Virus record (IMG/VR): IMGVR_UViG_3300042359_000621
Length of the DNA: 64,000 nt
Direction: 5' to 3' (one strand)
Source of the DNA: a virus
The position numbers and the translations under genes were made by a program. This document shows, piece by piece, positions 1 through 64,000 of the stretch; positions within the stretch are counted from its first letter, which is position 1; each line of letters opens with the position of its first letter. Under the pieces are notes generated by a model that was given only the letters and a program-made list of their open reading frames with translations, had not been told where the DNA came from and did no database searches.

Positions 1-327
1 TCGGATATTATTCAAATCGGCACATCCGCATTGGATCGTACGGTGTTAGAGCATTTCTTAAAAGTCAACCCCAATATCAAAGAAGTCGGCGTTGTGTCCG
101 AGATGGCTCCTGACTATTTAGAGTCGATTGGTTTAGCTCCCACCCGATTTATTCAGGCTTTCCGTCGAGATCCCAAAAAAGTCTCTGCTAAGATTTATCA
201 ACCGTTAAAGTGGACTGATACTCGTCCCATTGGTGTTGATTCTTTCTGGCGTGGTGCCAAGTTTAAGTTTGGGGGAATTGATCTCAAACGCCCATTCTCC
301 ATGCACGTTGTAGTATTACCTGAATAA
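1..327 (+). CDS. 3' end of a virion structural gene (possibly capsid-related), truncated by the window edge
   Basis: The frame is open from base 1 to the stop at 325-327. It heads a tightly packed co-directional late-gene block. No motif recognised. Confidence 0.4.
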   Translation, partial: SDIIQIGTSALDRTVLEHFLKVNPNIKEVGVVSEMAPDYLESIGLAPTRFIQAFRRDPKKVSAKIYQPLKWTDTRPIGVDSFWRGAKFKFGGIDLKRPFSMHVVVLPE

Positions 328-329
328 AA

Positions 330-809
330 ATGTCTAAAACTATCATCTTTGACCCCAAACTAAATCCTCACAATCCACGCATTCCCTATGGAATATCAGT
401 GGAGGCTATCACTTCGCCGATTCGTTTTTCCCGTCCCATTAATCGTGGGGGAACCAAGAAAACTTCCTTAGATGCGGTAGAAACACGGGGGAGTTGGATT
501 CTTCCTGGGACTAATTTAGAACTTCCCGACGAGGACTATGAGTATATTATTCGGCATCCTCTCGGATTACAACTTATTAATTGCGGAGCATTCAGAATCA
601 TCTCTCCCACACTAGAGGAAGGGAAGTTTCCCACTGAAACAACCCTTGATTATATTGAAAAAGATGCCCTCGATCTGATTCGCAATTCTAGCGATATTGA
701 TTGGTTAGAACGATCCGAGAAAAGAGAAGGTCGTCCCGCTATTTCTAGGGCAATAGCAGAGCAAATCAAGAATATCAAGTCAGTCAATACTATGAACATC
801 CGGGGGTAG
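330..809 (+). CDS. hypothetical phage late protein
   Basis: ATG lies 3 nt after the upstream stop, in a co-directional gene train. No motif recognised. Confidence 0.5.
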   Translation: MSKTIIFDPKLNPHNPRIPYGISVEAITSPIRFSRPINRGGTKKTSLDAVETRGSWILPGTNLELPDEDYEYIIRHPLGLQLINCGAFRIISPTLEEGKFPTETTLDYIEKDALDLIRNSSDIDWLERSEKREGRPAISRAIAEQIKNIKSVNTMNIRG

Positions 810-812
810 TAA

Positions 813-1148
813 ATGGTTCTCCCTTCCGATTTTTTAGCGGTTTATCCTCAGTTCGCTGTGGTCGAATCTTCTGTGATTCAATACAGTTTAAACTTTGCCG
901 AGAATAATTACTGCGCTGGTTGGGCAGATCCCAAGAGAACGGATGGAATTATGTTGATTGCTGCCCATCGAATCAGCGTTGATTGGTTCCAGCAGGCGGA
1001 TATTGCCTCTAGTGTTACGGGAATCGCATCGGGGTCAGGGAGTTCCACCCCTTCTGGCTCCGAGAATGATTGGTCTTTAACGACTTACGGGAGGCAATAT
1101 ATCCACCTCCGCAATACTATCTTCACTCCCCCTATTCTGGTTTTATGA
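813..1148 (+). CDS. hypothetical phage late protein (size and position fit a head-tail adaptor)
   Basis: Tight spacing, and its stop overlaps the next start (ATGA at 1145-1148). The functional call is positional only. Confidence 0.4.
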   Translation: MVLPSDFLAVYPQFAVVESSVIQYSLNFAENNYCAGWADPKRTDGIMLIAAHRISVDWFQQADIASSVTGIASGSGSSTPSGSENDWSLTTYGRQYIHLRNTIFTPPILVL

Positions 1149-1321
1149 AAGTACAATTCCCTGATTTCTCAGTTGATAATGGTCGAGTTACTTCTGCCGG
1201 GATAGTGACTCCTGCTTCCCCAGAATTGCAAGCTATGGCAGCGATTTACGTGGTGTTACAAGAAATTAACGAGAAGCTAGATAAGTCAGACCACGTTCAC
1301 GCTCCTAAAGAGAAGAAATGA
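1145..1321 (+). CDS. small hypothetical protein
   Basis: An internal ATG of track ORF 1070..1321 forms an ATGA overlap with the upstream stop. Confidence 0.35.
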   Translation: MKVQFPDFSVDNGRVTSAGIVTPASPELQAMAAIYVVLQEINEKLDKSDHVHAPKEKK

Positions 1322-1737
1322 GTCAATCTTTCGTTGAGCAAATGACAGCCCTAAGAGACCGGATCTCTCCCCTTGCGGGGGGATTTGGCAATCCCAACAT
1401 TCAAAACCTCGTCGTTCGCACAAGAGTGGGCAATGGGTACGAATATTTGGAGATTACCCCAACTCCGGTTATCCAAAAACAATTCCCAAGCAAGGATGGG
1501 ATTGAAAATCTAGGCTCAGTGGAGGGAATAACTAGATCCTATTCAGTTAAAGGGATTTCACGGCGTTATTTAGAGGTGCAATTGAAAGGGGAAGGGGTTG
1601 ACTATCTAGTCGGAGCCGATACTACTTATTACCCTCCTGATGGCGTTGTTTGTAACTTAGTCTCACTAACAGAAAATGTTGTGACGTGGGACATGGAGTT
1701 AGTTGAGAAGATTAGCTCACAAGGTTTCTACTTGTGA
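1318..1737 (+). CDS. hypothetical phage late protein
   Basis: 4-nt overlap with the upstream gene, in the co-directional train. Confidence 0.5.
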   Translation: MSQSFVEQMTALRDRISPLAGGFGNPNIQNLVVRTRVGNGYEYLEITPTPVIQKQFPSKDGIENLGSVEGITRSYSVKGISRRYLEVQLKGEGVDYLVGADTTYYPPDGVVCNLVSLTENVVTWDMELVEKISSQGFYL

Positions 1738-1774
1738 TTAACTCACAAGGTTTCTATTTATAAAAGGTAAAATC

Positions 1775-3232
1775 ATGCTGAAATCAAAACCAAGTTCTTT
1801 GTATCGGGTTGACGAAGATGAAGTAGCAGTGGGAAGTGGTGGGGGAGGAACTGCACCAACCGAAGCCCAAATGAAGCTATTTATTGCCCAAACTTTGTCA
1901 ATGAACTTCGCCTATAACGCCCCAGTTGTTGTGCTTAAATTTGATGTTGCCGAGAATGGGAATATTACCGGATTATTTAAAGATGCGGCACGTCCACGGA
2001 TGTTTTCCTTTACCTTAGACGGGGAGTCCGTAACTTATAAGCCTTACAAACCTGGTAAAATGGACAGCTTGGAGTCAGATGAGGATGTCCAAGAATGGGA
2101 GGCATTTTCAGAAGGGTACGGGTTCCGCGTTGATGCGGGAGTAGGGGGCAAAAAAAAGCCTCAATGTGTTAAGCCCACCGCTTACAATTGTGGGAGTGCC
2201 TGTATTAATGTGATGAAGGACTGTAAGACTAACGCCAAAGATGCAGTTTCTAAGGATAGGCTTAAAAAGCTGAAAGGTGTGGCGATGTCTTATTACAAGG
2301 AATTTGAGAAACTTGATAAGACAGAAAGAGGCAGTGACAAACAGAAGGGATTTGGCGACAAAGCAAATCAAGCTAGTCGGAAAAGACTTGAATTGATGGA
2401 GCAATCCAAAAGCAAAAAGGGGGTAAAGTCGGACGAACCCCAGATCAAGCCCAAGGCAGAAAGTAAAAAGCCTTCTAGTCAAAAATCATCAACACAGAAA
2501 ACGGTAGAACCCGAAGTTAAAACCAAGCCAAACGTAGAACCTAAAAAGACGGAATCCAAGCCAAAGTCCAAAGCCAATCCCTTTTATAGTGACGAACCAA
2601 TTAAGGATTATGAGACTTTCAAGAAGGAAATCCCTAAAGAATTAGCCAGGCTTGATTTTGAATACAATCATGGAGGGGTGATTCCTATATCGCAAGTGAG
2701 AGAGGATTTAAAAGGGCGAGTTAATGAAAAGGATTTTGATGAATGGATGAAGCAGTCAATGTATGATGACGATAAAGATACTATTCGACTGATATCAAGT
2801 AACCCAGAAAATAGACCAGATCCAAAAGGGATAAAATCTCCTATGGGAGGAGTGTACGATCACATTTCTTTTAGAGATGAAGAGGCAGCGAAAAAAGCAA
2901 AAACAGAAATAAAGCGGAAGCCGGGTCAAATTACGGATCAAAAAGAGTTTGAAAAAATAGCTAATGAGGCATTTGATAAAATCAGCAAGGCAAAGGGAGG
3001 GGAAGATCTTATAGAGATATACAAAATTCGCCAGGAATTAGGGGATAAAGTGAGTCGAGGTGATTTCAATAACCTATTTAAAAAGATGACAGAATGGGGA
3101 GGGGATTTTCAGGCTGTTGGAGGATCTTTGTCTACCCTAGCAGAAAACGATATAGGTATTAAAGATTCTATTCCCGATGAACTGAATGGGCATGGAACAG
3201 TTAAAACTTATGTAAAACGGTCGAAAGAGTAA
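1775..3232 (+). CDS. modular virion-associated protein, paralog 1 (shared N-domain + 4-Cys motif + Lys-rich linker + unknown C-terminal domain)
   Basis: The N-terminal ~130 aa (AQMKLFIAQTLS..FAYNAPV..RPRMFSF..YKPY) is shared with ORFs 3315 and 8145. It carries the motif KKPQCVKPTAYNCGSACINVMKDCK. Confidence 0.6.
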   Translation: MLKSKPSSLYRVDEDEVAVGSGGGGTAPTEAQMKLFIAQTLSMNFAYNAPVVVLKFDVAENGNITGLFKDAARPRMFSFTLDGESVTYKPYKPGKMDSLESDEDVQEWEAFSEGYGFRVDAGVGGKKKPQCVKPTAYNCGSACINVMKDCKTNAKDAVSKDRLKKLKGVAMSYYKEFEKLDKTERGSDKQKGFGDKANQASRKRLELMEQSKSKKGVKSDEPQIKPKAESKKPSSQKSSTQKTVEPEVKTKPNVEPKKTESKPKSKANPFYSDEPIKDYETFKKEIPKELARLDFEYNHGGVIPISQVREDLKGRVNEKDFDEWMKQSMYDDDKDTIRLISSNPENRPDPKGIKSPMGGVYDHISFRDEEAAKKAKTEIKRKPGQITDQKEFEKIANEAFDKISKAKGGEDLIEIYKIRQELGDKVSRGDFNNLFKKMTEWGGDFQAVGGSLSTLAENDIGIKDSIPDELNGHGTVKTYVKRSKE

Positions 3233-3314
3233 CGTATGAAAAACCTCAATGCCAAAAATCCATCTCCTACAATTCTGGCAAGACCTGTATCAATGAGTCT
3301 AAAGCAAAAGGAAC

Positions 3315-4721
3315 ATGAGTATAGAGACTAAATCATCACCAACAAAAGCACAAATGCAAGCAGCGATCGCCCAGACTCTTGCTCTTCCTTTTGCCTATAA
3401 CTCCCCAGTGGATGTGATGGACTTTAAGGTAGATGGCACGGGTAAAATATCAGGGCGATTCAAGGATTCTGCCCGTCCGAGGGTGTTTGATTTTGAGTTA
3501 GATGGAAATACCGTCAACTTCAAACCTTACGCCCCAGGACGCATGGATTCGGGCGATGCAGTGGAACAATGGGAGGAGTTCTCTAGTGGCTACTCCTATC
3601 GGGTAGATGCGGGGATAGGAGGTAATAAGAAGCCACAGTGCGTGAAGCCAACAGCTTACAATTGTGGGAAAGCCTGTATTAACATCATGAAAAGCTGCAA
3701 GATTAAAACTGATGATCCCACAATAAAAGATAGGCTTAAAAAGCTAGAGGGAATTGGGAAAAATTATGCAAAAACGACTAAATCAACTAAACCCCAAAAG
3801 ACATCAGAATCAGTTAAAATAGCTAAAGTAGATCCCATAATTGAGGTAGAAAAGCCAACAGAAAAACCAGTAGAAAAACCAGTAGAAAAACAGGCTCAAG
3901 AAAAAACAAAACCCCTTTCTAATGCACAAATAAATGCCCAAACAATAGAAAAACTAGCAAAAAAAGCGGGAGTTGATATTTCTGAATTAGAAGAAACTGC
4001 AAAAAAAGCAGGGGCAACTGAAGCTCAATTATTGACATTAAAAAATGCTGTTGCTAAATATCAAAAAACCAAGGGTATAGTGTCTGGAAGTCAGATTAAA
4101 ACTACAAGGTCAGAAGAAGAAGGTTTGACAGGAGACGGGTCACACGAAGGGATGCCCAGAAATGCCCAGGAGTATTATAATCTTGCTACTAAAAACGGGA
4201 AGCAAATAACATTAAAAGAAGCTCAAGATACTGTTGAGGCTATTGAAGACTGGGCGGGAAGTGGGTACGAAGAAATAAGAAAAGATCAAAAAGCAGGACA
4301 ACTTAATGAACGGGCGACACTTATTGACAACTATATTAAAAATTTAACCCCATACAAAGGGGAAGTTTACAGAGGGATAACTTTTGACAACAAAAAAGAG
4401 ATGGATGATTGGTTAAAGGGTGACAAGGATGGATTGTTAGACAATCAAAACGCCCACGCATCCTGGAGTTCTGAACTTGAAGTTGCTAAAGATTTTGCAT
4501 CAGTAGAAGATGATCTAGATAGAGTGGGTGTTGTAATTAAGTCGGTCAATAACAAGTCAGGTGTGTCTATTTCCAATCTAAGTGATTTTGGGAAGACGGA
4601 ATCCGAGGTTATTGTTCCAAAGGATGCTAAACACAAAGTTAAAAGCGTTAGAGAAGAAGGGGGTGTTGTGTATGTAGAAGTAGAGGAAGTTGACCCCCCC
4701 CCTAATAGAAAAACCCGCTAA
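3315..4721 (+). CDS. modular protein, paralog 2, with a C-terminal mono-ADP-ribosyltransferase-like domain
   Basis: It has the shared N-domain and the Cys motif. The C-terminus carries an R-S-E triad pattern: GEVYRG, HASWSS and TESEVIVP. Confidence 0.7.
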   Translation: MSIETKSSPTKAQMQAAIAQTLALPFAYNSPVDVMDFKVDGTGKISGRFKDSARPRVFDFELDGNTVNFKPYAPGRMDSGDAVEQWEEFSSGYSYRVDAGIGGNKKPQCVKPTAYNCGKACINIMKSCKIKTDDPTIKDRLKKLEGIGKNYAKTTKSTKPQKTSESVKIAKVDPIIEVEKPTEKPVEKPVEKQAQEKTKPLSNAQINAQTIEKLAKKAGVDISELEETAKKAGATEAQLLTLKNAVAKYQKTKGIVSGSQIKTTRSEEEGLTGDGSHEGMPRNAQEYYNLATKNGKQITLKEAQDTVEAIEDWAGSGYEEIRKDQKAGQLNERATLIDNYIKNLTPYKGEVYRGITFDNKKEMDDWLKGDKDGLLDNQNAHASWSSELEVAKDFASVEDDLDRVGVVIKSVNNKSGVSISNLSDFGKTESEVIVPKDAKHKVKSVREEGGVVYVEVEEVDPPPNRKTR

Positions 4722-5385
4722 ACAGGAAGAAGTTAAAGCACAGCAACAACCTCCAGGGCAAAAAGTTGGCAAGTTAACACTTTCTGTTCCGTCTGCGGAG
4801 GAGATCCTGGAAACAGTAGAAGAATGGGTTGATGAAGGAAAGAAATATAATACTTTTGCAAAGAAGGTATTAAAAGCGTACCCGAACGATGAAATCATAG
4901 AATATGGCAAGAACAAGAATAAAATTGAGCGGAAGTTACTTGAGAAAAAAATAGGCTTAGTTAGTGACGCAAGAGCCGTAGCTTTTGGGCTAGGAATTTC
5001 CACAGAAGAAATAGAGCCAGGATTACAAGATGCGTTTTTCTTAAAAGATGAATCTGGGAAAACTCAGGGATTCTTCCTTACAGGAAATGATAAATCCAAA
5101 GAATCTATGTATATAGAATTCTTGGGCACTAATCCGACAAATATAATGAAAAACACAAAAGGAGTAGGGAAGCAAATCATTTACCATGCTATTCAAGAGA
5201 GTATAAAAAGAGGTTTTAAAGGAAAAATAAAACTAGAAGCACTCCCCTCTGCGGAATCTTTTTATGAATCGGTTGGGTTTAAAAAACACATAGTTGATAA
5301 TACTCAGTTTGAAGACGCATATTTTGATTTATCAGAAGAATCAGCCAAGGCATTTGTTGAGGAATATGAGAAAAGACTAAAATAA
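4690..5385 (+). CDS. GNAT-family N-acetyltransferase domain protein, possibly expressed as a frameshift fusion with 3315..4721
   Basis: It has TKGVGKQIIYHAIQESIKRG plus FYESVGFK (GNAT motif A-like). There is no nearby ATG (the track start is TTG). It begins inside a C9 run. The homologous domain is fused in frame in ORF 8145..9500. Confidence 0.6.
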   Translation: MTPPLIEKPAKQEEVKAQQQPPGQKVGKLTLSVPSAEEILETVEEWVDEGKKYNTFAKKVLKAYPNDEIIEYGKNKNKIERKLLEKKIGLVSDARAVAFGLGISTEEIEPGLQDAFFLKDESGKTQGFFLTGNDKSKESMYIEFLGTNPTNIMKNTKGVGKQIIYHAIQESIKRGFKGKIKLEALPSAESFYESVGFKKHIVDNTQFEDAYFDLSEESAKAFVEEYEKRLK

Positions 5386-5418
5386 GATAAAATATAGGCA
5401 CTATTTAAGGACAAAAGC

Positions 5419-5610
5419 ATGAATAACAAACCTCAAACAGATGAAGAAATCCTGGTCGATATGGATGAAATTGATAACCTTGAACTTGAATACGGGATCT
5501 CTGCTGCCCCATCTCGTAAACTCAAGGCGTTGAAAGGCAAGTTAAATACGGAAGACATAATTAAAGATAAAACTTCTGGGGTGTCTCAAAGAAAAATCAA
5601 TACAAAGTAA
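5419..5610 (+). CDS. small acidic protein (paralog of 9549..9722)
   Basis: A conserved duplicate copy follows the second GNAT domain. AAGGA lies upstream of the ATG. Confidence 0.5.
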   Translation: MNNKPQTDEEILVDMDEIDNLELEYGISAAPSRKLKALKGKLNTEDIIKDKTSGVSQRKINTK

Positions 5611-5639
5611 ACCAACAAACCTATTTGTGATGTTCTGAA

Positions 5640-6725
5640 ATGAAGAAGCCCCAGTGCGAAAAGCCAACATCTTACAATTGCGGAAATGCCTGTATCAATG
5701 TCTCAAAAAAATGCGGTCAGTCTCCATCTGATTCGTTTGGGCGACAAAGGCTACAAAAGTTAAGGGAGTTGGCGGTTTTTTACTCAAAAAGCAAGTCCAA
5801 AAAATTAGAGAAAAGTAAAGAATCAACCAACAAACTGATTACTACTATTGAAAGTAAAAGGAGTAAAGAAGCCAAAGAATTAAATCAAGATAGGAAGGTG
5901 ATTAATGAAGATCGTCGTAGGGCAAGGTTAAAAGTAGAAGCAAAAGCCAAGAGAGAGCAGTTATTAAAATTATCTGAAGAATTTGAAGGTAAGTCTAAAA
6001 CAAAAGGAGCCACTGCGAATGTAATAACAGAATCATTTCCTAATGCCAAGCTCTGGGAGATACATAATGGTTACAAACAACAGATTAGTAAAGTTGCCAA
6101 AAGCAATCCATTGAGTGCAAAAGAAATGACTCTAAAAGCGAACAAGAAGCTTGAAGTCATAAAAAAAGAAAGTACCGATTTTTTAACTCAATCCAGGAAA
6201 TTAATAGAGGTAGACTCCCCAACCAAAATTAACGCTTCAATAAGCTCCCCCTCACACAAGGAAGGAGTTGAAGCATTTTCTCGAATGGTTTCTATTCCCA
6301 ATCTAAAAGACTCAATCAATATCGTTGATGCCCCTCCAGGAGCCCAAGGGCGGAGTTATTACGGCTTGGGGAGCAATAACGTATATATGGGTGTTGAGTC
6401 TCCTAGTACAGTGGTTCATGAGATGAGTCACTGGCTAGAAGAAAAAGTTCCAAGTATTAGGCAGGAGGTTGTGGACTTTTATAAAAAACGAACCGACGGA
6501 GAAGACTTGGTTAAACTTCGAGATGTTACAGGGAACCCTGCTTACGGAGAAGAAGAGGAGACGAGGACAGATAAATGGCTGCATCCCTATATGGGCAAAG
6601 AGTATGAAAATGCGTCTGAAATTCTGTCAATGGGGATGGAATTAATGTACGAAAACCCTGCATATCTAGCCAAGAATGACCCCGAAATGTTCGACTTTAT
6701 TTATAGTGTTGTGAGGAGAGGATGA
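5640..6725 (+). CDS. 4-Cys-motif protein with a C-terminal HExxH metallopeptidase-like domain
   Basis: It starts directly with MKKPQCEKPTSYNCGNACINVSKKC. It has VVHEMSHWLEE (HExxH). The C-terminus is paralogous to ORF 6722. Confidence 0.65.
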   Translation: MKKPQCEKPTSYNCGNACINVSKKCGQSPSDSFGRQRLQKLRELAVFYSKSKSKKLEKSKESTNKLITTIESKRSKEAKELNQDRKVINEDRRRARLKVEAKAKREQLLKLSEEFEGKSKTKGATANVITESFPNAKLWEIHNGYKQQISKVAKSNPLSAKEMTLKANKKLEVIKKESTDFLTQSRKLIEVDSPTKINASISSPSHKEGVEAFSRMVSIPNLKDSINIVDAPPGAQGRSYYGLGSNNVYMGVESPSTVVHEMSHWLEEKVPSIRQEVVDFYKKRTDGEDLVKLRDVTGNPAYGEEEETRTDKWLHPYMGKEYENASEILSMGMELMYENPAYLAKNDPEMFDFIYSVVRRG

Positions 6726-7861
6726 TTAAATACAGAGAAGACAAGAGGGAAAAGAAAGCTCAATGCGTGAAGACTACTTCCTATAATTGCGGTCTATCTT
6801 GCATTAATGTTAAGAAAAATTGCAGGATAGTCCCGAATGATTCAAGGTCAAAAGATAGGCTTGAAAAGCTGAAAACGATGGGGATTGATTACGCTAAAAT
6901 TAGACCCTCAAAGTCTAAAGTTAAGCCGACACCAACCCCTATTCCGGTCATTCCCGCGCCAGTGATATCCGCGCCAGTCGTAATGCCAGAACCCGAAGTT
7001 AAAGAGACTCCAGAGCAAAGGAAAGCGAGGTTACAAATAGAATCAAGAGTTGTTCGGCAACGACTCGTGGGGATGTATGATGATCTTGAGCATGAAGAGA
7101 AAAGAAATCCAATCAAAGCCAATCAAAATGCCATAATAGCAATTAACGAAGAAAACCCCAAAAAGTTTTTAACTAGCAGGATAAAATTCTCCAATTCAAG
7201 AGCGAAGGATTATATTAAAACAAATCCAGAAAAAGCTCAGACATATGTGGATGCTGCCAAAATCGACCTAGAACCTGCACTAGCTAAAGTTAACGATCTT
7301 TTGGGTGAAGCCAGAAAATTAGTTGAAGTAAAGAATCCGTCATCATTTAATATAAAACAAAAAGGGGATAATATAATCTTTTACAAACACTTGTTAGATA
7401 AAGGAATTGACGCTTTTCAGAGGTTGGTCGATGTACCGAAATTGAGAAGTCCTGTCTCCATCGTAGTAACAGAACCATTGGGAAGCAGAAGCTCTTATTC
7501 TGACGCTGCAAAGAAAATCACACTAGGAACTGATGACCCGTCTGCCATTGTCCATGAGTTAGCGCATTGGTTGGATTTGTCTGACAATGGGGTCAAAAAA
7601 GAAGTTTTAGAATTTTACAATAAAAGAACGGAGGGAGAAAAAACGGTAAAGTTAAATGATGTTAGCAAAAACCCATACAGTAATGATGAAGTAACTAAAG
7701 TTGATAAGTGGTTAAATCTTTATATGGGAAAAGTTTATCCTGACAAGTCAACGGAAATCCTCTCAATGGGTTTAGAATTAATGTACAAGAACCCAGTATA
7801 TCTAGCAAAAAAAGACCCAGAAATGTTTGACTTTATTTACTCAGTAGTTAGGAGAGGTTAA
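6722..7861 (+). CDS. 4-Cys-motif protein with a C-terminal HExxH metallopeptidase-like domain (paralog)
   Basis: It has KKAQCVKTTSYNCGLSCINVKKNC, IVHELAHWLD, and a C-terminal tail almost identical to the other paralog (EILSMG.ELMY.NP.YLAK.DPEMFDFIYSVVRRG). Confidence 0.65.
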   Translation: MIKYREDKREKKAQCVKTTSYNCGLSCINVKKNCRIVPNDSRSKDRLEKLKTMGIDYAKIRPSKSKVKPTPTPIPVIPAPVISAPVVMPEPEVKETPEQRKARLQIESRVVRQRLVGMYDDLEHEEKRNPIKANQNAIIAINEENPKKFLTSRIKFSNSRAKDYIKTNPEKAQTYVDAAKIDLEPALAKVNDLLGEARKLVEVKNPSSFNIKQKGDNIIFYKHLLDKGIDAFQRLVDVPKLRSPVSIVVTEPLGSRSSYSDAAKKITLGTDDPSAIVHELAHWLDLSDNGVKKEVLEFYNKRTEGEKTVKLNDVSKNPYSNDEVTKVDKWLNLYMGKVYPDKSTEILSMGLELMYKNPVYLAKKDPEMFDFIYSVVRRG

Positions 7862-7862
7862 C

Positions 7863-8138
7863 ATGGCTTATCGCGTTAAAATCAATGGTGTAGTGGCAAT
7901 TGTTGAGAATGGCGTTTGGTCATCCTCAACACCCCATTATGCCGAAATTCTAAATAACGTCTTGGCAATGGAGAAATTGGCAGCCATAGACCCTGATTCG
8001 CCTTTTTTCTGGCTTAATTCCCCTGCAACACCCGACCCCGATTGGTTGATTGCAACCGAGATAGCAAAAACCTTTGAGGGGACGGTAATGGATCAACCGA
8101 TTACTCCTCCGGCAACAGACGAAGACATTGTTTATTAA
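7863..8138 (+). CDS. hypothetical protein
   Basis: ATG lies 2 nt after the upstream stop. No motif recognised. Confidence 0.45.
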   Translation: MAYRVKINGVVAIVENGVWSSSTPHYAEILNNVLAMEKLAAIDPDSPFFWLNSPATPDPDWLIATEIAKTFEGTVMDQPITPPATDEDIVY

Positions 8139-8144
8139 CCTGCG

Positions 8145-9500
8145 ATGAAGTTCAATCCAAATGCTACGGTTTCCGAGGCTCAAATGAAGTTAGCGATCGC
8201 TCAAACGTTATCGCTCCCATTTGCCTATAATTCTCCCGTGATGGTGTTGGATTTTGATTTAGGGGATAGTAACGGCGACAAAATAACAGGGCGGTTTAAG
8301 GACGCTTTCCGACCCCGCGTGTTTAGTTTTGAGATAACCAGGAAGTCAGTTGTCTATAAACCCTTCGTGGCTCGAACTGATAGCACGGGTTTGAATGTTG
8401 AGGTATGGGAAGATTTCTCGTCGGGTTATTCCTACCGATCAGGTTATTCCTACCGTGTTGATGCAGGGGGAGCAAGAAGGGAGAAAGCCCGGTGCGTAAA
8501 GCCTACGTCCTACAATTGTGGGAGTGTTTGCATCAATATCAAGAAAAGTTGCAGAGCTAATGCTGACGATGACTTTTCGGAGGAACGGATTGATAAGTTG
8601 CTCAAGTTAAAAAAACTGTATTTAGATGAACTGTACAAAATACAGCATGAGGAGCAAAAAGAAAGAGAATCTTATCTTCTTAAAGAAAATAAGGAGGTTA
8701 CTCTTGCGCTCATGGGTGCAAGAGAAAGGCAAAGAGAGCCAGAGAAACAAAAAGAGCTAGAGAAACAAAGACAGCTAGAAAAACAAAAAGAGCTGGAGAA
8801 ACAAAAAGAACTAGAGAAACAAAAACAGCTAGAAAAACAGCTAGAAAAACAAAAACAGCAGCAATCCCCTGGGCAAAGAGTCGGAAAATTAATGCCTTTT
8901 ATTGCATCCGTGAAAGAGATAGAGAAAACGGCAGAAGAATGGATTGATAAATCTAGTAAGTACGTTGCTACTGCGGGGGAAGCATTGAAGCAGTCCCCGT
9001 ACGGTAAAATTATAAAGTATGGCAATAAGGAGGTGATTGAGCGAGATGTTCTGGAGAAAAAAAGAGATTTAGTTGATGACTCAAATGCTGTGGCGGCGGG
9101 TCTAGCTTGGGCAGTAGAACTAGAGCCAGGATTACAAGATGCGTTTTTTTTAAAGGATGAATCAGGGAAATCTCAGGGGTTTTTCCTTACAGGAAACGAT
9201 AAATCTAAAGAATCTATGTATATAGAATATTTAGGTACTAATCCATCGAATATAATAACTAATACAAAAGGAGTGGGGAAGCAAATTATGTACCACGCTA
9301 TTCAAGAGAGTATAAAAAGAGGGTTTAATGGGAAGATAAAGCTAGAGGCGTTAGCATCTGCGGAACCTTTTTATGAGTCAGTTGGGTTTAAGAAACGCAT
9401 TGAAAAAAGTGCTAAATATGGATATGAACTTGAGTATTTTCATCTGTCGGAAAAATCAGCTAAGGCATTTGTCAAGGAATATGAGAAAAAACTAAAATAG
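8145..9500 (+). CDS. modular protein, paralog 3 (N-domain + 4-Cys motif + EKQ coiled-coil repeat + GNAT domain)
   Basis: It has the shared N-domain and EKARCVKPTSYNCGSVCINIKKSC. An 18-bp tandem (ELEKQK)n repeat lies at about 8741-8860. The C-terminal GNAT is about 85-90 percent identical in DNA to 5008-5385. Confidence 0.7.
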   Translation: MKFNPNATVSEAQMKLAIAQTLSLPFAYNSPVMVLDFDLGDSNGDKITGRFKDAFRPRVFSFEITRKSVVYKPFVARTDSTGLNVEVWEDFSSGYSYRSGYSYRVDAGGARREKARCVKPTSYNCGSVCINIKKSCRANADDDFSEERIDKLLKLKKLYLDELYKIQHEEQKERESYLLKENKEVTLALMGARERQREPEKQKELEKQRQLEKQKELEKQKELEKQKQLEKQLEKQKQQQSPGQRVGKLMPFIASVKEIEKTAEEWIDKSSKYVATAGEALKQSPYGKIIKYGNKEVIERDVLEKKRDLVDDSNAVAAGLAWAVELEPGLQDAFFLKDESGKSQGFFLTGNDKSKESMYIEYLGTNPSNIITNTKGVGKQIMYHAIQESIKRGFNGKIKLEALASAEPFYESVGFKKRIEKSAKYGYELEYFHLSEKSAKAFVKEYEKKLK

Positions 9501-9548
9501 GACAAAATATAATAGGATAAAATATAACTATCGTTTAAGGGTAAAAGC

Positions 9549-9722
9549 ATGAATAACGAACCTCAAACAGATGATGAAATCCTGGTCGATATGGATGAAA
9601 TCGACAGACTCGAACTTGAATACGGGATCTCTGCTGCCCCGTCTCGTAAGGTCAAAAGGGAAGACAAGCCTAAGTATAAACCCACTGGAGTGGCATCTCA
9701 AAGGAAGATCAATACAAAGTAA
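9549..9722 (+). CDS. small acidic protein (57 aa, paralog of 5419..5610; not in the ORF track)
   Basis: My own translation MNNEPQTDDEILVDMDEIDRLELEYGISAAPSRK.. matches ORF 5419..5610. The frame is intact from the ATG at 9549 to the TAA at 9720-9722. Confidence 0.45.
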   Translation: MNNEPQTDDEILVDMDEIDRLELEYGISAAPSRKVKREDKPKYKPTGVASQRKINTK

Positions 9723-9835
9723 ACAAATTAGCCCAAGAGGAAAGTCTCGAAAACGAAGGGAAAAGCCCAACGTATTAAGGTGTCAATAAACCAGTTTTTT
9801 GATAGAATAATTAAGAAAATATAGGATTAAAATGT

Positions 9836-10426
9836 ATGACTTCTATTGTATTGGACGATATTGAGTATCCTTTGGAAAAGCCTATTGATTTCCTTCTGAA
9901 TTGGGCAATGGAGGCATCGGCAGACGAGTTCAAGAGCAAGGAATCATTAGATAAAATATCAAAGGTTGTTAAGGCTGTTTGTCCTGCTATTCCTAACGAC
10001 TACTTCTTTACGGTTGACCCGCAGTGTACGATCCCTTTGATTGACAGCTATCAAATAATTGACTTTGTAGCTAAATTAATGGTTTGTGTTATTGAGCGAC
10101 GGATTAAGGTTATTGAGTCAATCCCAGAAGAAGACAGGGTATCTTTAAAAGTTGATATTGATCAAAAGGTGGCATTATTCCGTCAAGTTGTTGACCGCAT
10201 CAGCAAGCAATTCTCTGACCTGAAGTTTAGTCTAATTTTGGGAGGGATTCAGATAACCAATAACGACAAACCACCATCCCCTGTGTCACAAGAAGATCCG
10301 AAACTTGTGGCATTGAATCGGCAGATGTGGACAGGGGTGTCCCCACAGACAGATTCAAAAATCATGGAACTGAAACGACAGATGGAGGATCTAAGTTCTG
10401 AGATTGCTCTACTAGAAAAGGTTTAA
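9836..10426 (+). CDS. hypothetical protein
   Basis: ORF in the late block. No motif recognised. Confidence 0.45.
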   Translation: MTSIVLDDIEYPLEKPIDFLLNWAMEASADEFKSKESLDKISKVVKAVCPAIPNDYFFTVDPQCTIPLIDSYQIIDFVAKLMVCVIERRIKVIESIPEEDRVSLKVDIDQKVALFRQVVDRISKQFSDLKFSLILGGIQITNNDKPPSPVSQEDPKLVALNRQMWTGVSPQTDSKIMELKRQMEDLSSEIALLEKV

Positions 10427-10427
10427 T

Positions 10428-10625
10428 TCAGTCCCCGTATCGATCCTGGTACTCCTCAATCCCCATTTCTAGGAGCATCAAGAAAAAATAAGTCATCTCC
10501 AAAGAGTCAGAAGCGTCGTGCTTGCTGGCTTTTTCTTTTTGGGCGATCGCTTCTACCTTCTTATATAGGGGCATGGGAACACGGATGGACATTTTACGTT
10601 TTTCGATTCCGTCTGAAACTGGCAT
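10428..10625 (-). CDS. possible ribbon-helix-helix DNA-binding protein
   Basis: SIRVPMPLYKKVEAIAQKEK resembles an RHH N-terminal strand-helix. It is a lone minus-strand gene facing the promoter at 10670. Confidence 0.4.
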   Translation of the reverse strand: MPVSDGIEKRKMSIRVPMPLYKKVEAIAQKEKASKHDASDSLEMTYFFLMLLEMGIEEYQDRYGD

Positions 10626-10669
10626 TTTATAGGACTCCTAGCGAATTTAAAAATATTTTAGCATACCCC

Positions 10670-10698
10670 TTGACATTTGTAGGACAACCGGCTATTAT
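10670..10698 (+). promoter_or_regulatory. sigma70-like promoter
   Basis: TTGACA (10670-10675), a 17-nt spacer, then TATTAT (10693-10698), upstream of gene 10786. Confidence 0.4.
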
Positions 10699-10785
10699 TG
10701 GAAATGTGGATGGGAAAACACCCGAAACGACACCCGCCACAAAAACCAAAAACGCCACAGTAACAAAAACTCCAGGACTAAAACT

Positions 10786-11403
10786 ATGTTATTTACTCAA
10801 CATACCGACCGCTTGACCGCTTCAATCGTGGGTATTCAATCCCATATCGACGAATTAGAAAACCAACTCAAAGCCCTTCGTGGTGACAAGTCTAGCCTTG
10901 AGTCGGAACTTCAAACAGTCCTAACCTTAGAAGGTGCGGCGGAATCAGCTATCAATCAAGCTCAGTCTTTTGTTGACGCCGCCGATTCTATGGGACGGAC
11001 TGACCTGATCGCCACTTTCTGGCAGGCTATGGACGCTATGCAAAAAGGAGCGATCGCACAACTCCCAGAATCACCGGAACCCGAACCTACCCCCGAACCC
11101 GAACCTACCCCCGAACCACAATCCCCAACCGATGACGTGATCACGGTAGAAGTGACACCGGAACCCGAACCCACCACCCCGACAACGCCAGATCCCATGA
11201 CTGAAACTCAAAACGGTAAAGTCCCTCAGTCGGTAGGGAGTGCGGCTTTTAGCACAAAAGATGCTACCTTGGAAGAACTAAAAGAATATGTCCGAAACTT
11301 TCAATCGGACGATAAGACAAAAGTTCACGGGAAGCTTAGTCAACGAAGTACCTGGGTAATGGCCGCGAAACAACTCTTAAATATCTCAGACTACACGAAA
11401 TAA
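10786..11403 (+). CDS. coiled-coil / Pro-rich (PEPEPT repeat) protein upstream of the tape measure
   Basis: An 18-bp tandem gaacccgaacctaccccc x2 lies at 11077-11112. Its position immediately before the tape-measure gene suggests a tail-assembly role. Confidence 0.5.
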   Translation: MLFTQHTDRLTASIVGIQSHIDELENQLKALRGDKSSLESELQTVLTLEGAAESAINQAQSFVDAADSMGRTDLIATFWQAMDAMQKGAIAQLPESPEPEPTPEPEPTPEPQSPTDDVITVEVTPEPEPTTPTTPDPMTETQNGKVPQSVGSAAFSTKDATLEELKEYVRNFQSDDKTKVHGKLSQRSTWVMAAKQLLNISDYTK

Positions 11404-11514
11404 GTAAAAATCCCAGACTGTACACCTGGGATTTAATCAAAAAAGACAAGTAGATTCGCGGATCGATAAACCATAACCTCTTGATTTAATACTAACAAAT
11501 CAAGGGGTTTTAGG

Positions 11515-14500
11515 ATGTCAAGTTCAAGTCTTAGCGGAGTCAGTATCACGATCTCGGCAAGTAATCAAGTTTCTCCTGTCCTGAGAGCAATTCAAGGGGA
11601 GTTGCTTGGACTGCGCCAACCCCTTCAGGTGCTTGACTTGTTTCAGAGTTCCTTTGGGGGGATAACGTCATCTATTGTTCAAGCTACGACAACTATCGGC
11701 TTCTTTGGGCAGGGGATGTCAACGCTTCGAGGGTTGGTTTCTAACGGCCCGTTTAAATTGTTGATTGGGCAAACAGTCGAACTACATGGGCAGTTGCTAT
11801 CGGTCGCCTCAACGATGGCAGCAACTTCAAAAATCATTAGTAACGGGTTTGAGATTAAAGACCCTACACAAGCAATCCTGGCTCTCAACCAACCTATAAA
11901 CGATCAGATTAGACAGTTAAGGATTGATTCTATTGATCTAGTTGGGGTCACGTCTAAGCAGTTGATTCCCGTGTTTCAACAGGTGGCACAGGGTGCGACA
12001 CCGATTGGAGCAACCCTAAGCGATGCACGGAGTTTAACTATTGACTTTGCAGCAGCTTTGGGGACTTTACAGGTTCCGTTATTTCAAAGTAGGCAAGAAA
12101 TTCAATCAATTTTCCTAGGAACAATTGATATGAATTCTATCCTGGCTAAATCGTTGGGGATAACTAACACGATGGTTGCCAAGTGGAAGGCTCAGGGGAC
12201 TTTGGTGCAGGAATTAACCTCTCGATTGTCTGCATTTAGGGCTGGGAACAAATTAGCCGCCGAGAGTTTTTCTGGGGTAACATCAAACATTCAAGAGATG
12301 TTTGAATTGATAGGACAAAGATCGGGGGAAAAACTATTAGCACCTTTGACTCAATCCCTAAACGAAGTCTATAAGTTTTTACAAACGAACCTTGAGATGT
12401 TGGTGGGTGAATCGGGGAAGGTTACAGATCAGATCCTTCGCGCGGGTCTAGCCTTCCAATCTATTTTTAAAACGGTTCTTGGGGATGTGGTGACGGTCTT
12501 TAAGGATGTTCCATTATTCTTGTTTACCTCTCTAGCGAACGCATTGGAGGCACTGAATCAGGGACTGGGATTCACGATGACGGTATTGCGTCCTGCCCTT
12601 AACCTGTTCGCGGCATTATCAAGTGCGGTAGCTCCCCTCGCTTCTGGTTTCCTTGTGATTGCCCTTCAGGTAAAAGCCCTCACTGTTGGAGTAGGAATAC
12701 TTTCTAAGGCTTTTGGGATATTAGGCGGCATTCTGTTACCCGGTGTCGGGCAAATCTTCCCCCTCCTTGTTGCTAACGCAGGCGCTTTAGGCGCTGCTTT
12801 TACAGGGCTTGGGGGAGCAACTATCTTCAGTTCTGTAGGCATGGCTCAATTCTCTGCCAACCTTCAGCAAATACCCGGCGCAATGACGTTAATGGCTTCT
12901 GCTACGGCAGCGTTAGGGAATCTTCTCAGGACAGTTGGCTTGGCGGTTGTCGCATTTGGTGCGTTCAAAATAATTGATGAATTTATCCTCAAAAACAGGG
13001 GGTTAATGGAAGTCCTTGGGGGTGTATTTGGGGGGTTGGGTGAAGTTGTCAATATTTTAATCGGGTCTTGGCAGTCAGCCTTGATCACTTCGACTGTTGT
13101 TGTCGGGGGGTTAGCGATCGCATTCCGCGCTCAATTAATCCCTGCGGTTTTGTCGTTTATCTCAATTCAATTAGCTGGTGTTGTAACCAGTTCTGCATCT
13201 GCATTTGTGTTTCTTGCCGGAGTATTGACTTCTCTTGGATTTAGCAGTATGGCTATCACGGCCGGAACTGCTGCACTTCATTTACAAATGCTGTCTGCGT
13301 CTGCAAGTCTGGGAACATTGACTATGGGAGGGTTGGCTCTTGCTGTTAAAAGTGTAGCCTTATCTGTAGCTACGTTACTCGCTCCTTTAGCTGCTGTGGC
13401 TGCGGTAGTGGGAGGTATTGGACTTGTTCTTTATAGTCAATCCTTAAAGGATTCTACAGAAGCCACACAGGAGTTAGCTAATAGAACTGAAGAATATGGG
13501 GATTTAGCTATTGATTCGCTTGAGAAACTGTCTGTGGCTCAGAAAAAGCAACAGGAGTCAGAGAAATCAGGGATTAGATTGACCGACGAAGAATATAAAA
13601 ACAATCAAAAACTTCAAAATCAAGCCAAACTCAGGATCGGATTAATAGAGGATCAAATAACTGCATTAAAAGAGCAGGAAAAAACAGTTAAGGGTGATGC
13701 CAACAAGTCTAACATTCAATCTCAAATAGGTGAGCTAGAAAAACTAAAAACGGCATTAGCTCAAGCATCTTCTAATGTGGTTATTGCACCAAAAGATTTA
13801 ATGGTATTAGGGACGGCGTTAGAACAGTTAAAGAAAAAAGCAAATGAAGCTATGGACGCAATTCTAAAACCATCTGGAGATCAGGAGGTGTTTAAGAAAA
13901 AGGCATCTGAGGTTATTGAATTTAACATGGCTTTATTGGAAATGGGGCAAACAATTGATAAGGATGTTATTACTAAACTACGTCAGTTAGCTAACGATAC
14001 AAGGTTAGATCAAGAGGTTCAACGCAAGGCACAGGAAACAATTACTAAAGTCATTGAGCAGGAAAGCAAAAAGCGATCCGATACTATTGCAAAACAAAAA
14101 GCAGAGGTAGAATCTCAACAAAAAAACGGGGAGATAGGAGTAAGGAAATCGGAAAAGTTAATAACTGATTTAACTATCAAGGAATTAGAGGAACGGAAAT
14201 CAGCCCAACAAGAAATCCAGTCCGAGCAACGAGCTTTTGGAAACATTGAAGCAGCCCGAAAAGCCGGGGAAGAAATCAAGAAAATAGAATCAGATATTAC
14301 TAAAGCAATTGCAGAGGAACGGTCTAAACGGAACGAGGAACTGGTTAAAAACTTTCAGGAGCAACAGTCAATTATTGAGGGGTATCTCGCCCAAGGATTA
14401 ACCACAGAGAAAAACTACAATAACCAAAAATCACAGTTACAAATCGAGGGATTGGACGAACAAATTAGGCAGCAGCGAAACAAATTAGGAAAATTAGCAG

Positions 14501-16563
14501 GGGATGATAAAGAAGGTCGGGAGGCTATTAACGCCGAGATAGGGAAACTCCAAGTTCAACGGCAAAAAACAATTAAGGACGGTTATGATCAAGAGCTTTC
14601 TACCCTTGAAAAACAACTCCAGAAAACCGTTGATTTAGTCAAAGAGGCTGAATTAATTAGACAAAGTGAAGTTCAGAAGTCGTTTAATGAATTTGGAGGT
14701 AATCAGAATTTAATTAACGAGGAAAATGTAAAAAACAACCTTAAGACCCTTGAGGCTGAATACAGTAACACGGTTAAAAAATTAAAGGAAACAAAATCTC
14801 AACCAGCACTATCAGATCCCCGACTAGAGACTGACAGACAAACTAAAATCAGAAAGTTAAGACAAGAACAACTCCAACAATCTTTGGGGATGTTGAAAGT
14901 CGAGAAAGAAGCCTGGGATGCTCATACTCAAACCGTTTTAGGGAATATTGCCAAAGAAAACAACGCCCAATTATTAAGCATAGAAAAGCAGATTAATAGC
15001 GGTAACGTACTGAGGGAATTAGAGGGGGCTGCAAGTGCTACCGATAAAGTTCAGGAGTTGCAAGTTCTACTTAGTCGAGAAAAAGACATTAATAAGCAAG
15101 CCGAGTTAAGGTTGTCCCTAGAGAAAGCTATCAGGGAAGAACGGGAAGCCTGGGGAGCATTGGGGATTGCCGAAATTGAAGCAATTAACAATCTTGAGTT
15201 AATCGCCTTAAAAAATCTGCTAAACCAAGGGAAAATTCTCAAGGAAGAATACGATCTAAAAATAGCACAGCAAGCCATAGAAACATTGCAAAAACGAATT
15301 AGTTTAGAGACGGATGTTGGCAAGAAAATCAAGCTCCAATTACAGCTAGTTGAAGAACAAGGGCGGTTGATTGATGCAAACGTAAGGAGATACGAAGCAG
15401 GGTTAAACAAGGAAGCACAAGCCTACGAGAACACCATTAAACGCCAGAATAATGAACTAGACAATCAGAGTCGGAAATTCGATATTCTCAATAAAGCCCT
15501 TCAGATGCGTTCGGAATTACAGGACGCACAGAAGGGGGTGTTTGACGCGGCTAATAGCTTTTACTCAGGGGAATTAGATGCTTTAGTCCAAGGGGAACGC
15601 TCCGAACGGAAGAAAAAACAACTTGCAGAATTAATCTCGGCTATTAAATTAAAATCAGCTATGCAACAAGCTGAGTTTGATAGACAAAGTCTGATATCCC
15701 AACAATTAATGAAAACCATCGAGTTTGAACGGGAGAAAATAGCTGCTAGAAGGGCGCTGAATGATGCGAAAATTGAAAAAAGAAAAGCTGATAATGCTCT
15801 TAAAGTAGCAAAAAAAGATCCTAGAACAACTCCAGAACAATTAGAGGAGCTGCAAACAGCAGCAGATATAGCAGAAGAGAACGTTGGCTACCAAGAGCAA
15901 AATTTAGGTTTATTACGGAAACAAGGCATTATCCAGTCAAAAGTTTTCAAACTCCAGAGAGAAGCGTTAGAATTCCGCAGTCAAGGGGCTATTCGTTCGG
16001 CACAGGTAGACTTAGCGAACAACACCAGTAACAGATCATTGAGACGACAGCGTTTTGCTGATATTACATCCAGTGTGCTTGATAGTTTTGGAGTAGACAG
16101 TATAAATGATCTAACGGGTCGAGCCGCGGCGACGGGAGAACAAGCCCTCAGAGAAAGTGGATTAAGGGGGGGTAGAAGACTTCCAGGGGGATTATCAGCA
16201 GAAGAACAGATGCGAAGCCTTAGAGGGGATTCTGGGGAGTTTTCTGGTGCAACAGGTAGCGCACCTTCTGAAATCTACAAACTAACTGGCGGACTCGGTG
16301 GGGGGTCGGCATCATCTCCTCAATTAACAGATCCTCTCAAACTTCCCTCTGCTTTGTCTCCCGTCCTATCCCCCATCGTCTCCCCAGACTTCTCACGGGC
16401 ATTGCAGCAAGCTACAGGGAAAGGTCAAACGACAATTTCTCCAACAATAAATATCCCGATTACCGTAATCGGCGATCAAAAAGTGGGAGAATCAATTAAG
16501 AAACAGGTTGAACCGAGGTTAGAAAATGTTATTCAACAAATGGTTAATCTCTCCCGTAATTAG
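11515..16563 (+). CDS. tail length tape-measure protein
   Basis: 1682 aa. The N-terminal third is rich in Gly/Ala hydrophobic segments. It is followed by about 900 aa of heptad-like coiled coil (E/K/Q-rich). It is the largest gene in the late block. Confidence 0.75.
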   Translation: MSSSSLSGVSITISASNQVSPVLRAIQGELLGLRQPLQVLDLFQSSFGGITSSIVQATTTIGFFGQGMSTLRGLVSNGPFKLLIGQTVELHGQLLSVASTMAATSKIISNGFEIKDPTQAILALNQPINDQIRQLRIDSIDLVGVTSKQLIPVFQQVAQGATPIGATLSDARSLTIDFAAALGTLQVPLFQSRQEIQSIFLGTIDMNSILAKSLGITNTMVAKWKAQGTLVQELTSRLSAFRAGNKLAAESFSGVTSNIQEMFELIGQRSGEKLLAPLTQSLNEVYKFLQTNLEMLVGESGKVTDQILRAGLAFQSIFKTVLGDVVTVFKDVPLFLFTSLANALEALNQGLGFTMTVLRPALNLFAALSSAVAPLASGFLVIALQVKALTVGVGILSKAFGILGGILLPGVGQIFPLLVANAGALGAAFTGLGGATIFSSVGMAQFSANLQQIPGAMTLMASATAALGNLLRTVGLAVVAFGAFKIIDEFILKNRGLMEVLGGVFGGLGEVVNILIGSWQSALITSTVVVGGLAIAFRAQLIPAVLSFISIQLAGVVTSSASAFVFLAGVLTSLGFSSMAITAGTAALHLQMLSASASLGTLTMGGLALAVKSVALSVATLLAPLAAVAAVVGGIGLVLYSQSLKDSTEATQELANRTEEYGDLAIDSLEKLSVAQKKQQESEKSGIRLTDEEYKNNQKLQNQAKLRIGLIEDQITALKEQEKTVKGDANKSNIQSQIGELEKLKTALAQASSNVVIAPKDLMVLGTALEQLKKKANEAMDAILKPSGDQEVFKKKASEVIEFNMALLEMGQTIDKDVITKLRQLANDTRLDQEVQRKAQETITKVIEQESKKRSDTIAKQKAEVESQQKNGEIGVRKSEKLITDLTIKELEERKSAQQEIQSEQRAFGNIEAARKAGEEIKKIESDITKAIAEERSKRNEELVKNFQEQQSIIEGYLAQGLTTEKNYNNQKSQLQIEGLDEQIRQQRNKLGKLAGDDKEGREAINAEIGKLQVQRQKTIKDGYDQELSTLEKQLQKTVDLVKEAELIRQSEVQKSFNEFGGNQNLINEENVKNNLKTLEAEYSNTVKKLKETKSQPALSDPRLETDRQTKIRKLRQEQLQQSLGMLKVEKEAWDAHTQTVLGNIAKENNAQLLSIEKQINSGNVLRELEGAASATDKVQELQVLLSREKDINKQAELRLSLEKAIREEREAWGALGIAEIEAINNLELIALKNLLNQGKILKEEYDLKIAQQAIETLQKRISLETDVGKKIKLQLQLVEEQGRLIDANVRRYEAGLNKEAQAYENTIKRQNNELDNQSRKFDILNKALQMRSELQDAQKGVFDAANSFYSGELDALVQGERSERKKKQLAELISAIKLKSAMQQAEFDRQSLISQQLMKTIEFEREKIAARRALNDAKIEKRKADNALKVAKKDPRTTPEQLEELQTAADIAEENVGYQEQNLGLLRKQGIIQSKVFKLQREALEFRSQGAIRSAQVDLANNTSNRSLRRQRFADITSSVLDSFGVDSINDLTGRAAATGEQALRESGLRGGRRLPGGLSAEEQMRSLRGDSGEFSGATGSAPSEIYKLTGGLGGGSASSPQLTDPLKLPSALSPVLSPIVSPDFSRALQQATGKGQTTISPTINIPITVIGDQKVGESIKKQVEPRLENVIQQMVNLSRN

Positions 16564-16769
16564 TAGAGCCAATGGCATTCCCCATGGTGTTGTTTTGCCC
16601 CGTGAGTCTGAAGCTGAATGTGATAGCAAAAAGGGTAAATTTTCAGCGTCTATTCATAATCAGCAACCCTGGGAAAAAGAGTATACATGGACTAAGATCA
16701 AGGGATGGTGGATTGATAATTAATTATGACTATTAAGATTAATTATAGACTGAAAATATATACAATATT

Positions 16770-16803
16770 AAACCCCGTAAAACATTGTTATTTTACGGGG
16801 TTT
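16770..16803. terminator. bidirectional intrinsic terminator
   Basis: Hairpin aaaccccgtaaaa..ttttacggggttt flanked by A and T runs, between convergent genes. Confidence 0.6.
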
Positions 16804-16830
16804 AAATAGTCTGAAACTATTGATTTATGT

Positions 16831-17613
16831 TCACTTGACGCGATCGCCAATAGCTCGAATCAATTTAGTGGCGTACCATTTCAACTGAGGGATATTTTTA
16901 CCCCCGTTAGTAGAGTTTAAAATCAACTTACCCAACCCCTCACTACTGGATGTGAGTTGATATTGAATACGCCCCTTCGCGTCACGGGTCAACACTTGCA
17001 AGCCCAACTCACACAGCATTTTATTGAGGTCGCGGGGTGTCATTTTAACGCCACTCGCTTCAAACATCGAACAAACCTCTGTGACCGTTGACAGGGTTTC
17101 AGGGAGTTCGATACTGGATACAATTAACTTCTGAGCATCCAGATAAATCTCACGGTTTGTGGTGTCAATTTTGGAGGCGAGTGTAACCAGCCCCCAAGAC
17201 TCCACGACGGGAGATTCTAACCCGCATAATGAGAGGGCTTTTTTAGCGTATTCCAAAGCGTCAAACGATGACGGTGAGGTGATAGCTCTTTGATGGGTGT
17301 AACTGCCAGTTTCTCGGATGGAAGGTAAGACTTCCTCAAAAACCCAGTCCTGAAACTTTTCAGCAGCCGGGAGACTTGACCGCATGATTAATTGATAAAG
17401 TCCAGGCTCACTGATAAAATTCGGGCTTTTACCCGGTTTACCTAAATCTAACTGCTGGTTATATTTACCTGAAACGTTATCCTGCAATGCTTTTGATGGA
17501 TTTGCGTACCCCAAAGCCTTAGCAACTTGTGAAGCATTGAACCAAGGTTGACCGTCAATGACTATGACATCAAGGGAGTTTTGCTCGAAAACAAAAACTG
17601 ATATACTTTGCAT
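16831..17613 (-). CDS. Bro-N domain (BRO / antirepressor family) protein
   Basis: The N-terminus VIDGQPWFNASQVAKALGYANPSKALQDNV...FISEPGLYQLIMRS..AEKFQDWVFEEVLPSIRETG matches the Bro-N pattern. Confidence 0.75.
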   Translation of the reverse strand: MQSISVFVFEQNSLDVIVIDGQPWFNASQVAKALGYANPSKALQDNVSGKYNQQLDLGKPGKSPNFISEPGLYQLIMRSSLPAAEKFQDWVFEEVLPSIRETGSYTHQRAITSPSSFDALEYAKKALSLCGLESPVVESWGLVTLASKIDTTNREIYLDAQKLIVSSIELPETLSTVTEVCSMFEASGVKMTPRDLNKMLCELGLQVLTRDAKGRIQYQLTSSSEGLGKLILNSTNGGKNIPQLKWYATKLIRAIGDRVK

Positions 17614-17690
17614 TAGTTGACCTGTGTATTAGGTTGACTCATCCCCCGGACATTTACAGTGTTGCGGGGGTATTCCTTATTATATCGGAT
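17614..17690 (-). promoter_or_regulatory. conserved 5' leader with hairpin (copy 1; copy 2 at 32668-32740)
   Basis: About 75 nt directly upstream of the Bro-N start is near-identical in layout to the leader of the KilA-N gene. It contains the hairpin cccccgcaaca..ccggggg. Confidence 0.45.
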
Positions 17691-17739
17691 TTTAAAGCTG
17701 GTAATTGGAATTAAGCCCAACCCGAATCCAGTCACAAAA

Positions 17740-17766
17740 AGAGGGAGTCGAAACCCCCTCTTTTTT
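17740..17766. terminator. orphan intrinsic terminator-like hairpin
   Basis: agagggagtcgaaaccccctc followed by T6 on the + strand. No annotated + strand gene lies upstream of it. Confidence 0.5.
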
Positions 17767-17795
17767 GGTGATTACCTATTTTTAAAATTGCTAAC
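17767..17795 (+). repeat. degenerate sense copy of the CRISPR repeat 3' two-thirds
   Basis: ggtgattacctatttttaaaattgctaac compared with repeat 15 ggtgattacctgttttaaggattgaaac gives about 23 of 28 positions with one indel. Confidence 0.4.
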
Positions 17796-17932
17796 CATAT
17801 CTGGCTAGAGAATATTCCCTCTTCATCGCCTAATCGTTAATCCTTTCGGCTCCAAGGGCAGCTTTTGGCTTGCCGATCTAAACATCGGTGATTCCATTAT
17901 ATACAACTATAATTGGAAATGTCAACATATAC

Positions 17933-17948
17933 GTTTCAATTTCTTAAA
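17933..17948 (+). other. anti-repeat-like segment overlapping the RBS region of the Cas12-like gene
   Basis: gtttcaatttcttaaa is the reverse complement of the repeat tail tttaagaattgaaac (variant in repeats 10-12), except for one extra t. Confidence 0.35.
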
Positions 17949-17953
17949 TAGGT

Positions 17954-19627
17954 ATGTCTAATTTTAGCGATAATGTGCGAACAAAGGAGTTTAAGCTCAT
18001 TCTATCCTCGGAACAAGAGCGAACCCTAGAAGATTGGATGCTAGTCTGTAAGTGGGTTTGGAATCGTTCACTGGGATTGATAGAGGAATTTAACGAGTGG
18101 AACCCCTACGATAGAATATCAAAGTCTAACGTCCCCGCTACTCCCCTGCAACGATATGATCGCAAGCTCAAGCAATGGGTACGAATTGAGATCCCAGATT
18201 GGAAGATGGGGATTGAACGAGTTGAGAAGAAAAGGGGATTCATCCATCCCGTTGCTATTGATGAGAATAGTCCGGTTATTGACTCACTAGATTCTAAAAA
18301 ATCAGTGCTATACGGATTTCTAAAAATGTTTGGACATCAACACCACAAAGATCGGATCGTGACTTATTTAATTAGAGGTGAGGAACGAAAAGTCAATTTC
18401 ACCGACTGCCCTGCAAAATTTATCCAAGGGGTAGCGCATGAACTCTCGAAGGCTTGGGAGGGATTTCTGGCGGGTCGCCATAGTCGTCCCCGATTCAAAA
18501 CAGCCAAAGATAAGGTGATGACTTTGATCCACTATAACGCCAGGGATCTAGGGGTTAAGGATGGTAAAATTAATATTCCTAAGTTGGGTTATATTGAAGT
18601 AATTGGGCTTGATAAGCGGTGGTATGGTTGCGATTTTAACCCGATGAAAATTTGCAAAAAAGCGTCGGGGTGGTATATACAATTAACTGCGTCCGTCCCT
18701 GTCAAACAAGCCAAGAAGACAGGGTTATGTTGTGGAATTGACCCCGGACATCAGTTTGTTATGGCATTGGATAATGGTCACACTATTGAGGCTGCACAAC
18801 CATTGAAACGTGGGTTAAAACGTTTAAGAAAAATGCAGCAACAATTATCTCGCAAGTATCGAATGAACGGGGGGAAGACTAAGAACTGGGAGAAACTTAA
18901 CAATAAGATTGCTAAACTTCACGAAAAGATCGCCCGTCACCGTCGATCTTTTAACCATTGGCATTCGACTAATTTAATTAATTGGTTTGATGTGATTTTT
19001 GTAGAAGATTATAAACCCGCCAATGTTTACCGAAAAGCTAAAGCTAAGGCAAAACTAGATACAGAGGGGGCTCCAATGGTAGCTGCAAATGGTACGGCTA
19101 TCTATGAGAAGAACAATCAGAAACGCAAGCGGGGAAGTAATAGAACAGGAAATGATGTGGCTATCGGTCAGGCTATTGATCTATTAGAAACCAAGGGAAA
19201 GGAACACGGAAAGTTAGTAATTCGGGTCGATAATTGGGGGACTACTTTATGTTGTGCAAAGTGTGGACACCAAGAGAAGAAAAAACTATCACAACGAACT
19301 CACAAATGCTCTAATTGTGGCTATACTGTGGCTCGTGATGTTAACTCAGGACAGAATATTAAACTGAAAGGTTTGGCTCAAATGGCAATCAATCAAGGTG
19401 TGGAGTTATCCGATAATTTCTGGTATAAATTCTTGATTGATAAAAATTCGGCAACCCCTAGCGGTTCTAAGAAGGCGACCAAGAAAAAGCCTAAAAAGTC
19501 AGACACCGTAATCATTCCAGATGATTTGTTTAAAAATGGGGTTCACGAATTTTTGATCGGTGAAACTGCCAAAACTCGTGCTATAATAAATGAAATGAGC
19601 TTAGGTAATTTCGATAGAAACGCCTGA
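17954..19627 (+). CDS. compact TnpB-like type V CRISPR effector candidate (Cas12-like, 557 aa)
   Basis: TnpB-type layout with an N-terminus KEFKLILSSEQERTLEDWMLVCKWVWNRSL, then RPRFKTAKD and IPKLGYIEV. RuvC-I is GIDPG (D263, 18740-18742). RuvC-II is IFVEDY (E351, 19004-19006). Zn ribbon is CAKCG..CSNCG. RuvC-III is ARDVNSGQNI (D462, 19337-19339). Its stop lies 19 nt before the first CRISPR repeat. Confidence 0.8.
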   Translation: MSNFSDNVRTKEFKLILSSEQERTLEDWMLVCKWVWNRSLGLIEEFNEWNPYDRISKSNVPATPLQRYDRKLKQWVRIEIPDWKMGIERVEKKRGFIHPVAIDENSPVIDSLDSKKSVLYGFLKMFGHQHHKDRIVTYLIRGEERKVNFTDCPAKFIQGVAHELSKAWEGFLAGRHSRPRFKTAKDKVMTLIHYNARDLGVKDGKINIPKLGYIEVIGLDKRWYGCDFNPMKICKKASGWYIQLTASVPVKQAKKTGLCCGIDPGHQFVMALDNGHTIEAAQPLKRGLKRLRKMQQQLSRKYRMNGGKTKNWEKLNNKIAKLHEKIARHRRSFNHWHSTNLINWFDVIFVEDYKPANVYRKAKAKAKLDTEGAPMVAANGTAIYEKNNQKRKRGSNRTGNDVAIGQAIDLLETKGKEHGKLVIRVDNWGTTLCCAKCGHQEKKKLSQRTHKCSNCGYTVARDVNSGQNIKLKGLAQMAINQGVELSDNFWYKFLIDKNSATPSGSKKATKKKPKKSDTVIIPDDLFKNGVHEFLIGETAKTRAIINEMSLGNFDRNA

Positions 19628-19646
19628 AACACTTGCGGATTAAGCT

Positions 19647-20817
19647 CTCGCAATAGGTGATTATCTGGTTTAAGGATTGAAACCTCCCTCCTGGGGTGTG
19701 TAGGATTGGTATTAATCCGACTCGCAATAGGTGATTATCTGGTTTAAGGATTGAAACTTATTGAATCCTGTGCGATCGCCACACTTTCGGGCTTTGATCT
19801 CGCAATAGGTGATTATCTGGTTTAAGGATTGAAACAGAAGATAATTTGAGTCCCCCCTTTACTTTTGAATTGATCTCGCAATAGGTGATTATCTGGTTTA
19901 AGGATTGAAACACAACGGCTCCCATATTGAGTTTCAAATACTTTTCCCTCGCAATAGGTGATTATCTGGTTTAAGGATTGAAACGCGACTGTTCAACACC
20001 GGAATTAAATATAATTCCCGCTCGCAATAGGTGATTATCTGGTTTAAGGATTGAAACTTTCCCATAACTTATCCGGCGGTTGCTGTTTAGAGAACTCGCA
20101 ATAGGTGATTATCTGGTTTAAGGATTGAAACTCAAAACCCATACACAGAGGGAGTGCCGGGTAAGTCGCTCGCAATAGGTGATTGCCTGTTTTAAGGATT
20201 GAAACAACGGGTGGGAATCCATTTTTATTAATGATTTAATCAAGCTCGCAATAGGTGATTATCTGGTTTAAGGATTGAAACCAGAAAATCAGATTGATTG
20301 TATCATAATTGACCCGTTAGATTTCTCGCAATAGGTGATTGCCTGTTTTAAGAATTGAAACATCCATGTTGAATAGTTGGATTGCTTGACAACAATACTC
20401 GCAATAGGTGATTGCCTGTTTTAAGAATTGAAACTTTAACCCTTCTACAGCATCACTGGATGATATTAAGCCTCGCAATAGGTGATTGCCTGTTTTAAGA
20501 ATTGAAACTATATCAGCGATATGGCCGGGCTTTATGGGTATTGCTTGGAGCACTCGCAATAGGTGATTGCCTGTTTTAAGGATTGAAACATATCGAGATT
20601 AATTCATTTGAAAATACTCCCATTGCTGCTCGCAATAGGTGATTGCCTGTTTTAAGGATTGAAACGATTGAATTTGAGCTACCATGTCATTAAGTCCTTT
20701 AACTATTTCTCGCAATAGGTGATTACCTGTTTTAAGGATTGAAACGATTGGAGTCGGTTGGGAAGCCTTGCAAACGTTACCTCGCAATAGGTGATTGCCT
20801 GTTTTAAGGATTGAAAC
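19647..20817 (+). CRISPR. CRISPR array, 16 x 37-bp repeats and 15 spacers
   Basis: The repeat is CTCGCAATAGGTGATTATCTGGTTTAAGGATTGAAAC in repeats 1-7 and 9. The variant ..GATTGCCTGTTTTAAG(G/A)ATTGAAAC occurs in repeats 8 and 10-16. Spacer lengths are 37, 41, 39, 36, 36, 37, 37, 39, 43, 36, 37, 44, 39, 43 and 35 nt, and all spacers are unique. Confidence 0.95.
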
Positions 20818-20825
20818 AGGAGATA

Positions 20826-20852
20826 GGGGTATTTTTCAACCCCGTTGTTTTT
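20826..20852 (+). terminator. weak intrinsic terminator after the last repeat
   Basis: A 5-bp stem ggggt/acccc with an 8-nt loop is followed by gttgttttta. This supports + strand transcription of the array. Confidence 0.35.
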
Positions 20853-21273
20853 ACCGACCAAGGGACGCTCTAGCATCACTCAGTATCTTGTTCATCTGGG
20901 CTTCCGTAATATCAAAGTCGGGTGTGTTGGGTCTGATGCGCCCGTTGCTGAATGCTTTCCCTGCGTAGCTGCGAATTACGGGGATTGTAGCGGGTCGGGG
21001 TCGGGTTTGGGTTGTTACAGGTCGCAAGGTTTTGTATGCGTTCATCCACTTATTAGTCTTGACCGTTGCCCAATTCCCGTTAAGGACTACACCCTTCTCG
21101 GTACGGATGAAATGGACTGTTTGGCCGTTTTCCATTAATTCAGTCCAACCATAGCGGATTTCAATCGTCCCATCTGGGTGAACCATTTTGATTGTGTCGA
21201 TTGTGATTCCGTCAAACGTTGAGGTGTAGCTTGAGATGATTTCGGTTGTGATTGTGGCGATTTGAGCTACCAT
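20851..21273 (-). CDS. hypothetical protein (140 aa)
   Basis: Clean ORF. Its start region is echoed by CRISPR spacers 14 and 15. No motif recognised. Confidence 0.55.
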   Translation of the reverse strand: MVAQIATITTEIISSYTSTFDGITIDTIKMVHPDGTIEIRYGWTELMENGQTVHFIRTEKGVVLNGNWATVKTNKWMNAYKTLRPVTTQTRPRPATIPVIRSYAGKAFSNGRIRPNTPDFDITEAQMNKILSDARASLGR

Positions 21274-21343
21274 GATATTTAGATCCTTAGTTGGGTTGGG
21301 TGGAGTCGGTTGGGTGTCCCTGGTAAGTTGCTCGACCGACTTT

Positions 21344-21480
21344 GTTTTACTTCTATGTTTTACATCTTAACCGATTTGTTTTACTTTGTCTAGTGGTTTT
21401 ACTTTAGTATTACTTATAGGTTTATACTGTTTTACAGAATTACAATCAATTTTACTTATATGTCTTACTATTCGTTTTAC
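21344..21480. repeat. iteron-like cluster of GTTTTAC heptamers
   Basis: Exact GTTTTAC occurs at 21344, 21357, 21378, 21396, 21429 and 21474. Variants occur at 21407, 21449 and 21462. The cluster sits in a divergent intergenic region. Confidence 0.6.
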
Positions 21481-21522
21481 ATCGTGCTACACTTGAAGGT
21501 AAGACACAAAAGGAGTAAACCG

Positions 21523-21894
21523 ATGGCGGCTAACAAATTAATTAACTTTCGATGCCCTGATGACTTACTTGCTGCGATTGAAGTCTACGGCAGGGAACAC
21601 TACCCTAACGGTCGGGGTAATACTGATTTTGACCAAAGCAAAGCACTCAGAGATATTCTAATTTCTGGTCTGGAGAGTTTAACTAACGGGGAAGTGAAAC
21701 TTGAGAGGGAACCCGTAAAATACAAGTCAGACAATAGCTCCTATGTGGAGTTGTTGGATAGGATTGCCAAACTAGAGGCGCAGCAACCCACAGCTATTGA
21801 TCCAACTATTATGGCGCGGCTAGATGCGATGGAGGCTGCAATCGCATTTGAGAAGGTGATGGGGATTTTGAAACAAATTGAAACCCCTAGTTGA
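21523..21894 (+). CDS. possible ribbon-helix-helix DNA-binding protein
   Basis: ATG is preceded by AAAGGAG. The N-terminus LINFRCPDDLLAAIEVYGRE fits an RHH strand-helix. The track start at 21460 lies inside the iteron cluster, so it was rejected. Confidence 0.5.
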   Translation: MAANKLINFRCPDDLLAAIEVYGREHYPNGRGNTDFDQSKALRDILISGLESLTNGEVKLEREPVKYKSDNSSYVELLDRIAKLEAQQPTAIDPTIMARLDAMEAAIAFEKVMGILKQIETPS

Positions 21895-21927
21895 TTTTTA
21901 ATCGGAATCAAGCAATTATCACTAATT

Positions 21928-21960
21928 AAAAAGGGTAGAGATTGAACCTCTACCCTTTTT
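21928..21960. terminator. bidirectional intrinsic terminator
   Basis: aaaaagggtagag-attgaac-ctctacccttttt lies between convergent genes. Confidence 0.6.
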
Positions 21961-21991
21961 AATGTTTGGTTTTAACTAAGTATTCTGCTAA

Positions 21992-22819
21992 TTACTCACC
22001 GATAATCATTTGGCGATCGCCTTTTTGATTTGCCCATAATTCCCGAACCTCGTCAACCAACTCCGCAGGGATATAGTCGGTTTGGACTGGACGCATTGCT
22101 TTAGAAATCAGGTGATCTTTACCGCAGGATTCTAACCACTTCTGAAATTCCTTTCCAGTTTTAAACTTTAATTCTTTGCCAAATTGAGCCAATGACTTCC
22201 CACGAAATACAGCTAACTGTTTTCCGTCTTCATTCATGACAACCGATTCAAACTGGGTTTCAGTTTCTCTCACCACCGCTTCACGACGACCCTGGATGAG
22301 TGCCAAGGTTCCCGCCCCATGAAGTGAAACAATGGCAGAACCGGACTCCAAAACAAGTCGTTGATCTCTCATGCTGTTGGCTTGAGCTTCGGCAATTCTG
22401 ACTTGTAACCGGAGAAATTCTAGCTCATCATTTTGTTGGGGGATGACGGTTTCAGCTTCACGGGTTTTGATAACGAAGTAGGCTTGAGCTTGTGCAATTT
22501 CCGGTTTGCGGGGGTCGCCGTTCATCGCAACTAAATAACAGGCATATCGGGATAGCTTACAATCCTCTTGAGGGCGACCCGAAGTTTTTGCCACCTCCGG
22601 CAAAAAGTCTTTACTGACTGAGTTTCCGGCATTTTGTTGGGATAGAATAGCTCGGTCAATTGCATCAGCAAATCGTCGGTATTGCTTATATCCCAACAGT
22701 CCCATTAACTCCCGTGCCATCCAATACTCGCAGCCTTCACGGTCAACGCGCTTAATGGAGTCAAAAGGGGATTTGGATTGATTGTGGTCTTGATTGCCAG
22801 ACAATGCTAAACTAGACAT
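21992..22819 (-). CDS. DinD-like (DNA-damage-inducible protein D family) protein
   Basis: SPFDSIKRVDREGCEYWMARELMGLLGY..F.DAIDRA...LSRYACYLVAMNGDPRKPEIAQAQAYFVIKTRE matches my recollection of the DinD signature. Confidence 0.65.
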   Translation of the reverse strand: MSSLALSGNQDHNQSKSPFDSIKRVDREGCEYWMARELMGLLGYKQYRRFADAIDRAILSQQNAGNSVSKDFLPEVAKTSGRPQEDCKLSRYACYLVAMNGDPRKPEIAQAQAYFVIKTREAETVIPQQNDELEFLRLQVRIAEAQANSMRDQRLVLESGSAIVSLHGAGTLALIQGRREAVVRETETQFESVVMNEDGKQLAVFRGKSLAQFGKELKFKTGKEFQKWLESCGKDHLISKAMRPVQTDYIPAELVDEVRELWANQKGDRQMIIGE

Positions 22820-23011
22820 AGGAAACCCTCCTTTGGGTTGTTATAAGTAATTTTTGAGAAAAGCTGGAGACTTACTACTTCCTCCGGCTTTTCTCATTCC
22901 TATATTATACACCAAATTAACAGGAGCTTGAATAAAAAACGGGGTATTTAGCAAGTAAATAATATTAAAATTGTGCGGTGGTAAATTATATTAAATACCC
23001 TACAATAATCC

Positions 23012-23347
23012 CTAGATATCCCCATTATCTTCATCTTCTAAACTTTGGATATGGTCAAATACTACGCCCGTTTGATAGATTTGTTCATGGAGTGTGGCAA
23101 TGGCTTTAACCGTCTCTACTGCCATCCTTCCGTGAATATGCGTCCCTGATTTGGTTAACTTGCCACAGGCTTTCATTGGGTCATCGCTCTTGGATGCTTG
23201 ACTATAAGCCTTTGCACTAACAGCAATAGAAGATGATGCGATTACGTCTAACCCACGCAAATAAACCTCCATCCTTTTGATTCCATCCTCAAGATCCTTT
23301 TTATACTTCTCTCTATTTTCCTCAATCATTGATTTAATTGCCTCCAT
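23012..23347 (-). CDS. hypothetical protein; an in-frame upstream extension encodes an HTH
   Basis: The ATG-initiated ORF is 111 aa. The frame stays open to 23530 and encodes LSNREVASQIGVSEGIIRHWKK, with no ATG, GTG or TTG. Confidence 0.45.
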   Translation of the reverse strand: MEAIKSMIEENREKYKKDLEDGIKRMEVYLRGLDVIASSSIAVSAKAYSQASKSDDPMKACGKLTKSGTHIHGRMAVETVKAIATLHEQIYQTGVVFDHIQSLEDEDNGDI

Positions 23348-23530
23348 TTTTTCGTTAATAATCTCTCGTTTCCTTTCTTCCCAAATGGGTTGTTTTTTCC
23401 AGTGTCTTATTATCCCTTCTGAAACTCCAATCTGACTGGCAACCTCTCTGTTGGACAGGGATGGGTTGTCAAGAAATGCCTTAACAGCATCTTTGATCAG
23501 ATGTGCCTTACCTCCCTTTATTTCGCAACC

Positions 23531-24040
23531 TTACGCAATAACAACACTTTAAAGTTAACATAGTTGAAAACATTGCTACAACTTAAAATATGAGTAAACC
23601 TAAAATTACTGAGACTGATATCAGCAAATTGACTCCCGATCCGAATAACGCACGGAAAAGAACACCATTGTCGGCAAGCGTTATTAGGAAATCGTTAGAA
23701 CAGTTTGGGGCAGCTCGAAGTATTGTTGTCGATGAAAATGACGTGATTCGGGCGGGTAATGGAACCTTTGAGGAGGCGGGTCAATTAGGGATTGAGAAGG
23801 TTGTCACCATTGAGGTAGATGGTAATACTATTGTTGCAGTCAAAAGGAGAGGATTGACTGAGGAACAATGGAAAAAGTATGCGATCGCTGATAATACGGC
23901 TTCTGATTTTAGTACATGGGATTATGAAATATTGGAGGAGTTGGCTCAAGAGGTAGATTATTCTGAGTTTTTCCCTGATGATAAATTGAATGAATTGTTA
24001 GAGTCATTGGGTAAAGGTGAAAGTTTTGGCAATACTGAAC
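23531..24040 (+). repeat. direct repeat copy 1 (promoter/5'UTR + ParB-like N-domain coding)
   Basis: The 60-nt upstream region is near-identical to 27429-27490, and the coding similarity continues for about 450 bp. Confidence 0.7.
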
Positions 24041-24153
24041 CCAAGGAAGATGGAAACCCAGAATCACCAGAAGATTTTAAGGAATATGGAGAAGATATCG
24101 AAACCGAACACTGTTGCCCTAAATGTGGTTACAAATGGTCTGGAGGTAAATAA
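23590..24153 (+). CDS. ParB-like nuclease domain protein with a C-terminal zinc ribbon
   Basis: The N-terminal ~150 aa is paralogous to ORF 27488 (LTPDPNNARKRT...IV.DEN..I.AGNG..EEAGQLGI). The C-terminus has HCCPKCGYKWSG. Confidence 0.65.
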   Translation: MSKPKITETDISKLTPDPNNARKRTPLSASVIRKSLEQFGAARSIVVDENDVIRAGNGTFEEAGQLGIEKVVTIEVDGNTIVAVKRRGLTEEQWKKYAIADNTASDFSTWDYEILEELAQEVDYSEFFPDDKLNELLESLGKGESFGNTEPKEDGNPESPEDFKEYGEDIETEHCCPKCGYKWSGGK

Positions 24154-25227
24154 ATGAATACCAAACCCATTTATCGTGTTCCTCTAATGAAAGAGATAGA
24201 AGAAATCCCCTGGAACGGGTTTAATGTTGTTTCTACCTTTAGTGGTACTGGTGGCTCATGTCTTGGCTATCGGATGGCTGGTTATCGGGTGTTGTGGGCT
24301 AATGAATTTATTCCTGCGGCTCAGGATTCTTATAAAGCAAATCACCCGAATTCCATCCTTGATAGGAGAGATATTCGGTTGGTACAGCCAGAAGACATTT
24401 TAAGAGCAACTGGCTTAGGTGTTGGCGAAATTGACATATTCGATGGTTCGCCCCCGTGTGCAGCTTTTTCTAAAGCAGGTAAACGTGATAAAGGATGGGG
24501 TGTCGTAAAGAAATATTCAGATACCACGCAACGGGTTGACGATTTGTTTTTTGAATACACCAGACTAATCCAAGGAACAAAGCCTAAAGTATTTGTTGCT
24601 GAAAATGTAGCAGGTTTAGTTACAGGTGTTGCTAAAGGTTATTTTTTAGAGATACTGAGAACTTTAAAAGCCTGTGGCTACAAAGTTAAGTGTAAAGTTT
24701 TAGATGCTCAGTGGTTAGGTGTTCCACAGGCCAGGCAACGGACTATTTTTATAGGGATTAGAGACGATATTAACTTGGATATCGTCTACCCTATACCATG
24801 CAAAAAACAATACACTGTTAGGGATGCAATATCAAATCTAGGGATTGACAATAGTTTGTTTTATAAACTTCCTAAAGGTAAAATGTTAGATGTTTATATG
24901 AACACAAGAGATGACGAGAAAGGTAGATTTGAAGATGCACATTACAGATTGTACGGCAAGGAGTCTTATTTTAATTTTGCGAGAGCTTGTTGGGATTTAC
25001 CGTCTAGGACTATTCTACAAAGTAGCCAGGGTATATGTCACCCAGAGATACCCAGAACATTTACTATTTCAGAATTAAAGCGTATCTGCGCTTTCCCAGA
25101 TGACTTTATATTATTAGGTTCATTTGCTAAACAATGGGAACGACTGGGGCGTGCTGTTCCCCCTGTTATGATGTCACATATAGCCAAAACAATTCAATTA
25201 GAAATACTAGAAAAATGTGTGGATTAG
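24154..25227 (+). CDS. DNA cytosine-C5 methyltransferase-fold enzyme with an atypical motif X (GRAVPP)
   Basis: Motif I is FSGTGGSCLGY, motif IV is GSPPCAAFS, motif VI is AENVAGL, and motif VIII is QARQRTIFIG. Motif X is LGRAVPPVM, with Arg where the canonical enzyme has Asn. Confidence 0.85.
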   Translation: MNTKPIYRVPLMKEIEEIPWNGFNVVSTFSGTGGSCLGYRMAGYRVLWANEFIPAAQDSYKANHPNSILDRRDIRLVQPEDILRATGLGVGEIDIFDGSPPCAAFSKAGKRDKGWGVVKKYSDTTQRVDDLFFEYTRLIQGTKPKVFVAENVAGLVTGVAKGYFLEILRTLKACGYKVKCKVLDAQWLGVPQARQRTIFIGIRDDINLDIVYPIPCKKQYTVRDAISNLGIDNSLFYKLPKGKMLDVYMNTRDDEKGRFEDAHYRLYGKESYFNFARACWDLPSRTILQSSQGICHPEIPRTFTISELKRICAFPDDFILLGSFAKQWERLGRAVPPVMMSHIAKTIQLEILEKCVD

Positions 25228-26570
25228 CGGGTACATATAAATCCAGTGTAGATGTAGAGTCTATGCTTCTTAAAATAATACATAGGGGGCGAGATGACCA
25301 AGGCATTCACAAGCATGGCGATACTGTTCATGGTCACGTTAGGCTGTCTTTACTTGATTTAAGTTCGGCATCTAAACAGCCTTTTCTCTTGAATAATTCC
25401 ACTCTTTCATTTAATGGTGAGATATGGAATTATAGAGATATAAAAAAGAAGTTACAAGACGATGGTTGTAGATTTAACACAACAGGCGACACCGAAGTAT
25501 TGAGTCAATTTTTAGATATTTATGGTGTTTCGCAGTTAAATCAACTAGAGGGAATGTTTGCTTTTGCGTGGAGTAAGGAGCAGGAACATTGGCTTGTGAG
25601 AGACCGTTTTGGTGAAATACCTTTGTATCTGGCAAAAACGAATAAAGGGTATATCTGGGCATCTGAAAGAAAAGCATTTCCTAGTGGTGTTATACCTGTT
25701 TCCGTTCCTCCGGGCTATGCTTTTAATCTAGTAAAAGGCGAGTGGTTTCAATGGTATAAACTACCAGGAACAACACCACAGCAAAATATATTAGATTGCT
25801 TGAGTAGGGGTGTAGAACAAAGATTAAATGCCGATGCTCCGGTCTGCTGTCTTATATCGGGCGGATTAGATAGCGTCTTAGTTCTGCAAATAGCAAAGTC
25901 TATAAATAAAAACATCGTAGCTTTCACGGCAAAAATGCGTAACGATTCAAATGATTTACTAGCAGCCAGAAGGGTATGCAGTGAGTACGAAATTCAATTA
26001 ATAGAAGTGCCAGTATCTATTGATTTGGATTCCTTAACTAACGCAGCTAAAGTAATAGAAATTAACAGCAAAGCTCAAATAGAGATAGCTTCACTGTGCC
26101 TACCACTGGCACAAAGGATAAGAGCAGAAGGTTTTAAGTCTTGCTTATCTGGTGAAGCTGCCGATGAGCTTTTTGGCGGTTATGGTAACTTCTGTATTCA
26201 GGCATCCAAAAGTACGAATACAGAAGTTATATCTCTTAGAAAAAGTCAATTAGCAAAAATGTCAAGGGGTAATTTTGTTAGGTGCAATAAAGCATTTATG
26301 TATGGTGGCGTTGAGTGTAGATTGCCATTTATGGATGTTAATTTAGTTGAATATGCCATAAACCTAAACCTCTCGCAATCACCAGCAAATAAGAAACTAC
26401 TGAAATCCGCCGCAGCTAAACTACTGCCTAAGTGGGTGATATCCAGAGTTAAGGATACCTTTCAAGGGGGTAGTGGAGTCTCTACCTGGACAGAGGAAAA
26501 TATAGCATCTCCAATAAAATTTTACAACAATGAACTAAAGAAAACTTTTGGATACTTACCCAAGGACTAA
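25215..26570 (+). CDS. asparagine synthetase B-like glutamine amidotransferase / ATP-PPase
   Basis: It starts MCGLAG (Ntn Cys2 of class II GATase). It has the PP-loop CCLISGGLDS. It overlaps the MTase stop by 13 nt. Confidence 0.8.
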   Translation: MCGLAGTYKSSVDVESMLLKIIHRGRDDQGIHKHGDTVHGHVRLSLLDLSSASKQPFLLNNSTLSFNGEIWNYRDIKKKLQDDGCRFNTTGDTEVLSQFLDIYGVSQLNQLEGMFAFAWSKEQEHWLVRDRFGEIPLYLAKTNKGYIWASERKAFPSGVIPVSVPPGYAFNLVKGEWFQWYKLPGTTPQQNILDCLSRGVEQRLNADAPVCCLISGGLDSVLVLQIAKSINKNIVAFTAKMRNDSNDLLAARRVCSEYEIQLIEVPVSIDLDSLTNAAKVIEINSKAQIEIASLCLPLAQRIRAEGFKSCLSGEAADELFGGYGNFCIQASKSTNTEVISLRKSQLAKMSRGNFVRCNKAFMYGGVECRLPFMDVNLVEYAINLNLSQSPANKKLLKSAAAKLLPKWVISRVKDTFQGGSGVSTWTEENIASPIKFYNNELKKTFGYLPKD

Positions 26571-26571
26571 T

Positions 26572-27276
26572 ATGAATAATTATCACGTTCCATCTAAAGA
26601 CAAATGGGAGTTTGACGAATCGGTAACAGATATTTTTGATGATATGTTAGCCCGTTCGATTCCCCAATACGAGGTAATGAGAAAAGCTGTTTCAAGTATT
26701 GCTTGTGAGTTTATGCAGTCTTCTGGTTGTGTAGTCGATATAGGCTGTTCAAGAGGTGAGCAAATAGCTCGTTTAATTCAATCCTATGGCGCGGGTTGTC
26801 ACTATCACGGAATAGAAATTAGTGAGCCGATGATTGGTGCAGCTAAAGACAAGTTCAAAAACCATCATTGTGTCAAATTACATGAATTGGATTTGAGAAA
26901 AGATTGGTTAACCATTGAAAACATATCTGTCACTTTGTCTGTTTTAACCTTGCAATTTATTCCGATTGAATACAGGTTAGGACTACTTAAAAAAATCTAT
27001 GATTCAACTCGAAAAGGCGGGTGTTTTATCTTGGTTGAAAAAGTTATTGGTGGGTCTGCTGATATTGACTCACTATTAACAAATCAATACTACAATTTAA
27101 AACACCAGAATGGTTACTCTGTCTATGAGATAGAAAGAAAGCGTTTAAGTCTTGAGGGTGTTTTAGTTCCTGTAACAGCTAATTGGAATGAAGAAATGCT
27201 AAAACTATCTGGTTTCACTGAAGTTGATTGTTTTTGGCGATGGATGAATTTTGTTGGATGGGTTGCTATCAAATAA
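26572..27276 (+). CDS. cmoA: CmoA-like carboxy-S-adenosylmethionine synthase homolog
   Basis: KWEFDESVTDIFDDMLARSIPQY, VVDIGCSRG, LTLQFIP, GGCFILVEK, NGYSVYEIERKRLSLEGVL and NFVGWVAIK are colinear with my recollection of E. coli CmoA. This is the first ATG, and a TTG alternative exists at 26548. Confidence 0.75.
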   Translation: MNNYHVPSKDKWEFDESVTDIFDDMLARSIPQYEVMRKAVSSIACEFMQSSGCVVDIGCSRGEQIARLIQSYGAGCHYHGIEISEPMIGAAKDKFKNHHCVKLHELDLRKDWLTIENISVTLSVLTLQFIPIEYRLGLLKKIYDSTRKGGCFILVEKVIGGSADIDSLLTNQYYNLKHQNGYSVYEIERKRLSLEGVLVPVTANWNEEMLKLSGFTEVDCFWRWMNFVGWVAIK

Positions 27277-27297
27277 ACCTATAGGAATTGAACCTAA

Positions 27298-27359
27298 ATT
27301 AATCCGGCGGTTGCCGGATTAATTATCAAAAAGCCTAGGGGTTGAATCCTAGGCTTTTT
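27298..27359 (+). terminator. tandem intrinsic terminators ending the modification operon
   Basis: Hairpin attaatccggc-ggtt-gccggattaat lies at 27298-27323. Hairpin aaaaagcctagg-ggttgaat-cctaggcttttt lies at 27328-27359. Confidence 0.6.
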
Positions 27360-27428
27360 GATAGTAATGAGTCTTAATTCTTTCGTATCATTTTAATCAC
27401 AACACCCGCGCTGGCTAGATATGCGGGG

Positions 27429-27938
27429 TTACGCAATAACAACACTTTAAAGTTAACATAGTTGAAAACATTGCTACAACTTAAAATATGAGTAAGCCCA
27501 AAATTACTGAGACTGATATCTCTAAACTAACTCCCGATCCTAACAATGCCCGCAAAAGAACGCCCTTATCAGCAAGCGTTATTAGGAAATCAATTGAACA
27601 ATTCGGGATGACTCGGAGTATTGTCCTTGATGAGAATGGGGTGATTTTAGCGGGTAACGGGGCGTTTGAGGAGGCGGGTCAATTAGGTATTGAAAGGGTG
27701 ATCGTCGTCGAGACAACAGGTAATGAGATAGTGGCGGTGAAACGGACTAATCTTACTGCTGAACAGAAAACTCAATATGCGATCGCTGATAATACGGCAT
27801 CTGATTTCTCGACTTGGGACTTTGATATTTTGAGTGAGTTAACTCAGGAAGTTGATCTATCTGAGTTTTTCCCTGATGATAAATTAAATGAATTATTGGA
27901 ACAGTTGGGTAAAGGTGAAAGTTTTGGAGTTACTGAAC
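27429..27938 (+). repeat. direct repeat copy 2
   Basis: See 23531-24040. Confidence 0.7.
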
Positions 27939-29086
27939 AAGGGGAAGAAAACGAGGAAGAAATTGCTGAACTTCTGGATAAGGTAGATGAGATTGAGTCA
28001 CGGGTTAAGTTGGGTGAAATATGGCAGTTAGGACGACATAAAATATGCGCGGGTGATTCTACTATCGAGAGGAATGTTAGGGCTTTGTTGGGGGATAGCA
28101 AGGCGGTATTAGTCCATGCAGATCCACCTTATGGAATGGGTAAGGAAAAAGATGGAGTTCTGAATGATAATCTCTACCGAGAAAAGTTAGATGATTTTCA
28201 GATGAAATGGATCAGGGCTTGTCGTGGGAATGTAGAAGATAATGGCAGTTTTTATATTTGGGGTAATGCTGAGGATTTGTGGCGGTTATGGTATTCGGGC
28301 GGGTTGAAAGATAGTGAGAGGTTGACTTTTAGGAATGAGATTGTTTGGGATAAAGCAAATGCGTCAGGATTGTATGATGGGAACGGCATAGGATCATCTA
28401 TAGGAAGACAGTTTGCTAACATCTCAGAACGCTGTTTATTTTATATGGTTGGTGAGCAGGGATTTAATAATAATGCTGATAATTATTGGGAAGGATGGGA
28501 ACCAATCAGGCTATACCTTGATAATGAGCGCAAGAAATCAGGGTTAACAACGGCACAATGTAACAAGATTTGTGGCAAACAGAATATGACTCAATCTGCT
28601 TTTACAAAAGGTGGTTTTAGACTGATTTTAGAGGAGGATTATACTGCTTTACGGAGCGCAGCAAAAGGCGAAGCCTTTAAACGGGAATATGACGAACTTA
28701 AAAAGGAATATGACAAACTTAAAAAGGAATATGACAAACTTAAAAAGGAATATTATGCCACCCGTGCCTATTTCAATAATACCCACGAAAACATGACCGA
28801 TGTATGGGAATATCCCAGAGTTCAGGGTGAGGAGCGATGGGGTCACGCCACACCCAAACCCGTTGATATGATTGCCAGAATTTATAAAAGTAGTTCACCC
28901 GATGATGGGATTATTTATTCACCATTTTTAGGGTCTGGGACGGATATTATTGCTGGTGAGAAATCAGGAGGCGATCGCACCGTCGCAGGATTCGAGTTAT
29001 CACCCGCATATTGTGAAATTATCTGTCAAAGATTTTCCAAACTAACAGGAATTGAGCCTAAACTAATCGGAAAATTGCCAGATTAA
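27488..29086 (+). CDS. ParB-like domain fused to an N6-adenine/N4-cytosine DNA methyltransferase
   Basis: It has a ParB-like N-domain, motif IV VHADPPYG, and a late FxGxG block SPFLGSGTD. This is a beta-class motif order. It also has 21-bp x3 tandem repeats encoding EYDKLKK. Confidence 0.85.
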   Translation: MSKPKITETDISKLTPDPNNARKRTPLSASVIRKSIEQFGMTRSIVLDENGVILAGNGAFEEAGQLGIERVIVVETTGNEIVAVKRTNLTAEQKTQYAIADNTASDFSTWDFDILSELTQEVDLSEFFPDDKLNELLEQLGKGESFGVTEQGEENEEEIAELLDKVDEIESRVKLGEIWQLGRHKICAGDSTIERNVRALLGDSKAVLVHADPPYGMGKEKDGVLNDNLYREKLDDFQMKWIRACRGNVEDNGSFYIWGNAEDLWRLWYSGGLKDSERLTFRNEIVWDKANASGLYDGNGIGSSIGRQFANISERCLFYMVGEQGFNNNADNYWEGWEPIRLYLDNERKKSGLTTAQCNKICGKQNMTQSAFTKGGFRLILEEDYTALRSAAKGEAFKREYDELKKEYDKLKKEYDKLKKEYYATRAYFNNTHENMTDVWEYPRVQGEERWGHATPKPVDMIARIYKSSSPDDGIIYSPFLGSGTDIIAGEKSGGDRTVAGFELSPAYCEIICQRFSKLTGIEPKLIGKLPD

Positions 29087-29160
29087 TTAATATTAATTGT
29101 GATATAATGTTAATAGAAGTTGCCCTTCGCGGTACGTCAAATACCCAAGGGCTGTAACAC
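29072..29160 (+). promoter_or_regulatory. repeated promoter + leader hairpin unit, copy A
   Basis: The sequence is TTAATATTAATTGTGATATAAT, with TATAAT at 29103-29108, then the hairpin gccctt..aagggc. Copy B at 29593-29680 is about 85 percent identical. Confidence 0.5.
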
Positions 29161-29177
29161 TGGCATACAATATCACC

Positions 29178-29537
29178 ATGACTAATTTTAACACTGAAAC
29201 TGCGATCGCGCTACTTGACTCTGTAGATGATTTTCCAGTGAGCTTTGATGACGCTTGGAGATGGTTGGGATACGAGAGCAAAAGTGATTGTTCAGAAAAA
29301 ATAAAAAACTATCACATGGTTTCTTCTGTCAAATACGCGGACGGTTATTCAGTTAAGAGATTTAAAAAACCAGAAGATAGTCGCTACAAGCATCATATAT
29401 TTTTAACTGTTGATGCCTTTCGTTTCCTTGGTGGGATGACAAACACATCTCAAGCTAGTCGATGTGAAAGTATTATTTTGAGTGTCATTGATTTGCCAAG
29501 TAGAAGAAAGAAATACTCGCACGATTCAGATAGTTAA
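29178..29537 (+). CDS. Ant-like / phage regulatory protein paralog (short)
   Basis: The N-terminus FPVSFDDAWRWLGYESKSD is shared with ORF 29698, and the later block HHIFLTVDAFRFLGGM with ORF 30270. Confidence 0.5.
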   Translation: MTNFNTETAIALLDSVDDFPVSFDDAWRWLGYESKSDCSEKIKNYHMVSSVKYADGYSVKRFKKPEDSRYKHHIFLTVDAFRFLGGMTNTSQASRCESIILSVIDLPSRRKKYSHDSDS

Positions 29538-29592
29538 CTTAACACCCTTTAGCATCCAATCCAGGGGTGTAATCGCCATAGCTTTAATCGGG

Positions 29593-29680
29593 AAATTGTT
29601 AGACTAATTAATATTAACTGTGATATAATATTAATAGTAAACGCCCTTCGCGATGCTGAAACATCCAAGGGCTGTAAACC
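29593..29680 (+). promoter_or_regulatory. repeated promoter + leader hairpin unit, copy B
   Basis: TATAAT lies at 29624-29629, followed by the same hairpin. Confidence 0.5.
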
Positions 29681-29697
29681 TAACTAACAGGATCACA

Positions 29698-30261
29698 ATG
29701 ATTGATTTTAGCAAAGAACTAGCTCTAAGTTTACTCGGTTCCGGTAAAGAATACCCCGTTGATTTTGAAGACGCTTGGCAATGGTTAGGATATTCTAGTA
29801 AGCAATCTGCCAAAAAGAAGCTAACTCGCAACTTTGAGGAAGGTGAAGACTACTTAATTGAATCTGTCACTGTTTCACATGAAGGGAAGACAACTGCATC
29901 AAGAACCGAAATCATCAAACTTTCAGTTGAATGCTTTAATAAATTAAAAGCATCTAAACAGGATAAACGCTTTGGTGAGGAGAAACGAATACAAAAAACA
30001 TTGCAAGAAAATTGGGGCGGAGATGTGGAAGTTATAACCCCTGTGGGGCGGATTGACCTTTTAACGCCTACCGCAATTGTTGAGATAAAAGATGTTCGAC
30101 AGTGGAAGTCTGCATTGGGTCAGATACTTGTTTATCACAATTACTATCCTAGCCATGAAATGATTTTAGTTCTCTTTGGTGCGTCTCATTCTAGCTTCAA
30201 GGAAATTGTTGAACACCACTGCTCAAAATTTAATATAAAAACAATATGGCATAACAAATAA
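29698..30261 (+). CDS. Ant-like N-domain fused to a PD-(D/E)xK-like nuclease domain
   Basis: It has [24 protein letters not shown]. The C-terminus [30 protein letters not shown] fits a D..E-x-K pattern. The start was moved to the ATG that mirrors the 29178 context. Confidence 0.5.
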
Positions 30262-30269
30262 TCACCCGG

Positions 30270-30887
30270 ATGAGTGTCGCTCACAGTAACGGTTTGACCG
30301 CTTCTCGTACTGAGTCAATCTTCTTAACTGTTGATTGTTTCAAAGCGTTGGGGATGATGGCGGGTACAGAAAAGGGGCGGGAGACTCGACAATATTTCCT
30401 CCGGTGCGAAAAGGAATTAAAATATTCTAAGTCCACTGGTGGGATGAACCTATTAGACAAACCCTCACCTCAGTTGATTAGTGATGCGATTATGGCAGTC
30501 TTCCGACCTACCAATGTTGACCCAACACTTGTCTCAGGGATTATTGCCAACAATATCGCTAAAACTTATCCGGCGTTGGCTCCTGCGATGGAAGAAGCCA
30601 AAAAACATCTAACCGTCGAAGTTGAGGGAAAACTTCTCACGCCCACCGAACTCGGATTAATTTTAGAACAGCGCACTGGACAAAAACACTCGGCGCAACG
30701 GGTCAACAAACTATTAGCCGAGAATGGATTGCAAACTCCTAACCCCACGGGGAAAGATCCGGCTTGGGTTCCAACTCCAGAGGGGAGTGCTTTTTCCAAA
30801 CTATTACTTGCAGCGCAGAAGGGCGTTAAGGATGCGACTAGACAACATTTGCAGTGGTTTGAATCCGTTGTAGATGTTTTGGCTTAG
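30270..30887 (+). CDS. antirepressor-like DNA-binding protein
   Basis: [40 protein letters not shown] resembles the cores of phage antirepressor/Rha-type regulators. Confidence 0.5.
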
Positions 30888-31005
30888 GGTAGAAGGATGA
30901 AATAGTATGGTGTCCGCCAAGACAAATAGATCTCAAAAATAGCGAAAATCTATATGTGTTGTGGAAATATATATAGAAAAGTGGTATCTTCTATATATGT
31001 CAACT

Positions 31006-31037
31006 AAAAACCCCAGGGCTTGAATCCTGGGGTTTTT
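31006..31037. terminator. bidirectional intrinsic terminator
   Basis: aaaaaccccagg-gcttgaat-cctggggttttt lies between convergent genes. Confidence 0.6.
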
Positions 31038-31061
31038 ACTATTAAATCTCTTGTATTTTAC

Positions 31062-31628
31062 CTATTCGATACTGGGAGTTAACGATATTTTATTCCCAAT
31101 ATTGTACGGGGTGCGATAACCGGAAAACGACACATCCCCAGACAAGCAGAATGTAACGTGGTTCTCGCCTTCACTGGATCTTGACGATTCCCACATAGAC
31201 CGTACCCACGTAACCAACAATTCTCTAGTTTCTTTGTCCAGATATTCTAAGTCATCTATCAAGATGATCGGGTTATGGCTCAAGAGATATTTTTCAATGA
31301 AGTCACTCATTTTTATGAGTGCGCCATAGTTGTTTTTTTCAAGAAAATTAATTACTTCATTCTCGGTAATGGTATCAGCTAAAAACGAATCTTGAAACAA
31401 CTCATGGATTAGTTCATTTGCCCAATATTGAGAGTCAATACCAAGGCAACTAATAAATATCACCTCACGCCCGGTTTCTCGCAATCTTTCAGCAGTTCGG
31501 ACAAGTAGACTTGACTTTCCTGAGCCATTGGATTCAAGAATATGGCAGTACCGACCATCTGAAAGGAGGTTGTATAACTCATCGTCACAATGGCGTTTGA
31601 TGTAGCGTGTATCTTCTAAACAAATCAT
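31062..31628 (-). CDS. small AAA-like P-loop ATPase
   Basis: It has Walker A ESNGSGKSSLLVR and Walker B PIILIDDLEYL. The N-terminal YIKRHCDDELYNLL..GRYCHIL resembles the cyanobacterial AAA-like domain pattern. Confidence 0.55.
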   Translation of the reverse strand: MICLEDTRYIKRHCDDELYNLLSDGRYCHILESNGSGKSSLLVRTAERLRETGREVIFISCLGIDSQYWANELIHELFQDSFLADTITENEVINFLEKNNYGALIKMSDFIEKYLLSHNPIILIDDLEYLDKETRELLVTWVRSMWESSRSSEGENHVTFCLSGDVSFSGYRTPYNIGNKISLTPSIE

Positions 31629-31828
31629 TTTTCTTGCTCCGTGTGATTGTGTATTAACCGATTAACAATATCGCTCCGGGTTCCCTCCCCCTGAGCTACC
31701 AAGGCATCTAGTTTGGTCAGTAGCTCAGGTTCTATGCCAAACGAGGTTTTGATTCGCTTGACTGCTCCTATTGGCTTTCTACCAGCGTAGGGGTAGGAGC
31801 CACCCCGTCCGATGTATTTGGACTTCAT
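31625..31828 (-). CDS. ribbon-helix-helix protein
   Basis: KRIKTSFGIEPELLTKLDALVAQGEGTRSDIVNRLI is RHH-like. The start was chosen at an ATGA overlap with the upstream stop, and the gene has a 4-nt overlap with the ATPase gene. Confidence 0.5.
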   Translation of the reverse strand: MKSKYIGRGGSYPYAGRKPIGAVKRIKTSFGIEPELLTKLDALVAQGEGTRSDIVNRLIHNHTEQEK

Positions 31829-32016
31829 TTTCTTACTTTGTTTGCATCTTCTTCGGATGATGGTAGCCAACCGTGACCCCAAGGCTCGTATCCGCCTCGC
31901 CACACTTTTAGTGTTTCCCCGTTAGCTAATGTCGCAATACCTTCTTGACAACCATAGCTATGATTCCATGTGATTTTACTAATGATGTTTCCATTGGGAG
32001 TTGTTTGAGTATTCAT
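31825..32016 (-). CDS. small hypothetical protein
   Basis: First gene of a three-gene overlapping minus-strand unit. Confidence 0.4.
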   Translation of the reverse strand: MNTQTTPNGNIISKITWNHSYGCQEGIATLANGETLKVWRGGYEPWGHGWLPSSEEDANKVRK

Positions 32017-32127
32017 TGCGTCGTGTCCTCTGTGCGTTGTGTTTTTACCTTGATCTATTTATATCATAGGGGTTTTAGATTTGTCAAGCATTAATCTAAA
32101 ATTCCTTCTGGGACTGGGTTAGACACC

Positions 32128-32152
32128 AAAAAACACGGGTTTTGACCCCGTG
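32128..32152 (-). terminator. intrinsic terminator downstream of the KilA-N gene
   Basis: The minus strand reads cacgggg-tcaaaa-cccgtg followed by tttttt. Confidence 0.55.
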
Positions 32153-32178
32153 CCTTTTGGTTGTTATGTGGCGATCGC

Positions 32179-32667
32179 CTAATTCCCTGACTCAATAGAC
32201 CAACTAGAATAAGCCTCGATATCGTAGAAGCGGTCGTCTATTAAGGTTTGATCCTCAATATCCCTATAGTTTTCTGCCATGATTTCAAACATCCGAGCAA
32301 ACGGGTCAATGTCTAGGGAAGTTTTGCCGTCCGTCATCAGAACGTAGGAATGGGCATCAAGCCAGTTGGCAAGTTCTGGACTAATCCATCGGGCAACCTT
32401 AACCGCCAGTAATGGATGTCCCCATGTTCCCTGCTCCCTATTGTCTGAAAATTTCCCTTTCACAACCTCTAAGAGTGATTCCTCAGATGTGAGGGAATTA
32501 GACAGGGCATCCATTTCAGCCTTTGAGGATTTCAGTCGTAACCAGTTATCAAGTCTTGTGTTGTAGGCTTTGCACATTTGAGTCAGGTTCACATACCCAT
32601 CTGACTCCCGAACAGAAATCTTAATCCCTTCAAACTGAAGTGGAACAATTTTGCTATTATGATTCAT
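32179..32667 (-). CDS. KilA-N domain protein
   Basis: FEGIKISVRESDGYVNLTQMCKAYNTRLDNWLRLKSSKAEMDALS matches the KilA-N pattern. Confidence 0.75.
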   Translation of the reverse strand: MNHNSKIVPLQFEGIKISVRESDGYVNLTQMCKAYNTRLDNWLRLKSSKAEMDALSNSLTSEESLLEVVKGKFSDNREQGTWGHPLLAVKVARWISPELANWLDAHSYVLMTDGKTSLDIDPFARMFEIMAENYRDIEDQTLIDDRFYDIEAYSSWSIESGN

Positions 32668-32740
32668 AGTTGACCTGCTGTATAGGTTGGCTCACGTCCC
32701 CGAATGTTTCCGCATTGCGGGGACACTTATTATTATAACA
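32668..32740 (-). promoter_or_regulatory. conserved 5' leader with hairpin (copy 2)
   Basis: agttgacctgctgtataggttggctcacgtccccgaatgtttccgcattgcgggg aligns with 17614-17690. Confidence 0.45.
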
Positions 32741-32767
32741 ATTTTATTAATAGAAATAGTCGATATT

Positions 32768-32799
32768 AAAAACCCCAGGGGTTGAATCCTGGGGTTTTT
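32768..32799. terminator. intrinsic terminator-like hairpin
   Basis: aaaaaccccagg-ggttgaat-cctggggttttt. Confidence 0.55.
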
Positions 32800-32819
32800 G
32801 TCGTTGGGAGTGCGATCGC

Positions 32820-33050
32820 TTAATCTTTTTCCTTATCTTGCCTGTCTTTCTCCCGTCGCCTTTCGGCGCACAGGCGTTTTTGTTCGCGCCGATTTTCCTT
32901 TTGTTCTGGGGTTAAGTTGGCAAGGTAGCGTTTCCGCCGTTCCCTTGCCTTCTCCGTACCCTCGTATTTCAGATCCCGATCCTTGCCCTTCTGGGTTGCC
33001 TTGTATCTTTGTTGGGCTTCCCAGATGGAGGGTTTCCAGTCTTCGGTCAT
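32820..33050 (-). CDS. small highly basic protein
   Basis: It is K/R/E-rich (RERRKRYLANLTPEQKENRREQKR). It has a 4-nt overlap with the upstream gene. Confidence 0.4.
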   Translation of the reverse strand: MTEDWKPSIWEAQQRYKATQKGKDRDLKYEGTEKARERRKRYLANLTPEQKENRREQKRLCAERRREKDRQDKEKD

Positions 33051-33322
33051 GTGATAAACCAGTAATATTTCTTTAACCCTGTACTTCTCCCGTTATTGGG
33101 GCAATCCTCACCCATAACGAGGTTTCCGTCATTGGTGGGATAACCGTCTTCAGTTTCCCCGACTATTGAGAGCATGGCTCTATTTAGTGTGGAGACTGAG
33201 CAAATAACGTCCTTTTCTTCTTTCAGTTTTTGGGCTAATTCTTTGGTAGAAACCCCGTCAATCCATCCGGGGTCGCTGTCAATTATCCCCTTAATTGTTG
33301 TTTTTAATTGCTCTGCTTTCAT
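33047..33322 (-). CDS. hypothetical protein
   Basis: It is preceded by the repeated intergenic unit. No motif recognised. Confidence 0.45.
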   Translation of the reverse strand: MKAEQLKTTIKGIIDSDPGWIDGVSTKELAQKLKEEKDVICSVSTLNRAMLSIVGETEDGYPTNDGNLVMGEDCPNNGRSTGLKKYYWFIT

Positions 33323-33388
33323 CTGTCCTCTGTTTGCGTGTTTACTGAATCCCTAGCCGCTTGATGTTTGGCTAGGGTGTGGGGATGG

Positions 33389-33883
33389 TTAATTGTTTAC
33401 AAGACTCATAGCTTCTTTCATGCTAAAGAAATAAGTATCGCGGGGGGATTTCAACCCTTTGATCCAAAACCCGTGTCCTTTATTCCATCCATATAATACG
33501 TTGTAACCCGCTTTACGAAGTGCTAACAGTGCCTTGAGTGCGTGTTGATATCTTTTTTTGTCCTGGTTTTCTTCGAGTCGAATTAAATCTACATCGGGCG
33601 TGAAAACCTCAACTGTTTCTGTTTGCTCAACAACTTCTTTAGGTGCTTCGACAATGTATTGAATCGTCATTGTTTCACCGTCGTATAAATACTCGTCACC
33701 AACTTTTAGATCGGGAAGATGACCAATAAACTGAATGCCTACAAGGTATGTCCGTGATGACATTTTCCAGCTAACCACAGCAACCCTTTTTCCTGCTTCG
33801 GTGGAGAATTTTTTAGCTAGTTCGCCAGCTTCTTGTTTCCGTGTTTCAACCGCTTCTTGAATTTGACTTTTGTAGATTGCCAT
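33389..33883 (-). CDS. hypothetical protein
   Basis: It is preceded by the repeated intergenic unit. No motif recognised. Confidence 0.5.
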   Translation of the reverse strand: MAIYKSQIQEAVETRKQEAGELAKKFSTEAGKRVAVVSWKMSSRTYLVGIQFIGHLPDLKVGDEYLYDGETMTIQYIVEAPKEVVEQTETVEVFTPDVDLIRLEENQDKKRYQHALKALLALRKAGYNVLYGWNKGHGFWIKGLKSPRDTYFFSMKEAMSLVNN

Positions 33884-33955
33884 TTGATTTGTCCTTTGCT
33901 TGTGTGTTTATTGAATCCCTAGCCGTTTGATGTTTGGCTAGGGTGCGGGGTTTAA

Positions 33956-34396
33956 TTAATCGTCATCTTCATCTATAAATACAGGAGTTGGGATTAATCC
34001 CCGTTGTGCATCCATCATCACTTTTTCTGCTTTTTCAATTGAATCAAAGCGTTGTTTGCCTTCAATGTTTTTGATTAAAAATCCGGTAGCTCTTTGAACG
34101 ACGTTATACCAAATAGCATATCCATCCTGGTATTCGTCCTCACAAACCTTGTAATCATCGGTTCGGGGTAGTGTTAACTCAGGGTAAGACTCTATTTTTC
34201 CAATGTGACGTTCAATCTCTTGATCAATATTGCCGTGTAGATAAGAAACAAAGCCTTCAAGTGTAAATTCTTTTAATGTATTCCATGCTCCGTACCGCCA
34301 AACTGTAGCCCACTTACTTACAAAATCTTCGCTCATAGCTCCATAGATTTCTGTGTATTTTTGTGTGGATTCTTTCTTGTCAAAGATCGTGGTCAT
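33956..34396 (-). CDS. hypothetical protein
   Basis: It is preceded by a partial copy of the repeated intergenic unit. No motif recognised. Confidence 0.5.
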   Translation of the reverse strand: MTTIFDKKESTQKYTEIYGAMSEDFVSKWATVWRYGAWNTLKEFTLEGFVSYLHGNIDQEIERHIGKIESYPELTLPRTDDYKVCEDEYQDGYAIWYNVVQRATGFLIKNIEGKQRFDSIEKAEKVMMDAQRGLIPTPVFIDEDDD

Positions 34397-34529
34397 TTGA
34401 TTTGTCCTTTGCTTTTGCGTGTTTCAATAATCTAAATATAGTAGACTTACGGCTATATGTCAAGCGTTTTTATAAAATATTTTTTAGATTGACTGAACCC
34501 CTTGCTATGTAAGGAGTTCAGTCTTTTGG

Positions 34530-34826
34530 TTAATCCTCAAATTTTGCCTTGAGAGCCAGCATAGCCTTTTTCTTCTTATGCCTTAAATAAGATTCGGCAT
34601 CGGTCAATTTCCTGCCTGGAAAAATAGACGGTCTCCCTATAGGCTTAGGATCAGTTTTGGGATGAATTCTCGGTCTTCCCACGGGCTTAGGATCGGAGGT
34701 TTGGGACGCTCCGCAGGGGGTACAGCGCCACTTTTGCCGACCAGTATGCACCCCATTTTTTTTCATCCTATGCCCACACTTCGGACATGGCGGGTTTTCT
34801 TTATCGCTCATTGATTGATCCTTCAT
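34530..34826 (-). CDS. zinc-ribbon DNA-binding protein with GRP (AT-hook-like) repeats
   Basis: It has CPKCGHRMKKNG..WRCTPCG, plus the duplicated DPKP(V/I)GRP.I.P. Confidence 0.5.
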   Translation of the reverse strand: MKDQSMSDKENPPCPKCGHRMKKNGVHTGRQKWRCTPCGASQTSDPKPVGRPRIHPKTDPKPIGRPSIFPGRKLTDAESYLRHKKKKAMLALKAKFED

Positions 34827-35073
34827 TGATTGATCCTTGATGTTTACCTAATACAATTGCAGCCGGATAAATTGCCATGTAGTCCAATCCTGAAACATTT
34901 ATTTTTTGCTGTTCAATTAAAGTAAAGATTGCAAACCAGAAGATTTTTTCAGTTAGCCCTAAATCTTCTTGAGCTTTTGACGGATTAATAAAAAATACCC
35001 TTTTCCCAACACATTGAGGGATTAGCCAATTTTCCACAATAGCAATCGCATTCTCTAATTCCTGATTGATCAT
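34801..35073 (-). CDS. hypothetical protein
   Basis: First gene of a minus-strand run. No motif recognised. Confidence 0.4.
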   Translation of the reverse strand: MINQELENAIAIVENWLIPQCVGKRVFFINPSKAQEDLGLTEKIFWFAIFTLIEQQKINVSGLDYMAIYPAAIVLGKHQGSINEGSINER

Positions 35074-35135
35074 AATTAATCAACTTAAAACTATTGTTTT
35101 ATTATATAATATAAGTAGTTTTTAAACCGTATATT

Positions 35136-35501
35136 ATGGCACTAGCTGAATCAATAAATATTAGGGTTGAAAATAATTTAACCACACTTTTGAATCCGAC
35201 TCAGGATTATATGCTTATTGGGGGTGTGGCTTCTAATCTTCTATCAACGGACGGCTATCTAACTATTAGACCGTTTCTGTTTAATGCAAAGATTGAACGG
35301 GGTAATCCGTGGCAATTACAAACCAAAGTTTTCTTGTCTAGCGGGTCTAAGCTAGATTGCTTGGTTTCAGATGTTCCTATTAATCTGATCTGGGATTCTG
35401 ACGGGATTAATAATTGGGATTCTGACAATGTTGAGGGATGGAACTCCCCATCTCCTGGATATGGTTCGACTTTGCTAAACTTAACTGTAGCTGCTATTTA
35501 A
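35136..35501 (+). CDS. hypothetical protein
   Basis: First gene of a short + strand block. No motif recognised. Confidence 0.45.
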   Translation: MALAESINIRVENNLTTLLNPTQDYMLIGGVASNLLSTDGYLTIRPFLFNAKIERGNPWQLQTKVFLSSGSKLDCLVSDVPINLIWDSDGINNWDSDNVEGWNSPSPGYGSTLLNLTVAAI

Positions 35502-35512
35502 GGAATTTAATT

Positions 35513-35992
35513 ATGCACATGGCGACGCAAACTAATATCGCTGCAATCGTGGCATTAAACATCACGACTTTAGAGGATGGGATTATCTTTTGGGCGCGAG
35601 CCGAAAAGACGTGGCTCGGACTAGATAAAACATCCACCGCAACTGCTAATAGTAAATCGTGCTACACAGCAACGGGTGGGACTGGTCGCTGGTTTGTTTC
35701 TAGTGATACTGAAGTTTCTGCTAACACTTTGCCGACGGGTGCGGCTGCCACCGGAACCCGTTGGCGGTATCAGGAGAATAACGCCGTCAATAGTTATGAT
35801 TCAGTTATTAGTTACATCTACAACGGCACAACATGGGTAGAAGTAGACACAAGAATGAGACTCCACACCGGAACCCCCGACAGCTTGAGTAAAACTCCTA
35901 ACTCGAATCGGGAGTCTTGGAAGGATACGTCAACGGGAATAGTTTATACCGCTTTCAATGGCGGTTGGGTGGCAGGAGGTGGCTCTAGTTGA
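35513..35992 (+). CDS. hypothetical protein (possible tail-fibre-type)
   Basis: The start was moved to the ATG after AAGGAA. It is T/G/A/S-rich. The functional call is positional only. Confidence 0.4.
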   Translation: MHMATQTNIAAIVALNITTLEDGIIFWARAEKTWLGLDKTSTATANSKSCYTATGGTGRWFVSSDTEVSANTLPTGAAATGTRWRYQENNAVNSYDSVISYIYNGTTWVEVDTRMRLHTGTPDSLSKTPNSNRESWKDTSTGIVYTAFNGGWVAGGGSS

Positions 35993-36750
35993 TGCTTCAA
36001 TTCACCTGTGGAAGTTCTTTGGCTTTGGATTTGACCCCGTTTGACGGGGTTGTGATCGGCTATCACTGGCAACCTTTTAATCAAGATGGCACGAAGAACT
36101 CTCTGAATTTCCCTAATAAAATCATCCGAGCGCAGTTTTTATATGGCAACAAACATCACAAACCCTGCCCATTTTCCGGTTGTGATTCAATTATTGAATG
36201 GGTGCATAGAAGGGTTGAGAGATTTCCACAGATCACTGAGTGGGTGTTAGTAAATGAGTGGAGCGATGACCTTGGGGTTCCGTATCCCAACTATTCCCTC
36301 GATAGTTTAAAGCGTTATTGTGAAGCTGCCTATACTGCTAATCCTAGCGCGCGAATAATTTTAGGAGATTTCAGACCACATCTTCTGAATAAATGGCGTG
36401 CGATCGCTAATATCTGCCACGAACTAGCTAAGGATTTTCCGGTAGAAGTTGGGATTCAAACTCACATCAAAAGCTATAACGCTCCCGTTATTTTGGCTCG
36501 TCTCCCTGAAATAATTGGGATGTTTGGCGATATTCCGGTACATTTTATTGAGGCGAGTTTGTGGTATAAGTCGGATCTTGATAAACTCGCCTGTGATTTC
36601 TTATGGAGGGAGTTGGAAGCGATCGCAAATAATCACCAAATCAAATCATTTTGTAATTGGTGGCTGTGTTCTGAGGATGCGGAGGTTGGGCGGCGGATGC
36701 CTACTTTTGAAAACTTGCAGTTATATTCAAGCACTTGGTTGATCAATTAA
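35989..36750 (+). CDS. clan GH-A (GH10-like) TIM-barrel glycoside hydrolase candidate
   Basis: It has WVLVNEW (Asn-Glu acid/base), VGIQTHI and VHFIEAS (candidate nucleophile Glu), in the order expected for the GH-A clan. Confidence 0.45.
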   Translation: MMLQFTCGSSLALDLTPFDGVVIGYHWQPFNQDGTKNSLNFPNKIIRAQFLYGNKHHKPCPFSGCDSIIEWVHRRVERFPQITEWVLVNEWSDDLGVPYPNYSLDSLKRYCEAAYTANPSARIILGDFRPHLLNKWRAIANICHELAKDFPVEVGIQTHIKSYNAPVILARLPEIIGMFGDIPVHFIEASLWYKSDLDKLACDFLWRELEAIANNHQIKSFCNWWLCSEDAEVGRRMPTFENLQLYSSTWLIN

Positions 36751-38178
36751 ACACATACCATGGGTAGCGTAATATTCTGGTAATTCAGGCTCAATACTAT
36801 AGTCCGACAATTCAATAACCCCATTATTACAAGCTATTATTTTATCTACGCTTGGATATTCTCCTTCTGTCTTATTACCTAGTATTAATACACTGTTTTT
36901 TTGTCCCATTTTAACAATTGAATGTCTCTGTACAATATAATTGTCCATAAAAACACTGTCTAATATATTCATTGATTCAATATCTACCAAGTAAATTCTA
37001 GCGATATTATAATAATCTCCGGTCACTCCATCTATAAATGGTGCATCTCCACCGTTTGCAAGAATAAGTAACTGAGTATCATCTTCTATTAAAAAGGTTT
37101 GAATATTTTTTGACGTGTTACCAGTAGACGAAGGAAATGTGTCAACAAAGTCCCCTGAAATTATATTGGCATTTTCATCAATTACTTGAATAAATAGTGT
37201 GGAAGTAGTACCACCATCTTGTGGCATGGTTTCTGTTAGCCGAGAAAAGTTATATATTAAAATAATTTGACCAGGTTTTTTCTGTATATTAAAATCCATC
37301 AAGCCAACGGCGAAAGCATCGCCAGGAAATTCAGGAAACCCTATTTGAAAACTTCTTAATAATATGGAGTCACTATAAAAAGAATCTTCTGTTTCAATGG
37401 TTGAAATATTGTATATATTTGCTAACACATTTACGATCATATACTTTTTAGTGATATTATCTTCAGGTATCCATTCCCATACAAGATAAATTTCTGTTCT
37501 GATAGCAAGGATATTACCATCATCCAACAATACCTCAAGATGTTTATTGTAAATACCACCATCAACATTTTCGGGAACAAAGCTGCGTGTTGAGTTAAAA
37601 TCTATATCACGGCTTGTAGTAAATTGATAATTGGAATCAAAATATATCAATTTACCTCTTAATGTTTGATATGATTCACCATTTTTTGTATATCTGTTAA
37701 AACCTGAGTTTGGCAACATCAAAAACAATATTGAATTTTGGGAAACAAGATGTGATGTACTCGTTCTATAGGCATAAGAAGTTTGACCATTATCTTCCAA
37801 TCGGACGGGCATAGTAAAACTATCTCCCACTTTTTCAATATTTAATTTTTTTATTTTTAGAAAAATTCCACGCCAAGTAAATTGTTTCACTACACCATTT
37901 TCATCAACTAAGGGTGAATCGTAACATAAAAAGAAATATTCTTTAGACAATTTTATAAAATTTATAGGGTAAAAAAGTTCAGTATAGCCAAACGTATCGT
38001 GCAACCTAGCATCAGGTAAAGGTATTTTTGATTCTATCTTTATTTTTTTGTCACTTGATTGATTTATTATCCTTGTTTCTAAAAAAGTATCTTGCTGCAT
38101 ATAGTTATCAAAAAACAATATGATCCTGTGATACCTTAAAGCTGATGTCTTGAATTTAAAAGCACCATTAATTTTCAT
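36727..38178 (-). CDS. large hypothetical protein (AT-rich gene)
   Basis: 483-aa uninterrupted ORF, rich in N/I/Y/F/S. It has a 4-nt overlap with the upstream gene. Confidence 0.5.
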   Translation of the reverse strand: MKINGAFKFKTSALRYHRIILFFDNYMQQDTFLETRIINQSSDKKIKIESKIPLPDARLHDTFGYTELFYPINFIKLSKEYFFLCYDSPLVDENGVVKQFTWRGIFLKIKKLNIEKVGDSFTMPVRLEDNGQTSYAYRTSTSHLVSQNSILFLMLPNSGFNRYTKNGESYQTLRGKLIYFDSNYQFTTSRDIDFNSTRSFVPENVDGGIYNKHLEVLLDDGNILAIRTEIYLVWEWIPEDNITKKYMIVNVLANIYNISTIETEDSFYSDSILLRSFQIGFPEFPGDAFAVGLMDFNIQKKPGQIILIYNFSRLTETMPQDGGTTSTLFIQVIDENANIISGDFVDTFPSSTGNTSKNIQTFLIEDDTQLLILANGGDAPFIDGVTGDYYNIARIYLVDIESMNILDSVFMDNYIVQRHSIVKMGQKNSVLILGNKTEGEYPSVDKIIACNNGVIELSDYSIEPELPEYYATHGMCLIDQPSA

Positions 38179-39020
38179 ACTACTATTATCTCACTACTGT
38201 CAAAATAGATATATGTTTCTATTGTATCATAAGCTGGAGACAAAAAGATTGGGGCTGTATATCCATGAGCAAAAGCCACTAATGAATCATTGTCTTTGTC
38301 AACAGAAAACAAAAATAATATATTAGCTTTATTGTCATCTCCCCCTACATACTGAACCCCCGTAGATAACTGCATAGACACCCAAGGAGTAAAAGTGGAG
38401 ACTGTGTTAACAACCTGGATATTTGTATAGTCAACCGTAGTAACGGATTTAGTTATAAGTCCAGATAAAAGGTCGCTAGACTTGGTTAATATAATCCCGT
38501 TATCATCTACCACAAACGAAGCTAAAGATTGAGAGGTGACACCAAACCCCGTAAACCAATCAACATCCGAACTAAACCATGTCATGCACTCCCTAGAGAA
38601 GCAGTCCAAAGGGGGAGCCGTGGTAACATTCCGATCTGTTTTATCGTAATTAGAAACGGTTATAATCTCGTTTTGCTCATCTCCAATTCTGAACAAAAAC
38701 AATGACTTTGCTTTATTAATCTTGTTTTTATCTATCTTAACCGAATCATTATAGCCAACATAAACGGGGGATGATTCCGGTCGGGTGTAGGCAAAGGGGT
38801 TCTTAATTGATATTGTCCCTATAGGTGCTTCTAAAAATTCGGCTTCAGTGTTGAGGCATAACCATTCTGAGTTAGTTGTTGAATGAAACATGGGGACAAT
38901 CGTTGATATTCCCAACCCATAACTAGCACTTGAATCCCATTGTTTCTTGGCAACTAACTCCAAAAATTCAATCGTTGGCAGTAGAGAAACCGAGCTAACA
39001 TAATCAGTTGTTGTTGACAT
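38175..39020 (-). CDS. hypothetical protein (AT-rich gene)
   Basis: 281-aa ORF, translationally coupled to ORF 36727. Confidence 0.5.
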   Translation of the reverse strand: MSTTTDYVSSVSLLPTIEFLELVAKKQWDSSASYGLGISTIVPMFHSTTNSEWLCLNTEAEFLEAPIGTISIKNPFAYTRPESSPVYVGYNDSVKIDKNKINKAKSLFLFRIGDEQNEIITVSNYDKTDRNVTTAPPLDCFSRECMTWFSSDVDWFTGFGVTSQSLASFVVDDNGIILTKSSDLLSGLITKSVTTVDYTNIQVVNTVSTFTPWVSMQLSTGVQYVGGDDNKANILFLFSVDKDNDSLVAFAHGYTAPIFLSPAYDTIETYIYFDSSEIIVV

Positions 39021-39035
39021 TGCGATCGCCCTCCC

Positions 39036-39311
39036 CTAATTTCTTTTCCACGCTTTCCTGCAATCTTCAGAAGTGAACTTATATAGCGTTCCGTTGTCAC
39101 GAGATGCCTCCCCTCCTTTCTGACCTATTTCAGTTATATGGTCTTTGTTCTGAGATGTTTTTGTTCCGCCTTCACTGCAATCCTCAGAAGTGAACTTATA
39201 TAGCGTCCCGTTGTCACGAGATGCCTTCCCGCCTTTGCTAGAAATCTCTCGACGTTTTTCTGGACTCATAGCAGCAAATCCATATTTCTTTTTCTTATTT
39301 TCTGGTTCCAT
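39036..39311 (-). CDS. KGG-repeat stress-protein-like small protein
   Basis: It has YGFAAMSPEKRREISSKGGKASRDNG, with an internal duplicate of GG.ASRDNGTLYKFTSEDC. Confidence 0.55.
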   Translation of the reverse strand: MEPENKKKKYGFAAMSPEKRREISSKGGKASRDNGTLYKFTSEDCSEGGTKTSQNKDHITEIGQKGGEASRDNGTLYKFTSEDCRKAWKRN

Positions 39312-39432
39312 AATTAATAAATTTAAGTTAATATTATTTTAACACAAATATTTTATTATAAAAAAAAGTATCTGAGTTTGTAGAGCATCTCAGATACTTT
39401 TAAACAACCACACGCACTAGGAGTAAACAACA

Positions 39433-39984
39433 ATGATTATACAACAACTTTGTCTGTTTGAAACACAACCATCACTAATTGATTCAAACGAAAATTATAC
39501 CCCATCTGATTTGATTGATTTAGTCCATAAGTTTTATGGATTTCCTGAATTAGACCCTTTTAGCTGTGAACAAGCTAATCAAATTATTAAAGCTCAAAAG
39601 ATATTTACAATTCAAGATGATGGATTTAAACAGAACTGGAGACGGGCTAAAACACTCTGGTTGAACCCTCCCTACAGCGCGGGATTTATTGAGAAGGTTG
39701 TCGATAAATTGATTGCAACATTGAACGAGACTGAAGCGGAAGCATTCTTGTTAACCAATACCGACAACAGTACGGTTTGGTACAAAAAGGCTTTGAATCG
39801 GTGCGATCGCTTCTGCCTACCGTCAACTCGGTTAACTTTTTATTCCCCAAAACGGGCGCAGGATGGGAAGAAACAAAACCAAAACCGATTCTCCCAAACT
39901 CTATTTTATTTTGGATTGCAACCTCAAAGATTTGAGGAAATTTTTGAGGGTTGGGGAACTGTTTGCCAGACTTCCAAATGGTAA
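39433..39984 (+). CDS. phage-type DNA N6-adenine methyltransferase (Dam family, small)
   Basis: It has YTPSDLIDLVHKFYGFPELDPFS ... LWLNPPYS ... LLTNTDNSTVWY, which is the typical small phage Dam layout. Confidence 0.7.
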   Translation: MIIQQLCLFETQPSLIDSNENYTPSDLIDLVHKFYGFPELDPFSCEQANQIIKAQKIFTIQDDGFKQNWRRAKTLWLNPPYSAGFIEKVVDKLIATLNETEAEAFLLTNTDNSTVWYKKALNRCDRFCLPSTRLTFYSPKRAQDGKKQNQNRFSQTLFYFGLQPQRFEEIFEGWGTVCQTSKW

Positions 39985-40042
39985 AAAATAACCCCTGTAA
40001 ATTAATTTACAGGGGTTTAAAGTTTTAGCTATTAATCACTGG

Positions 40043-40255
40043 TTATATATCGCCACGACTGACCTCGCGCCGAAGATCCAGGTCTTTATTTAAAACAAAT
40101 ACTCCATCTTGGAGTTCAATCAAATAGCCTGGTTTCAGTGCTTCAAAGATAGATCCTTGACACCGATCTGCTTTTTTATAATCCCCTGTAGACGCTAACT
40201 TGCCTTCCACGAAATTCAGAAAACCATCTTTGTTAAAGATTTTAATATCTCTCAT
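40043..40255 (-). CDS. small hypothetical protein
   Basis: ORF in a minus-strand early block. Confidence 0.4.
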   Translation of the reverse strand: MRDIKIFNKDGFLNFVEGKLASTGDYKKADRCQGSIFEALKPGYLIELQDGVFVLNKDLDLRREVSRGDI

Positions 40256-40313
40256 TTGCTTTGTCCTTTATCAATCATTAATTTAGGGTGCTTTTTATTT
40301 GTTGAAACTTAAC

Positions 40314-40511
40314 CTATAAAGTAATCGTTTTTCCTGTTAAAAGATTTTCGAGAGCAACTCGATTTTCCATTAGGTGAATGGACTCTCCATCAAGACACTG
40401 AGATCCTATCTCGCCCTTTCTAATTTTCAAACAGTGGCTTGTTTTATTTGTCATTACCACCACAGGAATAGGGGGATAAGGTGGGGCTACTATGTATGCC
40501 GATAATTTCAT
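40314..40511 (-). CDS. small hypothetical protein
   Basis: ORF only. Confidence 0.3.
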   Translation of the reverse strand: MKLSAYIVAPPYPPIPVVVMTNKTSHCLKIRKGEIGSQCLDGESIHLMENRVALENLLTGKTITL

Positions 40512-40564
40512 AATTATTGATTTAGTCCTCTGCGCTAACTCCTATTATAGTACAAATCAAACCC

Positions 40565-41032
40565 TCAATATCTCCGCCTTAAATATTCTGCCAATAATAA
40601 CGCCTCTGCCCTCCCGTGATGTTTTTCGAGTTTAAGATTGTTAGTTTCACCTGGAAACATCTGCAACGCCATCACCCTTGACGCTTTCTTATCTTTTCCT
40701 ATTAGGCTGTAGTGCTTTTTCCATGCCTGGGGAGTAACAAACTCCATCGGGATTCCTAGCGTTGCAATAATCCCAAGCCAAATCCCAAAACCCATCCCAA
40801 AGTTAAAAGTAGAAGATACCCCTTGCTTGGGCATTGCATGAACATTCTCAATAATTAGGTGAGTATTGATGGTGATCATTTCCTTCAGTCCAGATGCCAT
40901 TAATGTCGGGTTGGGGCGTATCTTTCCACTAATCTTAATCACTGGACAGTCGAGAAATTTAACCTCACCATTAGAAATCCTACACACTGCCCCCGTCGCT
41001 CCGGGGTCAATTCCGATAAATGTTTTAGTCAT
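40565..41032 (-). CDS. ruvC: RuvC-like Holliday junction resolvase
   Basis: It has FIGIDPGATGA, IIENVHAMPKQGVSS.FNFG, TPQAWKK and GRAEALLLAEY. Confidence 0.75.
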   Translation of the reverse strand: MTKTFIGIDPGATGAVCRISNGEVKFLDCPVIKISGKIRPNPTLMASGLKEMITINTHLIIENVHAMPKQGVSSTFNFGMGFGIWLGIIATLGIPMEFVTPQAWKKHYSLIGKDKKASRVMALQMFPGETNNLKLEKHHGRAEALLLAEYLRRRY

Positions 41033-41345
41033 TATCCGTTGTTGTTTGTAAATAGTTGATAACAGATGGGCTATAGTCAGATATTAAAATTCTTTCAATT
41101 GCCCAAGAGAAGTTGTATTTATCAATTTTTTCACCAAGTCTTCTGCTTAGAATTTTAAATATTATTCTGATTTTATCGCCAATATAAGCAGATCCATAAT
41201 TTAGATTTTTGGCAATCTCAGGATAAGTATTGTCGTTTAATATTCCCTCGAGAATCTTTCTAGTCAAGCTATCAAGATGTTTTCCGGTCTCGGAAAATAC
41301 CAAACTATCAACCAACCAGATATATTCTAACTGTTCCCTAGTCAC
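41025..41345 (-). CDS. stand-alone HTH-like domain resembling the N-terminal module of cyanobacterial STAND/AAA proteins
   Basis: It has LTRKILEGILNDNTYPEIAKNL.YGSAYIGDKIRIIFKILSRRLGEKIDKYNFSWAIERI. Confidence 0.45.
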   Translation of the reverse strand: MTREQLEYIWLVDSLVFSETGKHLDSLTRKILEGILNDNTYPEIAKNLNYGSAYIGDKIRIIFKILSRRLGEKIDKYNFSWAIERILISDYSPSVINYLQTTTDND

Positions 41346-41670
41346 CTATAAAATCTCCCTCCGCATGGTAGATCCCATTATGAATTTTAAAACCTTCAAT
41401 ATTCTCGGTTTCAATATCCGAAAAACTTACCCGTTCACTAACCATCCAGATTAGTAATTTTTCTAAAGTGTCAAAAGCTGGAAGGTGTGGCAGTTCAAGC
41501 CTTAATCTATCGGGTGTTCCAAAAGCACCTTTAAAGTGAGTGCTGAATTTAAAGATAGAATAATGGCGATCGCTTACCCCTCTTGATATTTTTTCCACTT
41601 CATCGAGTAGGCATCCTAAGTTTTCCATCCTAAGTTTTCCATCCTTTCTTAGCACTGTTGGCATCCGCAA
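41338..41670 (-). CDS. hypothetical protein
   Basis: Overlapping gene train. Confidence 0.4.
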   Translation of the reverse strand: MRMPTVLRKDGKLRMENLGCLLDEVEKISRGVSDRHYSIFKFSTHFKGAFGTPDRLRLELPHLPAFDTLEKLLIWMVSERVSFSDIETENIEGFKIHNGIYHAEGDFIGD

Positions 41671-41905
41671 AAGCTATATGATCTCGCGTTACCTGCCACT
41701 TGTAACGAGGTCTTAGTCCCTCTCCAATCCTAACACAATCCGAGTCTGTATCAGTCAAAGGAATCGCGCCGTTCTGATATTTAAACAGGGCTTTTGTTAC
41801 CCAGTTAATATCAGTTAATTGTTGATTTCCCCCGCGCTTTTTTGCTGTCTCAACAACTAATTCCGCGATCTCTGGATAATCTAATTTTAATTTTGCTTTT
41901 GCCAT
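41630..41905 (-). CDS. hypothetical protein
   Basis: Overlapping gene train. Confidence 0.4.
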   Translation of the reverse strand: MAKAKLKLDYPEIAELVVETAKKRGGNQQLTDINWVTKALFKYQNGAIPLTDTDSDCVRIGEGLRPRYKWQVTRDHIAFADANSAKKGWKT

Positions 41906-42068
41906 TAAGACTCCTGTTCGTTATCTATGGTTTTCTTCATTCCTGAGTTAACAGGTGTTAGTCCCTCTCGCCACGCCAACCATCGGGTTTGCTGGTTTAG
42001 TTTGGAGGCGTTATAGTCTTCTAGGGTGATGTTCCAATCCTCAATAGGGGAATAGTTTTAATTTTTTA

Positions 42069-42437
42069 TTATTTTAGATTGGAAAAAGAAATAGCTAATG
42101 TATTTTTTATCCCACCATATAAATCATAAAATTCGACAATTATTGATTCATTTGGTTTCATCACTCGATAACTTCTATCAAAATATCCTGAACAATAGTC
42201 TGTACCGTAATCTTTTTTACAAATAACACGAAAAGGGATATCTGAAGTGATGTTTAATTGTTGAGGTATATCTAAAGGATTTTTTATTATGTATTGTGTT
42301 TTTTTGTTTTTTGATATAAAAACTAGATAATTTCCTGAACGATTAAATATCGTTCTATTTTCATTAGCTAAACATAAATTAGCAAAAGATATGCTCAATA
42401 ATGTAACAGTCAATAGTGATAAAAACAGTTTTTTCAT
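42069..42437 (-). CDS. secreted small protein
   Basis: It has an N-terminal signal peptide MKKLFLSLLTVTLLSISFANLCLA. The gene is AT-rich. Confidence 0.5.
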   Translation of the reverse strand: MKKLFLSLLTVTLLSISFANLCLANENRTIFNRSGNYLVFISKNKKTQYIIKNPLDIPQQLNITSDIPFRVICKKDYGTDYCSGYFDRSYRVMKPNESIIVEFYDLYGGIKNTLAISFSNLK

Positions 42438-42481
42438 TATTTTTTCTTGTTTTGTTTTATTGTAATTTTACCATTATTTTA

Positions 42482-44374
42482 CTACATATCAGGTAAAAAG
42501 TTTACACTTCTGAAACCATTAATTTCCTTGATTAGTTTTTGACCTAAACCAAAATTTTGCAATTCATCAAATATTAACTCAGTATTTTCAGCATTCAAAC
42601 CGAATTGAGTTCTGAGTGATGACTTGCGGTAACAGTCACGGGCGGGTATAGGTTCACCCTTAAATATTTCTTTGATAAAATTAAACACCGCTTGAGCTGA
42701 TGGTGAAAGTGTTTTATCCGGCAATACTTTATTGGCTGTACCATTCCACGAAGGTTTATATTTGGCTTGTAATTCAGATTCAAGGCTTAAACGCTTTTGC
42801 TCGTCCCAACCTTTTGTAATATAAAAAGCAACCTTCACAGATAGATTACCAACAGATTCAAGATGTTTCTTGACGTGATGTTCCCAATCACCTCGATTAT
42901 TCCAACGCCTCCAAAGGTCTTTAGATTGACCTATATAGAGGGGATTTTGATAGCCGTCAACAAATACACAGTATACCCCTGCTTCGTGTTGTGGTAGCCA
43001 CTGTAAACCACTGGGATAATCAATAGATTGCCATGTGTTGCAATCTAATGGGTTTATTGATTGCAGTACACTAGGAACATCTTTTTCAATCTTAGGGAGT
43101 GAAACCGTCTTAACGTCTATGGGTTTGTTTAAAAAATTAGGATTCAATAAACCTTCGGGGGCATTGCCTTTTTTCCTATACTCAACATGATGTTTGTGGG
43201 TTGGATGTTCGGCGATTTGATGTTGATTTGATCCACAAACAACAACAGGATAGGGAGCATTTTGGATATATTGAAATTCATGGGTGTCGTGCTTCCATAG
43301 ATTTTGAATTTCATTCCTAGCACTAGCGCCACAGAGGATTAAAAGGAAATTATTTCTAAACTTACCATCAATCCCTATGGCTTCAGTATTATGAGATTGC
43401 ATAAAACCGATTAAACAAATATCAAATTTCCTGGCGTTAGAAAGTTTCCGAATCGCATAAGTAAAGGTCTTAACTCTTTTTTCTTTGCTTTGTAATGGTT
43501 TGATAATATCTAATTGTGCTAACTCGGACATCGTGTCGTTAATCTCATCTAAACAAATTATTATAGAATGCCCGTCTTTTTCTTTCCGGTTTTCAACTTC
43601 TTCAATCAACCAGCACAAAATCTGATAAATTGTTTCAACATCTGATTCAATTCTGGGAAATCCCATCTGTTCCCAAATGGGATTCTTAGAAGCATGAATA
43701 TCCAAAACAATCACTTCGGCGGGTCTATGTTGAGTCAATTTACCAATCACGAAACCAGCGCCTAGAGATGTTTTTGCGCTCCCAGAATTTCCCCCGATCA
43801 ATATTCCCGAAGATTCATCTGCTAATTTATCCCAATTATAAAAGTTTAAGGTATTATCAGAGGGAATTTCACAGGGGACGAACGACAATCCATCAGAAGG
43901 AATATTATAATTATCTTGATTATATTCTGTAGAAATCTCTCGGTCTAAAACCATTAATTGATTCCGGCGAAGATTCCTTTCATTATCTTCTGGTTGGTTT
44001 TGTGGCGATGGTGGTGATGGTGGCAATATTTGATTATGGTTTTTGATTGGCGCGATCGCCTGTTGGCTTTCGTCTAAATATTTAATATCTCTAATTTTTT
44101 CTAATTCATATTCCATACCTAAACGTCGCAAAAATATAGCCTCGGTTTGTTCCTCTAATTTGGCTTGCAACTTAGATGATTTTTCTGCCTGACACCCCAT
44201 CACCCAACCCGCAACAGATAACACCGCACCAGCAGATGTTCCAACTATCCCTAATTGTGGGTTTTTGTTGATTGCCAAAGGTGAGAGAATTGCCAGACTA
44301 CAGCCAGCAATAGTTAGACCTATTGACCATGTTGACAGGTGAGGATTTTTTAAATGTTCAGGGGTGTTATTCAT
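42482..44374 (-). CDS. membrane-anchored FtsK/SpoIIIE-like P-loop ATPase fused to a C-terminal GIY-YIG nuclease domain
   Basis: It has two N-terminal TM helices and Walker A-like GGNSGSAKTS. Walker B is IIICLDEIND, and an FtsK-like block is FDICLIGFMQS. The C-terminus has GVYCVF..LYIGQSKDLWRRW...LESELQ..WN. Confidence 0.6.
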   Translation of the reverse strand: MNNTPEHLKNPHLSTWSIGLTIAGCSLAILSPLAINKNPQLGIVGTSAGAVLSVAGWVMGCQAEKSSKLQAKLEEQTEAIFLRRLGMEYELEKIRDIKYLDESQQAIAPIKNHNQILPPSPPSPQNQPEDNERNLRRNQLMVLDREISTEYNQDNYNIPSDGLSFVPCEIPSDNTLNFYNWDKLADESSGILIGGNSGSAKTSLGAGFVIGKLTQHRPAEVIVLDIHASKNPIWEQMGFPRIESDVETIYQILCWLIEEVENRKEKDGHSIIICLDEINDTMSELAQLDIIKPLQSKEKRVKTFTYAIRKLSNARKFDICLIGFMQSHNTEAIGIDGKFRNNFLLILCGASARNEIQNLWKHDTHEFQYIQNAPYPVVVCGSNQHQIAEHPTHKHHVEYRKKGNAPEGLLNPNFLNKPIDVKTVSLPKIEKDVPSVLQSINPLDCNTWQSIDYPSGLQWLPQHEAGVYCVFVDGYQNPLYIGQSKDLWRRWNNRGDWEHHVKKHLESVGNLSVKVAFYITKGWDEQKRLSLESELQAKYKPSWNGTANKVLPDKTLSPSAQAVFNFIKEIFKGEPIPARDCYRKSSLRTQFGLNAENTELIFDELQNFGLGQKLIKEINGFRSVNFLPDM

Positions 44375-44717
44375 TGTTTCCTTGAGGTAAAGAGAAAAAT
44401 ATCCAACATGAAACCGTTATTGTTAATAATAAAATCCACAATAATAATCTTAAGACTATCCAAGATTGTCCTATTCCTAAAGCGTAAAATATGCCAATCA
44501 ATAAAGATATTGCACCGAATATCAACTCATCAGAATCGGTTGATTGTTGATTCTCTGATAACAAATAAACTGCCACGCCACCAACAATTGAACCCAGATA
44601 AAGACAAATTGATAATACTCTAACCTCTGGATAAGTTAGTGCGAAATGTGACAGTAAAAAGGAACAAGATAAACCTGTTCCAAAGATTGAAAACTTTTTG
44701 ACTTTCCATAGTTTCAT
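44367..44717 (-). CDS. multi-pass membrane protein
   Basis: About four hydrophobic helices. It overlaps the downstream gene start by 8 nt. Confidence 0.5.
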   Translation of the reverse strand: MKLWKVKKFSIFGTGLSCSFLLSHFALTYPEVRVLSICLYLGSIVGGVAVYLLSENQQSTDSDELIFGAISLLIGIFYALGIGQSWIVLRLLLWILLLTITVSCWIFFSLPQGNNE

Positions 44718-44752
44718 GTTCTGATTGGGGGATGTTTCACCCCCAAATAAAT

Positions 44753-45268
44753 TTACAGTTTCATTGAGTTTTCAATTTTGTCCAACTGCTTCATCATCGC
44801 AACAGCCCCCGCATTTTCGTTAGCATAGTTACCAACAGCTTGCATTAAATATACAGCTTGAGTGTCAAGTTGTTTCTGAGTATTCAACTTTTCAGTAAAG
44901 CGTTTTAGAGAACCTTCAGCCACACCTTTAACATATTGTTGGTCAGCTTCGTACCATTCAGTCCGTGCTTTATCAACCTTCAATTGAGCTTCAACAATTA
45001 TCTTTTTATTGGATGCTGCTTTAATCGCATTCTCGGCGATAATCTTAGCTCCCTTAGCCTCATTCTCGGAGGGGTTGACTCGGTCGGGAATGTTGAATTG
45101 TTGGTCAAAATCATCGGTTCCTGCATAGCTGCGTTCACGGGTATAGGGGGTGATATCACCTTTTCCGGTAGGGGTCATCACTTTAGAGAAATTAGCACCC
45201 GTGCCAGCTTCTTTGATAATGTTTCCGGTTGAAAATCGACTGCGTAACCCGTCTAGTTTAGTTGCCAT
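44753..45268 (-). CDS. hypothetical protein (coiled-coil C-terminus)
   Basis: The start was set at the ATG for MATKLDG, because the track start is GTG at 45316. Confidence 0.45.
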   Translation of the reverse strand: MATKLDGLRSRFSTGNIIKEAGTGANFSKVMTPTGKGDITPYTRERSYAGTDDFDQQFNIPDRVNPSENEAKGAKIIAENAIKAASNKKIIVEAQLKVDKARTEWYEADQQYVKGVAEGSLKRFTEKLNTQKQLDTQAVYLMQAVGNYANENAGAVAMMKQLDKIENSMKL

Positions 45269-45524
45269 TGATTTTACTCCACTCATTAAGTAATTGTTTT
45301 TTACAACCTTCACCACCTTTAGCTTTTAGGCATTTTTCATACCCTGAAAGATTGGCTACAGCTACAAACTTCTGAAATTCCTCTGTTGGTTTATTTGTTA
45401 ATCTGACAACTTCAGAAGTTATCAAGCCAACTAACAATAAACTCAACAGAGCCATTGACCAATTGAAAACGTGAAACCCTGTTATCTGGGGGGAGGTCTG
45501 GGTTTCAGATTGTTGTAAATACAT
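45258..45524 (-). CDS. small membrane protein
   Basis: It has one TM helix (WSMALLSLLLVGLITS). Confidence 0.45.
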   Translation of the reverse strand: MYLQQSETQTSPQITGFHVFNWSMALLSLLLVGLITSEVVRLTNKPTEEFQKFVAVANLSGYEKCLKAKGGEGCKKQLLNEWSKINGN

Positions 45525-46073
45525 TTAGTTTGTCTCCAATTTCTGACTGTTTGCATCTAAATACCCCGCTATCGCACCACCAATAAACCCTGCCAGATGA
45601 CCTTCCCAACTAATCCCTTGCGCAACCGATGGCAGCATTCCGCCGATTAAACCTTGAAATATTACCCAAGTGATTGTTGCACATACCAAATTAGGGAAAT
45701 CCAACCGGAATATAGCTGACAAAAGGCAAAATCCAAAAAATCCATATATCACCCCGCTTGCTCCTATATGATTTGAACCAGGTTGACCAAAGAACCAAAC
45801 ACCAAAGCCTTCAATTATTGAAATCAGCCAAAAGTTGTAATTAAATTTTCCAGGGGCTTTGAAAATTGTCAAAGTTGCCAATGGCAAATATCCGACTGTG
45901 TTCCCTATCAAGTGTTGGGGATCTCCGTGTAGGAATGGCGAGGTTATAATTCCCAACATTCCTATACCTTCCACTCCTGGTCTGATTCCAAAATAATCAA
46001 ATCCGGGGAAAAACATCTCTAAAGCCCACATTATTCCCAGATAGGTAGCTGCACACTTAAAATCTTTCAACAT
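45525..46073 (-). CDS. rhomboid-family intramembrane serine protease
   Basis: It has FLHGDPQHLIGN (H..H..N), GASGVIYGFFG (GxSG catalytic Ser) and HLAGFIGGAIAG (catalytic His). About six TM segments. Confidence 0.8.
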   Translation of the reverse strand: MLKDFKCAATYLGIMWALEMFFPGFDYFGIRPGVEGIGMLGIITSPFLHGDPQHLIGNTVGYLPLATLTIFKAPGKFNYNFWLISIIEGFGVWFFGQPGSNHIGASGVIYGFFGFCLLSAIFRLDFPNLVCATITWVIFQGLIGGMLPSVAQGISWEGHLAGFIGGAIAGYLDANSQKLETN

Positions 46074-46077
46074 GGAT

Positions 46078-46230
46078 TTACCAGTCTAAAATTATCGAAC
46101 CCGGTGTTTGATTTTGTGGTGATTGTGTTTGGCGTTGGTTTGGTAAACTTAGTTTTCCAGAATAGAGGAAAAAAGCCAAGGCAACTAACGCAATACCACC
46201 CCAAATTAAATTCTGTTTGTTTTTTTCCAT
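46078..46230 (-). CDS. small membrane protein (50 aa, not in the track)
   Basis: My own translation is MEKNKQNLIWGGIALVALAFFLYSG.... AAGGA lies upstream. Its stop lies 4 nt before the rhomboid start. Confidence 0.4.
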   Translation of the reverse strand: MEKNKQNLIWGGIALVALAFFLYSGKLSLPNQRQTQSPQNQTPGSIILDW

Positions 46231-46592
46231 ATTTTCCTTTGTTGTTTATCTGTTCGTTTTGAATTGTTCATAATATCGGTTACAAACAATGTTGTTATGG
46301 ATTGCAACTAACGGGGGAATTGTTAGGTAAATAAAAATTCCAAAAATCATCCATTGGATAATAAATCTATGGTTTATCGTTATCACAAATCCCCCTCTAT
46401 ATAAGCTCGACAAAAGGCTCCGGTATTGTCTGGGGTGCGATTATCGGTAATATCTGCACCCCCTCTCTTTAGGCAAATAAAATAAGTTAAGAACCAAACT
46501 ACTATCCAAAACATCATTTCTTTGCGTGTGTAAAAATTCCACATTGGTTTCTGTGATGTTTCAATTCTTGTTTAAATCAATAATAAAAACCA

Positions 46593-46844
46593 TCAGTTTC
46601 GATTATTGATAATCACAGGTGGGGATGGTTGACTAGGACGTTCAACATACCTTGCACCCCCCATAACAATCGGAGATATAAAAATCAAAAATATAAATCC
46701 TAGTGGTATCCACAAGATATCTGAAGACCAACCCCCAGATTTAATGTTTTGATTGGGTTGTTGTTGGCAATTATTAAAAGGTTGTTGCTGGTAGTTTTGA
46801 CCAGGAGCTTCATAATAGTTGACTTCGATTTTTGGCTTACTCAT
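46593..46844 (-). CDS. small membrane protein with a Q/N-rich N-terminus
   Basis: It has the TM helix ILWIPLGFIFLIFISPIVMGG. Confidence 0.45.
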   Translation of the reverse strand: MSKPKIEVNYYEAPGQNYQQQPFNNCQQQPNQNIKSGGWSSDILWIPLGFIFLIFISPIVMGGARYVERPSQPSPPVIINNRN

Positions 46845-46871
46845 GATTTTCTCCTTTTAATTATTAAAAAA

Positions 46872-47147
46872 TTAATCGTTTCTGATGTTGTAAACAGTCG
46901 GTGCATTTCCTTGAGGAACAGAATAAGCACCTGAAGGCATTGCAGTAGGATTTATTTGTGGTCTTGCTAAAAAGTTTTGCAAAACTAAGCCTCCAACAAT
47001 TCCTAAAACTAACCACTGCCAACCTTTTAATTTGTCAAAGATATTGTCTTTCATTGTTTCATCCTCTCCTAATAGTTCGTTGATTAATGCTAATTTTTCA
47101 TAATCTTTATCAGAACAAACTTTCTGAGATAAGATTCTTTTTTTCAT
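46872..47147 (-). CDS. small membrane-anchored protein
   Basis: An internal ATG was chosen to avoid overlap with 47158..47478. It has the C-terminal TM helix WQWLVLGIVGGLVLQNF. Confidence 0.35.
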   Translation of the reverse strand: MKKRILSQKVCSDKDYEKLALINELLGEDETMKDNIFDKLKGWQWLVLGIVGGLVLQNFLARPQINPTAMPSGAYSVPQGNAPTVYNIRND

Positions 47148-47157
47148 CTGTTTAAGC

Positions 47158-47478
47158 TCAGAAGAACTTAAAGATGATTGTGTTTTGACTCCCGATGTTG
47201 AATCTGTAACCTGGTAATCCTGAATCACCGTATCCGCGTTCTGCAATCTCTGGATTCTGTTGATACTGATGTGGTTCATATTCTTGAGTTTCTTGAGGTA
47301 ATGTGTACTCGTATTCTTGGGTTACAGTTCTGCGGTTTCGGCATGGACTTTGTGGCATGGTTTCTGTTTGCAAATAAGCATCTTGGTAGGTATACCCTTG
47401 GGGTAATTCAGATGCCATAGCTTGACCTGTCACGGATGTGACCAAGCACAAGACAAGGCTTGTGCCAAGTTGTGCCAT
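47158..47478 (-). CDS. secreted small protein
   Basis: The start at MAQLGTSLVLCLVTSVTGQAMA gives a signal peptide. Confidence 0.35.
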   Translation of the reverse strand: MAQLGTSLVLCLVTSVTGQAMASELPQGYTYQDAYLQTETMPQSPCRNRRTVTQEYEYTLPQETQEYEPHQYQQNPEIAERGYGDSGLPGYRFNIGSQNTIIFKFF

Positions 47479-47546
47479 GTTTTTTACCGGAATCACCGTA
47501 CCACATGACAGGTTGTCGTGAACCAACGGGAGAAGAATTGTATCCA

Positions 47547-47741
47547 TCATTTTGAGTCCTTTTCAATGAGATTAATAAACTGGTTTCTTGCAGAGAGTAG
47601 ACTGCAAATCCCGTTAGCATTTGCTTGAATCATCCAGAGGGCTAACCCGCCACCAATACCTGTTCCAATTATCAAGAGTATGATTGTATTTATCATTGAT
47701 TTCTTGATGTTGTTTGCTGTTTTTACGATAGATGACACCAT
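47547..47741 (-). CDS. small membrane protein
   Basis: It has the TM helix TIILLIIGTGIGGGLALWMI. Confidence 0.4.
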   Translation of the reverse strand: MVSSIVKTANNIKKSMINTIILLIIGTGIGGGLALWMIQANANGICSLLSARNQFINLIEKDSK

Positions 47742-47820
47742 GATTAAACCCTGATTATTGAACTAACAAATCCCTCCGTGCATAAGAAAAACTACTTCGG
47801 GATATTGTTTTTTAATTGGT

Positions 47821-48366
47821 TTATTTGCCCTCCGGCAATGCAAAGTAACCGAGTACGTTTTCACTTCCGGTAAGTTGAAATCGATCTGCTCTTTCGACCT
47901 CTCGAATCTCGGCATCAATAATCATTCCCACCTGATTGAAACAGGTTGTTACTTTTGCAAATTCAAAGCCTTGGGCAAAATGTTCTAAGACTTTATCCTG
48001 TAGTTTTTCCGCAGCCAGTTCAACAACCTTGGGGGCTATTTGTTCGGCTAGATTGTCAGCCATTTTGTCGATTGTTTCAGCCATTGATCCAGCCGCGTGT
48101 TCGGCTTTTCCGCCCGTTTTCTTTTGCTGTGATTGCAGGTCTTTAACGTACTTTTCAACAGCTTGGGAGACAGATAACGAGTGAGTTTGTTGTATCGCGA
48201 TGATTGAGGAAAGAATCGCTACCATCCCATTTTGAGGAACATTTGTTGCGTCAAAATGGAAATTTTCTACCAGAGAGGAAATGATTAATCTAGCTCTTTC
48301 TGGTTTGACTTTAACCGCAGAGGCGATCGCGTCAAGGTCGTAGTTTTGTTGAGTTTGTGCTGTCAT
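47821..48366 (-). CDS. hypothetical protein
   Basis: It has a 4-nt overlap with the upstream gene. No motif recognised. Confidence 0.5.
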   Translation of the reverse strand: MTAQTQQNYDLDAIASAVKVKPERARLIISSLVENFHFDATNVPQNGMVAILSSIIAIQQTHSLSVSQAVEKYVKDLQSQQKKTGGKAEHAAGSMAETIDKMADNLAEQIAPKVVELAAEKLQDKVLEHFAQGFEFAKVTTCFNQVGMIIDAEIREVERADRFQLTGSENVLGYFALPEGK

Positions 48367-48620
48367 AGTCCTCTTAATTTAATGTCGTTTAAAATCCGTT
48401 CACGGGTTCGAGTTCTTGCCCTGTTTTTGTACTCGATTAACTTGCTTGCAGCATCAGCCGAAATCATGCCGTCATTGGGTTGAAAATCAAATTCCTCTGG
48501 GCTTAAAACGCCTCGGAGGTCTTGACATAGGGTTCGGAGATAATTAACCGAAACTCCTAAACTCTCGGCTACCTGCTCACGGGTAAAATGGGTAATTTCC
48601 TCAATACTTGCGCTCCGCAT
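48363..48620 (-). CDS. HTH DNA-binding protein
   Basis: FTREQVAESLGVSVNYLRTLCQD is an HTH pattern. Confidence 0.5.
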   Translation of the reverse strand: MRSASIEEITHFTREQVAESLGVSVNYLRTLCQDLRGVLSPEEFDFQPNDGMISADAASKLIEYKNRARTRTRERILNDIKLRGL

Positions 48621-48690
48621 AAATGATTACAAATCGTTTGGTTTCTGTTTGTTAAGCGAAATGAAACGCTTGACTAACAACAACAATAAA

Positions 48691-48708
48691 CCCCCTACAG
48701 AGAGGGGG
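48691..48708 (-). terminator. intrinsic terminator
   Basis: The minus strand reads ccccctctctgtaggggg followed by tttattgttgtt. Confidence 0.5.
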
Positions 48709-48743
48709 TCAATGTCATTTCGTCACTGGATGTCATTCTGTCA

Positions 48744-48959
48744 CTAATTACTCATTGTTTGAGCTAACAAAGATAGGTGACGACGGAAAACAACGTATTT
48801 AGGAGCGTTGTTATTGGAGTTGTTTTGATGTCTAAAAACCGTTCTCCGGTCGGCTCCTGTCTGAATGCAAATCCAATCAATAGATTTATTGTATTTGCTT
48901 ACAAATTCCTGAACCGATAGTTCGGTTGATGTTTGATATACCATTGTAATAGCCTCCAA
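48744..48959 (-). CDS. small hypothetical protein
   Basis: ORF followed by a terminator. Confidence 0.4.
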   Translation of the reverse strand: MEAITMVYQTSTELSVQEFVSKYNKSIDWICIQTGADRRTVFRHQNNSNNNAPKYVVFRRHLSLLAQTMSN

Positions 48960-49025
48960 GTTGTGCTTAGTCGTGAACTTGTGGGTGGGATTGATCGGCT
49001 GTTATCCGATCAATCCCCTTTAAGT

Positions 49026-49295
49026 TTAAATTCGTGAATTTCGCCACGCTTCTATGCTTTCCCAACCGATAGGGATCAATGGGATTAAGTTGCTTGGTTT
49101 ATAGCATTTCTCATGAATCCGTCCAGCCTCTATACTGAATGACCTGGTACTCGGCGGGATCTCTTTTCCACACTCTACACAAACAACAGACTCGGGTTTG
49201 TAAGCAGTGGGATTCATTAGGTCTTTAAGCTCCTCTGGAGATGGGGTATATTCGTCGATATCCCATTCATCATCGCTATAGTTATCCATGTTCAT
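49026..49295 (-). CDS. small acidic protein with a CxxC motif
   Basis: The internal start MNMDNYSDDEW was chosen because the longer track ORF overlaps the divergent + gene. It has VCVECGKEI. Confidence 0.35.
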   Translation of the reverse strand: MNMDNYSDDEWDIDEYTPSPEELKDLMNPTAYKPESVVCVECGKEIPPSTRSFSIEAGRIHEKCYKPSNLIPLIPIGWESIEAWRNSRI

Positions 49296-49407
49296 TTGAC
49301 TTGTTTTAAGGTGGGGTTGGGATTGAGGTGAGAGGGGTTGGAGCCTTCTCGCCTCTTTTAGCGTGATTAAAATATTGTACACTGAACAGTAACAATAATG
49401 GAACAAT

Positions 49408-49638
49408 ATGGCAAGCGACAAGAAAAACAGAATTAACTCAACGCTCCCGGAATTCCATCGGAAATGGTTAAAGGTATGGGCTTTCCTGAAGTGCACCACG
49501 CCGACCGCATTGGCTGGCAATATTCTCCAGGCTAGGATCGAAGCTAACCTAGACTTGATTAGTCGGATGTTAGCAGAAAGGTCTGAAGATTTGGGGATAT
49601 CTTCAGACGAGTTAATCAATCGGATTTTGGATGAATAG
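49408..49638 (+). CDS. possible small DNA-binding (RHH-like) protein
   Basis: Lone + strand ORF in a minus block. It has INSTLPEFHRKWLKVWA. Confidence 0.3.
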   Translation: MASDKKNRINSTLPEFHRKWLKVWAFLKCTTPTALAGNILQARIEANLDLISRMLAERSEDLGISSDELINRILDE

Positions 49639-49971
49639 CTAAAACAAACTTAATTGACCCTCATTAGCAACCGCTTTACGTTTTGGATTGTTCCACGATT
49701 CCCCACGACTGTTGACACAGTTTCGCCAGTCGGGATAGGTTCTGAATGGTTGTTTCAGAGCCACAAATTTCGGAACGAGTTTCAATTCCTCAAGCCAGAT
49801 TTTATAAGGGGAATATTCTCTGGCTCCGAATGGATACCGCGCATTGACATATTCCCGTGCGTCTTGTGGGTTAATTTCTTGACCGAGGCAAGCGCATTGT
49901 GCTTCATATTCAAGGAGGGAGTTTGCAATCTTTGATATTGAACAATCGCGCCAAGACATTGATTTTTTCAT
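49639..49971 (-). CDS. hypothetical protein
   Basis: Gene train. Confidence 0.45.
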   Translation of the reverse strand: MKKSMSWRDCSISKIANSLLEYEAQCACLGQEINPQDAREYVNARYPFGAREYSPYKIWLEELKLVPKFVALKQPFRTYPDWRNCVNSRGESWNNPKRKAVANEGQLSLF

Positions 49972-50264
49972 TACTTAACAAGTGTGGGACTAAAATCAAC
50001 CTCACAATCCAAGTCCCAAAATAGATTGGCAGAGGTTCTATATAGGCAAAAAACACGGTCACTCTCAAGATCAATTAAGTAACATTCTTGCCTTTTGTCT
50101 TCCTGGTTCCAATGTTCGCCCGTTGATTGGCAGTCATTGGGGTCAATTAATTGACTTTCTAATTTGCGACGATCCTCTATTCTTAACATCCGAGAATCAA
50201 ACCCTCGTTTTTCAACAGATGACAGCCAATTGTATAATCGTCGAGACCCAGTAACTTTAATCAT
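49971..50264 (-). CDS. hypothetical protein
   Basis: 1-nt overlap with the downstream gene. Confidence 0.45.
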   Translation of the reverse strand: MIKVTGSRRLYNWLSSVEKRGFDSRMLRIEDRRKLESQLIDPNDCQSTGEHWNQEDKRQECYLIDLESDRVFCLYRTSANLFWDLDCEVDFSPTLVK

Positions 50265-50425
50265 TTAATTACCCTCCGAACTAGGATAGTTAAGCCAATA
50301 CCAAAACGTGATTAATTGATAGTTGGCTGGGTTTCTGTGGCGGATAATATTACGCCATAGTCTGAAGTTAGTCTTGTAGTCATGTGACCCGTCGCGCCAT
50401 AAGTTAATTAGATTCATGCTGTCCT

Positions 50426-50686
50426 TTACTTTCTAGGGTTTAGCGATCGCCTATAAATTGCCATCGCTCTAATGTGGTTTGGATCATTGATATTTTCATG
50501 ACACTGAATCCAATTTCTTATCAGCGTCAAATTGTACAAATATCCCGCCCGATTCCCGCCAGGGCGTTTGTAATAATGAATTTTGTCAATCCATTTTTTA
50601 CGATAATGTTTGACGGAATCGGCACTCCTCAGTCCCAAGAGTTGGGCGGCTTCCGTCTTGGAGCCAAATTCGTAGGCTGCAATCAT
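50426..50686 (-). CDS. HTH-like small protein
   Basis: It has SKTEAAQLLGLRSADSVKHYRKKW. Confidence 0.45.
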   Translation of the reverse strand: MIAAYEFGSKTEAAQLLGLRSADSVKHYRKKWIDKIHYYKRPGGNRAGYLYNLTLIRNWIQCHENINDPNHIRAMAIYRRSLNPRK

Positions 50687-51114
50687 AAACCTTGAATCCT
50701 TAACTGAATAGGAACCTCGTTAATCTCCAACAATCCTTTTTTAGAAAGTTTTGCCAATTCAACCTGAACATCTTGCACGTCGAATTTAATTTCTTTCTCC
50801 TTCCCCAATGGAGTTACGCCAGAACAGTCAAGTATTGTGATCAGATTTTCTGGTGTAACTTCTAAATCTTTATTGCAGCCATAAAGAAGACGAAGCATAT
50901 AGAGAATGTAGACAGATTTGTTTATTCCCCCTGCTATTAAATCCGATTGCAAATTATAAACAGATTGGACTAATTTACCCTGTTCATTCATCACTGTCCC
51001 CATATTTTTCTCTGGGAATTGGACAATATTTTCTTCCGTCGCCTCTGCATTTCCTAGCGAATACTCTCCCACAAACATGGTTTTCCTCCTATTTAGTAAA
51101 TGCAATCTTGGCAT
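50683..51114 (-). CDS. hypothetical protein
   Basis: 4-nt overlap in the gene train. Confidence 0.45.
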   Translation of the reverse strand: MPRLHLLNRRKTMFVGEYSLGNAEATEENIVQFPEKNMGTVMNEQGKLVQSVYNLQSDLIAGGINKSVYILYMLRLLYGCNKDLEVTPENLITILDCSGVTPLGKEKEIKFDVQDVQVELAKLSKKGLLEINEVPIQLRIQGL

Positions 51115-51379
51115 CCCAGAGGGTTTGAAGCCACTGGTTTTGAGTTGGCATTAAGTGTTCGTTATTTTTGAATGGATAGGGGAATATTCTCCTTGCTATT
51201 TTAGACGCTAGGATCGCGTCTTTTTTAGAGTGAAAATACCCTGGGAAACATCGCCCCGATGCCAAGTGAGTGACACCCCAATAATCGTCATCAAGTCGGT
51301 TAACGGCTAACCATTTACGGACTGTTGCCTTTATTTTCCAGCGCCCATAAATAGTATGGGTTACAATCGTTTTTCTCAT
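51089..51379 (-). CDS. hypothetical protein
   Basis: Gene train. Confidence 0.4.
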   Translation of the reverse strand: MRKTIVTHTIYGRWKIKATVRKWLAVNRLDDDYWGVTHLASGRCFPGYFHSKKDAILASKIARRIFPYPFKNNEHLMPTQNQWLQTLWDAKIAFTK

Positions 51380-51567
51380 GACTCAACCCTTGTTCTTGTG
51401 ATAACTGAAACGGGAACTCCGTCCCAATCTTCCTGGATATAGTATCTACCAGTGCCAGATTTGTTCATTTCCTCGCACTTTTTCCGAGCTTGATTAAATC
51501 TCGGATAAGACGCGATAATAACGCCTTTTCCTAGTTCCCAAATCGCGTAGCCCTTCTGTTTACTCAT
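51376..51567 (-). CDS. small hypothetical protein
   Basis: 4-nt overlap. Confidence 0.4.
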   Translation of the reverse strand: MSKQKGYAIWELGKGVIIASYPRFNQARKKCEEMNKSGTGRYYIQEDWDGVPVSVITRTRVES

Positions 51568-51913
51568 TACCTTTCTGTATTCGTCTTAGTGTTAATTTGG
51601 CATATTCAATGGCAAAAAATATGCCCCCCTCATACTGTTCTATGAGGTGTTCTGCAAACTCCTGATTTAGAGTTGGCAATTTGCAAAACAATTGTTGATA
51701 AATTTCCTCCGGTTGTGAGGTTTTTTTTGCTGACCGGAATGATGGGGCGACCCTACCGTAATCGGCAGGGAGTTCCCCGACTCGCTTCCACTGGAAAAGC
51801 GTGGCTCTCCCTATCCCAAGATTTCGAGATATCTCCGTCAGGCTTTTGCCCGACTTAATAGCTTCGTAAGCTATTTTCCTAATTTCTGGAGAATAACGCT
51901 TCGTACTTGACAT
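51560..51913 (-). CDS. HTH protein
   Basis: It has IKSGKSLTEISRNLGIGRATLFQWKR. Confidence 0.5.
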   Translation of the reverse strand: MSSTKRYSPEIRKIAYEAIKSGKSLTEISRNLGIGRATLFQWKRVGELPADYGRVAPSFRSAKKTSQPEEIYQQLFCKLPTLNQEFAEHLIEQYEGGIFFAIEYAKLTLRRIQKGNE

Positions 51914-52048
51914 CTGGTTTCTGGTTAATGGTTATTGGGTTAAAAAAAGGGTGTAACTAGAGGGCTTTCCACCCCAGGAGATTCTTACTTACAAACACAA
52001 TTAAATGATCTTTGTCTGGACATCACCTCCTTTCTGTCTTAAATTTAT

Positions 52049-52483
52049 TCAACACTCTGAAATATAGGTATAAGCATCATTTTGAAACTGCTCATTTTCC
52101 CGCAAAGATTGATGGTACTCTCCCATCTTTTTCAATGCGTGACCAAAATGTTTTAATGTCCCTCCCTCAAGTTTTATTAAATAAGATCCATTGTTGTTGA
52201 AATAATTAGGAAATCTCGATGAAATTGGACTATACCAATACAAATACATTTCATCATCTCCAATGAGCAGACCGATGTCACCTTGAAACATTTTTTCATC
52301 TTCATCAGAAAAGTCTTCAACCTTTTCTAATGTTTCGGATTTGATCGTGTGACACAAAAACGTAACGTCCGATACTATACTTGTGTCAATCTCTATGTCT
52401 AAAATGCCTGTTGTGGCTTCTAATGTCAGGTTGCTTCCCTGACTTAATAAATTTATTAAAACCTGTAATTGTGGTGTTAGCAT
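52049..52483 (-). CDS. hypothetical acidic protein
   Basis: Gene train. Confidence 0.45.
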   Translation of the reverse strand: MLTPQLQVLINLLSQGSNLTLEATTGILDIEIDTSIVSDVTFLCHTIKSETLEKVEDFSDEDEKMFQGDIGLLIGDDEMYLYWYSPISSRFPNYFNNNGSYLIKLEGGTLKHFGHALKKMGEYHQSLRENEQFQNDAYTYISEC

Positions 52484-52755
52484 ACATCTCCAAGTGATAA
52501 AACATAAACTTCTGTCCCTTGTTCAATTGTTCCTTCGCTCCATTCAGGCTTGGGGATTCCCTTAGAGATTCCCAACAATTCAACAGTTATCGAGGGGACG
52601 CTGTTGCCGTATCCGTTGGTAAATCGGATATGGGTTAGTGGCTTATTGAATCGGGATTGATAGTAAGGTTTAATCTCCCGATATTCCTCTAGCTTCACGC
52701 CGGAGGCTATCATGTCAAACCACTTTTTCTTGATGGCTAGAGTTAAGGTTTTCAT
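52477..52755 (-). CDS. ASCH-domain-like protein
   Basis: MKTLTLAIKKKWFDMIASGVKLEEYREIKPYY matches the ASCH N-terminal pattern. Confidence 0.55.
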   Translation of the reverse strand: MKTLTLAIKKKWFDMIASGVKLEEYREIKPYYQSRFNKPLTHIRFTNGYGNSVPSITVELLGISKGIPKPEWSEGTIEQGTEVYVLSLGDVC

Positions 52756-52997
52756 AACCCTTTTCCTGCTCTCATAAGTTCATTGATCCAGCGAGTGCGA
52801 TCGCGCCCCGCTTGTTGACCATCTTCATAACACCCTTGATCAAGGTGTGCTATTACTTCATCCCCTTTCAGGAGCCACCATTTCCGGTGATAAGGGACAG
52901 AACCCGTAGCGGTTCCCCAGAGTTCAACGCCTTCGGGCATCGCGTAATAATCTTTGTCGTAATTTGAAGCCACCCGTCTAATTTCTGATGCGTTCAT
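52752..52997 (-). CDS. small hypothetical protein
   Basis: 4-nt overlap. Confidence 0.4.
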   Translation of the reverse strand: MNASEIRRVASNYDKDYYAMPEGVELWGTATGSVPYHRKWWLLKGDEVIAHLDQGCYEDGQQAGRDRTRWINELMRAGKGL

Positions 52998-53087
52998 AAT
53001 TCTCTTATTTATGCTGGGTTTTGAATTGGGGGAATTTCACCCCCTGAGTTAATCAGTCAAGAACCAAGGCAATTGTTAACCTGAGTT

Positions 53088-53426
53088 TTAGTCTTCGATA
53101 ATTTTGATGCCGAAGTATTTCTCAAAATTTTCGTAGTCGTCAGATTCGCGGATATAAATATCTAATCCGTTACCGTTTTGGACAAAACCTCGGATATCCT
53201 TTGTTCCTTCTGGTAGATCATCCTCACCACCCAATAGGCAGGAATATCGGATTTCCTCTATATATTCGTCTTCGGTTAATTCAGCACCTTTACTTGATTG
53301 ATATTCCCCATCTGTTGATGTAGGAGTAATTGAGTAGAAATATTTCGGCATAACTTTCCTGGTTTCTTTTGTGTAGAGTGGTTTGAATTGGGGGAATTTC
53401 ACCCCCAGGAGTTGTTTAGAAATCAA
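53088..53426 (-). CDS. hypothetical protein
   Basis: Overlaps the upstream gene. Confidence 0.45.
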   Translation of the reverse strand: MISKQLLGVKFPQFKPLYTKETRKVMPKYFYSITPTSTDGEYQSSKGAELTEDEYIEEIRYSCLLGGEDDLPEGTKDIRGFVQNGNGLDIYIRESDDYENFEKYFGIKIIED

Positions 53427-54264
53427 TACCCGCAGCCGCCAATGCCTCTAAGTCACTAACAGGGGGTAATGCTGCCATAATTTGATCGGGTTGGATCAAT
53501 GGGCGTTTAGGCTGTAACCCTTGCCAGGTAAATTCTTTAGCCCGTGCATTGTACCCAACAAAATAGTTTTTCCAGGTTTCTAATGTTGGGTTTTCAAATC
53601 CTGCAACTTTACAAGCGGGGGATTTTGTTTCATCGCCTGCCATCTCGCGTTTAACCTCAAAAGCAAAAACGCATAAACTCTTGAATGTCATCGCTTTTTC
53701 ACTAGCAGGAATTTGGTTTTCAATGGCATGACAAGATGTAATTGCCGTTATGAATTTTCCCCATTCAACAGAAAAGGTCGCTTGAGCAGCACCAGTAAGT
53801 TTTAGGCTCAAGGGAATTTGGTGCAGAGGAATGTTTTTTGCATCCAAAAGAAATACATCAAACGCTTGAAAATTAGTGAAGTCTTTATTAGCTTTATGGA
53901 TATTTTTTTTATAATATCCATCAAAAACATTCGTTTGCTGTTCTTTTGTCGCAGTTTTATTGAGTGCCAAAACCGGAGTCCGAGGACACACTAACATCCG
54001 CATCTTTTTAAACGACAAACCTTGTTCAGTCTCACCGCTTGCAAAAACATATTCAATTAAATCTTTTTTGTCAAAATTATTCCATCCGGCTTTTGCGGCT
54101 TGGTTAATTTCGATAAAATACCCGCACTGTTTGGGGTCTTCTCCGCGTAAGGCTTGAATCCGGGGAAGCCGTGCATTAGGGTCTAAATATTCCTCGGATG
54201 CAAATTCATCGCGTTGAACTTGCATTAATTGATCTTGGTCAACATGGTCAATAGTTGAAGTCAT
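53416..54264 (-). CDS. hypothetical protein (282 aa)
   Basis: Clean ORF. The C-terminal tail ..AAAGIDF is faintly reminiscent of SSB-type tips. No confident family call. Confidence 0.5.
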   Translation of the reverse strand: MTSTIDHVDQDQLMQVQRDEFASEEYLDPNARLPRIQALRGEDPKQCGYFIEINQAAKAGWNNFDKKDLIEYVFASGETEQGLSFKKMRMLVCPRTPVLALNKTATKEQQTNVFDGYYKKNIHKANKDFTNFQAFDVFLLDAKNIPLHQIPLSLKLTGAAQATFSVEWGKFITAITSCHAIENQIPASEKAMTFKSLCVFAFEVKREMAGDETKSPACKVAGFENPTLETWKNYFVGYNARAKEFTWQGLQPKRPLIQPDQIMAALPPVSDLEALAAAGIDF

Positions 54265-54355
54265 TGTTTTAACTTGATTTCTGTGGGTTTATTCGGGCTT
54301 AATCGCACCGCCCCAACGCCTCACAATCGCACTATGAAGCGTAAGGGAAAAACGA

Positions 54356-54592
54356 TTACTGATTACGCTCTTTGTACATATCAAAAGGATAAAAGTCGTC
54401 ATCCGGCATTTCGGGAAAGAAGCCGTCGCTACCATCGGCAAATAGAATAATTCCCCCTGAGTTGTTGGGGTTCTTGATAAAAATGTCCCCTTCTGGATTT
54501 GAGAAATAATCCAGACTTAAACTAGATCCACGATCAGATCCAATCTCATAGGCTCTATCTAAATTTTTTCTGTCCATGTTAGTTTTCTCCAA
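54356..54592 (-). CDS. small hypothetical protein
   Basis: Gene train. Confidence 0.4.
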   Translation of the reverse strand: MEKTNMDRKNLDRAYEIGSDRGSSLSLDYFSNPEGDIFIKNPNNSGGIILFADGSDGFFPEMPDDDFYPFDMYKERNQ

Positions 54593-54782
54593 GAATCGAA
54601 TTAATTAATTCGTTAAACTCATTCATCGTTCCACGGGGAACCTGTGAGATGACTAAAGGAATTAGCTTGTCGTCAATCTCCACACACCGGGCATTTGTTC
54701 CCTGTTTGTGAAAAGGGATCGAATCCCTTTCTTTAATTAATCTGGCAAATTCTTCAGCTAACTGCTTAACATCCACATCCAT
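54579..54782 (-). CDS. small hypothetical protein
   Basis: Gene train. Confidence 0.4.
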   Translation of the reverse strand: MDVDVKQLAEEFARLIKERDSIPFHKQGTNARCVEIDDKLIPLVISQVPRGTMNEFNELINSILGEN

Positions 54783-55303
54783 TACGCCACCTCCTCGTCA
54801 ACCCAAGACTGTTCAACCAAAGCATCAACAGCCAACTGAAAACTCCCATGTCGGGATTGGGAATATTGAAACCCTTTCCCGTGTACCAACATCTCAGAAA
54901 CCGCATAATAATCAGATTTGTAGTTCACTACATAGCCCAGTTTGCAGCCGGTTTCATAGATGGCTGTACCTTTTGATTTTGCTAAGGAAACAATCATTTC
55001 TTGAGTTGGTTGATTCGCGTCGATTAATTCCCGTTTTTGGGAACAGATTAGCTCCCAATAGAATGAGAACTGATCCGCACCAATCAGAATCGCGCCACCA
55101 TCTGCTAACACAAATTTCAAGATGTCGTGATTGGTAAAGATACCTGTTATCTGTTCGGGCGTGGGATTGATTTGTCCGAATGTATCCCAAGCAATGACTT
55201 GGGCAGCGATGGTCTTGTCTAGTGCTAACGCCATGATTTCCCCTGAAATCAGAGGGGCGGGCGCTGTCTGAACTTGACTTGTTTGGACGGTTGTTGCTAT
55301 CAT
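54782..55303 (-). CDS. hypothetical protein
   Basis: First gene of the long minus-strand early operon. Confidence 0.5.
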   Translation of the reverse strand: MIATTVQTSQVQTAPAPLISGEIMALALDKTIAAQVIAWDTFGQINPTPEQITGIFTNHDILKFVLADGGAILIGADQFSFYWELICSQKRELIDANQPTQEMIVSLAKSKGTAIYETGCKLGYVVNYKSDYYAVSEMLVHGKGFQYSQSRHGSFQLAVDALVEQSWVDEEVA

Positions 55304-55522
55304 GGTTTAGTTGGGTTTTGACCCGTAAGGCGGTTGGCACTGATGTTGTAGTCGGGTGCTGACCGCTTTTGGCTTTGTACCTACAATCTTATAGTAATCT
55401 AATTACTATGTCAAGGGGTTTCGGAAAAATTCTTGTTACTACACAAAAAGAAGTTTAGGTATTGGCGGCAAGGCTTGTACAGAAAGGCATTTAGCTTATG
55501 CGGTTACAATCGACAATCACTC

Positions 55523-55855
55523 TCATCGCTTCTGACTAAAGGACTTGATTGTCACGGTAGGGAACAGGTCTCGGATATCAGCACCGAGGGTCTTTAAAAC
55601 AAAATCCAATCTTTCACGACTAACAGATGCAACTTTTCCCTGTTCCCATTTGAGGATTGTGTCAAAGGAAACCGTTGGCTCCGTAAGGGTTGCAAGTTTT
55701 TTTTGCGATATGTTTTTGGCATTTCTTACATCTTGCAATCTAGTCCCAACGTCCTTATCCCAAGCAATTTGGACAATACAGTTATATGGAATCATAATCT
55801 CCTCTTCTTGATCTTTCGGTATAGTATTGACATTACTACCTTTTTGTTCTAACAT
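55523..55855 (-). CDS. XRE-family HTH transcriptional regulator (repressor candidate)
   Basis: It has LQDVRNAKNISQKKLATLTEPTVSFDTILKWEQGKVASVSRERLDFVLKTLGADIRDLF. It sits at the divergence point between the early(-) and replication(+) modules. An alternative start exists at 55795. Confidence 0.65.
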   Translation of the reverse strand: MLEQKGSNVNTIPKDQEEEIMIPYNCIVQIAWDKDVGTRLQDVRNAKNISQKKLATLTEPTVSFDTILKWEQGKVASVSRERLDFVLKTLGADIRDLFPTVTIKSFSQKR

Positions 55856-56237
55856 AGCAATATTGTAGGAATCTGGCAAGACCAAATCACCAGATTCCTG
55901 CACCCCCTGAAACAACAAGCCTTGGATCGGCTTTGTAAATCGTAAGGGGAAAAACCCGAAAAGGAAAATGCCTATGGGATGAAACTGAACGGGCAGATTG
56001 TAGAACACCTAAATACCAGAGGGAAGATTCAAGCATTCCCTTTGGTTTCCTAAATAATGAAATGAAAAAAATAGCGATAGCGATTGCGATTGCGATTTTT
56101 GCAGTCATAAATTGTTTATTAATTTTCTGTGATGATTCGCAGAAAATCGGGGAAAATTCCCCGTCGGAAGAGCAACCCAAACGGGGAGATGGTCGAAGAA
56201 GCTGATCATCATTTTCCCTAAAAATTTTGAGGAAAAT

Positions 56238-56516
56238 ATGAAGATTTCAATTTCAGAAGAATTGGATGACATTGGAATGTCCGCCGAAGCATTCCGAGTC
56301 TATTTTGCGATCGTTTGCCATATTGCAAATCACGAGACGTTTCCAACGGTTGATCAAATCACATCAAAATGTTTTTCCAGACGACGCGCGTCTGGAAAAA
56401 CGCAGACAAGGCTTGCGTTGCGCGAGCTAATTAAGCTCGGTTTAATTAGCGGTGATATCGAAACGGAAAACTATACCTTAGTTCATCCCAGTAAGTGGGA
56501 AGTGGGGGCTGTATGA
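56238..56516 (+). CDS. winged-helix-like small protein
   Basis: It has ..TVDQITSKC......LRELIKLGLISGD. It forms an ATGA overlap with the next gene. Confidence 0.45.
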   Translation: MKISISEELDDIGMSAEAFRVYFAIVCHIANHETFPTVDQITSKCFSRRRASGKTQTRLALRELIKLGLISGDIETENYTLVHPSKWEVGAV

Positions 56517-57688
56517 AACCATCTATTCTAGCCGCCTTTGCAGAAGCCGTCCCCTATATCCCCGGACTCAGACAGCAAACAGGGAGCGTAGTAGCCACGA
56601 TTCTTATGATGCAACTTGAGTATCGTTTCGCAAAGTATCCAGACGGGTTTTATAAGTTTTTAGAACCCCCTCAAAACGGACATCAGGACTACAGGCTTGG
56701 GGATAGTTGGGTTGAGGAACTCGCTTTTTCTAAAGAAGAATTTAGGACTGGGTTTGACAAGATTGGAGTCCGTTACAACTCCAAAACCCAGTATGACGAA
56801 GCAAAATCTAGCGGATCGGAATTTGGTTGTAATTACTACTGTTCTTACGTTGACCGGAGGTCGGGGTTAACTTTCTACTTTCGGAATCACAGCAAGGTAG
56901 ATGAGCTAATTTCCGATATCGAACCCAGGCAAAAATCAGTGGGTTTTCGCCCACGGAAAACTAGACCCCAAATGGTAGATCCCAATCTACAGGAAATCGG
57001 GAATCCCAATTTACTGAATATGGTAAATCCCAATTTACCATCATCGGGAATCCCAATTTACCAGAGTGGTGAATCCCAATTTCCTATTCCTTATATAGAT
57101 ATTTCAGAAAAGACTTCAGAAAAGACTCCAGAAAATACCCCCCTTACCCCCCAAGGGGAATCGGAGGAGGGGGGGATTCAGAACGAAGCCGTTTTGATTT
57201 CAAACGAAGACCAGGGGAAAGAGCTTACCGAGGACTCTGCTACACAGCAAAGTCAAAAAGAGAATCACCGACCTGAACAAAATCTTAATCCGGTGATCAG
57301 ACATTCCGCCGCCGTCGAGTCCGATCCTCGATTTCTACCAACGGACGCAACAGCAGACAATATGAAAACTTGGAACGCAATTGTGGCGACCGGAGCCATG
57401 AGAGGTGAGCGATCGCCCGACCCTGAGTTTTTGGAATATTACAGGGGGCTATTAAGCAAATGCACTCATTACAGGGGCAAAGACTGTAATTCAAACCATG
57501 CCAAATCTTCCCTTGCTCAGAAATGGAAATCCGAGCCACTAAAAATCCTTGCCGATGCCGAGTCGTGGTTGAAATCAAAAGCCAAGTTTAGCGGTGGCAA
57601 ATCAACCCAGACCCGCAATATCAGCGAACTTTCTAGGGATGAACGCCTCGCCATCCTGAGAGCCAAACGCGAACAAAAAGGAGCCTAA
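56513..57688 (+). CDS. replication initiator candidate
   Basis: It lies upstream of DnaB and contains five 14-bp iterons at 23-24 bp spacing inside its coding sequence. No family motif recognised. Confidence 0.5.
   Translation: MKPSILAAFAEAVPYIPGLRQQTGSVVATILMMQLEYRFAKYPDGFYKFLEPPQNGHQDYRLGDSWVEELAFSKEEFRTGFDKIGVRYNSKTQYDEAKSSGSEFGCNYYCSYVDRRSGLTFYFRNHSKVDELISDIEPRQKSVGFRPRKTRPQMVDPNLQEIGNPNLLNMVNPNLPSSGIPIYQSGESQFPIPYIDISEKTSEKTPENTPLTPQGESEEGGIQNEAVLISNEDQGKELTEDSATQQSQKENHRPEQNLNPVIRHSAAVESDPRFLPTDATADNMKTWNAIVATGAMRGERSPDPEFLEYYRGLLSKCTHYRGKDCNSNHAKSSLAQKWKSEPLKILADAESWLKSKAKFSGGKSTQTRNISELSRDERLAILRAKREQKGA
56977..57084. repeat. iterons (candidate origin of replication)
   Basis: (A/G)A(A/T)TCCCAAT(C/T)T(A/C)C occurs at 56977, 57001, 57025, 57048 and 57071. 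An AT-rich stretch follows, with the duplicated cagaaaagact at 57104-57128. Confidence 0.6.
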
Positions 57689-57690
57689 CC

Positions 57691-58278
57691 ATGACCGAGC
57701 TTAACGATGAAATCTTTGATCAGGGAATTGAAAACCTGAAAGAAAATTTTTCCGACGCGATTTTCACCGAACTCAAATATGAAATTTGGTTCGACAAACT
57801 CTCTCAGGAGTTATCAGCTGAAGAATTTGAGACTGCAATCCGTGAGGCAATTTTCAACCTTAGCAAGTGTCCCACGGGAAAAGAGCTTGTAAGCCTCGTT
57901 AAAGAATCCGAACGTGAGTTAGTAAGTAACTGTTGGTCAAGATGCCTAGAATCGCTTGCTAAACGCCTCCCGTTGAATAATTTAGACGATGCGAGTCAAT
58001 ATGCAATCGTTCAACTCGGAGGGATGTCTCACCTTGGGTCGATTGAAAGTACCCAACTCAACTACCTGAGCAACGATTTCAAGACTCATTGGCAAGCCTA
58101 CCGAAAAGCCCCGCGAGAATTTGAGCGTCCCACGCAGGTCATCCCCCGTGAGCAAATCGAGTTCAAGCCCAATGGACTCAAGCCACAGATTTCAGAGGAA
58201 CAGAAGTTAAAAAATCAGGAATTTCTAAATAACCTGATCGCCACAAAAATGAATAAAAACTTAAATGGAGCGAAATAA
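57691..58278 (+). CDS. hypothetical protein (position fits a helicase loader or accessory protein)
   Basis: It lies between the initiator candidate and dnaB, with a 1-nt overlap with dnaB. The functional call is positional only. Confidence 0.4.
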   Translation: MTELNDEIFDQGIENLKENFSDAIFTELKYEIWFDKLSQELSAEEFETAIREAIFNLSKCPTGKELVSLVKESERELVSNCWSRCLESLAKRLPLNNLDDASQYAIVQLGGMSHLGSIESTQLNYLSNDFKTHWQAYRKAPREFERPTQVIPREQIEFKPNGLKPQISEEQKLKNQEFLNNLIATKMNKNLNGAK

Positions 58279-59591
58279 TGGAAACAATAATCATGCAAAA
58301 CGTTGAGGCAGAACAAGCCGTTTTGGGAGCGATTCTCTTAGACCCCGAAGCTATGGGGCGAGTTGCGGAAACGCTAACTGCTAAATCTTTTTCCCTGCGA
58401 TCGCATCAAACAATCTACAAAGCAGCTTTAGCATTACATTCCGAGGGAATAACCACGGATTTAATGACCGTCACTACCTGGTTATCCGATCAGAAATTAC
58501 TTGAGAAAGCCGGGGGACAATTAGGATTAACCCAATTATTAGACCGCACAGTTTCAGCAGTTAACATTGATCAATACGGGCTGTTAATTGCCGATAAGCA
58601 AACTCGAAGAAACCTAATTGAATCTGCCCATAAAATTATTGAATTGGCAGAAGATACCAGTCAACCTTTAGAGACAATTCTCCAAAAGTCAGAGGAACAA
58701 ATTGCTAATATTTCCCAATCAAAATCACAACAGGATTTAGTTTCGATTGGTGAAACTTTAATTGATACCTTTCAAGAAATTGAAGATCGGAGCGAAAGCA
58801 AGATTCCCCCCGGTGTCCCCTCTGGATTTTATGACCTCGATGCTATGACTGGAGGATTCCAACACACCGACTTAATTATTGTGGCAGGAAGACCTGCAAT
58901 GGGCAAATCGAGTTTGGCTTTAAATTTTGGATATAACATTGCCAAAAAAGGGTTACCCGTCGCGGTCTTCAGTTTAGAAATGTCCAAAGGTCAATTAGTC
59001 CAAAGACTATTATCGAGCGAAACCAAAATTGAAAGTACCCGCATTCGTTCGGGAAACATTCAGCAAGAGGAATGGGAACCTTTGACAACCGCAATTAGTT
59101 CCTTAGCAGAATTACCGATTTTTATTGACGACACCTCGAATCCAACAGTTAACGAAATCAAGAAAAAAGCCCAAAAATTGCAAGCCGAAAACGATGGAAA
59201 ATTAGGATTAATCCTAATAGATTATCTGCAATTAATGGACGGAGGAAGTGATAATCGGGTGCAAGAATTGTCAAGAATTACACGGGGATTAAAGGGAATG
59301 GCAAAAGATTTAAACGTTCCTGTAGTTGCCTTATCTCAGTTGAGTCGTGCCGTTGAACAGCGCACTAATAAACGCCCAATGTTATCGGATTTGAGGGAGT
59401 CGGGAAGTATTGAGATGGATGCGGATTTAGTAATGATGATCTATCGAGATGATTATTATAATCCTAACACTTCGGACGAGGGAATTGCAGAGTTAATTTT
59501 AGCCAAACATCGCAACGGCCCCACCGGAACGGTCAAGTTATTATTTGATTCTCAATTTACCCAATTTAAAAATTTAGCGAGGTCTAACTAG
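58278..59591 (+). CDS. dnaB: replicative DNA helicase DnaB
   Basis: It has the N-terminal NVEAEQAVLGAILLDPEA, Walker A GRPAMGKSSLALN and Walker B LILIDYLQLM. It also has LSQLSR..E.R.NKRP.LSDLRESGSIE.DAD and AKHRNGPTG. Confidence 0.95.
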   Translation: METIIMQNVEAEQAVLGAILLDPEAMGRVAETLTAKSFSLRSHQTIYKAALALHSEGITTDLMTVTTWLSDQKLLEKAGGQLGLTQLLDRTVSAVNIDQYGLLIADKQTRRNLIESAHKIIELAEDTSQPLETILQKSEEQIANISQSKSQQDLVSIGETLIDTFQEIEDRSESKIPPGVPSGFYDLDAMTGGFQHTDLIIVAGRPAMGKSSLALNFGYNIAKKGLPVAVFSLEMSKGQLVQRLLSSETKIESTRIRSGNIQQEEWEPLTTAISSLAELPIFIDDTSNPTVNEIKKKAQKLQAENDGKLGLILIDYLQLMDGGSDNRVQELSRITRGLKGMAKDLNVPVVALSQLSRAVEQRTNKRPMLSDLRESGSIEMDADLVMMIYRDDYYNPNTSDEGIAELILAKHRNGPTGTVKLLFDSQFTQFKNLARSN

Positions 59592-59600
59592 GAGAGTTAA

Positions 59601-59879
59601 ATGGAAAATTCAACAAAACGAGATGAGTTGATTGCATTTCTTGAATTCCATGTACCACTACAACTTTATGAATTAAAATTGCGCGAACTCGAGCCAGGGA
59701 CATCCAGATTTAACAAAGAGTTGCGCGAGTGTGGTCAGGTAGTTTCCGAAAAAGGTGACACCATTCTTTTTCACACCAAAGAAACAGCGAAAAACGTTGT
59801 TAAATTATCCAAAGCAATAGCAATGTTACTACTAATAAACAAGGAAGTAACAGTTTTCGGTACAACCTTTAAACTCTGA
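59601..59879 (+). CDS. small hypothetical protein
   Basis: Gene train. Confidence 0.45.
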   Translation: MENSTKRDELIAFLEFHVPLQLYELKLRELEPGTSRFNKELRECGQVVSEKGDTILFHTKETAKNVVKLSKAIAMLLLINKEVTVFGTTFKL

Positions 59880-59885
59880 CGACTA

Positions 59886-60314
59886 ATGGATAGACTTGGT
59901 TGGGAAGACTTAGGAAGTATTATCAATTGGTTTTACGAACAACAGAGACAAGGCAAAACTTCCTTTAAAGTTCAAGAAATGCGCGATAAGTTTAATTTGA
60001 ATATTCCAAACGCAAACACCAGAATAAAACGGTTTCTTAAGTTTGAAATCATTAAGCCACTAACTTATGGCAGATACAAAATCGAACCACTGTCGGAAGA
60101 AAGAATCCAGGAGATTAAAGACAAAATCATCCCCCCTAATCCCATTTTTAAAACCTATTATTTCAGGGGAAGACAACATACCGTTGAATGGATTTACCAA
60201 AACCAAAACCCCCCGATGACCCTCCAATATTTTGCTCAAAGACTTCAACGGGGTTGGTCACTAAAGAAAGCATTAGAAACACCGACCCGAAAATACAAAA
60301 AAGAGGTTAATTAA
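59886..60314 (+). CDS. DNA-binding-type protein
   Basis: The C-terminal TLQYFAQRLQRGWSLKKALETP resembles the GWS..KAL HTH module common in phage nuclease-associated proteins. Confidence 0.4.
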   Translation: MDRLGWEDLGSIINWFYEQQRQGKTSFKVQEMRDKFNLNIPNANTRIKRFLKFEIIKPLTYGRYKIEPLSEERIQEIKDKIIPPNPIFKTYYFRGRQHTVEWIYQNQNPPMTLQYFAQRLQRGWSLKKALETPTRKYKKEVN

Positions 60315-60318
60315 CGCC

Positions 60319-60897
60319 ATGACCGCAGCAACCAAGAAGATAATTGAAAGAGTCTTAAAAATTGGTGAGTGGGTAGAGATTGACCCTCACAAACACCGCT
60401 CAAACTATTTAATTAAGGGAACAGCTTGGCGGGTTGAGGGATTTAATTCAATAAAACAAACCTGTCAAATAACTAACGAAAAAACAGGGAATTTACATAG
60501 ATCGGAAACCCTAGATTTTGAGGAAGTTTCCGATTCAAGTCCATTCAAAAAAACTGATATTGTCCAACTTAAAAGCGACCATCGATATGTTGGGCGGGTT
60601 GTTAATTGTCGAAGAAATAAAATAACAATTGAATGGGCATGGGGTGGAGTCCGAGAATCCCTAGACTCGGACAAAATAAAGTTATTTGTTCGGATGGTCA
60701 TGGGGGAACAAATATTGTTGGGTGATTATGCTTTTAAAGAAGGCGATCGCGTTCACACCAGTGATAAGAATTTTGGCAATGTGATTCTAACTGTTCGGGA
60801 GTGTTTACCTTCTGGGATGGTGGTTTTAAGTTCATCAAATGATCCTAACTTATTACTCCCCGGCTGTGGCTTAACGATTGTTGAGGAGGATTTCTAA
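60319..60897 (+). CDS. hypothetical protein
   Basis: 1-nt overlap with the next gene. Confidence 0.45.
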   Translation: MTAATKKIIERVLKIGEWVEIDPHKHRSNYLIKGTAWRVEGFNSIKQTCQITNEKTGNLHRSETLDFEEVSDSSPFKKTDIVQLKSDHRYVGRVVNCRRNKITIEWAWGGVRESLDSDKIKLFVRMVMGEQILLGDYAFKEGDRVHTSDKNFGNVILTVRECLPSGMVVLSSSNDPNLLLPGCGLTIVEEDF

Positions 60898-61928
60898 TGT
60901 TAACATTTGCAACATTATTTACAGGCGGTGGCGGTGCAGATTTAGGCCTAGAGTCAGCAGGATTTAAGTCTATCTGGGGAGTTGAGCGAGATCCTAAAAT
61001 TGCTAAAGTTGCCCAAGTAAATCTCCCTAATACTAAAATATTTAATTCTTGCGTCGGTGAAATTCGCACTCATCTCATGGAACGGGTTGATTTGCTTTGG
61101 ATGAGTCCCCCATGTCAGCAATATTCAATGGCGCGGCGTGGTGATATTCCCGATCACAAAGACAAAGATGCGGGGTTGTATTGTCGGGACTATATAGCTA
61201 CATTAAACCCTCGATGGGTGGTTCTTGAGAATGTACCAGGATATGCTAAGTCGCCGACATTTGAGGCGATATTGCGATCGCTGATTGATTGCGGATATCG
61301 CTACCATTGGTTAATTCTTGACGCGGCGGATTATGGGGTTCCGCAGAACCGGAAACGATTAATCATGTGGGCAGTCAAAAACTCAGAACCCCTCCCATAT
61401 TTTCCCGAATCAAAGCCTAGAAAGGGATGGTATCAAGCTATTAGTGATTTAATCCCTGAGATGAGTGATTGTGAGCTTGCAGACTGGCAGATTAAGCGAC
61501 TGAATGAATTGGGTTATTTGCCAGAAAAAGCCTTGATTGATATTAGTAAGAATCGACATAAACCAGCTACGGCCAGAGATGGGAACGATCCGAGTTTTAC
61601 CCTATTAACCGATCATAGTGGCTACCATTCACCCGTTTTATTAGTCCCCCGTGCAGGCGCTTGTATCAAAAATATCCTCCCAACCCCCTCGGACAAACCC
61701 TGCCCAACAATTCGAGCTATGAAGGATGTTTCGACCCATTGGGCGGACATTGTAGAGGGAAGTCAAATTAAACGAATTAGTCAAAAAGCGACGGCACGGC
61801 TTCAGACTTTCCCCGACTCCTGTCAATTCCCAGAATCCAAATCTTTAAGCCAACAAATAATAGGAAACGCCGTGCCTCCGTTATTGGCTAAAGAATTAGG
61901 TTTAGCAATCTTAAAATCAATTAACTAA
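60897..61928 (+). CDS. dcm: canonical DNA cytosine-C5 methyltransferase
   Basis: Motif I is FTGGGGADLG, motif IV is SPPCQQYS, motif VI is LENVPGY, motif VIII is PQNRKRLIM, and motif X is IGNAVPPLL. Confidence 0.9.
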   Translation: MLTFATLFTGGGGADLGLESAGFKSIWGVERDPKIAKVAQVNLPNTKIFNSCVGEIRTHLMERVDLLWMSPPCQQYSMARRGDIPDHKDKDAGLYCRDYIATLNPRWVVLENVPGYAKSPTFEAILRSLIDCGYRYHWLILDAADYGVPQNRKRLIMWAVKNSEPLPYFPESKPRKGWYQAISDLIPEMSDCELADWQIKRLNELGYLPEKALIDISKNRHKPATARDGNDPSFTLLTDHSGYHSPVLLVPRAGACIKNILPTPSDKPCPTIRAMKDVSTHWADIVEGSQIKRISQKATARLQTFPDSCQFPESKSLSQQIIGNAVPPLLAKELGLAILKSIN

Positions 61929-61930
61929 CC

Positions 61931-62374
61931 ATGAAAACATTAACTAAAGCCAAAACCAAACCCGCTAAAAAAGGATTTCAACCCGCCCAAAAAATTCATG
62001 CCAACGACCTCCACACATTCTCTTGTGAGTGTCTCTGGTATGATGCTGCCACCGACGAGGAACTCCTGACCGAATTGTGGACGATCAAACTCGACAAACG
62101 GCGATTCAGAACAGATGTCCGGCAGGCAATTGTTACGGGGTTGATCTATTGTTTCTTGGAAACCCCCGAAGCAGCAGAGCGACATATTAACCGAGTATTT
62201 TTTTGGAATAATAAATCCCGTGCCTATGAGCCATTAGGGGCAGTGTCTGACGCGCCGATGGACGGATCTAGTCCGGTTGATTTTGAAGCCGATCCGGTGG
62301 TGGCTTATGAGCGATTAAAAGCCCTTTGTGTCGAGATCGAAGTTATCAAGGTTGACGATTGCTTTTGCTCTTGA
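61931..62374 (+). CDS. hypothetical protein
   Basis: Gene train. Confidence 0.45.
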   Translation: MKTLTKAKTKPAKKGFQPAQKIHANDLHTFSCECLWYDAATDEELLTELWTIKLDKRRFRTDVRQAIVTGLIYCFLETPEAAERHINRVFFWNNKSRAYEPLGAVSDAPMDGSSPVDFEADPVVAYERLKALCVEIEVIKVDDCFCS

Positions 62375-62433
62375 CCTTTTAAAAATACACAAATAAACTT
62401 GTTTTTTTTGCGTTATTTGTGTATAATGAAAAC

Positions 62434-62685
62434 AGTCAAGAATCAAGGTTTACCAATGTAGTTTGTTGGTAAATAGTTAACCAGTCTAAGCTCTTTACTG
62501 AGCTACGTTATTGGGAAGTGTTTAAGTTCATACCTTGGGATGCGTTGCCAGTTCCAAGCTCTATAACTAAGTGATTAAACAGATGTACAGCAATTAAGTC
62601 AGTGTCACTTAGATAGTACCGCCCAATAACATTGACGAGGCACACATTACCCGATTTATCGGAGGCTCGAAAGAGTTATTTTTAA
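62434..62685 (+). ncRNA. structured leader, candidate omega-RNA remnant of an IscB-type element
   Basis: This is a 250-nt noncoding region directly 5' of an IscB-like N-terminal ORF. It has several hairpins: ttaccaa/ttggtaa, ctaagtga/tcacttag and ccgat/atcgg. It also has a long-range pair, gttattggg (about 62508) with cccaataac (about 62622). TATAAT lies at 62422-62427. Confidence 0.4.
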
Positions 62686-62910
62686 ATGTCTAAAGTCTTT
62701 GTGATGGATACCGAAAAGCGTCCATTAAATCCAATCTCACCCGCAAAAGCTAGGATTCTTTTAACTCAAAAGAAAGCCGCAGTTTTTCGGCATCAACCTT
62801 TTACAATCATCCTAAAATATGCTGTCAAATCTTCAACTGAAGACTTGAGGCTAAAGATAGATCCTGGTTCTAAATTTACTGGCATTGCCTTGGTAAACGA
62901 CGACAGTTAA
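62686..62910 (+). pseudogene. truncated IscB-like (RRXRR-domain / RuvC-I) gene fragment
   Basis: MSKVFVMDTEKRPLNPISPAKARILLTQKKAAVFRHQPFTIILK...LKIDPGSKFTGIALV matches the IscB/RRXRR N-terminus through RuvC-I. It then hits a stop at 74 aa, and no HNH or RuvC-II/III follows. Confidence 0.55.
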
Positions 62911-63104
62911 CAATTGTCTTGCTTCTTGACTAATTTGATACTCAAGATGGGATGATCACCCATTATTGTTGATCCAATATCTGACCAATTCCGAGAGGGA
63001 TAGATTTCTTGAGGATGCGATCGCCTCTAGCCTTTCCCTCTCGATTTCCGAAAGCCTTATCCCTATTCGGGTTGAGCAATTTAAAAGTTTTTTCTTTTTA
63101 GGGG

Positions 63105-63133
63105 TTGACATATTTCTATTTTGTTAGTACAGT
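63105..63133 (+). promoter_or_regulatory. sigma70-like promoter
   Basis: TTGACA (63105-63110), a 17-nt spacer, then TACAGT (63128-63133). Confidence 0.35.
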
Positions 63134-63296
63134 TTTAAATGTACAAGATTTTGTATGGCTAGGCTACTGAAGCGAAAATCACCCAAAGAAGTAGCACACA
63201 CAAAGATCGAACTTTGAAAGCGGGGGTGGGCTGGCAGCCGGAAAGACGGCACTTACAAACAGAACAGGGACGCCGCCGTCAAATCGGGCGTAAAAG

Positions 63297-63905
63297 ATGA
63301 AAAACTCCACAACCACTGTCGCTCAACTTTCTAAAAGAATCGCTCAACTAAATAGCTTGATTAGCAAGTTCCCCCGCGTCCGAAGCCTGATTCGGAAGTG
63401 GGCTTTTGAATTGACTATTCTTGAGGGGCGGTTAGAAGCCCTGAAAGCGGTGGCGGTTGTGGAGACACCGAGGCAATTAACAATTTGGGATATGCCACAA
63501 AAAATTGACTGGTTTTTTCCTCCCCTTGTGGGGTCGGAAAAGCAAATTCAGTGGGCGGATAAACTCCGCCGTGATTTTGCTGAATATTATTCTTCTCTGG
63601 GTGGCGAACCTGGAGGTGGCGAAATCAAAATCAAGAAAGCGGTAGGCATTGCAGTTTCAGCCAAGTTCTGGATCGAAAACCGCGATTTTTGCGAAAAAAT
63701 ATCTTGGGAAAATATGACCAAGGTTTTGAGGGAATTGGCTGCCTTGGTTAACGAATGCCAACCTTGGTATAGCGATTCCGATCAGTCGGAATTTAAACAA
63801 ATTCTGAAAGATAAAAAATCAATCCTCAGATTATTGAGGATTGACAAAGCAGGGATCGTCGCCTGTTGCAATCAACAGAGTCAAAACAGACGCTTCAATG
63901 GATAA
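63297..63905 (+). CDS. hypothetical protein
   Basis: Clean 202-aa ORF after a 160-nt GC-richer leader. No motif recognised. Confidence 0.5.
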   Translation: MKNSTTTVAQLSKRIAQLNSLISKFPRVRSLIRKWAFELTILEGRLEALKAVAVVETPRQLTIWDMPQKIDWFFPPLVGSEKQIQWADKLRRDFAEYYSSLGGEPGGGEIKIKKAVGIAVSAKFWIENRDFCEKISWENMTKVLRELAALVNECQPWYSDSDQSEFKQILKDKKSILRLLRIDKAGIVACCNQQSQNRRFNG

Positions 63906-64000
63906 TTTATGGGCTGGGTGCGATGCCTTAAATCCGCGCAAAAGTTAACGATATAAAGGTAGGAAAAATGAATAAAAAATTGGTTGATTTGATTAAAATT

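Follow-up and report, generated by a model that had tools for sequence, protein, structure and literature searches.

Head-packaged effectors that are injected into the host are known in several forms. The T4 Alt protein is an R-S-E ADP-ribosyltransferase that is packaged in the head and injected with the DNA. The T4 capsid targeting sequence (CTS) is a peptide of about 10 residues, which is removed by the prohead protease gp21. MuF polymorphic toxins were reportedly treated by Jamet et al. in 2017, and inter-bacterial competition is said to have been proposed for those of temperate phages.

In the Dar system of phage P1, several proteins are loaded into the head and are thought to be injected against host defences (PMC9024508, PMC5512222). 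The head of P1 contains DdrB, which reached 59.5% coverage in the virion proteome, and both DdrB and DarA influence head assembly (PMC9024508). The C-terminal MPTase of DdrB has been proposed to process DdrB for packaging (PMC5512222).

Here we describe a cassette of genes found among the head genes of a relative of the cyanophage PaV-LD, in a stretch of 64 kb that is referred to as the window. We think it probable that the cassette encodes cargo of the virion interior, in which a shared carrier is joined to exchangeable heads, and that this cargo is delivered into the host with the DNA.

Layout of the cassette

The original prediction listed six ORFs (1775, 3315, 4690, 5640, 6722 and 8145), and all of them are present (Table 1). 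The low-complexity K/E/P linkers that it described are confirmed, with tandem repeats in the DNA at 3846-3891 and 8723-8857. The head of ORF1775 has a weak internal repeat and a non-enzymatic look. The cassette lies just upstream of a tape-measure-like gene (11515-16563). A promoter and terminator scan found nothing that sets it apart from the late operon.

Table 1. Features of the cassette, with positions in the window
Feature	Position	Strand	Length	Composition
ORF1775	1775-3232	+	485 aa	Carrier module (N-domain, RVDA 2126-2137, Cys unit 2165-2224), K/P/E linker, head 2585-3229
ORF3315	3315-4721	+	468 aa	Carrier module (RVDA 3600-3611, Cys unit 3639-3698), VEKP-repeat linker, arginine-type ADP-ribosyltransferase (ART) head 4110-4703
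Frameshift site, ART/GNAT border	4694-4713	+		C9 tract 4694-4702, T-AATAG, A5 run 4709-4713
ORF4690, GNAT acetyltransferase head in +1 frame	4690-5385	+	231 aa	Pfam PF13673
Small acidic/basic partner ORF, 3' of GNAT head	5419-5610	+	63 aa	
ORF5640, short form	5640-6725	+	361 aa	Cys unit 5655-5714, coiled linker, zincin-like HExxH head 6156-6722 (HEMSH 6417-6431, SEILSMG 6615-6635)
ORF6722, short form	6722-7861	+	379 aa	REDK 6734-6745, Cys unit 6764-6823, P-rich linker, zincin-like HExxH head 7277-7858 (HELAH 7553-7567, TEILSMG 7751-7771)
Small partner ORF, 3' of HExxH head genes	7863-8138	+	91 aa	
ORF8145	8145-9500	+	451 aa	Carrier module (RVDA 8454-8465, Cys unit 8493-8552), QKELEK-repeat linker, GNAT head about 8895-9497
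Unlisted small ORF, 3' of second GNAT head	9549-9722	+	57 aa	Paralog of 5419-5610

The shared carrier module

ORFs 1775, 3315, 5640, 6722 and 8145 were predicted to share a motif, and the alignment bears this out: K-x-x-C-x-K-x-T-x-Y-N-C-G-x-x-C-I-N-x-x-K-x-C is invariant in all five. The cysteine spacing had been given as C-x8-C-x3-C-x7-C, the actual spacing is C-x7-C-x3-C-x6-C. A six-frame regular expression scan of the 64 kb finds exactly five copies of the four-Cys unit (nt 2165, 3639, 5655, 6764 and 8493), all of them within the cassette; the mean in 100 shuffles is 0.05 copies. Conservation extends beyond the four cysteines, to a unit that comprises an upstream G-Y-x-Y-R-x-D-A, a basic stretch, the Cys motif and a downstream helix (D..SK.RL.KL).

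The N-domain is common to ORFs 1775, 3315 and 8145, as had been predicted (module HMM E 1e-67 to 1e-80). The two remaining ORFs were said to start directly at the motif. ORF5640 starts 5 residues before the Cys unit, and ORF6722 retains a remnant of the upstream part (YREDK). The motif is less conserved at the DNA level than had been claimed, with a column identity of only 66% and variable third codon positions. This variation indicates constraint at the level of the protein rather than recent gene conversion.

Profile and structure searches found no Pfam, NCBIfam or PDB relative of the carrier module, which agrees with the placement of the N-domain and Cys motif outside any named family. The structure model of the module is of moderate quality (pLDDT 64.6, with 50-60 in the Cys region) and has no fold match. 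The Phage_Mu_F domain (PF04233) is absent from every cassette protein, even at permissive thresholds.

The C-terminal heads

The head of ORF3315 is a genuine ADP-ribosyltransferase, as was predicted; a profile of it finds Vis (4XZJ, E 3.5e-16), an arginine ADP-ribosyltransferase, and also Tre1, XopAI and ExoT. The catalytic residues are found in VYRGI (the R, 4365-4379), SWSS (4461-4472) and ESEV (4599-4610), and the R, S-x-x-S and E are invariant. The Pfam ART-PolyVal and MPTase-PolyVal models have no match in the cassette proteins.

The predicted frameshift between the ART and GNAT domains is real and is a +1 shift. Relatives encode one fused protein of 675-694 aa (P0002/3/5/6/7), in which GNAT is the C-terminal domain of an ORF3315-type protein. 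At the frameshift site the fused relatives carry C7 and A4, the window has C9 and A5. The lesion is the extra A in the A5 run (4709-4713), and the adjacent C9 tract was rejected as the cause. The split allele is present in seven independent contigs.

The GNAT of ORF4690 passes the Pfam threshold (PF13673, E 1.4e-5, 25.5 bits against a cut-off of 23.6). The GNAT call for ORF8145 is marginal in Pfam (23.3 bits against the same cut-off), and gains from the 68% identity of this head to that of ORF4690. Pfam scores for GNAT are marginal overall. The 63-aa partner ORF has a paralog behind the other GNAT head, in the window as well as in the contig L012. The 63-aa ORF has no family match, and no partner ORF adjoins the ART heads.

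The HExxH heads of ORFs 5640 and 6722 are zincin-like, in line with the original prediction: a Foldseek search with the ORF6722 head (AF2 pLDDT for ORF6722 92.5) matches zincins, and the head also matches BFVD 'head morphogenesis domain' (MuF-fusion) proteins. The ORF6722 head shows homology to the peptidase at the C-terminus of P1 DdrB (813-970; hhalign probability 97.2%, E 3.5e-11). In P0286, P0290 and Bacillus phage vB_BboS-125 gp68, the HExxH head occurs C-terminal to Phage_Mu_F.

The 91-aa partner ORF has a second copy in L012, 3' of a 46-aa HExxH remnant. Its homolog is found directly 3' of a MuF-HExxH gene in an SPP1-type lineage (L015/L016, pairwise E 1e-4), so the unit of cargo plus partner rides on two different carriers. 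The partner ORF of a further contig, L017, has no detectable homology to it.

The heads had been described together as toxin-like enzymes. Those with HExxH are more likely to be processing or assembly peptidases of the DdrB kind than toxins directed at the host, and the head of ORF1775 is not evidently an enzyme.

Exchange of heads among related phages

The flanks of the cassette are 96-97% identical between the window and PaV-LD, with sharp breaks at about 2749 and 8431, inside genes. These intragenic breaks coincide with domain borders. The first 300 or so residues of ORF1775 are 86-100% identical to PaV-LD ORF078R, the head is only 28-54% identical. The PaV-LD counterpart of ORF8145 (ORF083R) is truncated to the N-domain alone, and PaV-LD ORF085R has no counterpart in the window. 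When the window is mapped against PaV-LD and metagenomic relatives, the same module is seen to carry head complements that differ among all of them. Together with the breaks, these maps bear out the architecture of constant N-terminal module, linker and variable head.

Siphoviruses normally place tail-tube and chaperone genes in this genomic slot, so the cassette proteins may be tail-associated. The proteins could also be structural or morphogenetic, building or measuring part of the particle, with a module that serves in scaffolding, decoration or tail assembly and enzymatic heads that are incidental or act on the cell envelope at entry. The tail-tube/chaperone position just 5' of the tape-measure-like gene, the PHROG label of the cluster ('minor head protein') and the influence of DdrB and DarA on head assembly (PMC9024508) are consistent with this. 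We nevertheless consider it quite improbable. Gene number and head content differ between phages that are 96% identical, as in ORF083R and ORF085R, which is unexpected for essential structural parts, and the ART and GNAT heads are cytoplasmic-type enzymes that modify proteins or small molecules, with intact catalytic residues.

Distribution of the module and evidence from virions

The carrier module family includes 266 clusters at E<=1e-3. In all six of the long contigs examined, module genes lie within blocks of phage head genes, where they follow the portal (the MuF slot) or MCP/E217_gp27. Some relatives have single giant proteins of 1,200-1,975 aa with two or three copies of the module in the syntenic slot; in L010, a 1,429-aa protein with three modules fills exactly the slot of the cassette. 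The multi-module giant P0146 carries the polyvalent-protein domain LPD1, and other giants have LRAT/NlpC or alpha/beta-hydrolase heads. Relatives also have a portal fused to InPase (PF18823), which is a further cargo domain of the polyvalent type.

Matches to the module in IMG/VR are phage contigs, and none was found in cellular genomes except for two MAG contigs that resemble mis-binned phage. This bears on whether the cassette encodes polymorphic toxins and immunity proteins for competition between bacteria, the heads being toxins released or delivered by particles and the small ORFs providing immunity for lysogens. The constant N-terminus and variable C-terminus, the joint movement of heads and small partners, the recombination breakpoints at domain borders and the resemblance of the ART head to the T6SS effector Tre1 would all suit such toxins. 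They are unlikely to be the explanation, however, given the near-absence of the module from cellular genomes, the lytic nature of the isolate PaV-LD and the ART heads without adjoining partner. In addition DdrB, the best characterised relative with the HExxH head, is an assembly and antirestriction component rather than a toxin.

In the PaV-LD record, the authors annotate the ORF6722 ortholog (ORF081R) as 'virion structural protein' and ORF085R as 'minor virion protein'. In cyanophage CL131, gp044 was identified in purified virions by LC-MS/MS, with nine peptides and 46% coverage (PMC6293099 SI Table 5). This protein starts with R-x-E-A...C-x6-C-G-x2-C-I-x5-C and is syntenic, being encoded directly after the homolog of ORF077R. 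It has only the short core unit in common with the module (HMM E 1.6e-6 in that locus), and its head is different.

These observations weigh against the unlikely case that the proteins are late or auxiliary host-takeover enzymes, co-expressed with the structural genes but not packaged. They would act in the already infected cell, for example in late host shut-down or modification of phage proteins, with the module as an oligomerisation or regulatory domain. In favour of such enzymes, T4 ModA and ModB are unpackaged ARTs (PMC5512222), and the cassette is not distinguished from the late operon. Such enzymes do not account for the syntenic CL131 protein in virions, the same HExxH head on two head proteins (MuF and P1 DdrB), the LPD1 giants in the same slot, or the module genes of relatives in the MuF slot adjoining the portal-InPase fusion. 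The proposed analogy to MuF-type packaged effectors is upheld by the Phage_Mu_F fusions, the DdrB homology, the LPD1 giants and CL131 gp044.

A model for the probable packaged cargo

For the packaged cargo that we favour, we infer that the module is the packaging determinant, and that packaging and injection occur in this particular phage. A carrier core of about 60-70 aa (R-x-D-A, a basic stretch, C-x7-C-G-x2-C-I-x5-C and an amphipathic helix), optionally preceded by an alpha/beta N-domain of about 75 aa, would take the protein into the capsid during assembly, close to the portal or the DNA. The exchangeable C-terminal head would be joined to it by a flexible linker that is prone to repeats. 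At infection the cargo would be ejected with the genome, and the arginine-specific ADP-ribosyltransferase, the GNAT acetyltransferases and the non-enzymatic head would act on targets in the host cytoplasm.

For the two HExxH proteins, the likeliest role is not that of toxins but that of peptidases which, like DdrB, would process this cargo or help to assemble it. The GNAT and HExxH heads are accompanied by small ORFs, probably for cognate inhibitors or chaperones, which would hold the enzymes silent inside the producing cell. Heads and partners would be swapped through recombination at domain borders, and other phages string the same units into one giant polyvalent protein.

Comparison with known systems

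The four-Cys module is a new carrier for a known strategy, in which effectors are packaged in the head and injected; MuF fusions, polyvalent proteins, T4 Alt and P1 Dar are other examples. MuF (SPP1 gp7/Mu gpF) fusion effectors (Iyer et al. 2017, PMC5512222) likewise have an N-terminal constant domain for incorporation into the head, a linker and a variable C-terminal enzyme, and are encoded among the head genes. In other phages MuF bears this same HExxH head and is accompanied by its partner ORF, and relatives have module genes in the post-portal MuF slot. Unlike MuF effectors, the cassette uses an unrelated Cys4 unit, with or without the alpha/beta domain and lacking PF04233, and each genome has five to eight paralogous carriers rather than one MuF gene.

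In T4, an R-S-E ADP-ribosyltransferase and an N-terminal element common to several cargo proteins, Alt and the internal proteins, are also found. The shared element of the cassette is a folded module of 60-160 aa in contrast to the short CTS, and its ART head is closest to ARTs of the Vis/Tre1 type.

[quoted passage not shown] The N-terminus of DdrB is a ddrB-ParB domain and not a Cys module, however, the P1 targeting signal (the DarB capsid-targeting sequence) has about 30 residues without a Cys motif, and P1 has methyltransferase and helicase cargo where the cassette has ART and GNAT heads (PMC9024508, PMC5512222).

The polyvalent proteins of phages and conjugative elements (Iyer et al. 2017, PMC5512222) draw on the same repertoire of heads, including ART, metallopeptidase, ParB-like, GNAT, NlpC/LRAT and hydrolases, and packaging and injection are predicted for both. 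That paper does not mention a Cys4 unit punctuating giant proteins, the terms 'cysteine' and 'zinc ribbon' having no occurrences in it. Relatives have giant proteins, one with LPD1, in the same slot, whereas the cassette distributes the domains over individual genes and repeats the carrier in every one of them.

A cassette of modular proteins in the head gene block

Planktothrix phage PaV-LD is 95% identical in nucleotide sequence to positions 1-12000 of the window, but the match covers only 58% of their length. Upstream of the cassette lie the last part of the major capsid gene and head-completion genes (phrog_302 / E217_gp27-type and a homologue of ORF077R of PaV-LD), and downstream a tape-measure-like gene. 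The syntenic cassette in PaV-LD runs from ORF078R to ORF085R. All six ORFs named in the original prediction are present.

Five of the proteins share a motif, as had been predicted: in their alignment the K..C.K.T.YNCG..CIN..K.C block is invariant and is followed by D..R..KL...Y. The cysteine spacing is C-x7-C-x3-C-x6-C, not the C-x8-C-x3-C-x7-C first read from the sequence. Scanned in all six frames, the 64-kb window has five copies and no more, each inside the cassette, against 0.05 in shuffled sequences. The motif had also been called conserved at the DNA level; identity in the motif region is 66%, and the differences fall mostly at third codon positions, and the conservation is therefore selective rather than due to recent conversion. 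ORF1775, ORF3315 and ORF8145 (ORFs are named by their start in the window) also share an N-terminal domain of about 100-130 residues, here called the N-domain. The predicted low-complexity linkers are present and are partly built of DNA tandem repeats. Promoter-like and terminator-like sites show no enrichment over shuffles.

The homologue of the tape measure downstream has no PHROG match at E<=1e-3. Descriptions of PaV-LD call it tail-less or podovirus-like, and tape measure and ejection protein are both candidate roles for this product. A short way downstream of its gene a transposase marks a mobile-element insertion in the phage genome. The window also holds a cluster of ParB-like and DNA methyltransferase genes, which includes a 532-aa ParB-methyltransferase fusion and a tRNA methyltransferase-like gene.

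Coordinates of features in the window and in related loci
Feature	Sequence	Coordinates	Size or position	Basis
Block at 96-97% identity to PaV-LD	window	1-2749
ART catalytic residues, VYRGI	window	4365-4379		profile alignment
ART catalytic residues, SWSS	window	4461-4472		profile alignment
ART catalytic residues, ESEV	window	4599-4610		profile alignment
Frameshift site, C9 homopolymer and A5 run 6 nt downstream	window	4694-4713
Small ORF after first GNAT head	window	5419-5610	63 aa
Block at 92% identity to PaV-LD	window	6411-8431
Small ORF after HExxH genes	window	7863-8138	91 aa
Tandem SGYSYR-SGYSYR in ORF8145	window	8430-8470	aa ~95-107
Paralogous small ORF after second GNAT head	window	9549-9722	57 aa
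Block at 96-97% identity to PaV-LD	window	9875-16637
Tape-measure-like gene	window	11515-16563	1,682 aa
Transposase	window	17954-19627	557 aa	phrog_506, E 1e-66
ParB-like and DNA methyltransferase cluster	window	23590-29086		phrog_620, 116, 498
ORF065R and ORF066R	PaV-LD (L001)	353-3246
Portal-InPase fusion	PaV-LD-like phage (L005)	7101-9008
Portal-InPase fusion	PaV-LD-like phage (L006)	1796-3790
Small ORF after MuF-HExxH gene	SPP1-type phage (L015)	5103-5393		BLASTP to 91-aa ORF, E 1e-4

A proposed carrier module

We call the shared N-terminal part, with or without the N-domain, the module, and the variable C-terminal domain the head. Neither the N-domain nor the cysteine motif had been recognised as part of a named family, and HMM and structure searches gave nothing or noise. 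The module has no Pfam match at E<=0.1, or at E<=5 across 16 module sequences, and none in NCBIfam or PADLOC. Its searches against PDB sequences (phmmer and profile) returned nothing or noise only, and the AF2 model, of moderate confidence (pLDDT 64.6), has no fold match in the PDB by Foldseek (best E 0.14). The only PHROGs matches are phrog_16619 ('minor head protein') and phrog_33618. In the predicted model a helix and a four-stranded sheet (residues 10-72) are followed by disorder (76-108), small hairpins over the cysteines and a long helix (135-157). A portal-module fusion was suspected in gp012 of cyanophage CL131 from the 1,440-position phrog_16619 profile; this protein consists of a portal and a MuF-like region without the module.

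An exhaustive profile search found 266 representative module clusters at E<=1e-3. In many of these the module, or the cysteine unit alone, is internal and present in two or three copies in proteins of 1,200-1,975 aa. Domains borne by the giant proteins are LPD1, known from polyvalent proteins, and LRAT/NlpC-like or alpha/beta-hydrolase ones. When the internal copies are aligned, a unit emerges that comprises R-phi-D-A, two to four basic residues, C-x5-8-C-G-x2-C-I-x5-6-C-R and [K/R]-x-R-L-x-x-L. The four cysteines are retained in nearly all members, pairs being lost in only two divergent ones. The unit lies between domains of the giant proteins and the short forms start at or just before it, so it may also mark processing boundaries.

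ADP-ribosyltransferase and putative acetyltransferase heads

The head of ORF3315 had been assigned to the R-S-E ADP-ribosyltransferases (ARTs), and both its conserved catalytic residues and its significant similarity to solved R-S-E ARTs bear this out. An ART head profile matches the arginine ADP-ribosyltransferase Vis (4XZJ) across the catalytic domain (positions 40-193, E 3.5e-16). It also matches Tre1 (6DRE, 6e-7), XopAI (7e-5) and ExoT (0.025), and seven ART homologues reach PF01129 or PF03496. In an alignment of 13 diverse homologues R88-G89 (Y-R-G), S118/S121 (S-x-x-S) and E166, the second glutamate of [E/Q]-x-E, are invariant. The head is predicted to have NAD+-dependent arginine ADP-ribosyltransferase activity of the R-S-E (C3/VIP2/Vis-like) type.

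The putative acetyltransferase (GNAT) heads of ORF4690 and ORF8145 are 68% identical to each other. ORF4690 matches PF13673 above threshold (25.5 bits, cut-off 23.6) and ORF8145 just under it (23.3 bits); the alignment covers the C-terminal acetyl-CoA-binding half only. Among isolated phages nothing matches the GNAT head, and metagenomes give only seven close matches.

ORF4690 was thought to follow ORF3315 after a frameshift, and relatives do encode a single module-ART-GNAT protein of 675-694 aa. At the junction the sequence is GAC-C7-AATAG-A4-CC in the fused relatives and GAC-C9-T-AATAG-A5-CC in the window. The inserted CCT keeps the frame, and the +1 shift is due to one additional A in the A-run. 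The fused relatives have C7 and A4, and comparing them with the window rules out the C9 tract as the cause. Seven contigs of varied origin carry the split allele, which is therefore a real variant. Loss of one C in transcription would also restore the fusion, and the split allele might yield some fused protein.

Metallopeptidase-like heads and small partner ORFs

A metallopeptidase-like HExxH head had been noted twice. The two heads are 39% identical overall, and H93, E94, H97 and the downstream E160 (T-E-I-L-S-M-G) are invariant in 16 sequences. The AlphaFold model of the head (pLDDT 92.5) has as its top PDB neighbours only zincins (astacins, Wss1, M1), weakly (best E 0.057, probability 0.90). 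Pfam MPTase-PolyVal does not match these heads. Among viral models the head matches phage 'head morphogenesis domain' fusion proteins, and some members of the family (P0286, P0290 and gp68 of Bacillus phage vB_BboS-125) begin with Phage_Mu_F and end in the HExxH head. The gp68 gene lies just after the portal gene.

The HExxH head profile aligns by hhalign with phage P1 DdrB over 135 columns (DdrB 813-970, probability 97.2%, E 3.5e-11), pairing HExxH and TE..SM, and tblastn reaches DdrB at E 8e-3. The heads are thus homologous to the C-terminal domain of DdrB. Iyer et al. (PMC5512222) assigned this region of DdrB to a C-terminal metallopeptidase, which would probably process DdrB for packaging. 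In the virion proteome of P1, DdrB is a head protein with good coverage (PMC9024508).

Small ORFs, which the original prediction did not mention, follow the GNAT and the HExxH heads. The first GNAT head is followed by a 63-aa ORF and the second by a paralogue, which fell below the threshold of the ORF listing; a relative (L012) has the same pairing. A 91-aa ORF follows the HExxH genes, with a second copy in L012 after a 46-aa remnant of a HExxH head. In SPP1-type phages a small ORF also follows the MuF-HExxH gene. One of these, in an unrelated phage, is homologous to the 91-aa ORF, which suggests a conserved partner of the peptidase; another has no detectable homology to it. It follows that a head and its partner travel together from one carrier to another, unrelated one. 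The ART heads have no partner ORF downstream.

Mosaicism among related phages

At least 46 loci in IMG/VR contain close relatives. A single-sequence scan of cellular genomes found only two MAG contigs with the module, which are probably mis-binned phage. Module genes are in the head block in every long contig examined. In some relatives they directly follow a portal fused to a polyvalent-type inorganic pyrophosphatase domain (InPase, PF18823, E 4.8e-26), such fusions occurring in PaV-LD-like phages. The post-portal position is the usual MuF slot. In others they follow the MCP and E217_gp27 genes, as in the window, and in one (L010) a three-module protein of 1,429 aa occupies the exact cassette slot.

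When cassette content is compared across related phages, head complements differ. With N for carriers with the N-domain and c for those with the cysteine unit only, the window has N-unknown, N-ART/GNAT (split), c-HExxH twice and N-GNAT. L012 adds N-HExxH; in PaV-LD there are N-ART-ART, a gene truncated to N alone and one additional c-ART. Similarity between the window and PaV-LD collapses inside ORF1775, at the head start, and inside ORF8145, just before the cysteine unit. ORF1775 is 86-100% identical to ORF078R to about residue 300, and 20-54% thereafter. In ORF8145 the tandem SGYSYR repeat lies immediately before R-V-D-A, exactly at the identity breakpoint (~8431). No family was found for the ORF1775 head, whose sole match is in PaV-LD; it shows weak internal repetition, and its weak resemblance to DnaA_N is below threshold.

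ORF065R of PaV-LD ('hypothetical') was considered as the portal; it is a 770-aa protein that begins with the module, and ORF066R ('minor head protein') consists of an ART domain alone. The pair resembles the relatives' 779-aa module-ART protein, P0038, divided in two.

Virion association of a relative and proposed function

Virion presence is shown for a protein of the relative CL131 and indicated by annotation in PaV-LD. CL131 is a siphovirus with 13 structural-protein homologues in common with PaV-LD, and its gp044 was identified in purified virions with nine peptides and 46% coverage (PMC6293099 and its SI Table 5). The gp044 gene directly follows the ORF077R homologue, and the protein starts with the unit: R-I-E-A-R-A-D is followed by K-C-K-K-A-N-Y-Q-C-G-D-A-C-I-P-R-V-K-K-C. 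In the PaV-LD record the authors label ORF081R 'virion structural protein' and ORF085R 'minor virion protein'.

The simplest interpretation is that the cassette encodes cargo proteins of the capsid interior, whose shared carrier module is a functional counterpart of MuF. Once ejected, the ART and GNAT heads would act on targets in the host in the manner of T4 Alt. The HExxH proteins would be DdrB-like processing or assembly factors, and the small partner ORFs would encode inhibitors or chaperones. The proteins might instead be late enzymes that are not packaged, toxin-immunity cassettes for bacterial competition, or structural components. All three fit less well with the links to MuF and DdrB, with the CL131 proteome and with the dispensability of individual cassette genes.

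Within the cargo reading, we tentatively propose, and consider somewhat less probable than its converse, that the unit (R-x-D-A, basic residues, C-x5-8-C-G-x2-C-I-x5-6-C and helix) is an autonomous, previously undescribed tag for capsid loading and ejection that also marks the processing boundaries of giant polyvalent proteins. It could be a zinc knuckle with packaged DNA or the portal as its ligand, or else a redox-sensitive lock released by the reducing conditions of the cytoplasm. If so, any protein given the tag of about 60 residues would be carried into cyanobacteria by the phage. A sufficient tag would be a tool for protein delivery into Planktothrix and related cyanobacteria.

Comparison with known systems

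Effectors that are packaged in the head and injected settle the first minutes of infection: how the phage takes over the host and how it escapes restriction and other defences. The strategy is already known from MuF fusions, polyvalent proteins, T4 Alt and internal proteins, and P1 Dar. To our knowledge, few loading signals are understood experimentally: the T4 CTS, the N-terminus of P1 DarB and MuF. The module family would offer a fourth carrier, defined by sequence and unrelated to these three, and the five to eight module paralogues per genome are natural swap experiments. The module occurs in phages of bloom-forming cyanobacteria, for which we know of no characterised injected effector. 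What is new is the carrier module with its four-cysteine core unit, the unbundled arrangement of several paralogues that grades into giant polyvalent proteins, and the head-plus-partner units in common with MuF carriers.

Polyvalent proteins combine two to fifteen conflict-related domains in one polypeptide (Iyer et al. 2017), whereas the window proteins have one head each, or two in the ancestral ART-GNAT fusion. The signature LPD and PolyVal domains are absent from the window proteins, but LPD1 is found in P0146, a module-bearing relative. Related phages encode polyvalent-like giants bearing the same module, which acts as a punctuation unit linking single-head genes to these proteins. The two surveys of the Aravind group, one of which is PMC5512222, do not mention PaV-LD, cyanophages or a cysteine element.

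The predicted likeness to polymorphic toxins is apparent in the conserved N-terminal region, the variable C-terminal head and recombination at their junction. Polymorphic toxins have immunity genes downstream; here small conserved ORFs follow and move with the GNAT and HExxH heads, but not with the ART heads.

The cassette proteins lack the MuF domain itself (PF04233) at E<=0.1, as do the 16 module sequences at E<=5, whereas the same scan readily detects Phage_Mu_F in P0286, P0290 and vB_BboS-125 gp68. They resemble MuF proteins in that their genes lie in the head block and in that they end in a variable C-terminal effector. The analogy with MuF-type effectors, drawn in the original prediction, is strengthened in that the same HExxH head sits on Phage_Mu_F in other phages.

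What the first reader, a model, noticed from the sequence alone, without database searches (positions are those of the whole stretch)
17614..17953. The noncoding 340 nt upstream of the effector gene contains repeat-like and anti-repeat-like pieces plus an orphan terminator
Three elements are visible in this region:
- (1) 17740-17766 is a strong hairpin followed by T6 on the + strand, with no + strand gene upstream. It could be the end of a small RNA.
- (2) 17767-17795, ggtgattacctatttttaaaattgctaac, is a sense-orientation degenerate copy of the last 28 nt of the CRISPR repeat (about 23 of 28 positions). Weaker repeat-like fragments occur near 17676-17699 and 17887-17897.
- (3) 17933-17948, gtttcaatttcttaaa, lies 6-21 nt before the ATG. 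It is the reverse complement of the repeat tail of repeats 10-12, except for a 1-nt bulge.

In a + strand transcript, element 3 could base-pair with pre-crRNA repeats. That would fit a tracrRNA-type anti-repeat. Alternatively, it could act as a feedback device in which crRNA repeats occlude the effector's ribosome-binding region.

The degenerate solitary repeat followed by unique sequence is also the layout described for Cas-regulating mini-arrays (CreR/CreA type).
Basis: partly seen in the sequence, partly recalled or inferred. Interest (0 to 1): 0.6.

Follow-up and report, generated by a model that had tools for sequence, protein, structure and literature searches.

The report
Divergent tracrRNA gene of phage CRISPR
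The 340 bases upstream of this cyanophage's small TnpB-like CRISPR nuclease most likely encode, on the opposite strand, the roughly 155-nt helper RNA (tracrRNA) that pairs with the CRISPR repeats, giving a testable guide-RNA design for a nuclease group (V-U2/C2c8) with no described guide architecture.

Summary
All three main elements exist at the stated coordinates and are far beyond chance.

- **A minus-strand RNA.** A perfect sigma-70 promoter (-35 at 17925-17920, -10 at 17901-17896) and the "orphan" hairpin read as a minus-strand terminator (17766-17736) bracket an RNA of about 155 nt.
- **Anti-repeat.** Its 3' part (17790-17767) is the reverse complement of the "degenerate repeat", so it is an anti-repeat.
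- **Conservation.** A covariance model finds this RNA, always divergent from the effector, in 36 other loci (36-99% effector identity).
- **Structure.** 20 of 22 base pairs show compensatory changes. G-U pairs outnumber A-C cells 44 to 8, which fixes the strand.
- **Co-variation with the repeat.** The anti-repeat tracks each locus's own repeat. A 5' hairpin loop co-varies with the last four repeat bases (GUUU/AAAC, CUUU/AAAG, CUUC/GAAG).
- **Arrangement.** More distant relatives carry the anti-repeat downstream of the effector, on its strand.
- **CreA-type mini-array reading:** rejected.
- **Element 3:** a real, mostly conserved inverted repeat copy abutting the start codon. Its regulatory role is untested.
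- **17614-17694:** belongs to the neighbouring Bro-N gene's leader.
- **Missing:** strand-specific expression data.

This is a new member of a known kind.

The parts
17896..17925 (-). Promoter of the small RNA: -35 TTGACA (17925-17920), 18-nt spacer, -10 TATAAT (17901-17896). Predicted start near 17889.
   Evidence: 12 of 12 consensus match. A TTGACA -35 with a -10-like hexamer is seen on the same strand in the loci with 36-44% identical effectors: L027, L028, L029, L030, L075.
17736..17889 (-). Predicted tracrRNA, about 155 nt (scaffold, anti-repeat, terminator).
   Evidence: Covariance model R1 scores 164.5 bits at 17738-17895(-) and finds homologues in 36 other loci. 93.4% of cells are paired against 69% in shuffles, and 20 of 22 pairs have compensatory changes. 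G-U cells 44, A-C cells 8.
17873..17888 (-). 5' hairpin H1 (stem 17888-17884 with 17877-17873). Its 6-nt loop 17883-17878 begins GUUU and is a candidate second anti-repeat for the last 4 bases (AAAC) of the crRNA repeat.
   Evidence: Folds at -6.4 kcal/mol, z -2.3. The loop co-varies with the repeat end across loci: GUUU with AAAC, CUUU with AAAG (L027-L029), CUUC with GAAG (L072).
17791..17808 (-). Hairpin H5, directly 5' of the anti-repeat (7-bp stem, GAUA loop).
   Evidence: All 6 modelled pairs show compensatory changes, with 5 G-U cells at one pair (helix 4).
17767..17790 (-). Pairs with about 24 nt of the repeat core.
   Evidence: Duplex with the window's repeats is -22.5 kcal/mol (8 effector-proximal repeats) to -29.7 (distal variants). 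Across 13 loci, own pairs average -21.2 against -13.0 for non-own, and the own repeat ranks first in 10 of 13. All four transition differences from the repeat give G-U, not A-C, in this orientation.
17736..17766 (-). Intrinsic terminator of the small RNA (stem 17760-17754 with 17747-17741, U5 at 17740-17736). Symmetric, so it may also stop + strand transcription.
   Evidence: A GC hairpin directly after the anti-repeat is present in every homologous locus (helix 5).
17933..17953 (+). Element 3: inverted copy of the repeat's 3' part, lying between the small RNA's -35 box and the effector ATG. It probably sits in the effector mRNA leader.
   Evidence: Unique outside the array. Predicted duplex with the repeat is -17.0 kcal/mol against -8.8 +/- 2.1 for shuffles (0 of 200) and spans -22 to +2 of the start codon. 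A comparable element occurs in 9 of 12 lineages.
17908..17913 (+). Candidate -10 box (TATAAT) of the effector promoter, back to back with the small RNA's promoter.
   Evidence: Read from the sequence. A + strand -10-like hexamer next to the minus-strand -35 recurs in L018, L027, L028 and L029. Inferred, not tested.
17614..17694 (-). Leader of the neighbouring Bro-N gene (16831-17613, minus strand). Not part of the CRISPR module.
   Evidence: 73% identical over 82 nt to 32667-32746. This flank is replaced by unrelated sequence in L003, L016, L018 and others.
17954..19627 (+). Effector: 557-aa TnpB-like, C2c8-like (type V-U2) protein.
   Evidence: Pfam OrfB_IS605 and Cas12f1-like TNB. NCBIfam V_cas_c2c8 at 296 bits, E 4e-88, below the 350-bit cut-off. 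Nearest solved relative after an AI-designed nuclease is ISDra2 TnpB. D263, E324 and D462 are invariant in the family alignment.
19647..20817 (+). CRISPR array: 16 repeats of 37 nt in four sequence variants.

Best explanation
The spacer between the Bro-N gene and the effector holds a tracrRNA gene transcribed away from the effector.

**Predicted RNA.** A sigma-70-type promoter on the minus strand starts an RNA near 17889. The RNA then runs through:
- a 5' hairpin whose loop begins GUUU;
- a conserved multi-helix scaffold;
- a hairpin with a GAUA loop;
- a 24-nt anti-repeat (17790-17767);
- an intrinsic terminator (17766-17736).

**Proposed mechanism (inferred).**
- The array is transcribed on the + strand with or after the effector gene.
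- The anti-repeat pairs with the core of each repeat.
- The 5' hairpin loop pairs with the last four bases of the repeat, next to the spacer.
- The effector binds this two-RNA guide, as Cas12f, Cas12k and other tracrRNA-dependent type V effectors do.

**What is shown and what is not.** Shown by computation are the promoter and terminator signals, conservation, compensatory base changes, strand asymmetry, and co-variation of both anti-repeat parts with the local repeat. Transcription from the minus strand, the RNA's exact ends, binding to the effector and any requirement for interference are all inferred.

**Element 3.** This is a second, inverted copy of the repeat's 3' part in the likely effector mRNA leader. 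I treat it as an accessory feature of unknown role.
For: - **Promoter and terminator.** The minus-strand promoter matches 12 of 12 consensus positions, and the hairpin is called as a minus-strand terminator. The hairpin is more stable on the minus strand, -18.3 against -15.4 kcal/mol.
- **Conservation.** Covariance model R1 finds the RNA upstream of and divergent from the effector in 30 close loci. It also finds it in L027-L030, L036 and L075, where the effector is 36-44% identical. L036 and L075 were not in the training set and score E 1e-10 and 6e-13.
- **Structure.** 93.4% of cells are paired against 69% in shuffles. 20 of 22 pairs have changes on both sides, and 0 of 500 shuffles reach any measure. 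Slid controls give 42-58% paired.
- **Strand.** There are 44 G-U cells against 8 A-C cells, and 30 against 2 in the scaffold helices. The RNAalifold consensus is -18.2 kcal/mol on the minus strand against -8.0 on the plus strand.
- **Anti-repeat.** Own-repeat duplexes average -21.2 kcal/mol against -13.0 for non-own. The own repeat ranks first in 10 of 13 loci.
- **Second contact.** The 5' hairpin loop co-varies with the repeat's last four bases in three states.
- **Relatives.** In loci with about 30% identical effectors, the best anti-repeat lies on the effector's strand between effector and array. In L072 the model itself hits that position. This fits one tracrRNA lineage that was relocated in the window's clade.
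- **RNA libraries.** Metatranscriptome contigs from two studies cover 17734-17864 at 2.5-5 times the word depth of the contigs over the adjacent effector ORF start. This is weak evidence.
Against: - There is no strand-specific or end-resolved expression evidence. The RNA runs are held only as contigs, which cannot show strand, ends or level. The contig boundary at 17734 coincides with a strain-variation breakpoint.
- The terminator is symmetric. In L024/L026 its T-run is better on the + strand.
- The eight effector-proximal repeats pair less well (-22.5 kcal/mol) than the distal variants (about -29.5).
- The effector scores below NCBIfam's C2c8 cut-off.
- The alignment used for pair counts was fitted to the model, which favours the structure. 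The independent MAFFT/RNAalifold run gave the same helices.
Confidence: 0.85

Rival explanations
1. A small + strand RNA ends at the hairpin. The degenerate repeat at 17767-17795 plus the following unique sequence is a CreA/CreR-type mini-array that guides the effector to a regulatory target.
For: The hairpin also works as a + strand terminator, with T6 and -15.4 kcal/mol. The degenerate repeat is in sense orientation.
Against: - No conserved + strand promoter lies upstream of the hairpin, and that flank differs between loci.
- The would-be guide sequence is a set of helices kept by compensatory changes.
- G-U pairs outnumber A-C cells 44 to 8 in the minus-strand reading.
- The + strand consensus fold is much weaker.
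- A conserved promoter faces the other way.
Confidence: 0.03
2. Element 3 is a working anti-repeat in the effector mRNA leader. crRNA or pre-crRNA repeats, possibly together with the effector, pair from about -22 to +2 of the start codon. This would tune effector translation or mRNA stability to guide supply. It could hold in addition to the tracrRNA explanation.
For: - Element 3 is unique outside the array.
- Its predicted duplex is -17.0 kcal/mol against -8.8 +/- 2.1 for shuffles.
- An inverted repeat copy next to or near the ATG occurs in 9 of 12 lineages and follows the local repeat in L028, L029 and L030.
- No Shine-Dalgarno sequence is evident in the window.
- A + strand -10 box upstream would place the element in the leader.
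Against: - The element is absent or displaced in L022, L027 and L075.
- Point differences among near-identical phages are tolerated.
- The effector's transcription start is not known.
- The element could be a leftover of the rearrangement that moved the tracrRNA gene. With the anti-repeat template it forms a 17-nt inverted pair flanking the cassette.
- No locus shows the cassette flipped.
Confidence: 0.2
3. The minus-strand RNA is real and structured but is not a tracrRNA. It could be a regulatory small RNA, or a leader of the Bro-N gene that only happens to contain a repeat-derived piece.
For: The Bro-N gene lies downstream on the same strand, and phage CL131 has the same gene order.
Against: - The RNA is followed by a terminator.
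- In other loci it is followed by unrelated genes, some on the other strand.
- It travels with the effector, not with Bro-N.
- Two separate parts of it co-vary with the CRISPR repeat.
Confidence: 0.05
4. The repeat-like pieces are decaying relics of array rearrangements with no present function.
For: Both pieces are degenerate. CRISPR loci often carry stray repeats.
Against: Position, promoter, terminator and structure are conserved down to 36% effector identity. Compensatory changes are present and the pieces co-vary with the local repeat.
Confidence: 0.04

Closest known systems
tracrRNAs of miniature type V effectors (Cas12f / V-F, into which V-U2 to V-U4 were merged: PMC11013384, bioRxiv 10.1101/2023.02.03.527072)
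   Same: A long structured RNA of about 150 nt encoded next to a TnpB-like effector and its array. Its main anti-repeat lies at the 3' end. From my own knowledge of Cas12f guide structures, there is also a second short pairing to the repeat bases next to the spacer.
   Different: Here the gene lies upstream of the effector on the opposite strand, with its own promoter and terminator. No Rfam family matches it. The effector is closer in sequence to ISDra2 TnpB than to solved Cas12f proteins.
Cas12k (V-K) tracrRNA of cyanobacterial CAST elements
   Same: Cyanobacterial setting. The repeats are 37 nt with the same conserved ends (GAAAG/GAAAC), which the literature notes are shared among V-K, V-U2, I-D and type III arrays (bioRxiv 10.1101/2021.02.06.429022). 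Both use a long tracrRNA.
   Different: From my own knowledge, the Cas12k tracrRNA lies between cas12k and the array on the same strand. Cas12k lacks nuclease residues and works with Tn7-like transposition genes. Here D263, E324 and D462 are conserved and the carrier is a phage.
Type V-U2 locus of cyanophage vB_AphaS-CL131 (PMC6293099)
   Same: A phage-borne TnpB-like effector and array without adaptation genes. A Bro-N antirepressor gene lies divergently upstream.
   Different: The effector is only 32% identical. The paper reported no tracrRNA. In CL131 the best anti-repeat lies downstream of the effector on its strand (L078 3277-3316), not upstream.
omega RNA of IS200/IS605 TnpB (ISDra2)
   Same: Apart from an AI-designed nuclease, ISDra2 TnpB is the effector's nearest solved relative. 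Its guide scaffold precedes the guide.
   Different: From my own knowledge, the omega RNA is one molecule that overlaps the 3' end of tnpB on the same strand. Here the scaffold is a separate, divergently transcribed RNA and the guides come from an array.
CreA/CreR-type Cas-regulating RNAs (degenerate repeat plus partial spacer)
   Same: A solitary degenerate repeat close to a cas gene promoter.
   Different: The sequence beside the degenerate repeat is a conserved folded scaffold on the other strand, not a guide.

Membership tests
tracrRNA (type V, Cas12f/Cas12k-like) | Encoded in the CRISPR-cas locus, outside the array, with a stretch complementary to the repeat | tested here: met
   17790-17767(-) pairs with about 24 nt of the repeat at -22.5 to -29.7 kcal/mol. 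Its template is the only non-array match to the repeat core in 64 kb.
tracrRNA (type V, Cas12f/Cas12k-like) | The anti-repeat changes together with the cognate repeat in related loci | tested here: met
   Own duplexes average -21.2 against -13.0 kcal/mol for non-own, and the own repeat ranks first in 10 of 13 loci. The 5' loop and repeat end co-vary in three states.
tracrRNA (type V, Cas12f/Cas12k-like) | Conserved structured scaffold | tested here: met
   20 of 22 pairs have compensatory changes, 93.4% of cells are paired, and 0 of 500 shuffles reach this. The same helices come from an independent alignment.
tracrRNA (type V, Cas12f/Cas12k-like) | Independent transcript with defined ends | tested here: inconclusive
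   The promoter and terminator are predicted and conserved. RNA-library contigs cover the region at raised depth, but they cannot show strand or ends.
tracrRNA (type V, Cas12f/Cas12k-like) | Binds the effector with crRNA and is needed for guide maturation or interference | not testable with these tools
   Needs biochemistry or genetics.
Type V-U2 (C2c8) / V-F3 CRISPR-Cas | Effector matches the C2c8 family model | tested here: inconclusive
   NCBIfam V_cas_c2c8 is the best hit, at 296.4 bits and E 4e-88, but below the curated 350-bit cut-off. The effector is 36% identical to a protein that NCBI names C2c8.
Type V-U2 (C2c8) / V-F3 CRISPR-Cas | TnpB-like effector with an acidic RuvC triad and zinc ribbon beside a CRISPR array, with no adaptation genes nearby | tested here: met
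   Pfam domains. D263, E324, D462 and four cysteines are invariant. The array begins 19 nt after the stop codon. No cas1 or cas2 was seen among the neighbouring ORFs tested, but not every ORF in the window was scanned.
CreA/CreR-type regulatory mini-array | Degenerate repeat followed, on the same strand, by a guide-like sequence | tested here: not met
   The following sequence forms helices that are kept by compensatory changes. G-U pairs are specific to the opposite strand. The + strand consensus fold is weak.
Any curated Rfam family | Score at or above the family's gathering threshold | tested here: not met
   The best hits are RAGATH-14 at 24 bits (threshold 149) and PrrB/RsmZ at 18.5 bits (threshold 44), both with E about 0.4.

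The most novel reading that the evidence does not exclude
The effector mRNA leader (17933-17953) mimics the tracrRNA anti-repeat. CRISPR repeats in pre-crRNA or crRNA would pair with it across the start codon. The phage would thereby couple effector synthesis to guide supply. The two inverted repeat copies flanking the tracrRNA cassette would also record how a downstream tracrRNA gene was moved upstream and inverted.
Probability: 0.2. Interest if true: 0.7.

Novelty: new member of a known kind. Interest (0 to 1): 0.5.

Why it matters
- **The gap.** V-U2/C2c8 effectors are among the TnpB-like CRISPR proteins still labelled "uncharacterised". The one cultured-phage example was reported to have no tracrRNA, which led its authors to suggest a regulatory role (PMC6293099).
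- **What this adds.** The prediction is concrete and conserved: the RNA's ends, a two-part anti-repeat and a scaffold. That makes reconstitution of this compact nuclease directly testable.
- **Evolution.** The same RNA lineage sits downstream of the effector in some relatives and upstream, inverted, in others. This bears on how split guide RNAs evolved from transposon RNAs.
- **Phage biology.** Earlier notes from this scan report that the array targets sibling phages. I did not check that claim here.
- **Literature.** I found no description of this RNA in the paper library that I searched. Closed-access work cannot be excluded.

Tried and rejected
- **Rfam.** The scan of 16500-21500 found nothing near any threshold.
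- **Whole genome.** None is held for this window.
- **Genome collection scan.** It gave only one locus, a misbinned copy of the phage.
- **RNA runs.** They are kept as contigs only, so they give no strand, no ends and no usable level. The sharp contig end at 17734 coincides with a strain-variation branch and is not a transcript end.
- **Invertible-cassette idea.** The tracrRNA cassette is flanked by inverted repeat copies, but all 30 additional loci have it in the same orientation. There is no support for active flipping.
- **Spacer 10 similarity.** The start of spacer 10 resembles the sequence beside element 3 (27 nt, 85%, E 0.17). I judged this to be chance.
- **CL131 upstream region.** The model's best hit is a weak 15.8 bits inside the Bro-N gene. 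I did not accept it.
- **Short upstream flanks.** L074 and L077 gave no model hit.
- I re-ran it with the repeats derived in code.

Full report
**Setting.** The finding lies between a minus-strand Bro-N gene (16831-17613) and a 557-aa + strand ORF (17954-19627). That ORF is followed 19 nt later by a 16-repeat CRISPR array (19647-20817).
- The ORF has the TnpB/Cas12f domains.
- Its best NCBIfam match is the type V C2c8 (V-U2) model: 296 bits, E 4e-88, below the 350-bit cut-off.
- Apart from an AI-designed nuclease, its nearest solved relative is ISDra2 TnpB.
- D263, E324, D462 and four cysteines are invariant among relatives.
- No whole genome is held for the window.
- Nineteen IMG/VR viral contigs carry effectors 77-99% identical, so the locus is phage-borne.

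**Observation.** All three main elements are real.
- The hairpin at 17736-17766 folds well on both strands, and better on the minus strand (-18.3 against -15.4 kcal/mol).
- 17767-17790 is the only site outside the array that matches the repeat core with up to 3 mismatches. Chance expectation is 0.00.
- 17933-17948 is the only non-array match to the inverted repeat tail. Chance expectation is 0.00.
- The left quarter of the spacer (17614-17694) is a leader shared with 32667-32746. It belongs to the Bro-N side, because other loci replace it with unrelated sequence.

**What it is.**
- The promoter scan found a 12-of-12 sigma-70 promoter on the minus strand (TTGACA 17925-17920, 18-nt spacer, TATAAT 17901-17896). 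It called the hairpin as a minus-strand terminator.
- Together these define an RNA of about 155 nt (about 17889 to 17736). Its last 24 nt before the terminator are the complement of the "degenerate repeat", that is, an anti-repeat.
- All four transition differences between that copy and the repeat give G-U rather than A-C in the anti-repeat:repeat duplex.

**Comparative test: loci and model hits.** I collected homologous loci from viral contigs, metagenomes and assemblies.
- Repeats differ between lineages.
- Every locus of the window's clade has, on the strand opposite the effector, an anti-repeat directly followed by a GC hairpin.
- Most also have a TTGACA -35 box with a -10-like hexamer on that strand. 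L021, L024 and L036 have only weaker or rearranged promoter signals.
- An alignment of 15 such RNAs gave a consensus of four helices plus the terminator.
- A covariance model built from that alignment found the RNA in 36 other loci. Two were outside the training set: L075 (E 6e-13) and L036 (E 1e-10). All hits were divergent from the effector.

**Comparative test: pairing and strand.**
- On the model alignment, 93.4% of cells pair against 69% in shuffles. 20 of 22 pairs show changes on both sides. No shuffle out of 500 reaches any measure. Slid partners give 42-58% paired.
- G-U cells outnumber A-C cells 44 to 8, and 30 to 2 in the scaffold helices.
- The + strand consensus fold is much weaker, -8.0 against -18.2 kcal/mol.
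- These results fix the functional strand as minus.

**Link to the repeats.**
- Duplexes between each locus's anti-repeat and its own repeat average -21.2 kcal/mol, against -13.0 for non-own combinations. The own repeat ranks first in 10 of 13 loci.
- A second contact is suggested by the 6-nt loop of the 5' hairpin. It begins GUUU where repeats end AAAC. It begins CUUU where they end AAAG (L027-L029). It reads CUUC where the repeat ends GAAG (L072).
- From my own knowledge, Cas12f-type guides also use a long 3' anti-repeat plus a short contact with the repeat bases next to the spacer.

**Relatives with another layout.**
- In loci with effectors about 30% identical (L039, L041, L064, L065, L071), the best anti-repeat lies on the effector's strand between effector and array.
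- In L072/L076 the model itself hits that position (E 1e-4).
- Cyanophage CL131 has the same Bro-N/effector/array order. Its best anti-repeat is also downstream, although the paper describing it reported no tracrRNA.
- The window's clade therefore appears to have moved and inverted the gene.

**Expression.** Metatranscriptome contigs from several studies hold the locus. In two studies the piece 17734-17864 has 2.5-5 times the word depth of the contigs over the adjacent effector ORF start. Contigs cannot show strand, ends or level. The end at 17734 coincides with a strain branch. I count this only as weak support.

**Element 3.**
- Read on the + strand, 17933-17953 is nearly the same sequence as the tracrRNA anti-repeat (15 of 17 positions), preceded by GTTT. 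It could therefore pair with the repeat's last 21 nt or so, up to the start codon. The predicted duplex is -17.0 kcal/mol against -8.8 +/- 2.1 in shuffles.
- A + strand TATAAT at 17908-17913, back to back with the minus-strand promoter, would place it in the effector mRNA leader. A similar + strand -10 box beside the minus-strand -35 recurs in L018 and L027-L029.
- An inverted repeat copy in this position occurs in 9 of 12 lineages and follows the local repeat in L028-L030.
- It is missing or displaced in L022, L027 and L075. No locus has the cassette flipped.
- Its role, whether feedback on effector synthesis or a scar of the rearrangement, stays open.

**Rejected reading.** The CreA/CreR-type reading fails. 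The sequence after the degenerate repeat on the + strand is the folded scaffold, not a guide.

**Literature.** The library I searched places V-U2 within or near V-F (Cas12f3) and states that Cas12f needs a tracrRNA. It notes shared repeat ends among cyanobacterial V-K, V-U2, I-D and type III arrays. I found no description of a V-U2/C2c8 tracrRNA or of this upstream divergent layout. Closed-access work cannot be excluded.

**Verdict.** The region is best explained as a divergently transcribed tracrRNA gene (confidence 0.85), with a conserved but unexplained inverted repeat copy in the effector leader. It is a new member of a known kind, of moderate interest.

Noticed in passing
window 19590-19646: The last 35 nt or so of the effector ORF plus its stop codon resemble a degenerate repeat ending TGAAAC. 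A short hairpin (CTTnnnnnnTAAG type) then sits before the first repeat. It is conserved with sequence changes in L018, L022, L024 and L026. It could be a leader element or a 'repeat 0'.
   Followed up: partly
window 19647-20817: The tracrRNA anti-repeat pairs better with the distal repeat variants (-29.3 to -29.7 kcal/mol) than with the eight effector-proximal repeats (-22.5). The two halves of the array may differ in age or origin.
   Followed up: partly
window 17900-17909, compared with L006 around 1690-1700: An inner segment of about 10 nt in the shared promoter core is inverted between the window and the phages whose effector is 94% identical. Both versions keep -10-like boxes on both strands.
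   Followed up: no
L021 3913-3990: The promoter core (TTGACA with its neighbouring bases) is duplicated in tandem and inverted relative to the window, so that it faces the effector.
   Followed up: no
L022 3915-4000: An insertion of about 87 nt at the ancestral start codon carries a second, nearly full-length inverted repeat copy, a canonical AAGGAG ribosome-binding site and a new ATG.
   Followed up: partly
L078 (phage CL131, MG209611) 3196-3450: A candidate anti-repeat, and hence a tracrRNA, lies between the effector stop codon and the array on the effector's strand (best duplex at 3277-3316). The paper describing this phage reported no tracrRNA.
   Followed up: partly
L028, L029, L030, about 30 nt upstream of the small RNA's -35 box: In these distant loci a perfect short palindromic hairpin lies between the inverted repeat copy and the promoter. 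It would sit in the effector leader. Its function is unknown.
   Followed up: no
L024/L026 just upstream of the ATG (L024 2899-2948): A nearly full-length sense-orientation repeat copy lies directly before the start codon. The repeat of this lineage has reverse-complementary ends of about 11 nt each, so both strands of that copy can pair with the repeat.
   Followed up: no
window 17614-17694 and 32667-32746: An 82-nt segment is shared at 73% identity. It includes a GC hairpin at 17642-17669 and lies upstream of the Bro-N gene.
   Followed up: partly

Follow-up and report, generated by a model that had tools for sequence, protein, structure and literature searches.

Within a 64-kb stretch of viral DNA (the window, by which we mean the whole stretch analysed), we identify what is probably a type V CRISPR-Cas cassette in three parts, belonging to the C2c8 (type V-U2) lineage, operating as proposed below and carried by a PaV-LD-like Planktothrix cyanophage. 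It comprises an effector gene, a CRISPR array and, on the opposite strand upstream of the effector, an unannotated gene that very probably encodes a tracrRNA (Table 1). By the pattern of conservation and turnover in its relatives, the system looks real and active in nature. An earlier note on this DNA had described a single-gene effector with its array and proposed a new compact type V subtype; the conserved tracrRNA-like gene in the cassette speaks against the former description, and the family assignment speaks against the latter.

Table 1. Features of the cassette, in window coordinates.
Feature	Position	Strand	Basis
Entire cassette, from the tracrRNA gene and the divergent promoter region through the effector gene and array to the terminator	17707..20853	.	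Left junction and comparison with relatives
Candidate tracrRNA, ~155 nt	17735..17889	-	Predicted ends: 5' from the -10 box, 3' from the terminator
Intrinsic tracrRNA terminator (stem 17758-17742 followed by CUUUUUG)	17735..17758	-	Terminator scan
Anti-repeat 5'-GCAAUUUUAAAAAUAGGUAAUCACC-3', 25 nt (R:AR-2)	17767..17791	-	Pairs with ~nt 10-34 of the repeat
5' hairpin CCGAU-GUUUAG-AUCGG	17873..17888	-	Loop co-variation with the repeat 3' end
tracrRNA promoter: TTGACA, 18 nt, TATAAT	17896..17925	-	Predicted; sigma-70 consensus 12/12
Second anti-repeat-like segment GTTTCAATTTCTTAAATAGGTA, effector 5' UTR into ATG	17933..17954	+	Local alignment to the repeat reverse complement
Effector gene, 557 aa, divergent C2c8 / type V-U2 (Cas12f3-group) RuvC nuclease	17954..19627	+	ORF, NCBIfam, alignment, AF2, Foldseek, PDB profile
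Probable array promoter/leader: GTGAAA, 16 nt, TG-n-TATAAT	19560..19587	+	10/12 consensus, extended -10, within the ORF 3' end
Possible degenerate 'repeat 0', with a ...CCTGAAAC end holding the stop codon, then conserved 16 nt ACTTGCGGATTAAGCT	19594..19646	+	Read from the sequence
CRISPR array with sixteen 37-bp repeats (CTCGCAATAGGTGATTATCTGGTTTAAGGATTGAAAC) and fifteen spacers (35-44 nt)	19647..20817	+	Repeat search
Intrinsic terminator past the array: hairpin GGGGTATTTTTCAACCCC (20826-20843), then GTTGTTTTTA	20826..20853	+	Terminator scan

The window is collinear with PaV-LD, with a nucleotide identity of mostly ~85-99% in the conserved blocks, and by its sequence it is a PaV-LD-like Planktothrix cyanophage. 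Planktothrix is a toxic bloom-forming cyanobacterium. The left junction of the cassette (17707) is the same in PaV-LD and in three IMG/VR contigs (L005, L007 and L008), where the cassette lies on the opposite side of the ORF094R homolog compared with the window; these two different positions among sister phages leave room for some mobility or recombination of the cassette. Downstream of the last repeat, the sequence varies between contigs, and the reference PaV-LD genome retains only a decayed remnant of the system. As the earlier note had it, the locus has the tape-measure gene (11515-16563) on one side and a block of DNA-modification genes (C5-methylase, amidotransferase and methyltransferase, 24154-27276) on the other, its immediate neighbours being a Bro-N gene upstream and a 140-aa ORF with no Pfam match downstream. 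When the 30 window ORFs without a PaV-LD homolog were scanned against Pfam, with ORFs below 80 aa covered in part, no Cas1, Cas2, Cas4 or Cas6 was revealed, and the other window ORFs are homologs of PaV-LD genes, none of them annotated as cas, in line with the earlier statement that no such genes are visible in the 64 kb. The same scans detected no TnpA/transposase domain in the window-specific ORFs, both cassette-flanking genes included, and no Tn7-like genes among the scanned ORFs.

The RuvC triad and the zinc ribbon already read in the 557-aa TnpB-like ORF are borne out by a family alignment of 23 members, in which D263 (codon 18740-18742, counted from the start codon) and D462 (19337-19339) are invariant and E351 (19004-19006) is kept in 19. 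Three of the four cysteines of the CxxC..CxxC ribbon are also invariant (the remaining one, C455, is a cysteine in 22 of the 23 sequences), and the RuvC-II glutamate is lost in one sister subclade. With its triad and zinc ribbon intact, the TnpB-sized effector of this phage-borne type V system looks nuclease-competent, as had been claimed. Its Pfam domains are OrfB_IS605 and Cas12f1-like_TNB, with a weak match to HTH_OrfB_IS605, and the protein is ~150 aa longer than ISDra2 TnpB. The structure prediction (AF2, pLDDT 79) places the effector near TnpB, Cas12p, TranC and Cas12f, the best Foldseek matches being ISFba1 TnpB, Cas12p, ISDra2 TnpB, LaTranC and AsCas12f, with Cas12f ranking below TnpB and Cas12p.

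The C2c8 / type V-U2 family was catalogued in 2017, and the 2020 classification places it under Cas12f3 / V-F. Among NCBIfam models, C2c8 scores best with the window protein and with each of the ten relatives tested; the window protein reaches 296.4 bits against V_cas_c2c8 (NF038192), below the cutoff of 350 bits, and its next-best model, guided_TnpB, gives 175 bits. Because the C2c8 scores of the relatives span 280-504 bits, the window protein is placed within a single continuous family, on a divergent branch, and the loci above the NCBI cutoff (L009/P0015, L067 and L048) have the same RNA scaffold as the window. Judged by these profiles, the effector belongs to the known C2c8 / V-U2 family, as a divergent member, and does not represent a new subtype. 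[quoted passage not shown]

The putative promoter of the candidate tracrRNA is the only 12/12 match to the sigma-70 consensus within 17550-21000, and a TGTCAA box stands at the corresponding site in five relatives (L009, L011, L012, L013 and L014). A covariance model of the RNA (R1) matches the window at 17770-17864 (-) with 74.3 bits (E 6e-21) and finds exactly one strong match per locus in the window clade, the PaV-LD remnant and loci absent from the seed alignment among them; in relatives, the matches always adjoin the effector. Four helices co-vary (helix covariation of 0.51 versus 0.19 in shuffled alignments, 0 of 500 shuffles as high; 0.49 versus 0.17 in a wider alignment), and since G.U pairs outnumber A.C mismatches 31 to 6, the strand of the RNA is fixed. 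Helix H4 of the model is missing from the window group, in which H3 takes a shifted register. The candidate has no match in Rfam. A hairpin followed by a U-tract is found 3' of the anti-repeat in other loci too. Neither this opposite-strand RNA gene (~17735-17925) nor the array promoter within the 3' end of the ORF had been seen in the earlier note.

Two contacts of this RNA with the repeat are predicted. The loop GUUU of the 5' hairpin (17883-17880), which corresponds to nt 7-10 of the predicted RNA with its start taken as 17889, would form a pseudoknot with the AAAC at the repeat 3' end (R:AR-1), and loop and repeat end co-vary over lineages (AAAC/GUUU, AAAG/CUUU, GAAG/CUUC and GCAC/GUG). 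The anti-repeat of the window pairs with its repeat at -22.5 kcal/mol, and the own repeat is the best partner in 11 of 12 lineages, with a mean pairing of -21.1 kcal/mol versus -8.9 kcal/mol (0 of 20000 permutations as good). By eye, four of the six differences between the window repeat and its copy are transitions, all four of them G.U-compatible in the sense of the tracrRNA strand. The presence of a repeat-matching segment upstream of the gene could partly reflect descent from a repeat and not selection for pairing, but such descent alone is inadequate because it leaves the scaffold helices, the pseudoknot co-variation and the strand bias unexplained. Segments comparable to the second anti-repeat-like element, each matching the own repeat, lie upstream of the gene in L013, L014 and L064 and, weakly, in L012. 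Furthermore, the homologous RNA of L048 and L078 shares the strand of the effector and lies within the ORF at its 3' end, which is the position of an omega-RNA.

The array of same-strand repeats begins 19 nt past the effector stop codon and is followed by a hairpin and T-tract, both as previously described, the latter now confirmed by a terminator scan. No copy of the repeat occurs on the other strand. The gene-proximal repeats are identical, and the variants (GCCTGT, ACCTGT and ..AAGAATTG..) are distal. The 75 nt ahead of repeat 1 are conserved across the clade, and the 16-mer ACTTGCGGATTAAGCT does not recur convincingly elsewhere in the window. Other family members have a repeat 1 that overlaps the end of the ORF by 10-30 nt. 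Among diverged homologs (28-44% identity), most loci with enough downstream sequence have an array on the strand of the gene, with its start between -30 and +255 nt relative to the stop codon; L046, L055 and, mainly, those relatives that are most TnpB-like are devoid of it. The linkage of gene and array is kept, with their orientation and spacing, down to ~28-30% protein identity while the repeat sequences change. That diverged homologs almost always keep a same-strand array at the stop codon argues that the array belongs to the effector.

Spacers turn over quickly in this lineage. Twenty arrays whose effectors are at least 94% identical hold 88 spacer groups, the distal spacers being shared and the gene-proximal ones unique, a polarity from which we conclude that new spacers enter at the gene-proximal (leader) end. 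Since the phage has no adaptation machinery, that machinery must act in trans. The system is common and turning over in phages of the PaV-LD group. Spacer searches returned no protospacer for any window-clade spacer, so that the suggestion of finding targets this way was not fruitful for the clade itself; two staggered overlapping spacer pairs from the window clade gave the 5' flanks GTT and GTC, and in a sister-clade phage one spacer has its match in two related phage contigs, next to a 5' GTT. These flanks, a small sample, suggest a probable GTN PAM (three of the three recovered, two from the window clade and one from the sister clade, none from spacers of the window locus).

Taken as a mechanism, these elements would work as follows. 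The ~155-nt tracrRNA would be transcribed divergently from its consensus promoter upstream of the effector, and the array from the promoter that lies within the effector ORF, at its 3' end. The tracrRNA would then contact the repeat through its 3' anti-repeat (with ~nt 10-34) and through the GUUU of its 5' loop (with the last four nt, AAAC), the latter contact giving a pseudoknot as in TnpB omega-RNA and Cas12 guides, and the duplex of tracrRNA and repeat would presumably be trimmed by host RNases. Together with the tracrRNA and a crRNA, the effector may recognise a 5'-GTN PAM and cut double-stranded DNA matching the spacer, and spacers would be gained gene-proximally via adaptation machinery acting in trans. 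The likely use of such a system is conflict with other mobile elements of the same host.

Three other readings of the locus deserve consideration. The effector might process and use crRNAs alone, without a tracrRNA, as do Cas12a, Cas12j and Cas12m. This two-part organisation fits publications on V-U2 (the CL131 paper and a review table), which report no tracrRNA, and the repeats of some relatives (L009, L012 and L014) are able to form a hairpin of their own; it is nonetheless quite improbable here, considering that the window repeat alone folds weakly (-2.8 kcal/mol), that in at least 12 lineages the repeat co-varies with a conserved structured RNA bearing an anti-repeat and a pseudoknot loop, and that Cas12p, the closest characterised relative, needs a tracrRNA. 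Binding of DNA without cutting, or a housekeeping or regulatory role for the phage (RNA-guided repression or homing), was raised in the CL131 paper, which cites earlier work on small V-U effectors, and would be in keeping with the second anti-repeat-like element overlapping the effector start codon and with the loss of the RuvC-II glutamate in one sister subclade. We hold such a role to be quite improbable, for the window protein retains its three catalytic acids and zinc ribbon, the quick diversification of the arrays with leader-end polarity fits defence or conflict and not a fixed regulatory target, the sister-clade spacer targets related phages beside GTT, and Cas12p cleaves DNA.

The array could also be of a host type (I-D / III), borrowed by the phage and served by Cas6 and effector complexes of the host, a scheme proposed for the Nostoc phage N-1; the TnpB-like gene would then be a neighbouring insertion-sequence relic. 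A 37-nt repeat ending in ATTGAAAC and spacers of variable length (35-44 nt) are features that we take to resemble those of cyanobacterial type I/III arrays, and a phage without adaptation genes needs host machinery at some step. Against this origin, which we regard as very improbable, a relaxed repeat pattern (AGGTGATNNNCTGNTTTAANNATTGAAAC) had 0 matches in 185,579 species-representative genomes, a set that excludes strain-level Planktothrix genomes. Moreover, the linkage of gene and array outlasts changes of repeat sequence, the last four nucleotides of the repeat co-vary with the loop of the tracrRNA beside the effector, and the window-specific ORFs, flanking genes included, are devoid of TnpA/transposase domains by Pfam.

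The three-part cassette of the V-U2 lineage is thus the reading that we retain, and its interest lies in what it provides. In the literature that we searched, no guide-RNA architecture, PAM or activity was found for V-U2 / C2c8, and the comparative evidence offers the parts for a reconstitution: a concrete candidate tracrRNA, its ends predicted, with two sites of pairing to the repeat, together with a probable GTN PAM and a 557-aa nuclease whose active site is intact. It also sharpens the question of how phage arrays gain spacers without Cas1-Cas2. More tentatively, V-U2 may be a natural record of the split of an omega-RNA into a tracrRNA, passing from a scaffold within the ORF without an array (L078) to one within the ORF plus an array (L048) and to one that, in the window and most relatives, has been excised and inverted and has gained a promoter and a terminator upstream of the gene; PaV-LD-like phages would keep a fully active, fast-adapting nuclease without their own Cas1-Cas2, extend their arrays by hijacked host adaptation acting on a non-cognate repeat or by another route, and aim them at competing phages and mobile elements of Planktothrix blooms. 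If the three-state reading is true, V-U2 documents this split in nature.

Among known systems, V-U2/C2c8 loci resemble the window in combining an effector of TnpB size, RuvC triad and zinc ribbon included, with an array on the same strand immediately after it, and in having no further cas genes. The CL131 paper reports the family to be enriched in cyanobacteria and present in cyanophage too. The window effector is only 32% identical to CL131 gp061, however, the CL131-type repeat (...GGCAAG) is unrelated to that of the window, and R1 does not detect the RNA in the CL131-type clade; likewise, the window clade has a candidate tracrRNA whereas the V-U2 literature describes none. As for Cas12f1 (V-F1 / V-U3, Cas14a), the zinc-ribbon / RuvC C-terminal part alone aligns with the window effector (E 1e-9 or weaker, single sequence), and membership was rejected. 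Cas12k (V-K, cyanobacterial CAST) resembles the window system in its cyanobacterial setting and, as predicted for the window, in its tracrRNA and GTN PAM; its repeats end in ...GGTTGAAAG, and it is RuvC-inactive and works with Tn7-like transposition genes, unlike the window effector with its full triad and no Tn7-like genes in the scanned ORFs.

The IS200/IS605 TnpBs (ISDra2, ISFba1) have in common with the effector the WED/REC/RuvC/zinc-ribbon fold and a guide scaffold with a pseudoknot followed by the guide, and in the relatives L078 and L048 the homologous scaffold RNA overlaps the ORF 3' end in the manner of an omega-RNA. The window differs from them by a multi-spacer array with turnover and by a scaffold RNA that is a separate gene on the opposite strand. 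An IS200/IS605-type TnpB transposon was discarded (no TnpA/transposase domain in the scanned ORFs, 15 different spacers, 143.5 bits for the IS200_TnpB model against a cutoff of 425 bits), and the consistent linkage to an array likewise sets the protein apart from ordinary IS200/IS605 TnpBs with transposon ends, among which the earlier note had considered that it might nest. The concept of 'functional RNA splitting', from omega-RNA to tracrRNA plus crRNA, has been put forward for TranC (Jin et al., Cell 2025, as cited in PMC13565253), and the three scaffold states within one family, namely L078 (in-ORF, no array, TnpB-like), L048 (in-ORF plus array) and the window (separate tracrRNA gene), agree with it. 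LaTranC is among the structural neighbours, with a sequence similarity confined to the C-terminal RuvC / zinc-ribbon region.

Cas12p ('Cas12 hacker', V-P; PDB 9jfs, 9jg3) is phage-encoded and biochemically characterised, with a tracrRNA and crRNA, a 37-nt repeat, a GTN PAM and dsDNA cleavage; its size is 500-700 aa, it is near TnpB and has a disordered C-terminal tail, its activity was measured in E. coli, and 11 of the 12 published proteins are mutually more than 70% identical (bioRxiv 10.1101/2025.01.20.633832). According to the same work, it requires thioredoxin, bound by a thioredoxin-binding (TB) domain with an essential C127. These residues were not identified in the window effector, which is smaller (557 aa versus ~613 aa, as deduced from alignment and residue numbering): its REC insertion (~residues 50-115) has beta-strand pairs in the AF2 model (E66-69, E74-77, E90-92 and E95-97), as does the TB domain, but from sequence and alignment with Cas12p residues 50-115 hold no cysteine and the W44/Y45/W47/L51 cluster is not recognisable. 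Both proteins have the insertion after RuvC-II (GYxxNGxxxKxGxN). Membership in Cas12p was set aside: the single-sequence match is weak (phmmer against 9jfs_A, 35.7 bits, E 3.5e-8) while the family profile matches strongly, with Cas12p first in the PDB and hence the closest solved structure (206.6 bits, E 8e-60), which argues for a sister family and not the same one. The likeness extends to the guide, since Cas12p forms an AAAC:UUUG pseudoknot between crRNA -1..-4 and tracrRNA 7-10 (bioRxiv 10.1101/2025.01.20.633832), and the window has a 37-nt repeat ending in AAAC and a predicted tracrRNA with GUUU at nt 7-10.

The effector ORF, its motifs and the CRISPR array described in the earlier note all match the sequence exactly, and that observation is real and well described. 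Pfam recognises an OrfB_IS605 domain and a Cas12f1-like TNB zinc ribbon in the effector. Among the 23 aligned family members, no substitution occurs at D263, D462 or three of the four ribbon cysteines; C455 is kept in 22/23 sequences and E351 in 19/23. The stop codon lies 19 nt before the start of the first repeat, and a hairpin and T-tract are found 3' of the array. The claimed absence of cas1, cas2, cas4 and cas6 agrees with Pfam scans and PaV-LD annotations: in the 30 window ORFs that lack a PaV-LD counterpart, Pfam detected Bro-N, C5 methylase, Asn-synthase-like amidotransferase, ATPase, methyltransferase, DUF5895 and rhomboid domains but no Cas1, Cas2, Cas4 or Cas6, and the remaining window ORFs all have PaV-LD homologs, with no cas annotation among these. 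At the gene-array junction, the stop codon falls within ...CCTGAAAC, which resembles the 3' end of a degenerate "repeat 0", and a conserved 16-nt segment, ACTTGCGGATTAAGCT, separates the stop codon from repeat 1; the latter was considered as a homing or regulatory guide and rejected, no convincing second site having been found. Elsewhere in the family, repeat 1 and the ORF end share 10-30 nt.

Coordinates of the cassette and of surrounding or related features, in the window and in homolog loci (L001, PaV-LD HQ683709 region)
Sequence	Position	Strand	Feature
Window	8145-9500		ORF containing the tandem repeat
Window	8723-8857		18/36/54-nt tandem repeat
Window	17707		Left junction of the cassette
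Window	17758-17742	-	Terminator
Window	17770-17864	-	Match to R1, covariance model of the candidate tracrRNA
Window	17883-17880		GUUU loop of the 5' flank hairpin
Window	17925-17896	-	Sigma-70 promoter, TTGACA-18-TATAAT
Window	17933-17954	+	Second anti-repeat-like element
Window	17954..19627	+	Effector ORF, 557 aa
Window	19594-19646	+	Gene-array junction with "repeat 0"-like stretch
Window	19647-20817		CRISPR array, sixteen 37-bp repeats, 15 spacers of 35-44 nt
Window	19758-19798		Spacer 2
Window	20818-21930		Sequence 3' of the last repeat
Window	24154-27276	+	Three adjacent modification-type genes
Window	41960-49639		ORFs mostly without PaV-LD homolog (~8 kb)
Window	46567-46589		Partial or chance match of window_s8
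Window	52762-54780		ORFs mostly without PaV-LD homolog
L001	6001-6409		Cassette remnant (HQ683709 68769-69177)
L001	6064-6158	-	R1 match in the remnant
L013	4630-6408		Glycine-variant effector
L039	6143-6172		Match of L037 spacer 7
L042	7277-7310		Match of L037 spacer 7
L048	3550-3638	+	Second, weaker R1 match

The NCBI model for C2c8 (type V-U2) is the best match to the effector (296 bits, E 4e-88, below the model cutoff of 350 bits), the generic guided_TnpB model giving 175 bits, and the relatives form a continuum on the C2c8 model from 280 to 504 bits: L048, 504; L036, 484; gp061 of the Aphanizomenon cyanophage CL131, 451; L067, 377; P0015, named C2c8 by NCBI, 360; P0013, P0014 and L078, 332; P0005, 319; the window effector; and P0011, 280 (L, homolog loci; P, relatives' proteins). 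The locus represents a divergent branch of the known C2c8/V-U2 family, and since this family and its cyanophage setting had been reported before, the proposal of a new compact type V subtype is not borne out. Nearly all homologs, down to ~28% identity, carry a same-strand array whose first base lies between -30 and +255 nt from the stop codon, so the tight gene-array junction is a family trait and not a peculiarity of this phage. Homolog repeats are 36-37 nt long and differ in sequence, those of the window's larger clade ending in ...TTGAAAC or ...TTGAAAG. An AF2 model of the effector, built on an alignment without one row from a GenBank phage record, has a pLDDT of 79, a pTM of 0.67 and a disordered tail (498-557); its best structural neighbours are ISFba1 TnpB, Cas12p, ISDra2 TnpB, LaTranC and AsCas12f. 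In P0007, P0008, P0010 and P0011 (the L013 protein is an example), a glycine replaces the RuvC-II glutamate (FLGD, FVGD, FLGE); the subclade is phage-associated, shares 42-44% identity with the window protein and has kept arrays and tracrRNA, and its sequences would fit either a rearranged active site or a loss of cleavage.

A repeat-complementarity scan revealed, in six diverged loci, a segment matching the locus's own repeat 200-290 nt upstream of the effector start and abutting a terminator hairpin, a layout also found in further loci. The one perfect sigma-70 promoter in this part of the window lies on the minus strand and is directed at this segment and at the minus-strand terminator. In an alignment of 14 minus-strand candidate sequences (A3), four helices display compensatory changes, with 82.6% of cells paired vs 63.5% in shuffled controls and a covariation score of 0.511 vs 0.194 (0/500 shuffles as high); these values are far lower once the partners are slid. 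MAFFT and RNAalifold applied to full-length candidates recovered two helices only, because variable hairpins were misaligned, and this was fixed by core trimming and a hand-set structure. Covariance model R1 yields one strong match per locus (43-93 bits; 74.3 bits in the window), always just upstream of the effector and on the opposite strand, including in loci outside the seed alignment and in a PaV-LD remnant, and the model-based alignment again displays covariation (0.489 vs 0.170; 0/500 shuffles). No Rfam family matches this upstream RNA. Folding z-scores are similar on the plus and minus strands, so that single-sequence folding leaves the strand undecided; G.U pairs outnumber A.C mismatches by 31 to 6, an asymmetry which fixes the transcribed strand as minus. 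A plus-strand reading was rejected on the grounds of this asymmetry, the minus-strand promoter and terminator, and the pairing direction needed.

The anti-repeat, i.e. the segment of this RNA pairing with the CRISPR repeat, pairs best with its own repeat in 11/12 lineages, own-repeat duplexes averaging -21.1 vs -8.9 kcal/mol (0/20000 permutations as good). Furthermore, examination of the 5' flank, prompted by the Cas12p structure, showed that a hairpin loop there matches the repeat end (GUUU/AAAC, CUUU/AAAG, CUUC/GAAG, GUG/GCAC), the GUUU loop of the window occupying positions 7-10 of the predicted RNA. A further stretch with complementarity to the 3' half of the repeat (GTTTCAATTTCTTAAATAGGTA) runs from the effector 5' UTR into the ATG, and comparable own-repeat-matching segments precede the genes in L013, L014, L064 and, weakly, L012; crRNA or pre-crRNA might exert feedback on effector translation through this element. 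The CL131-type clade (L002, L036, L040; repeats ending in ...GGCAAG or ...TTGCAAG) has no match to R1. It possesses a distinct conserved element (AAACCTAGTCGCG...CACCACTAGGAGTAGGTC) at ~-95 to -10 from the effector start on the plus strand, with obvious internal complementarity, which may be the guide-RNA scaffold of that clade or a leader structure.

In L048, the locus with the best C2c8 match, the same RNA is found on the effector strand, within the last ~200 nt of the ORF and just before repeat 1, with all model helices intact, and L078, which is TnpB-like and without array, has the core RNA motifs at the same place. A TnpB omega-RNA occupies this same position. An in-ORF scaffold and a split, separately transcribed tracrRNA thus seem to coexist within the family, a view drawn from four states in unrooted loci and not from a dated phylogeny. 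These two states agree with the concept of functional RNA splitting, by which an omega-RNA gives rise to tracrRNA and crRNA, as outlined in PMC13565253 (citing Jin et al., Cell 2025). L048 also contains a second R1 match of 24 bits in the middle of the effector ORF, most of its pairs being standard.

The 20 arrays of the window clade comprise 88 spacer groups. Related arrays have distal spacers in common and differ in gene-proximal ones (e.g. 59-60-61-62-63-58 vs 64-65-60-61-62-63-58), the repeat variant that has spread is the one nearest the gene, and conservation extends over the 75 nt preceding repeat 1, a stretch with a TG-extended -10 box inside the ORF. Spacers are thus added beside the effector 3' end, which is evidence for an active spacer gain polarised at the gene-proximal end. 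Spacer 2 of the window contains GCGATCGC, the HIP1 palindrome abundant in cyanobacterial genomes; this hints at a cyanobacterial or cyanophage origin of the spacer, for which no match was found.

In two cases, a spacer from one array overlaps a spacer from another with an offset, which exposes GTT and GTC as the 5' flanks of the inner spacers. Spacer 7 of the L037 array (L037_s7), from a ~93-kb phage contig of a sister clade, matches non-array sequence in the related phage contigs L042 and L039; GTT lies immediately 5', and the matches span 30-34 nt with 0-2 mismatches (2 over 34 nt in L042, 1 over 30 nt in L039). As these 5' flanks fit GTN in 3/3 cases, GTN is the probable PAM, and the L037_s7 case represents direct evidence of phage-against-phage targeting within the family, in the sister clade. 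When all 325 spacers of all arrays were compared with the window, PaV-LD and every fetched locus, L037_s7 alone gave a credible protospacer, unmasked arrays aside; the matches of window_s8 within the window, L014_s13 to L067, L037_s2 to L049 and L036_s15 to L018 were judged partial or chance. For the 87 distinct window-clade spacers, 50,697 phage records returned only PaV-LD's own array spacer and one chance-level match (E 0.7), and IMG/VR exact-word scans with three spacer cores gave the array-bearing contigs themselves or nothing; no window-clade target was found in the phage records, all fetched loci or these scans.

The window aligns collinearly with Planktothrix phage PaV-LD (from record position 50358 to the end, continuing at 1 to 8631), mostly at ~85-99% identity in conserved blocks, and thus belongs to a PaV-LD-like cyanophage. 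The phage collection has no entry for the window itself, and IMG/VR exact-word scans with window spacers S1 and S3 did not recover its contig. At least 20 IMG/VR and metagenome contigs carry full cassettes, with effectors 94-99% identical. Of the cassette, the PaV-LD reference genome retains only a decayed remnant, labelled "hypothetical protein" or unannotated: an upstream region with an intact tracrRNA gene (R1, 71.9 bits), then some 70 nt from the start of the effector ORF, joined to two repeats and a single spacer. The left junction of the cassette is identical in all relatives; the cassette precedes an ORF140(-)/ORF094R-like gene pair in the window and follows it in PaV-LD, L005, L007 and L008, and the sequence 3' of the last repeat varies among contigs (window compared with L005, L007, L008 and L001). 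With two positions and a variable 3' flank, the cassette therefore lies in a recombination-prone accessory region, and its sequence context suggests either cassette mobility or frequent recombination after the tape-measure gene. An IS element was considered and rejected, no transposase having been found and the sharp common left junction being insufficient on its own. Nearby, three consecutive genes that PaV-LD lacks or matches only weakly encode a C5 cytosine methylase, an Asn-synthase/glutamine-amidotransferase protein with a weak QueC-like match and a SAM methyltransferase, and may form a DNA-modification island beside the cassette. Two further regions consist mostly of minus-strand ORFs without PaV-LD homolog, including a rhomboid-domain protein, a DUF5895 protein and a 630-aa protein without Pfam match, and a few small ORFs inside do match PaV-LD. 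A tandem repeat rich in AAA/GAG codons, detected by tandem-repeat scan only, lies in an ORF that matches a PaV-LD gene at its N-terminus only (91 aa).

The best-supported reading of these sequences is a phage-carried, dual-RNA-guided and PAM-dependent DNA nuclease: tracrRNA and crRNA would guide the phage effector to PAM-flanked DNA for cutting, and spacer adaptation would be supplied in trans. A system guided by crRNA only conflicts with the presence of a co-varying RNA. Likewise, an array borrowed from the host conflicts with the persistent gene-array linkage, with the co-variation of the repeat 3' end with an RNA encoded beside the effector, and with the species-representative genomes, none of which matched a relaxed form of the repeat pattern. 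A possible regulatory role was suggested by the authors who described V-U2 in CL131 (2018) and saw no tracrRNA there; as a sole function, it fits poorly with the intact active site and the fast spacer turnover.

V-U2 was subsequently merged with V-U4 and Cas14c into Cas12f3, and neither our literature search nor the table of a 2024 review gave a functional study of V-U2. New here are a predicted tracrRNA with two pairing sites, a probable PAM, evidence that spacers are gained actively and with polarity, the PaV-LD remnant and a view of omega-RNA splitting within one family. By profile comparison, the nearest characterised relative of the effector is Cas12p ("Cas12 hacker", V-P), which is the top PDB match of the family profile at 206.6 bits vs 157.6 for ISDra2 TnpB; as a single sequence, the window effector reaches only 35.7 bits against it. 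Cas12p is phage-encoded, has 500-700 aa, uses a tracrRNA and a crRNA with a 37-nt repeat, recognises a GTN PAM and cleaves dsDNA; host thioredoxin activates it, and the repeat AAAC pairs with tracrRNA nt 7-10 in a pseudoknot (bioRxiv 10.1101/2025.01.20.633832). The insertion after RuvC-II pointed out in the earlier note is indeed present in the window effector and common to Cas12p, and the three of three flanks from this family fit the GTN PAM of both Cas12p and Cas12k.
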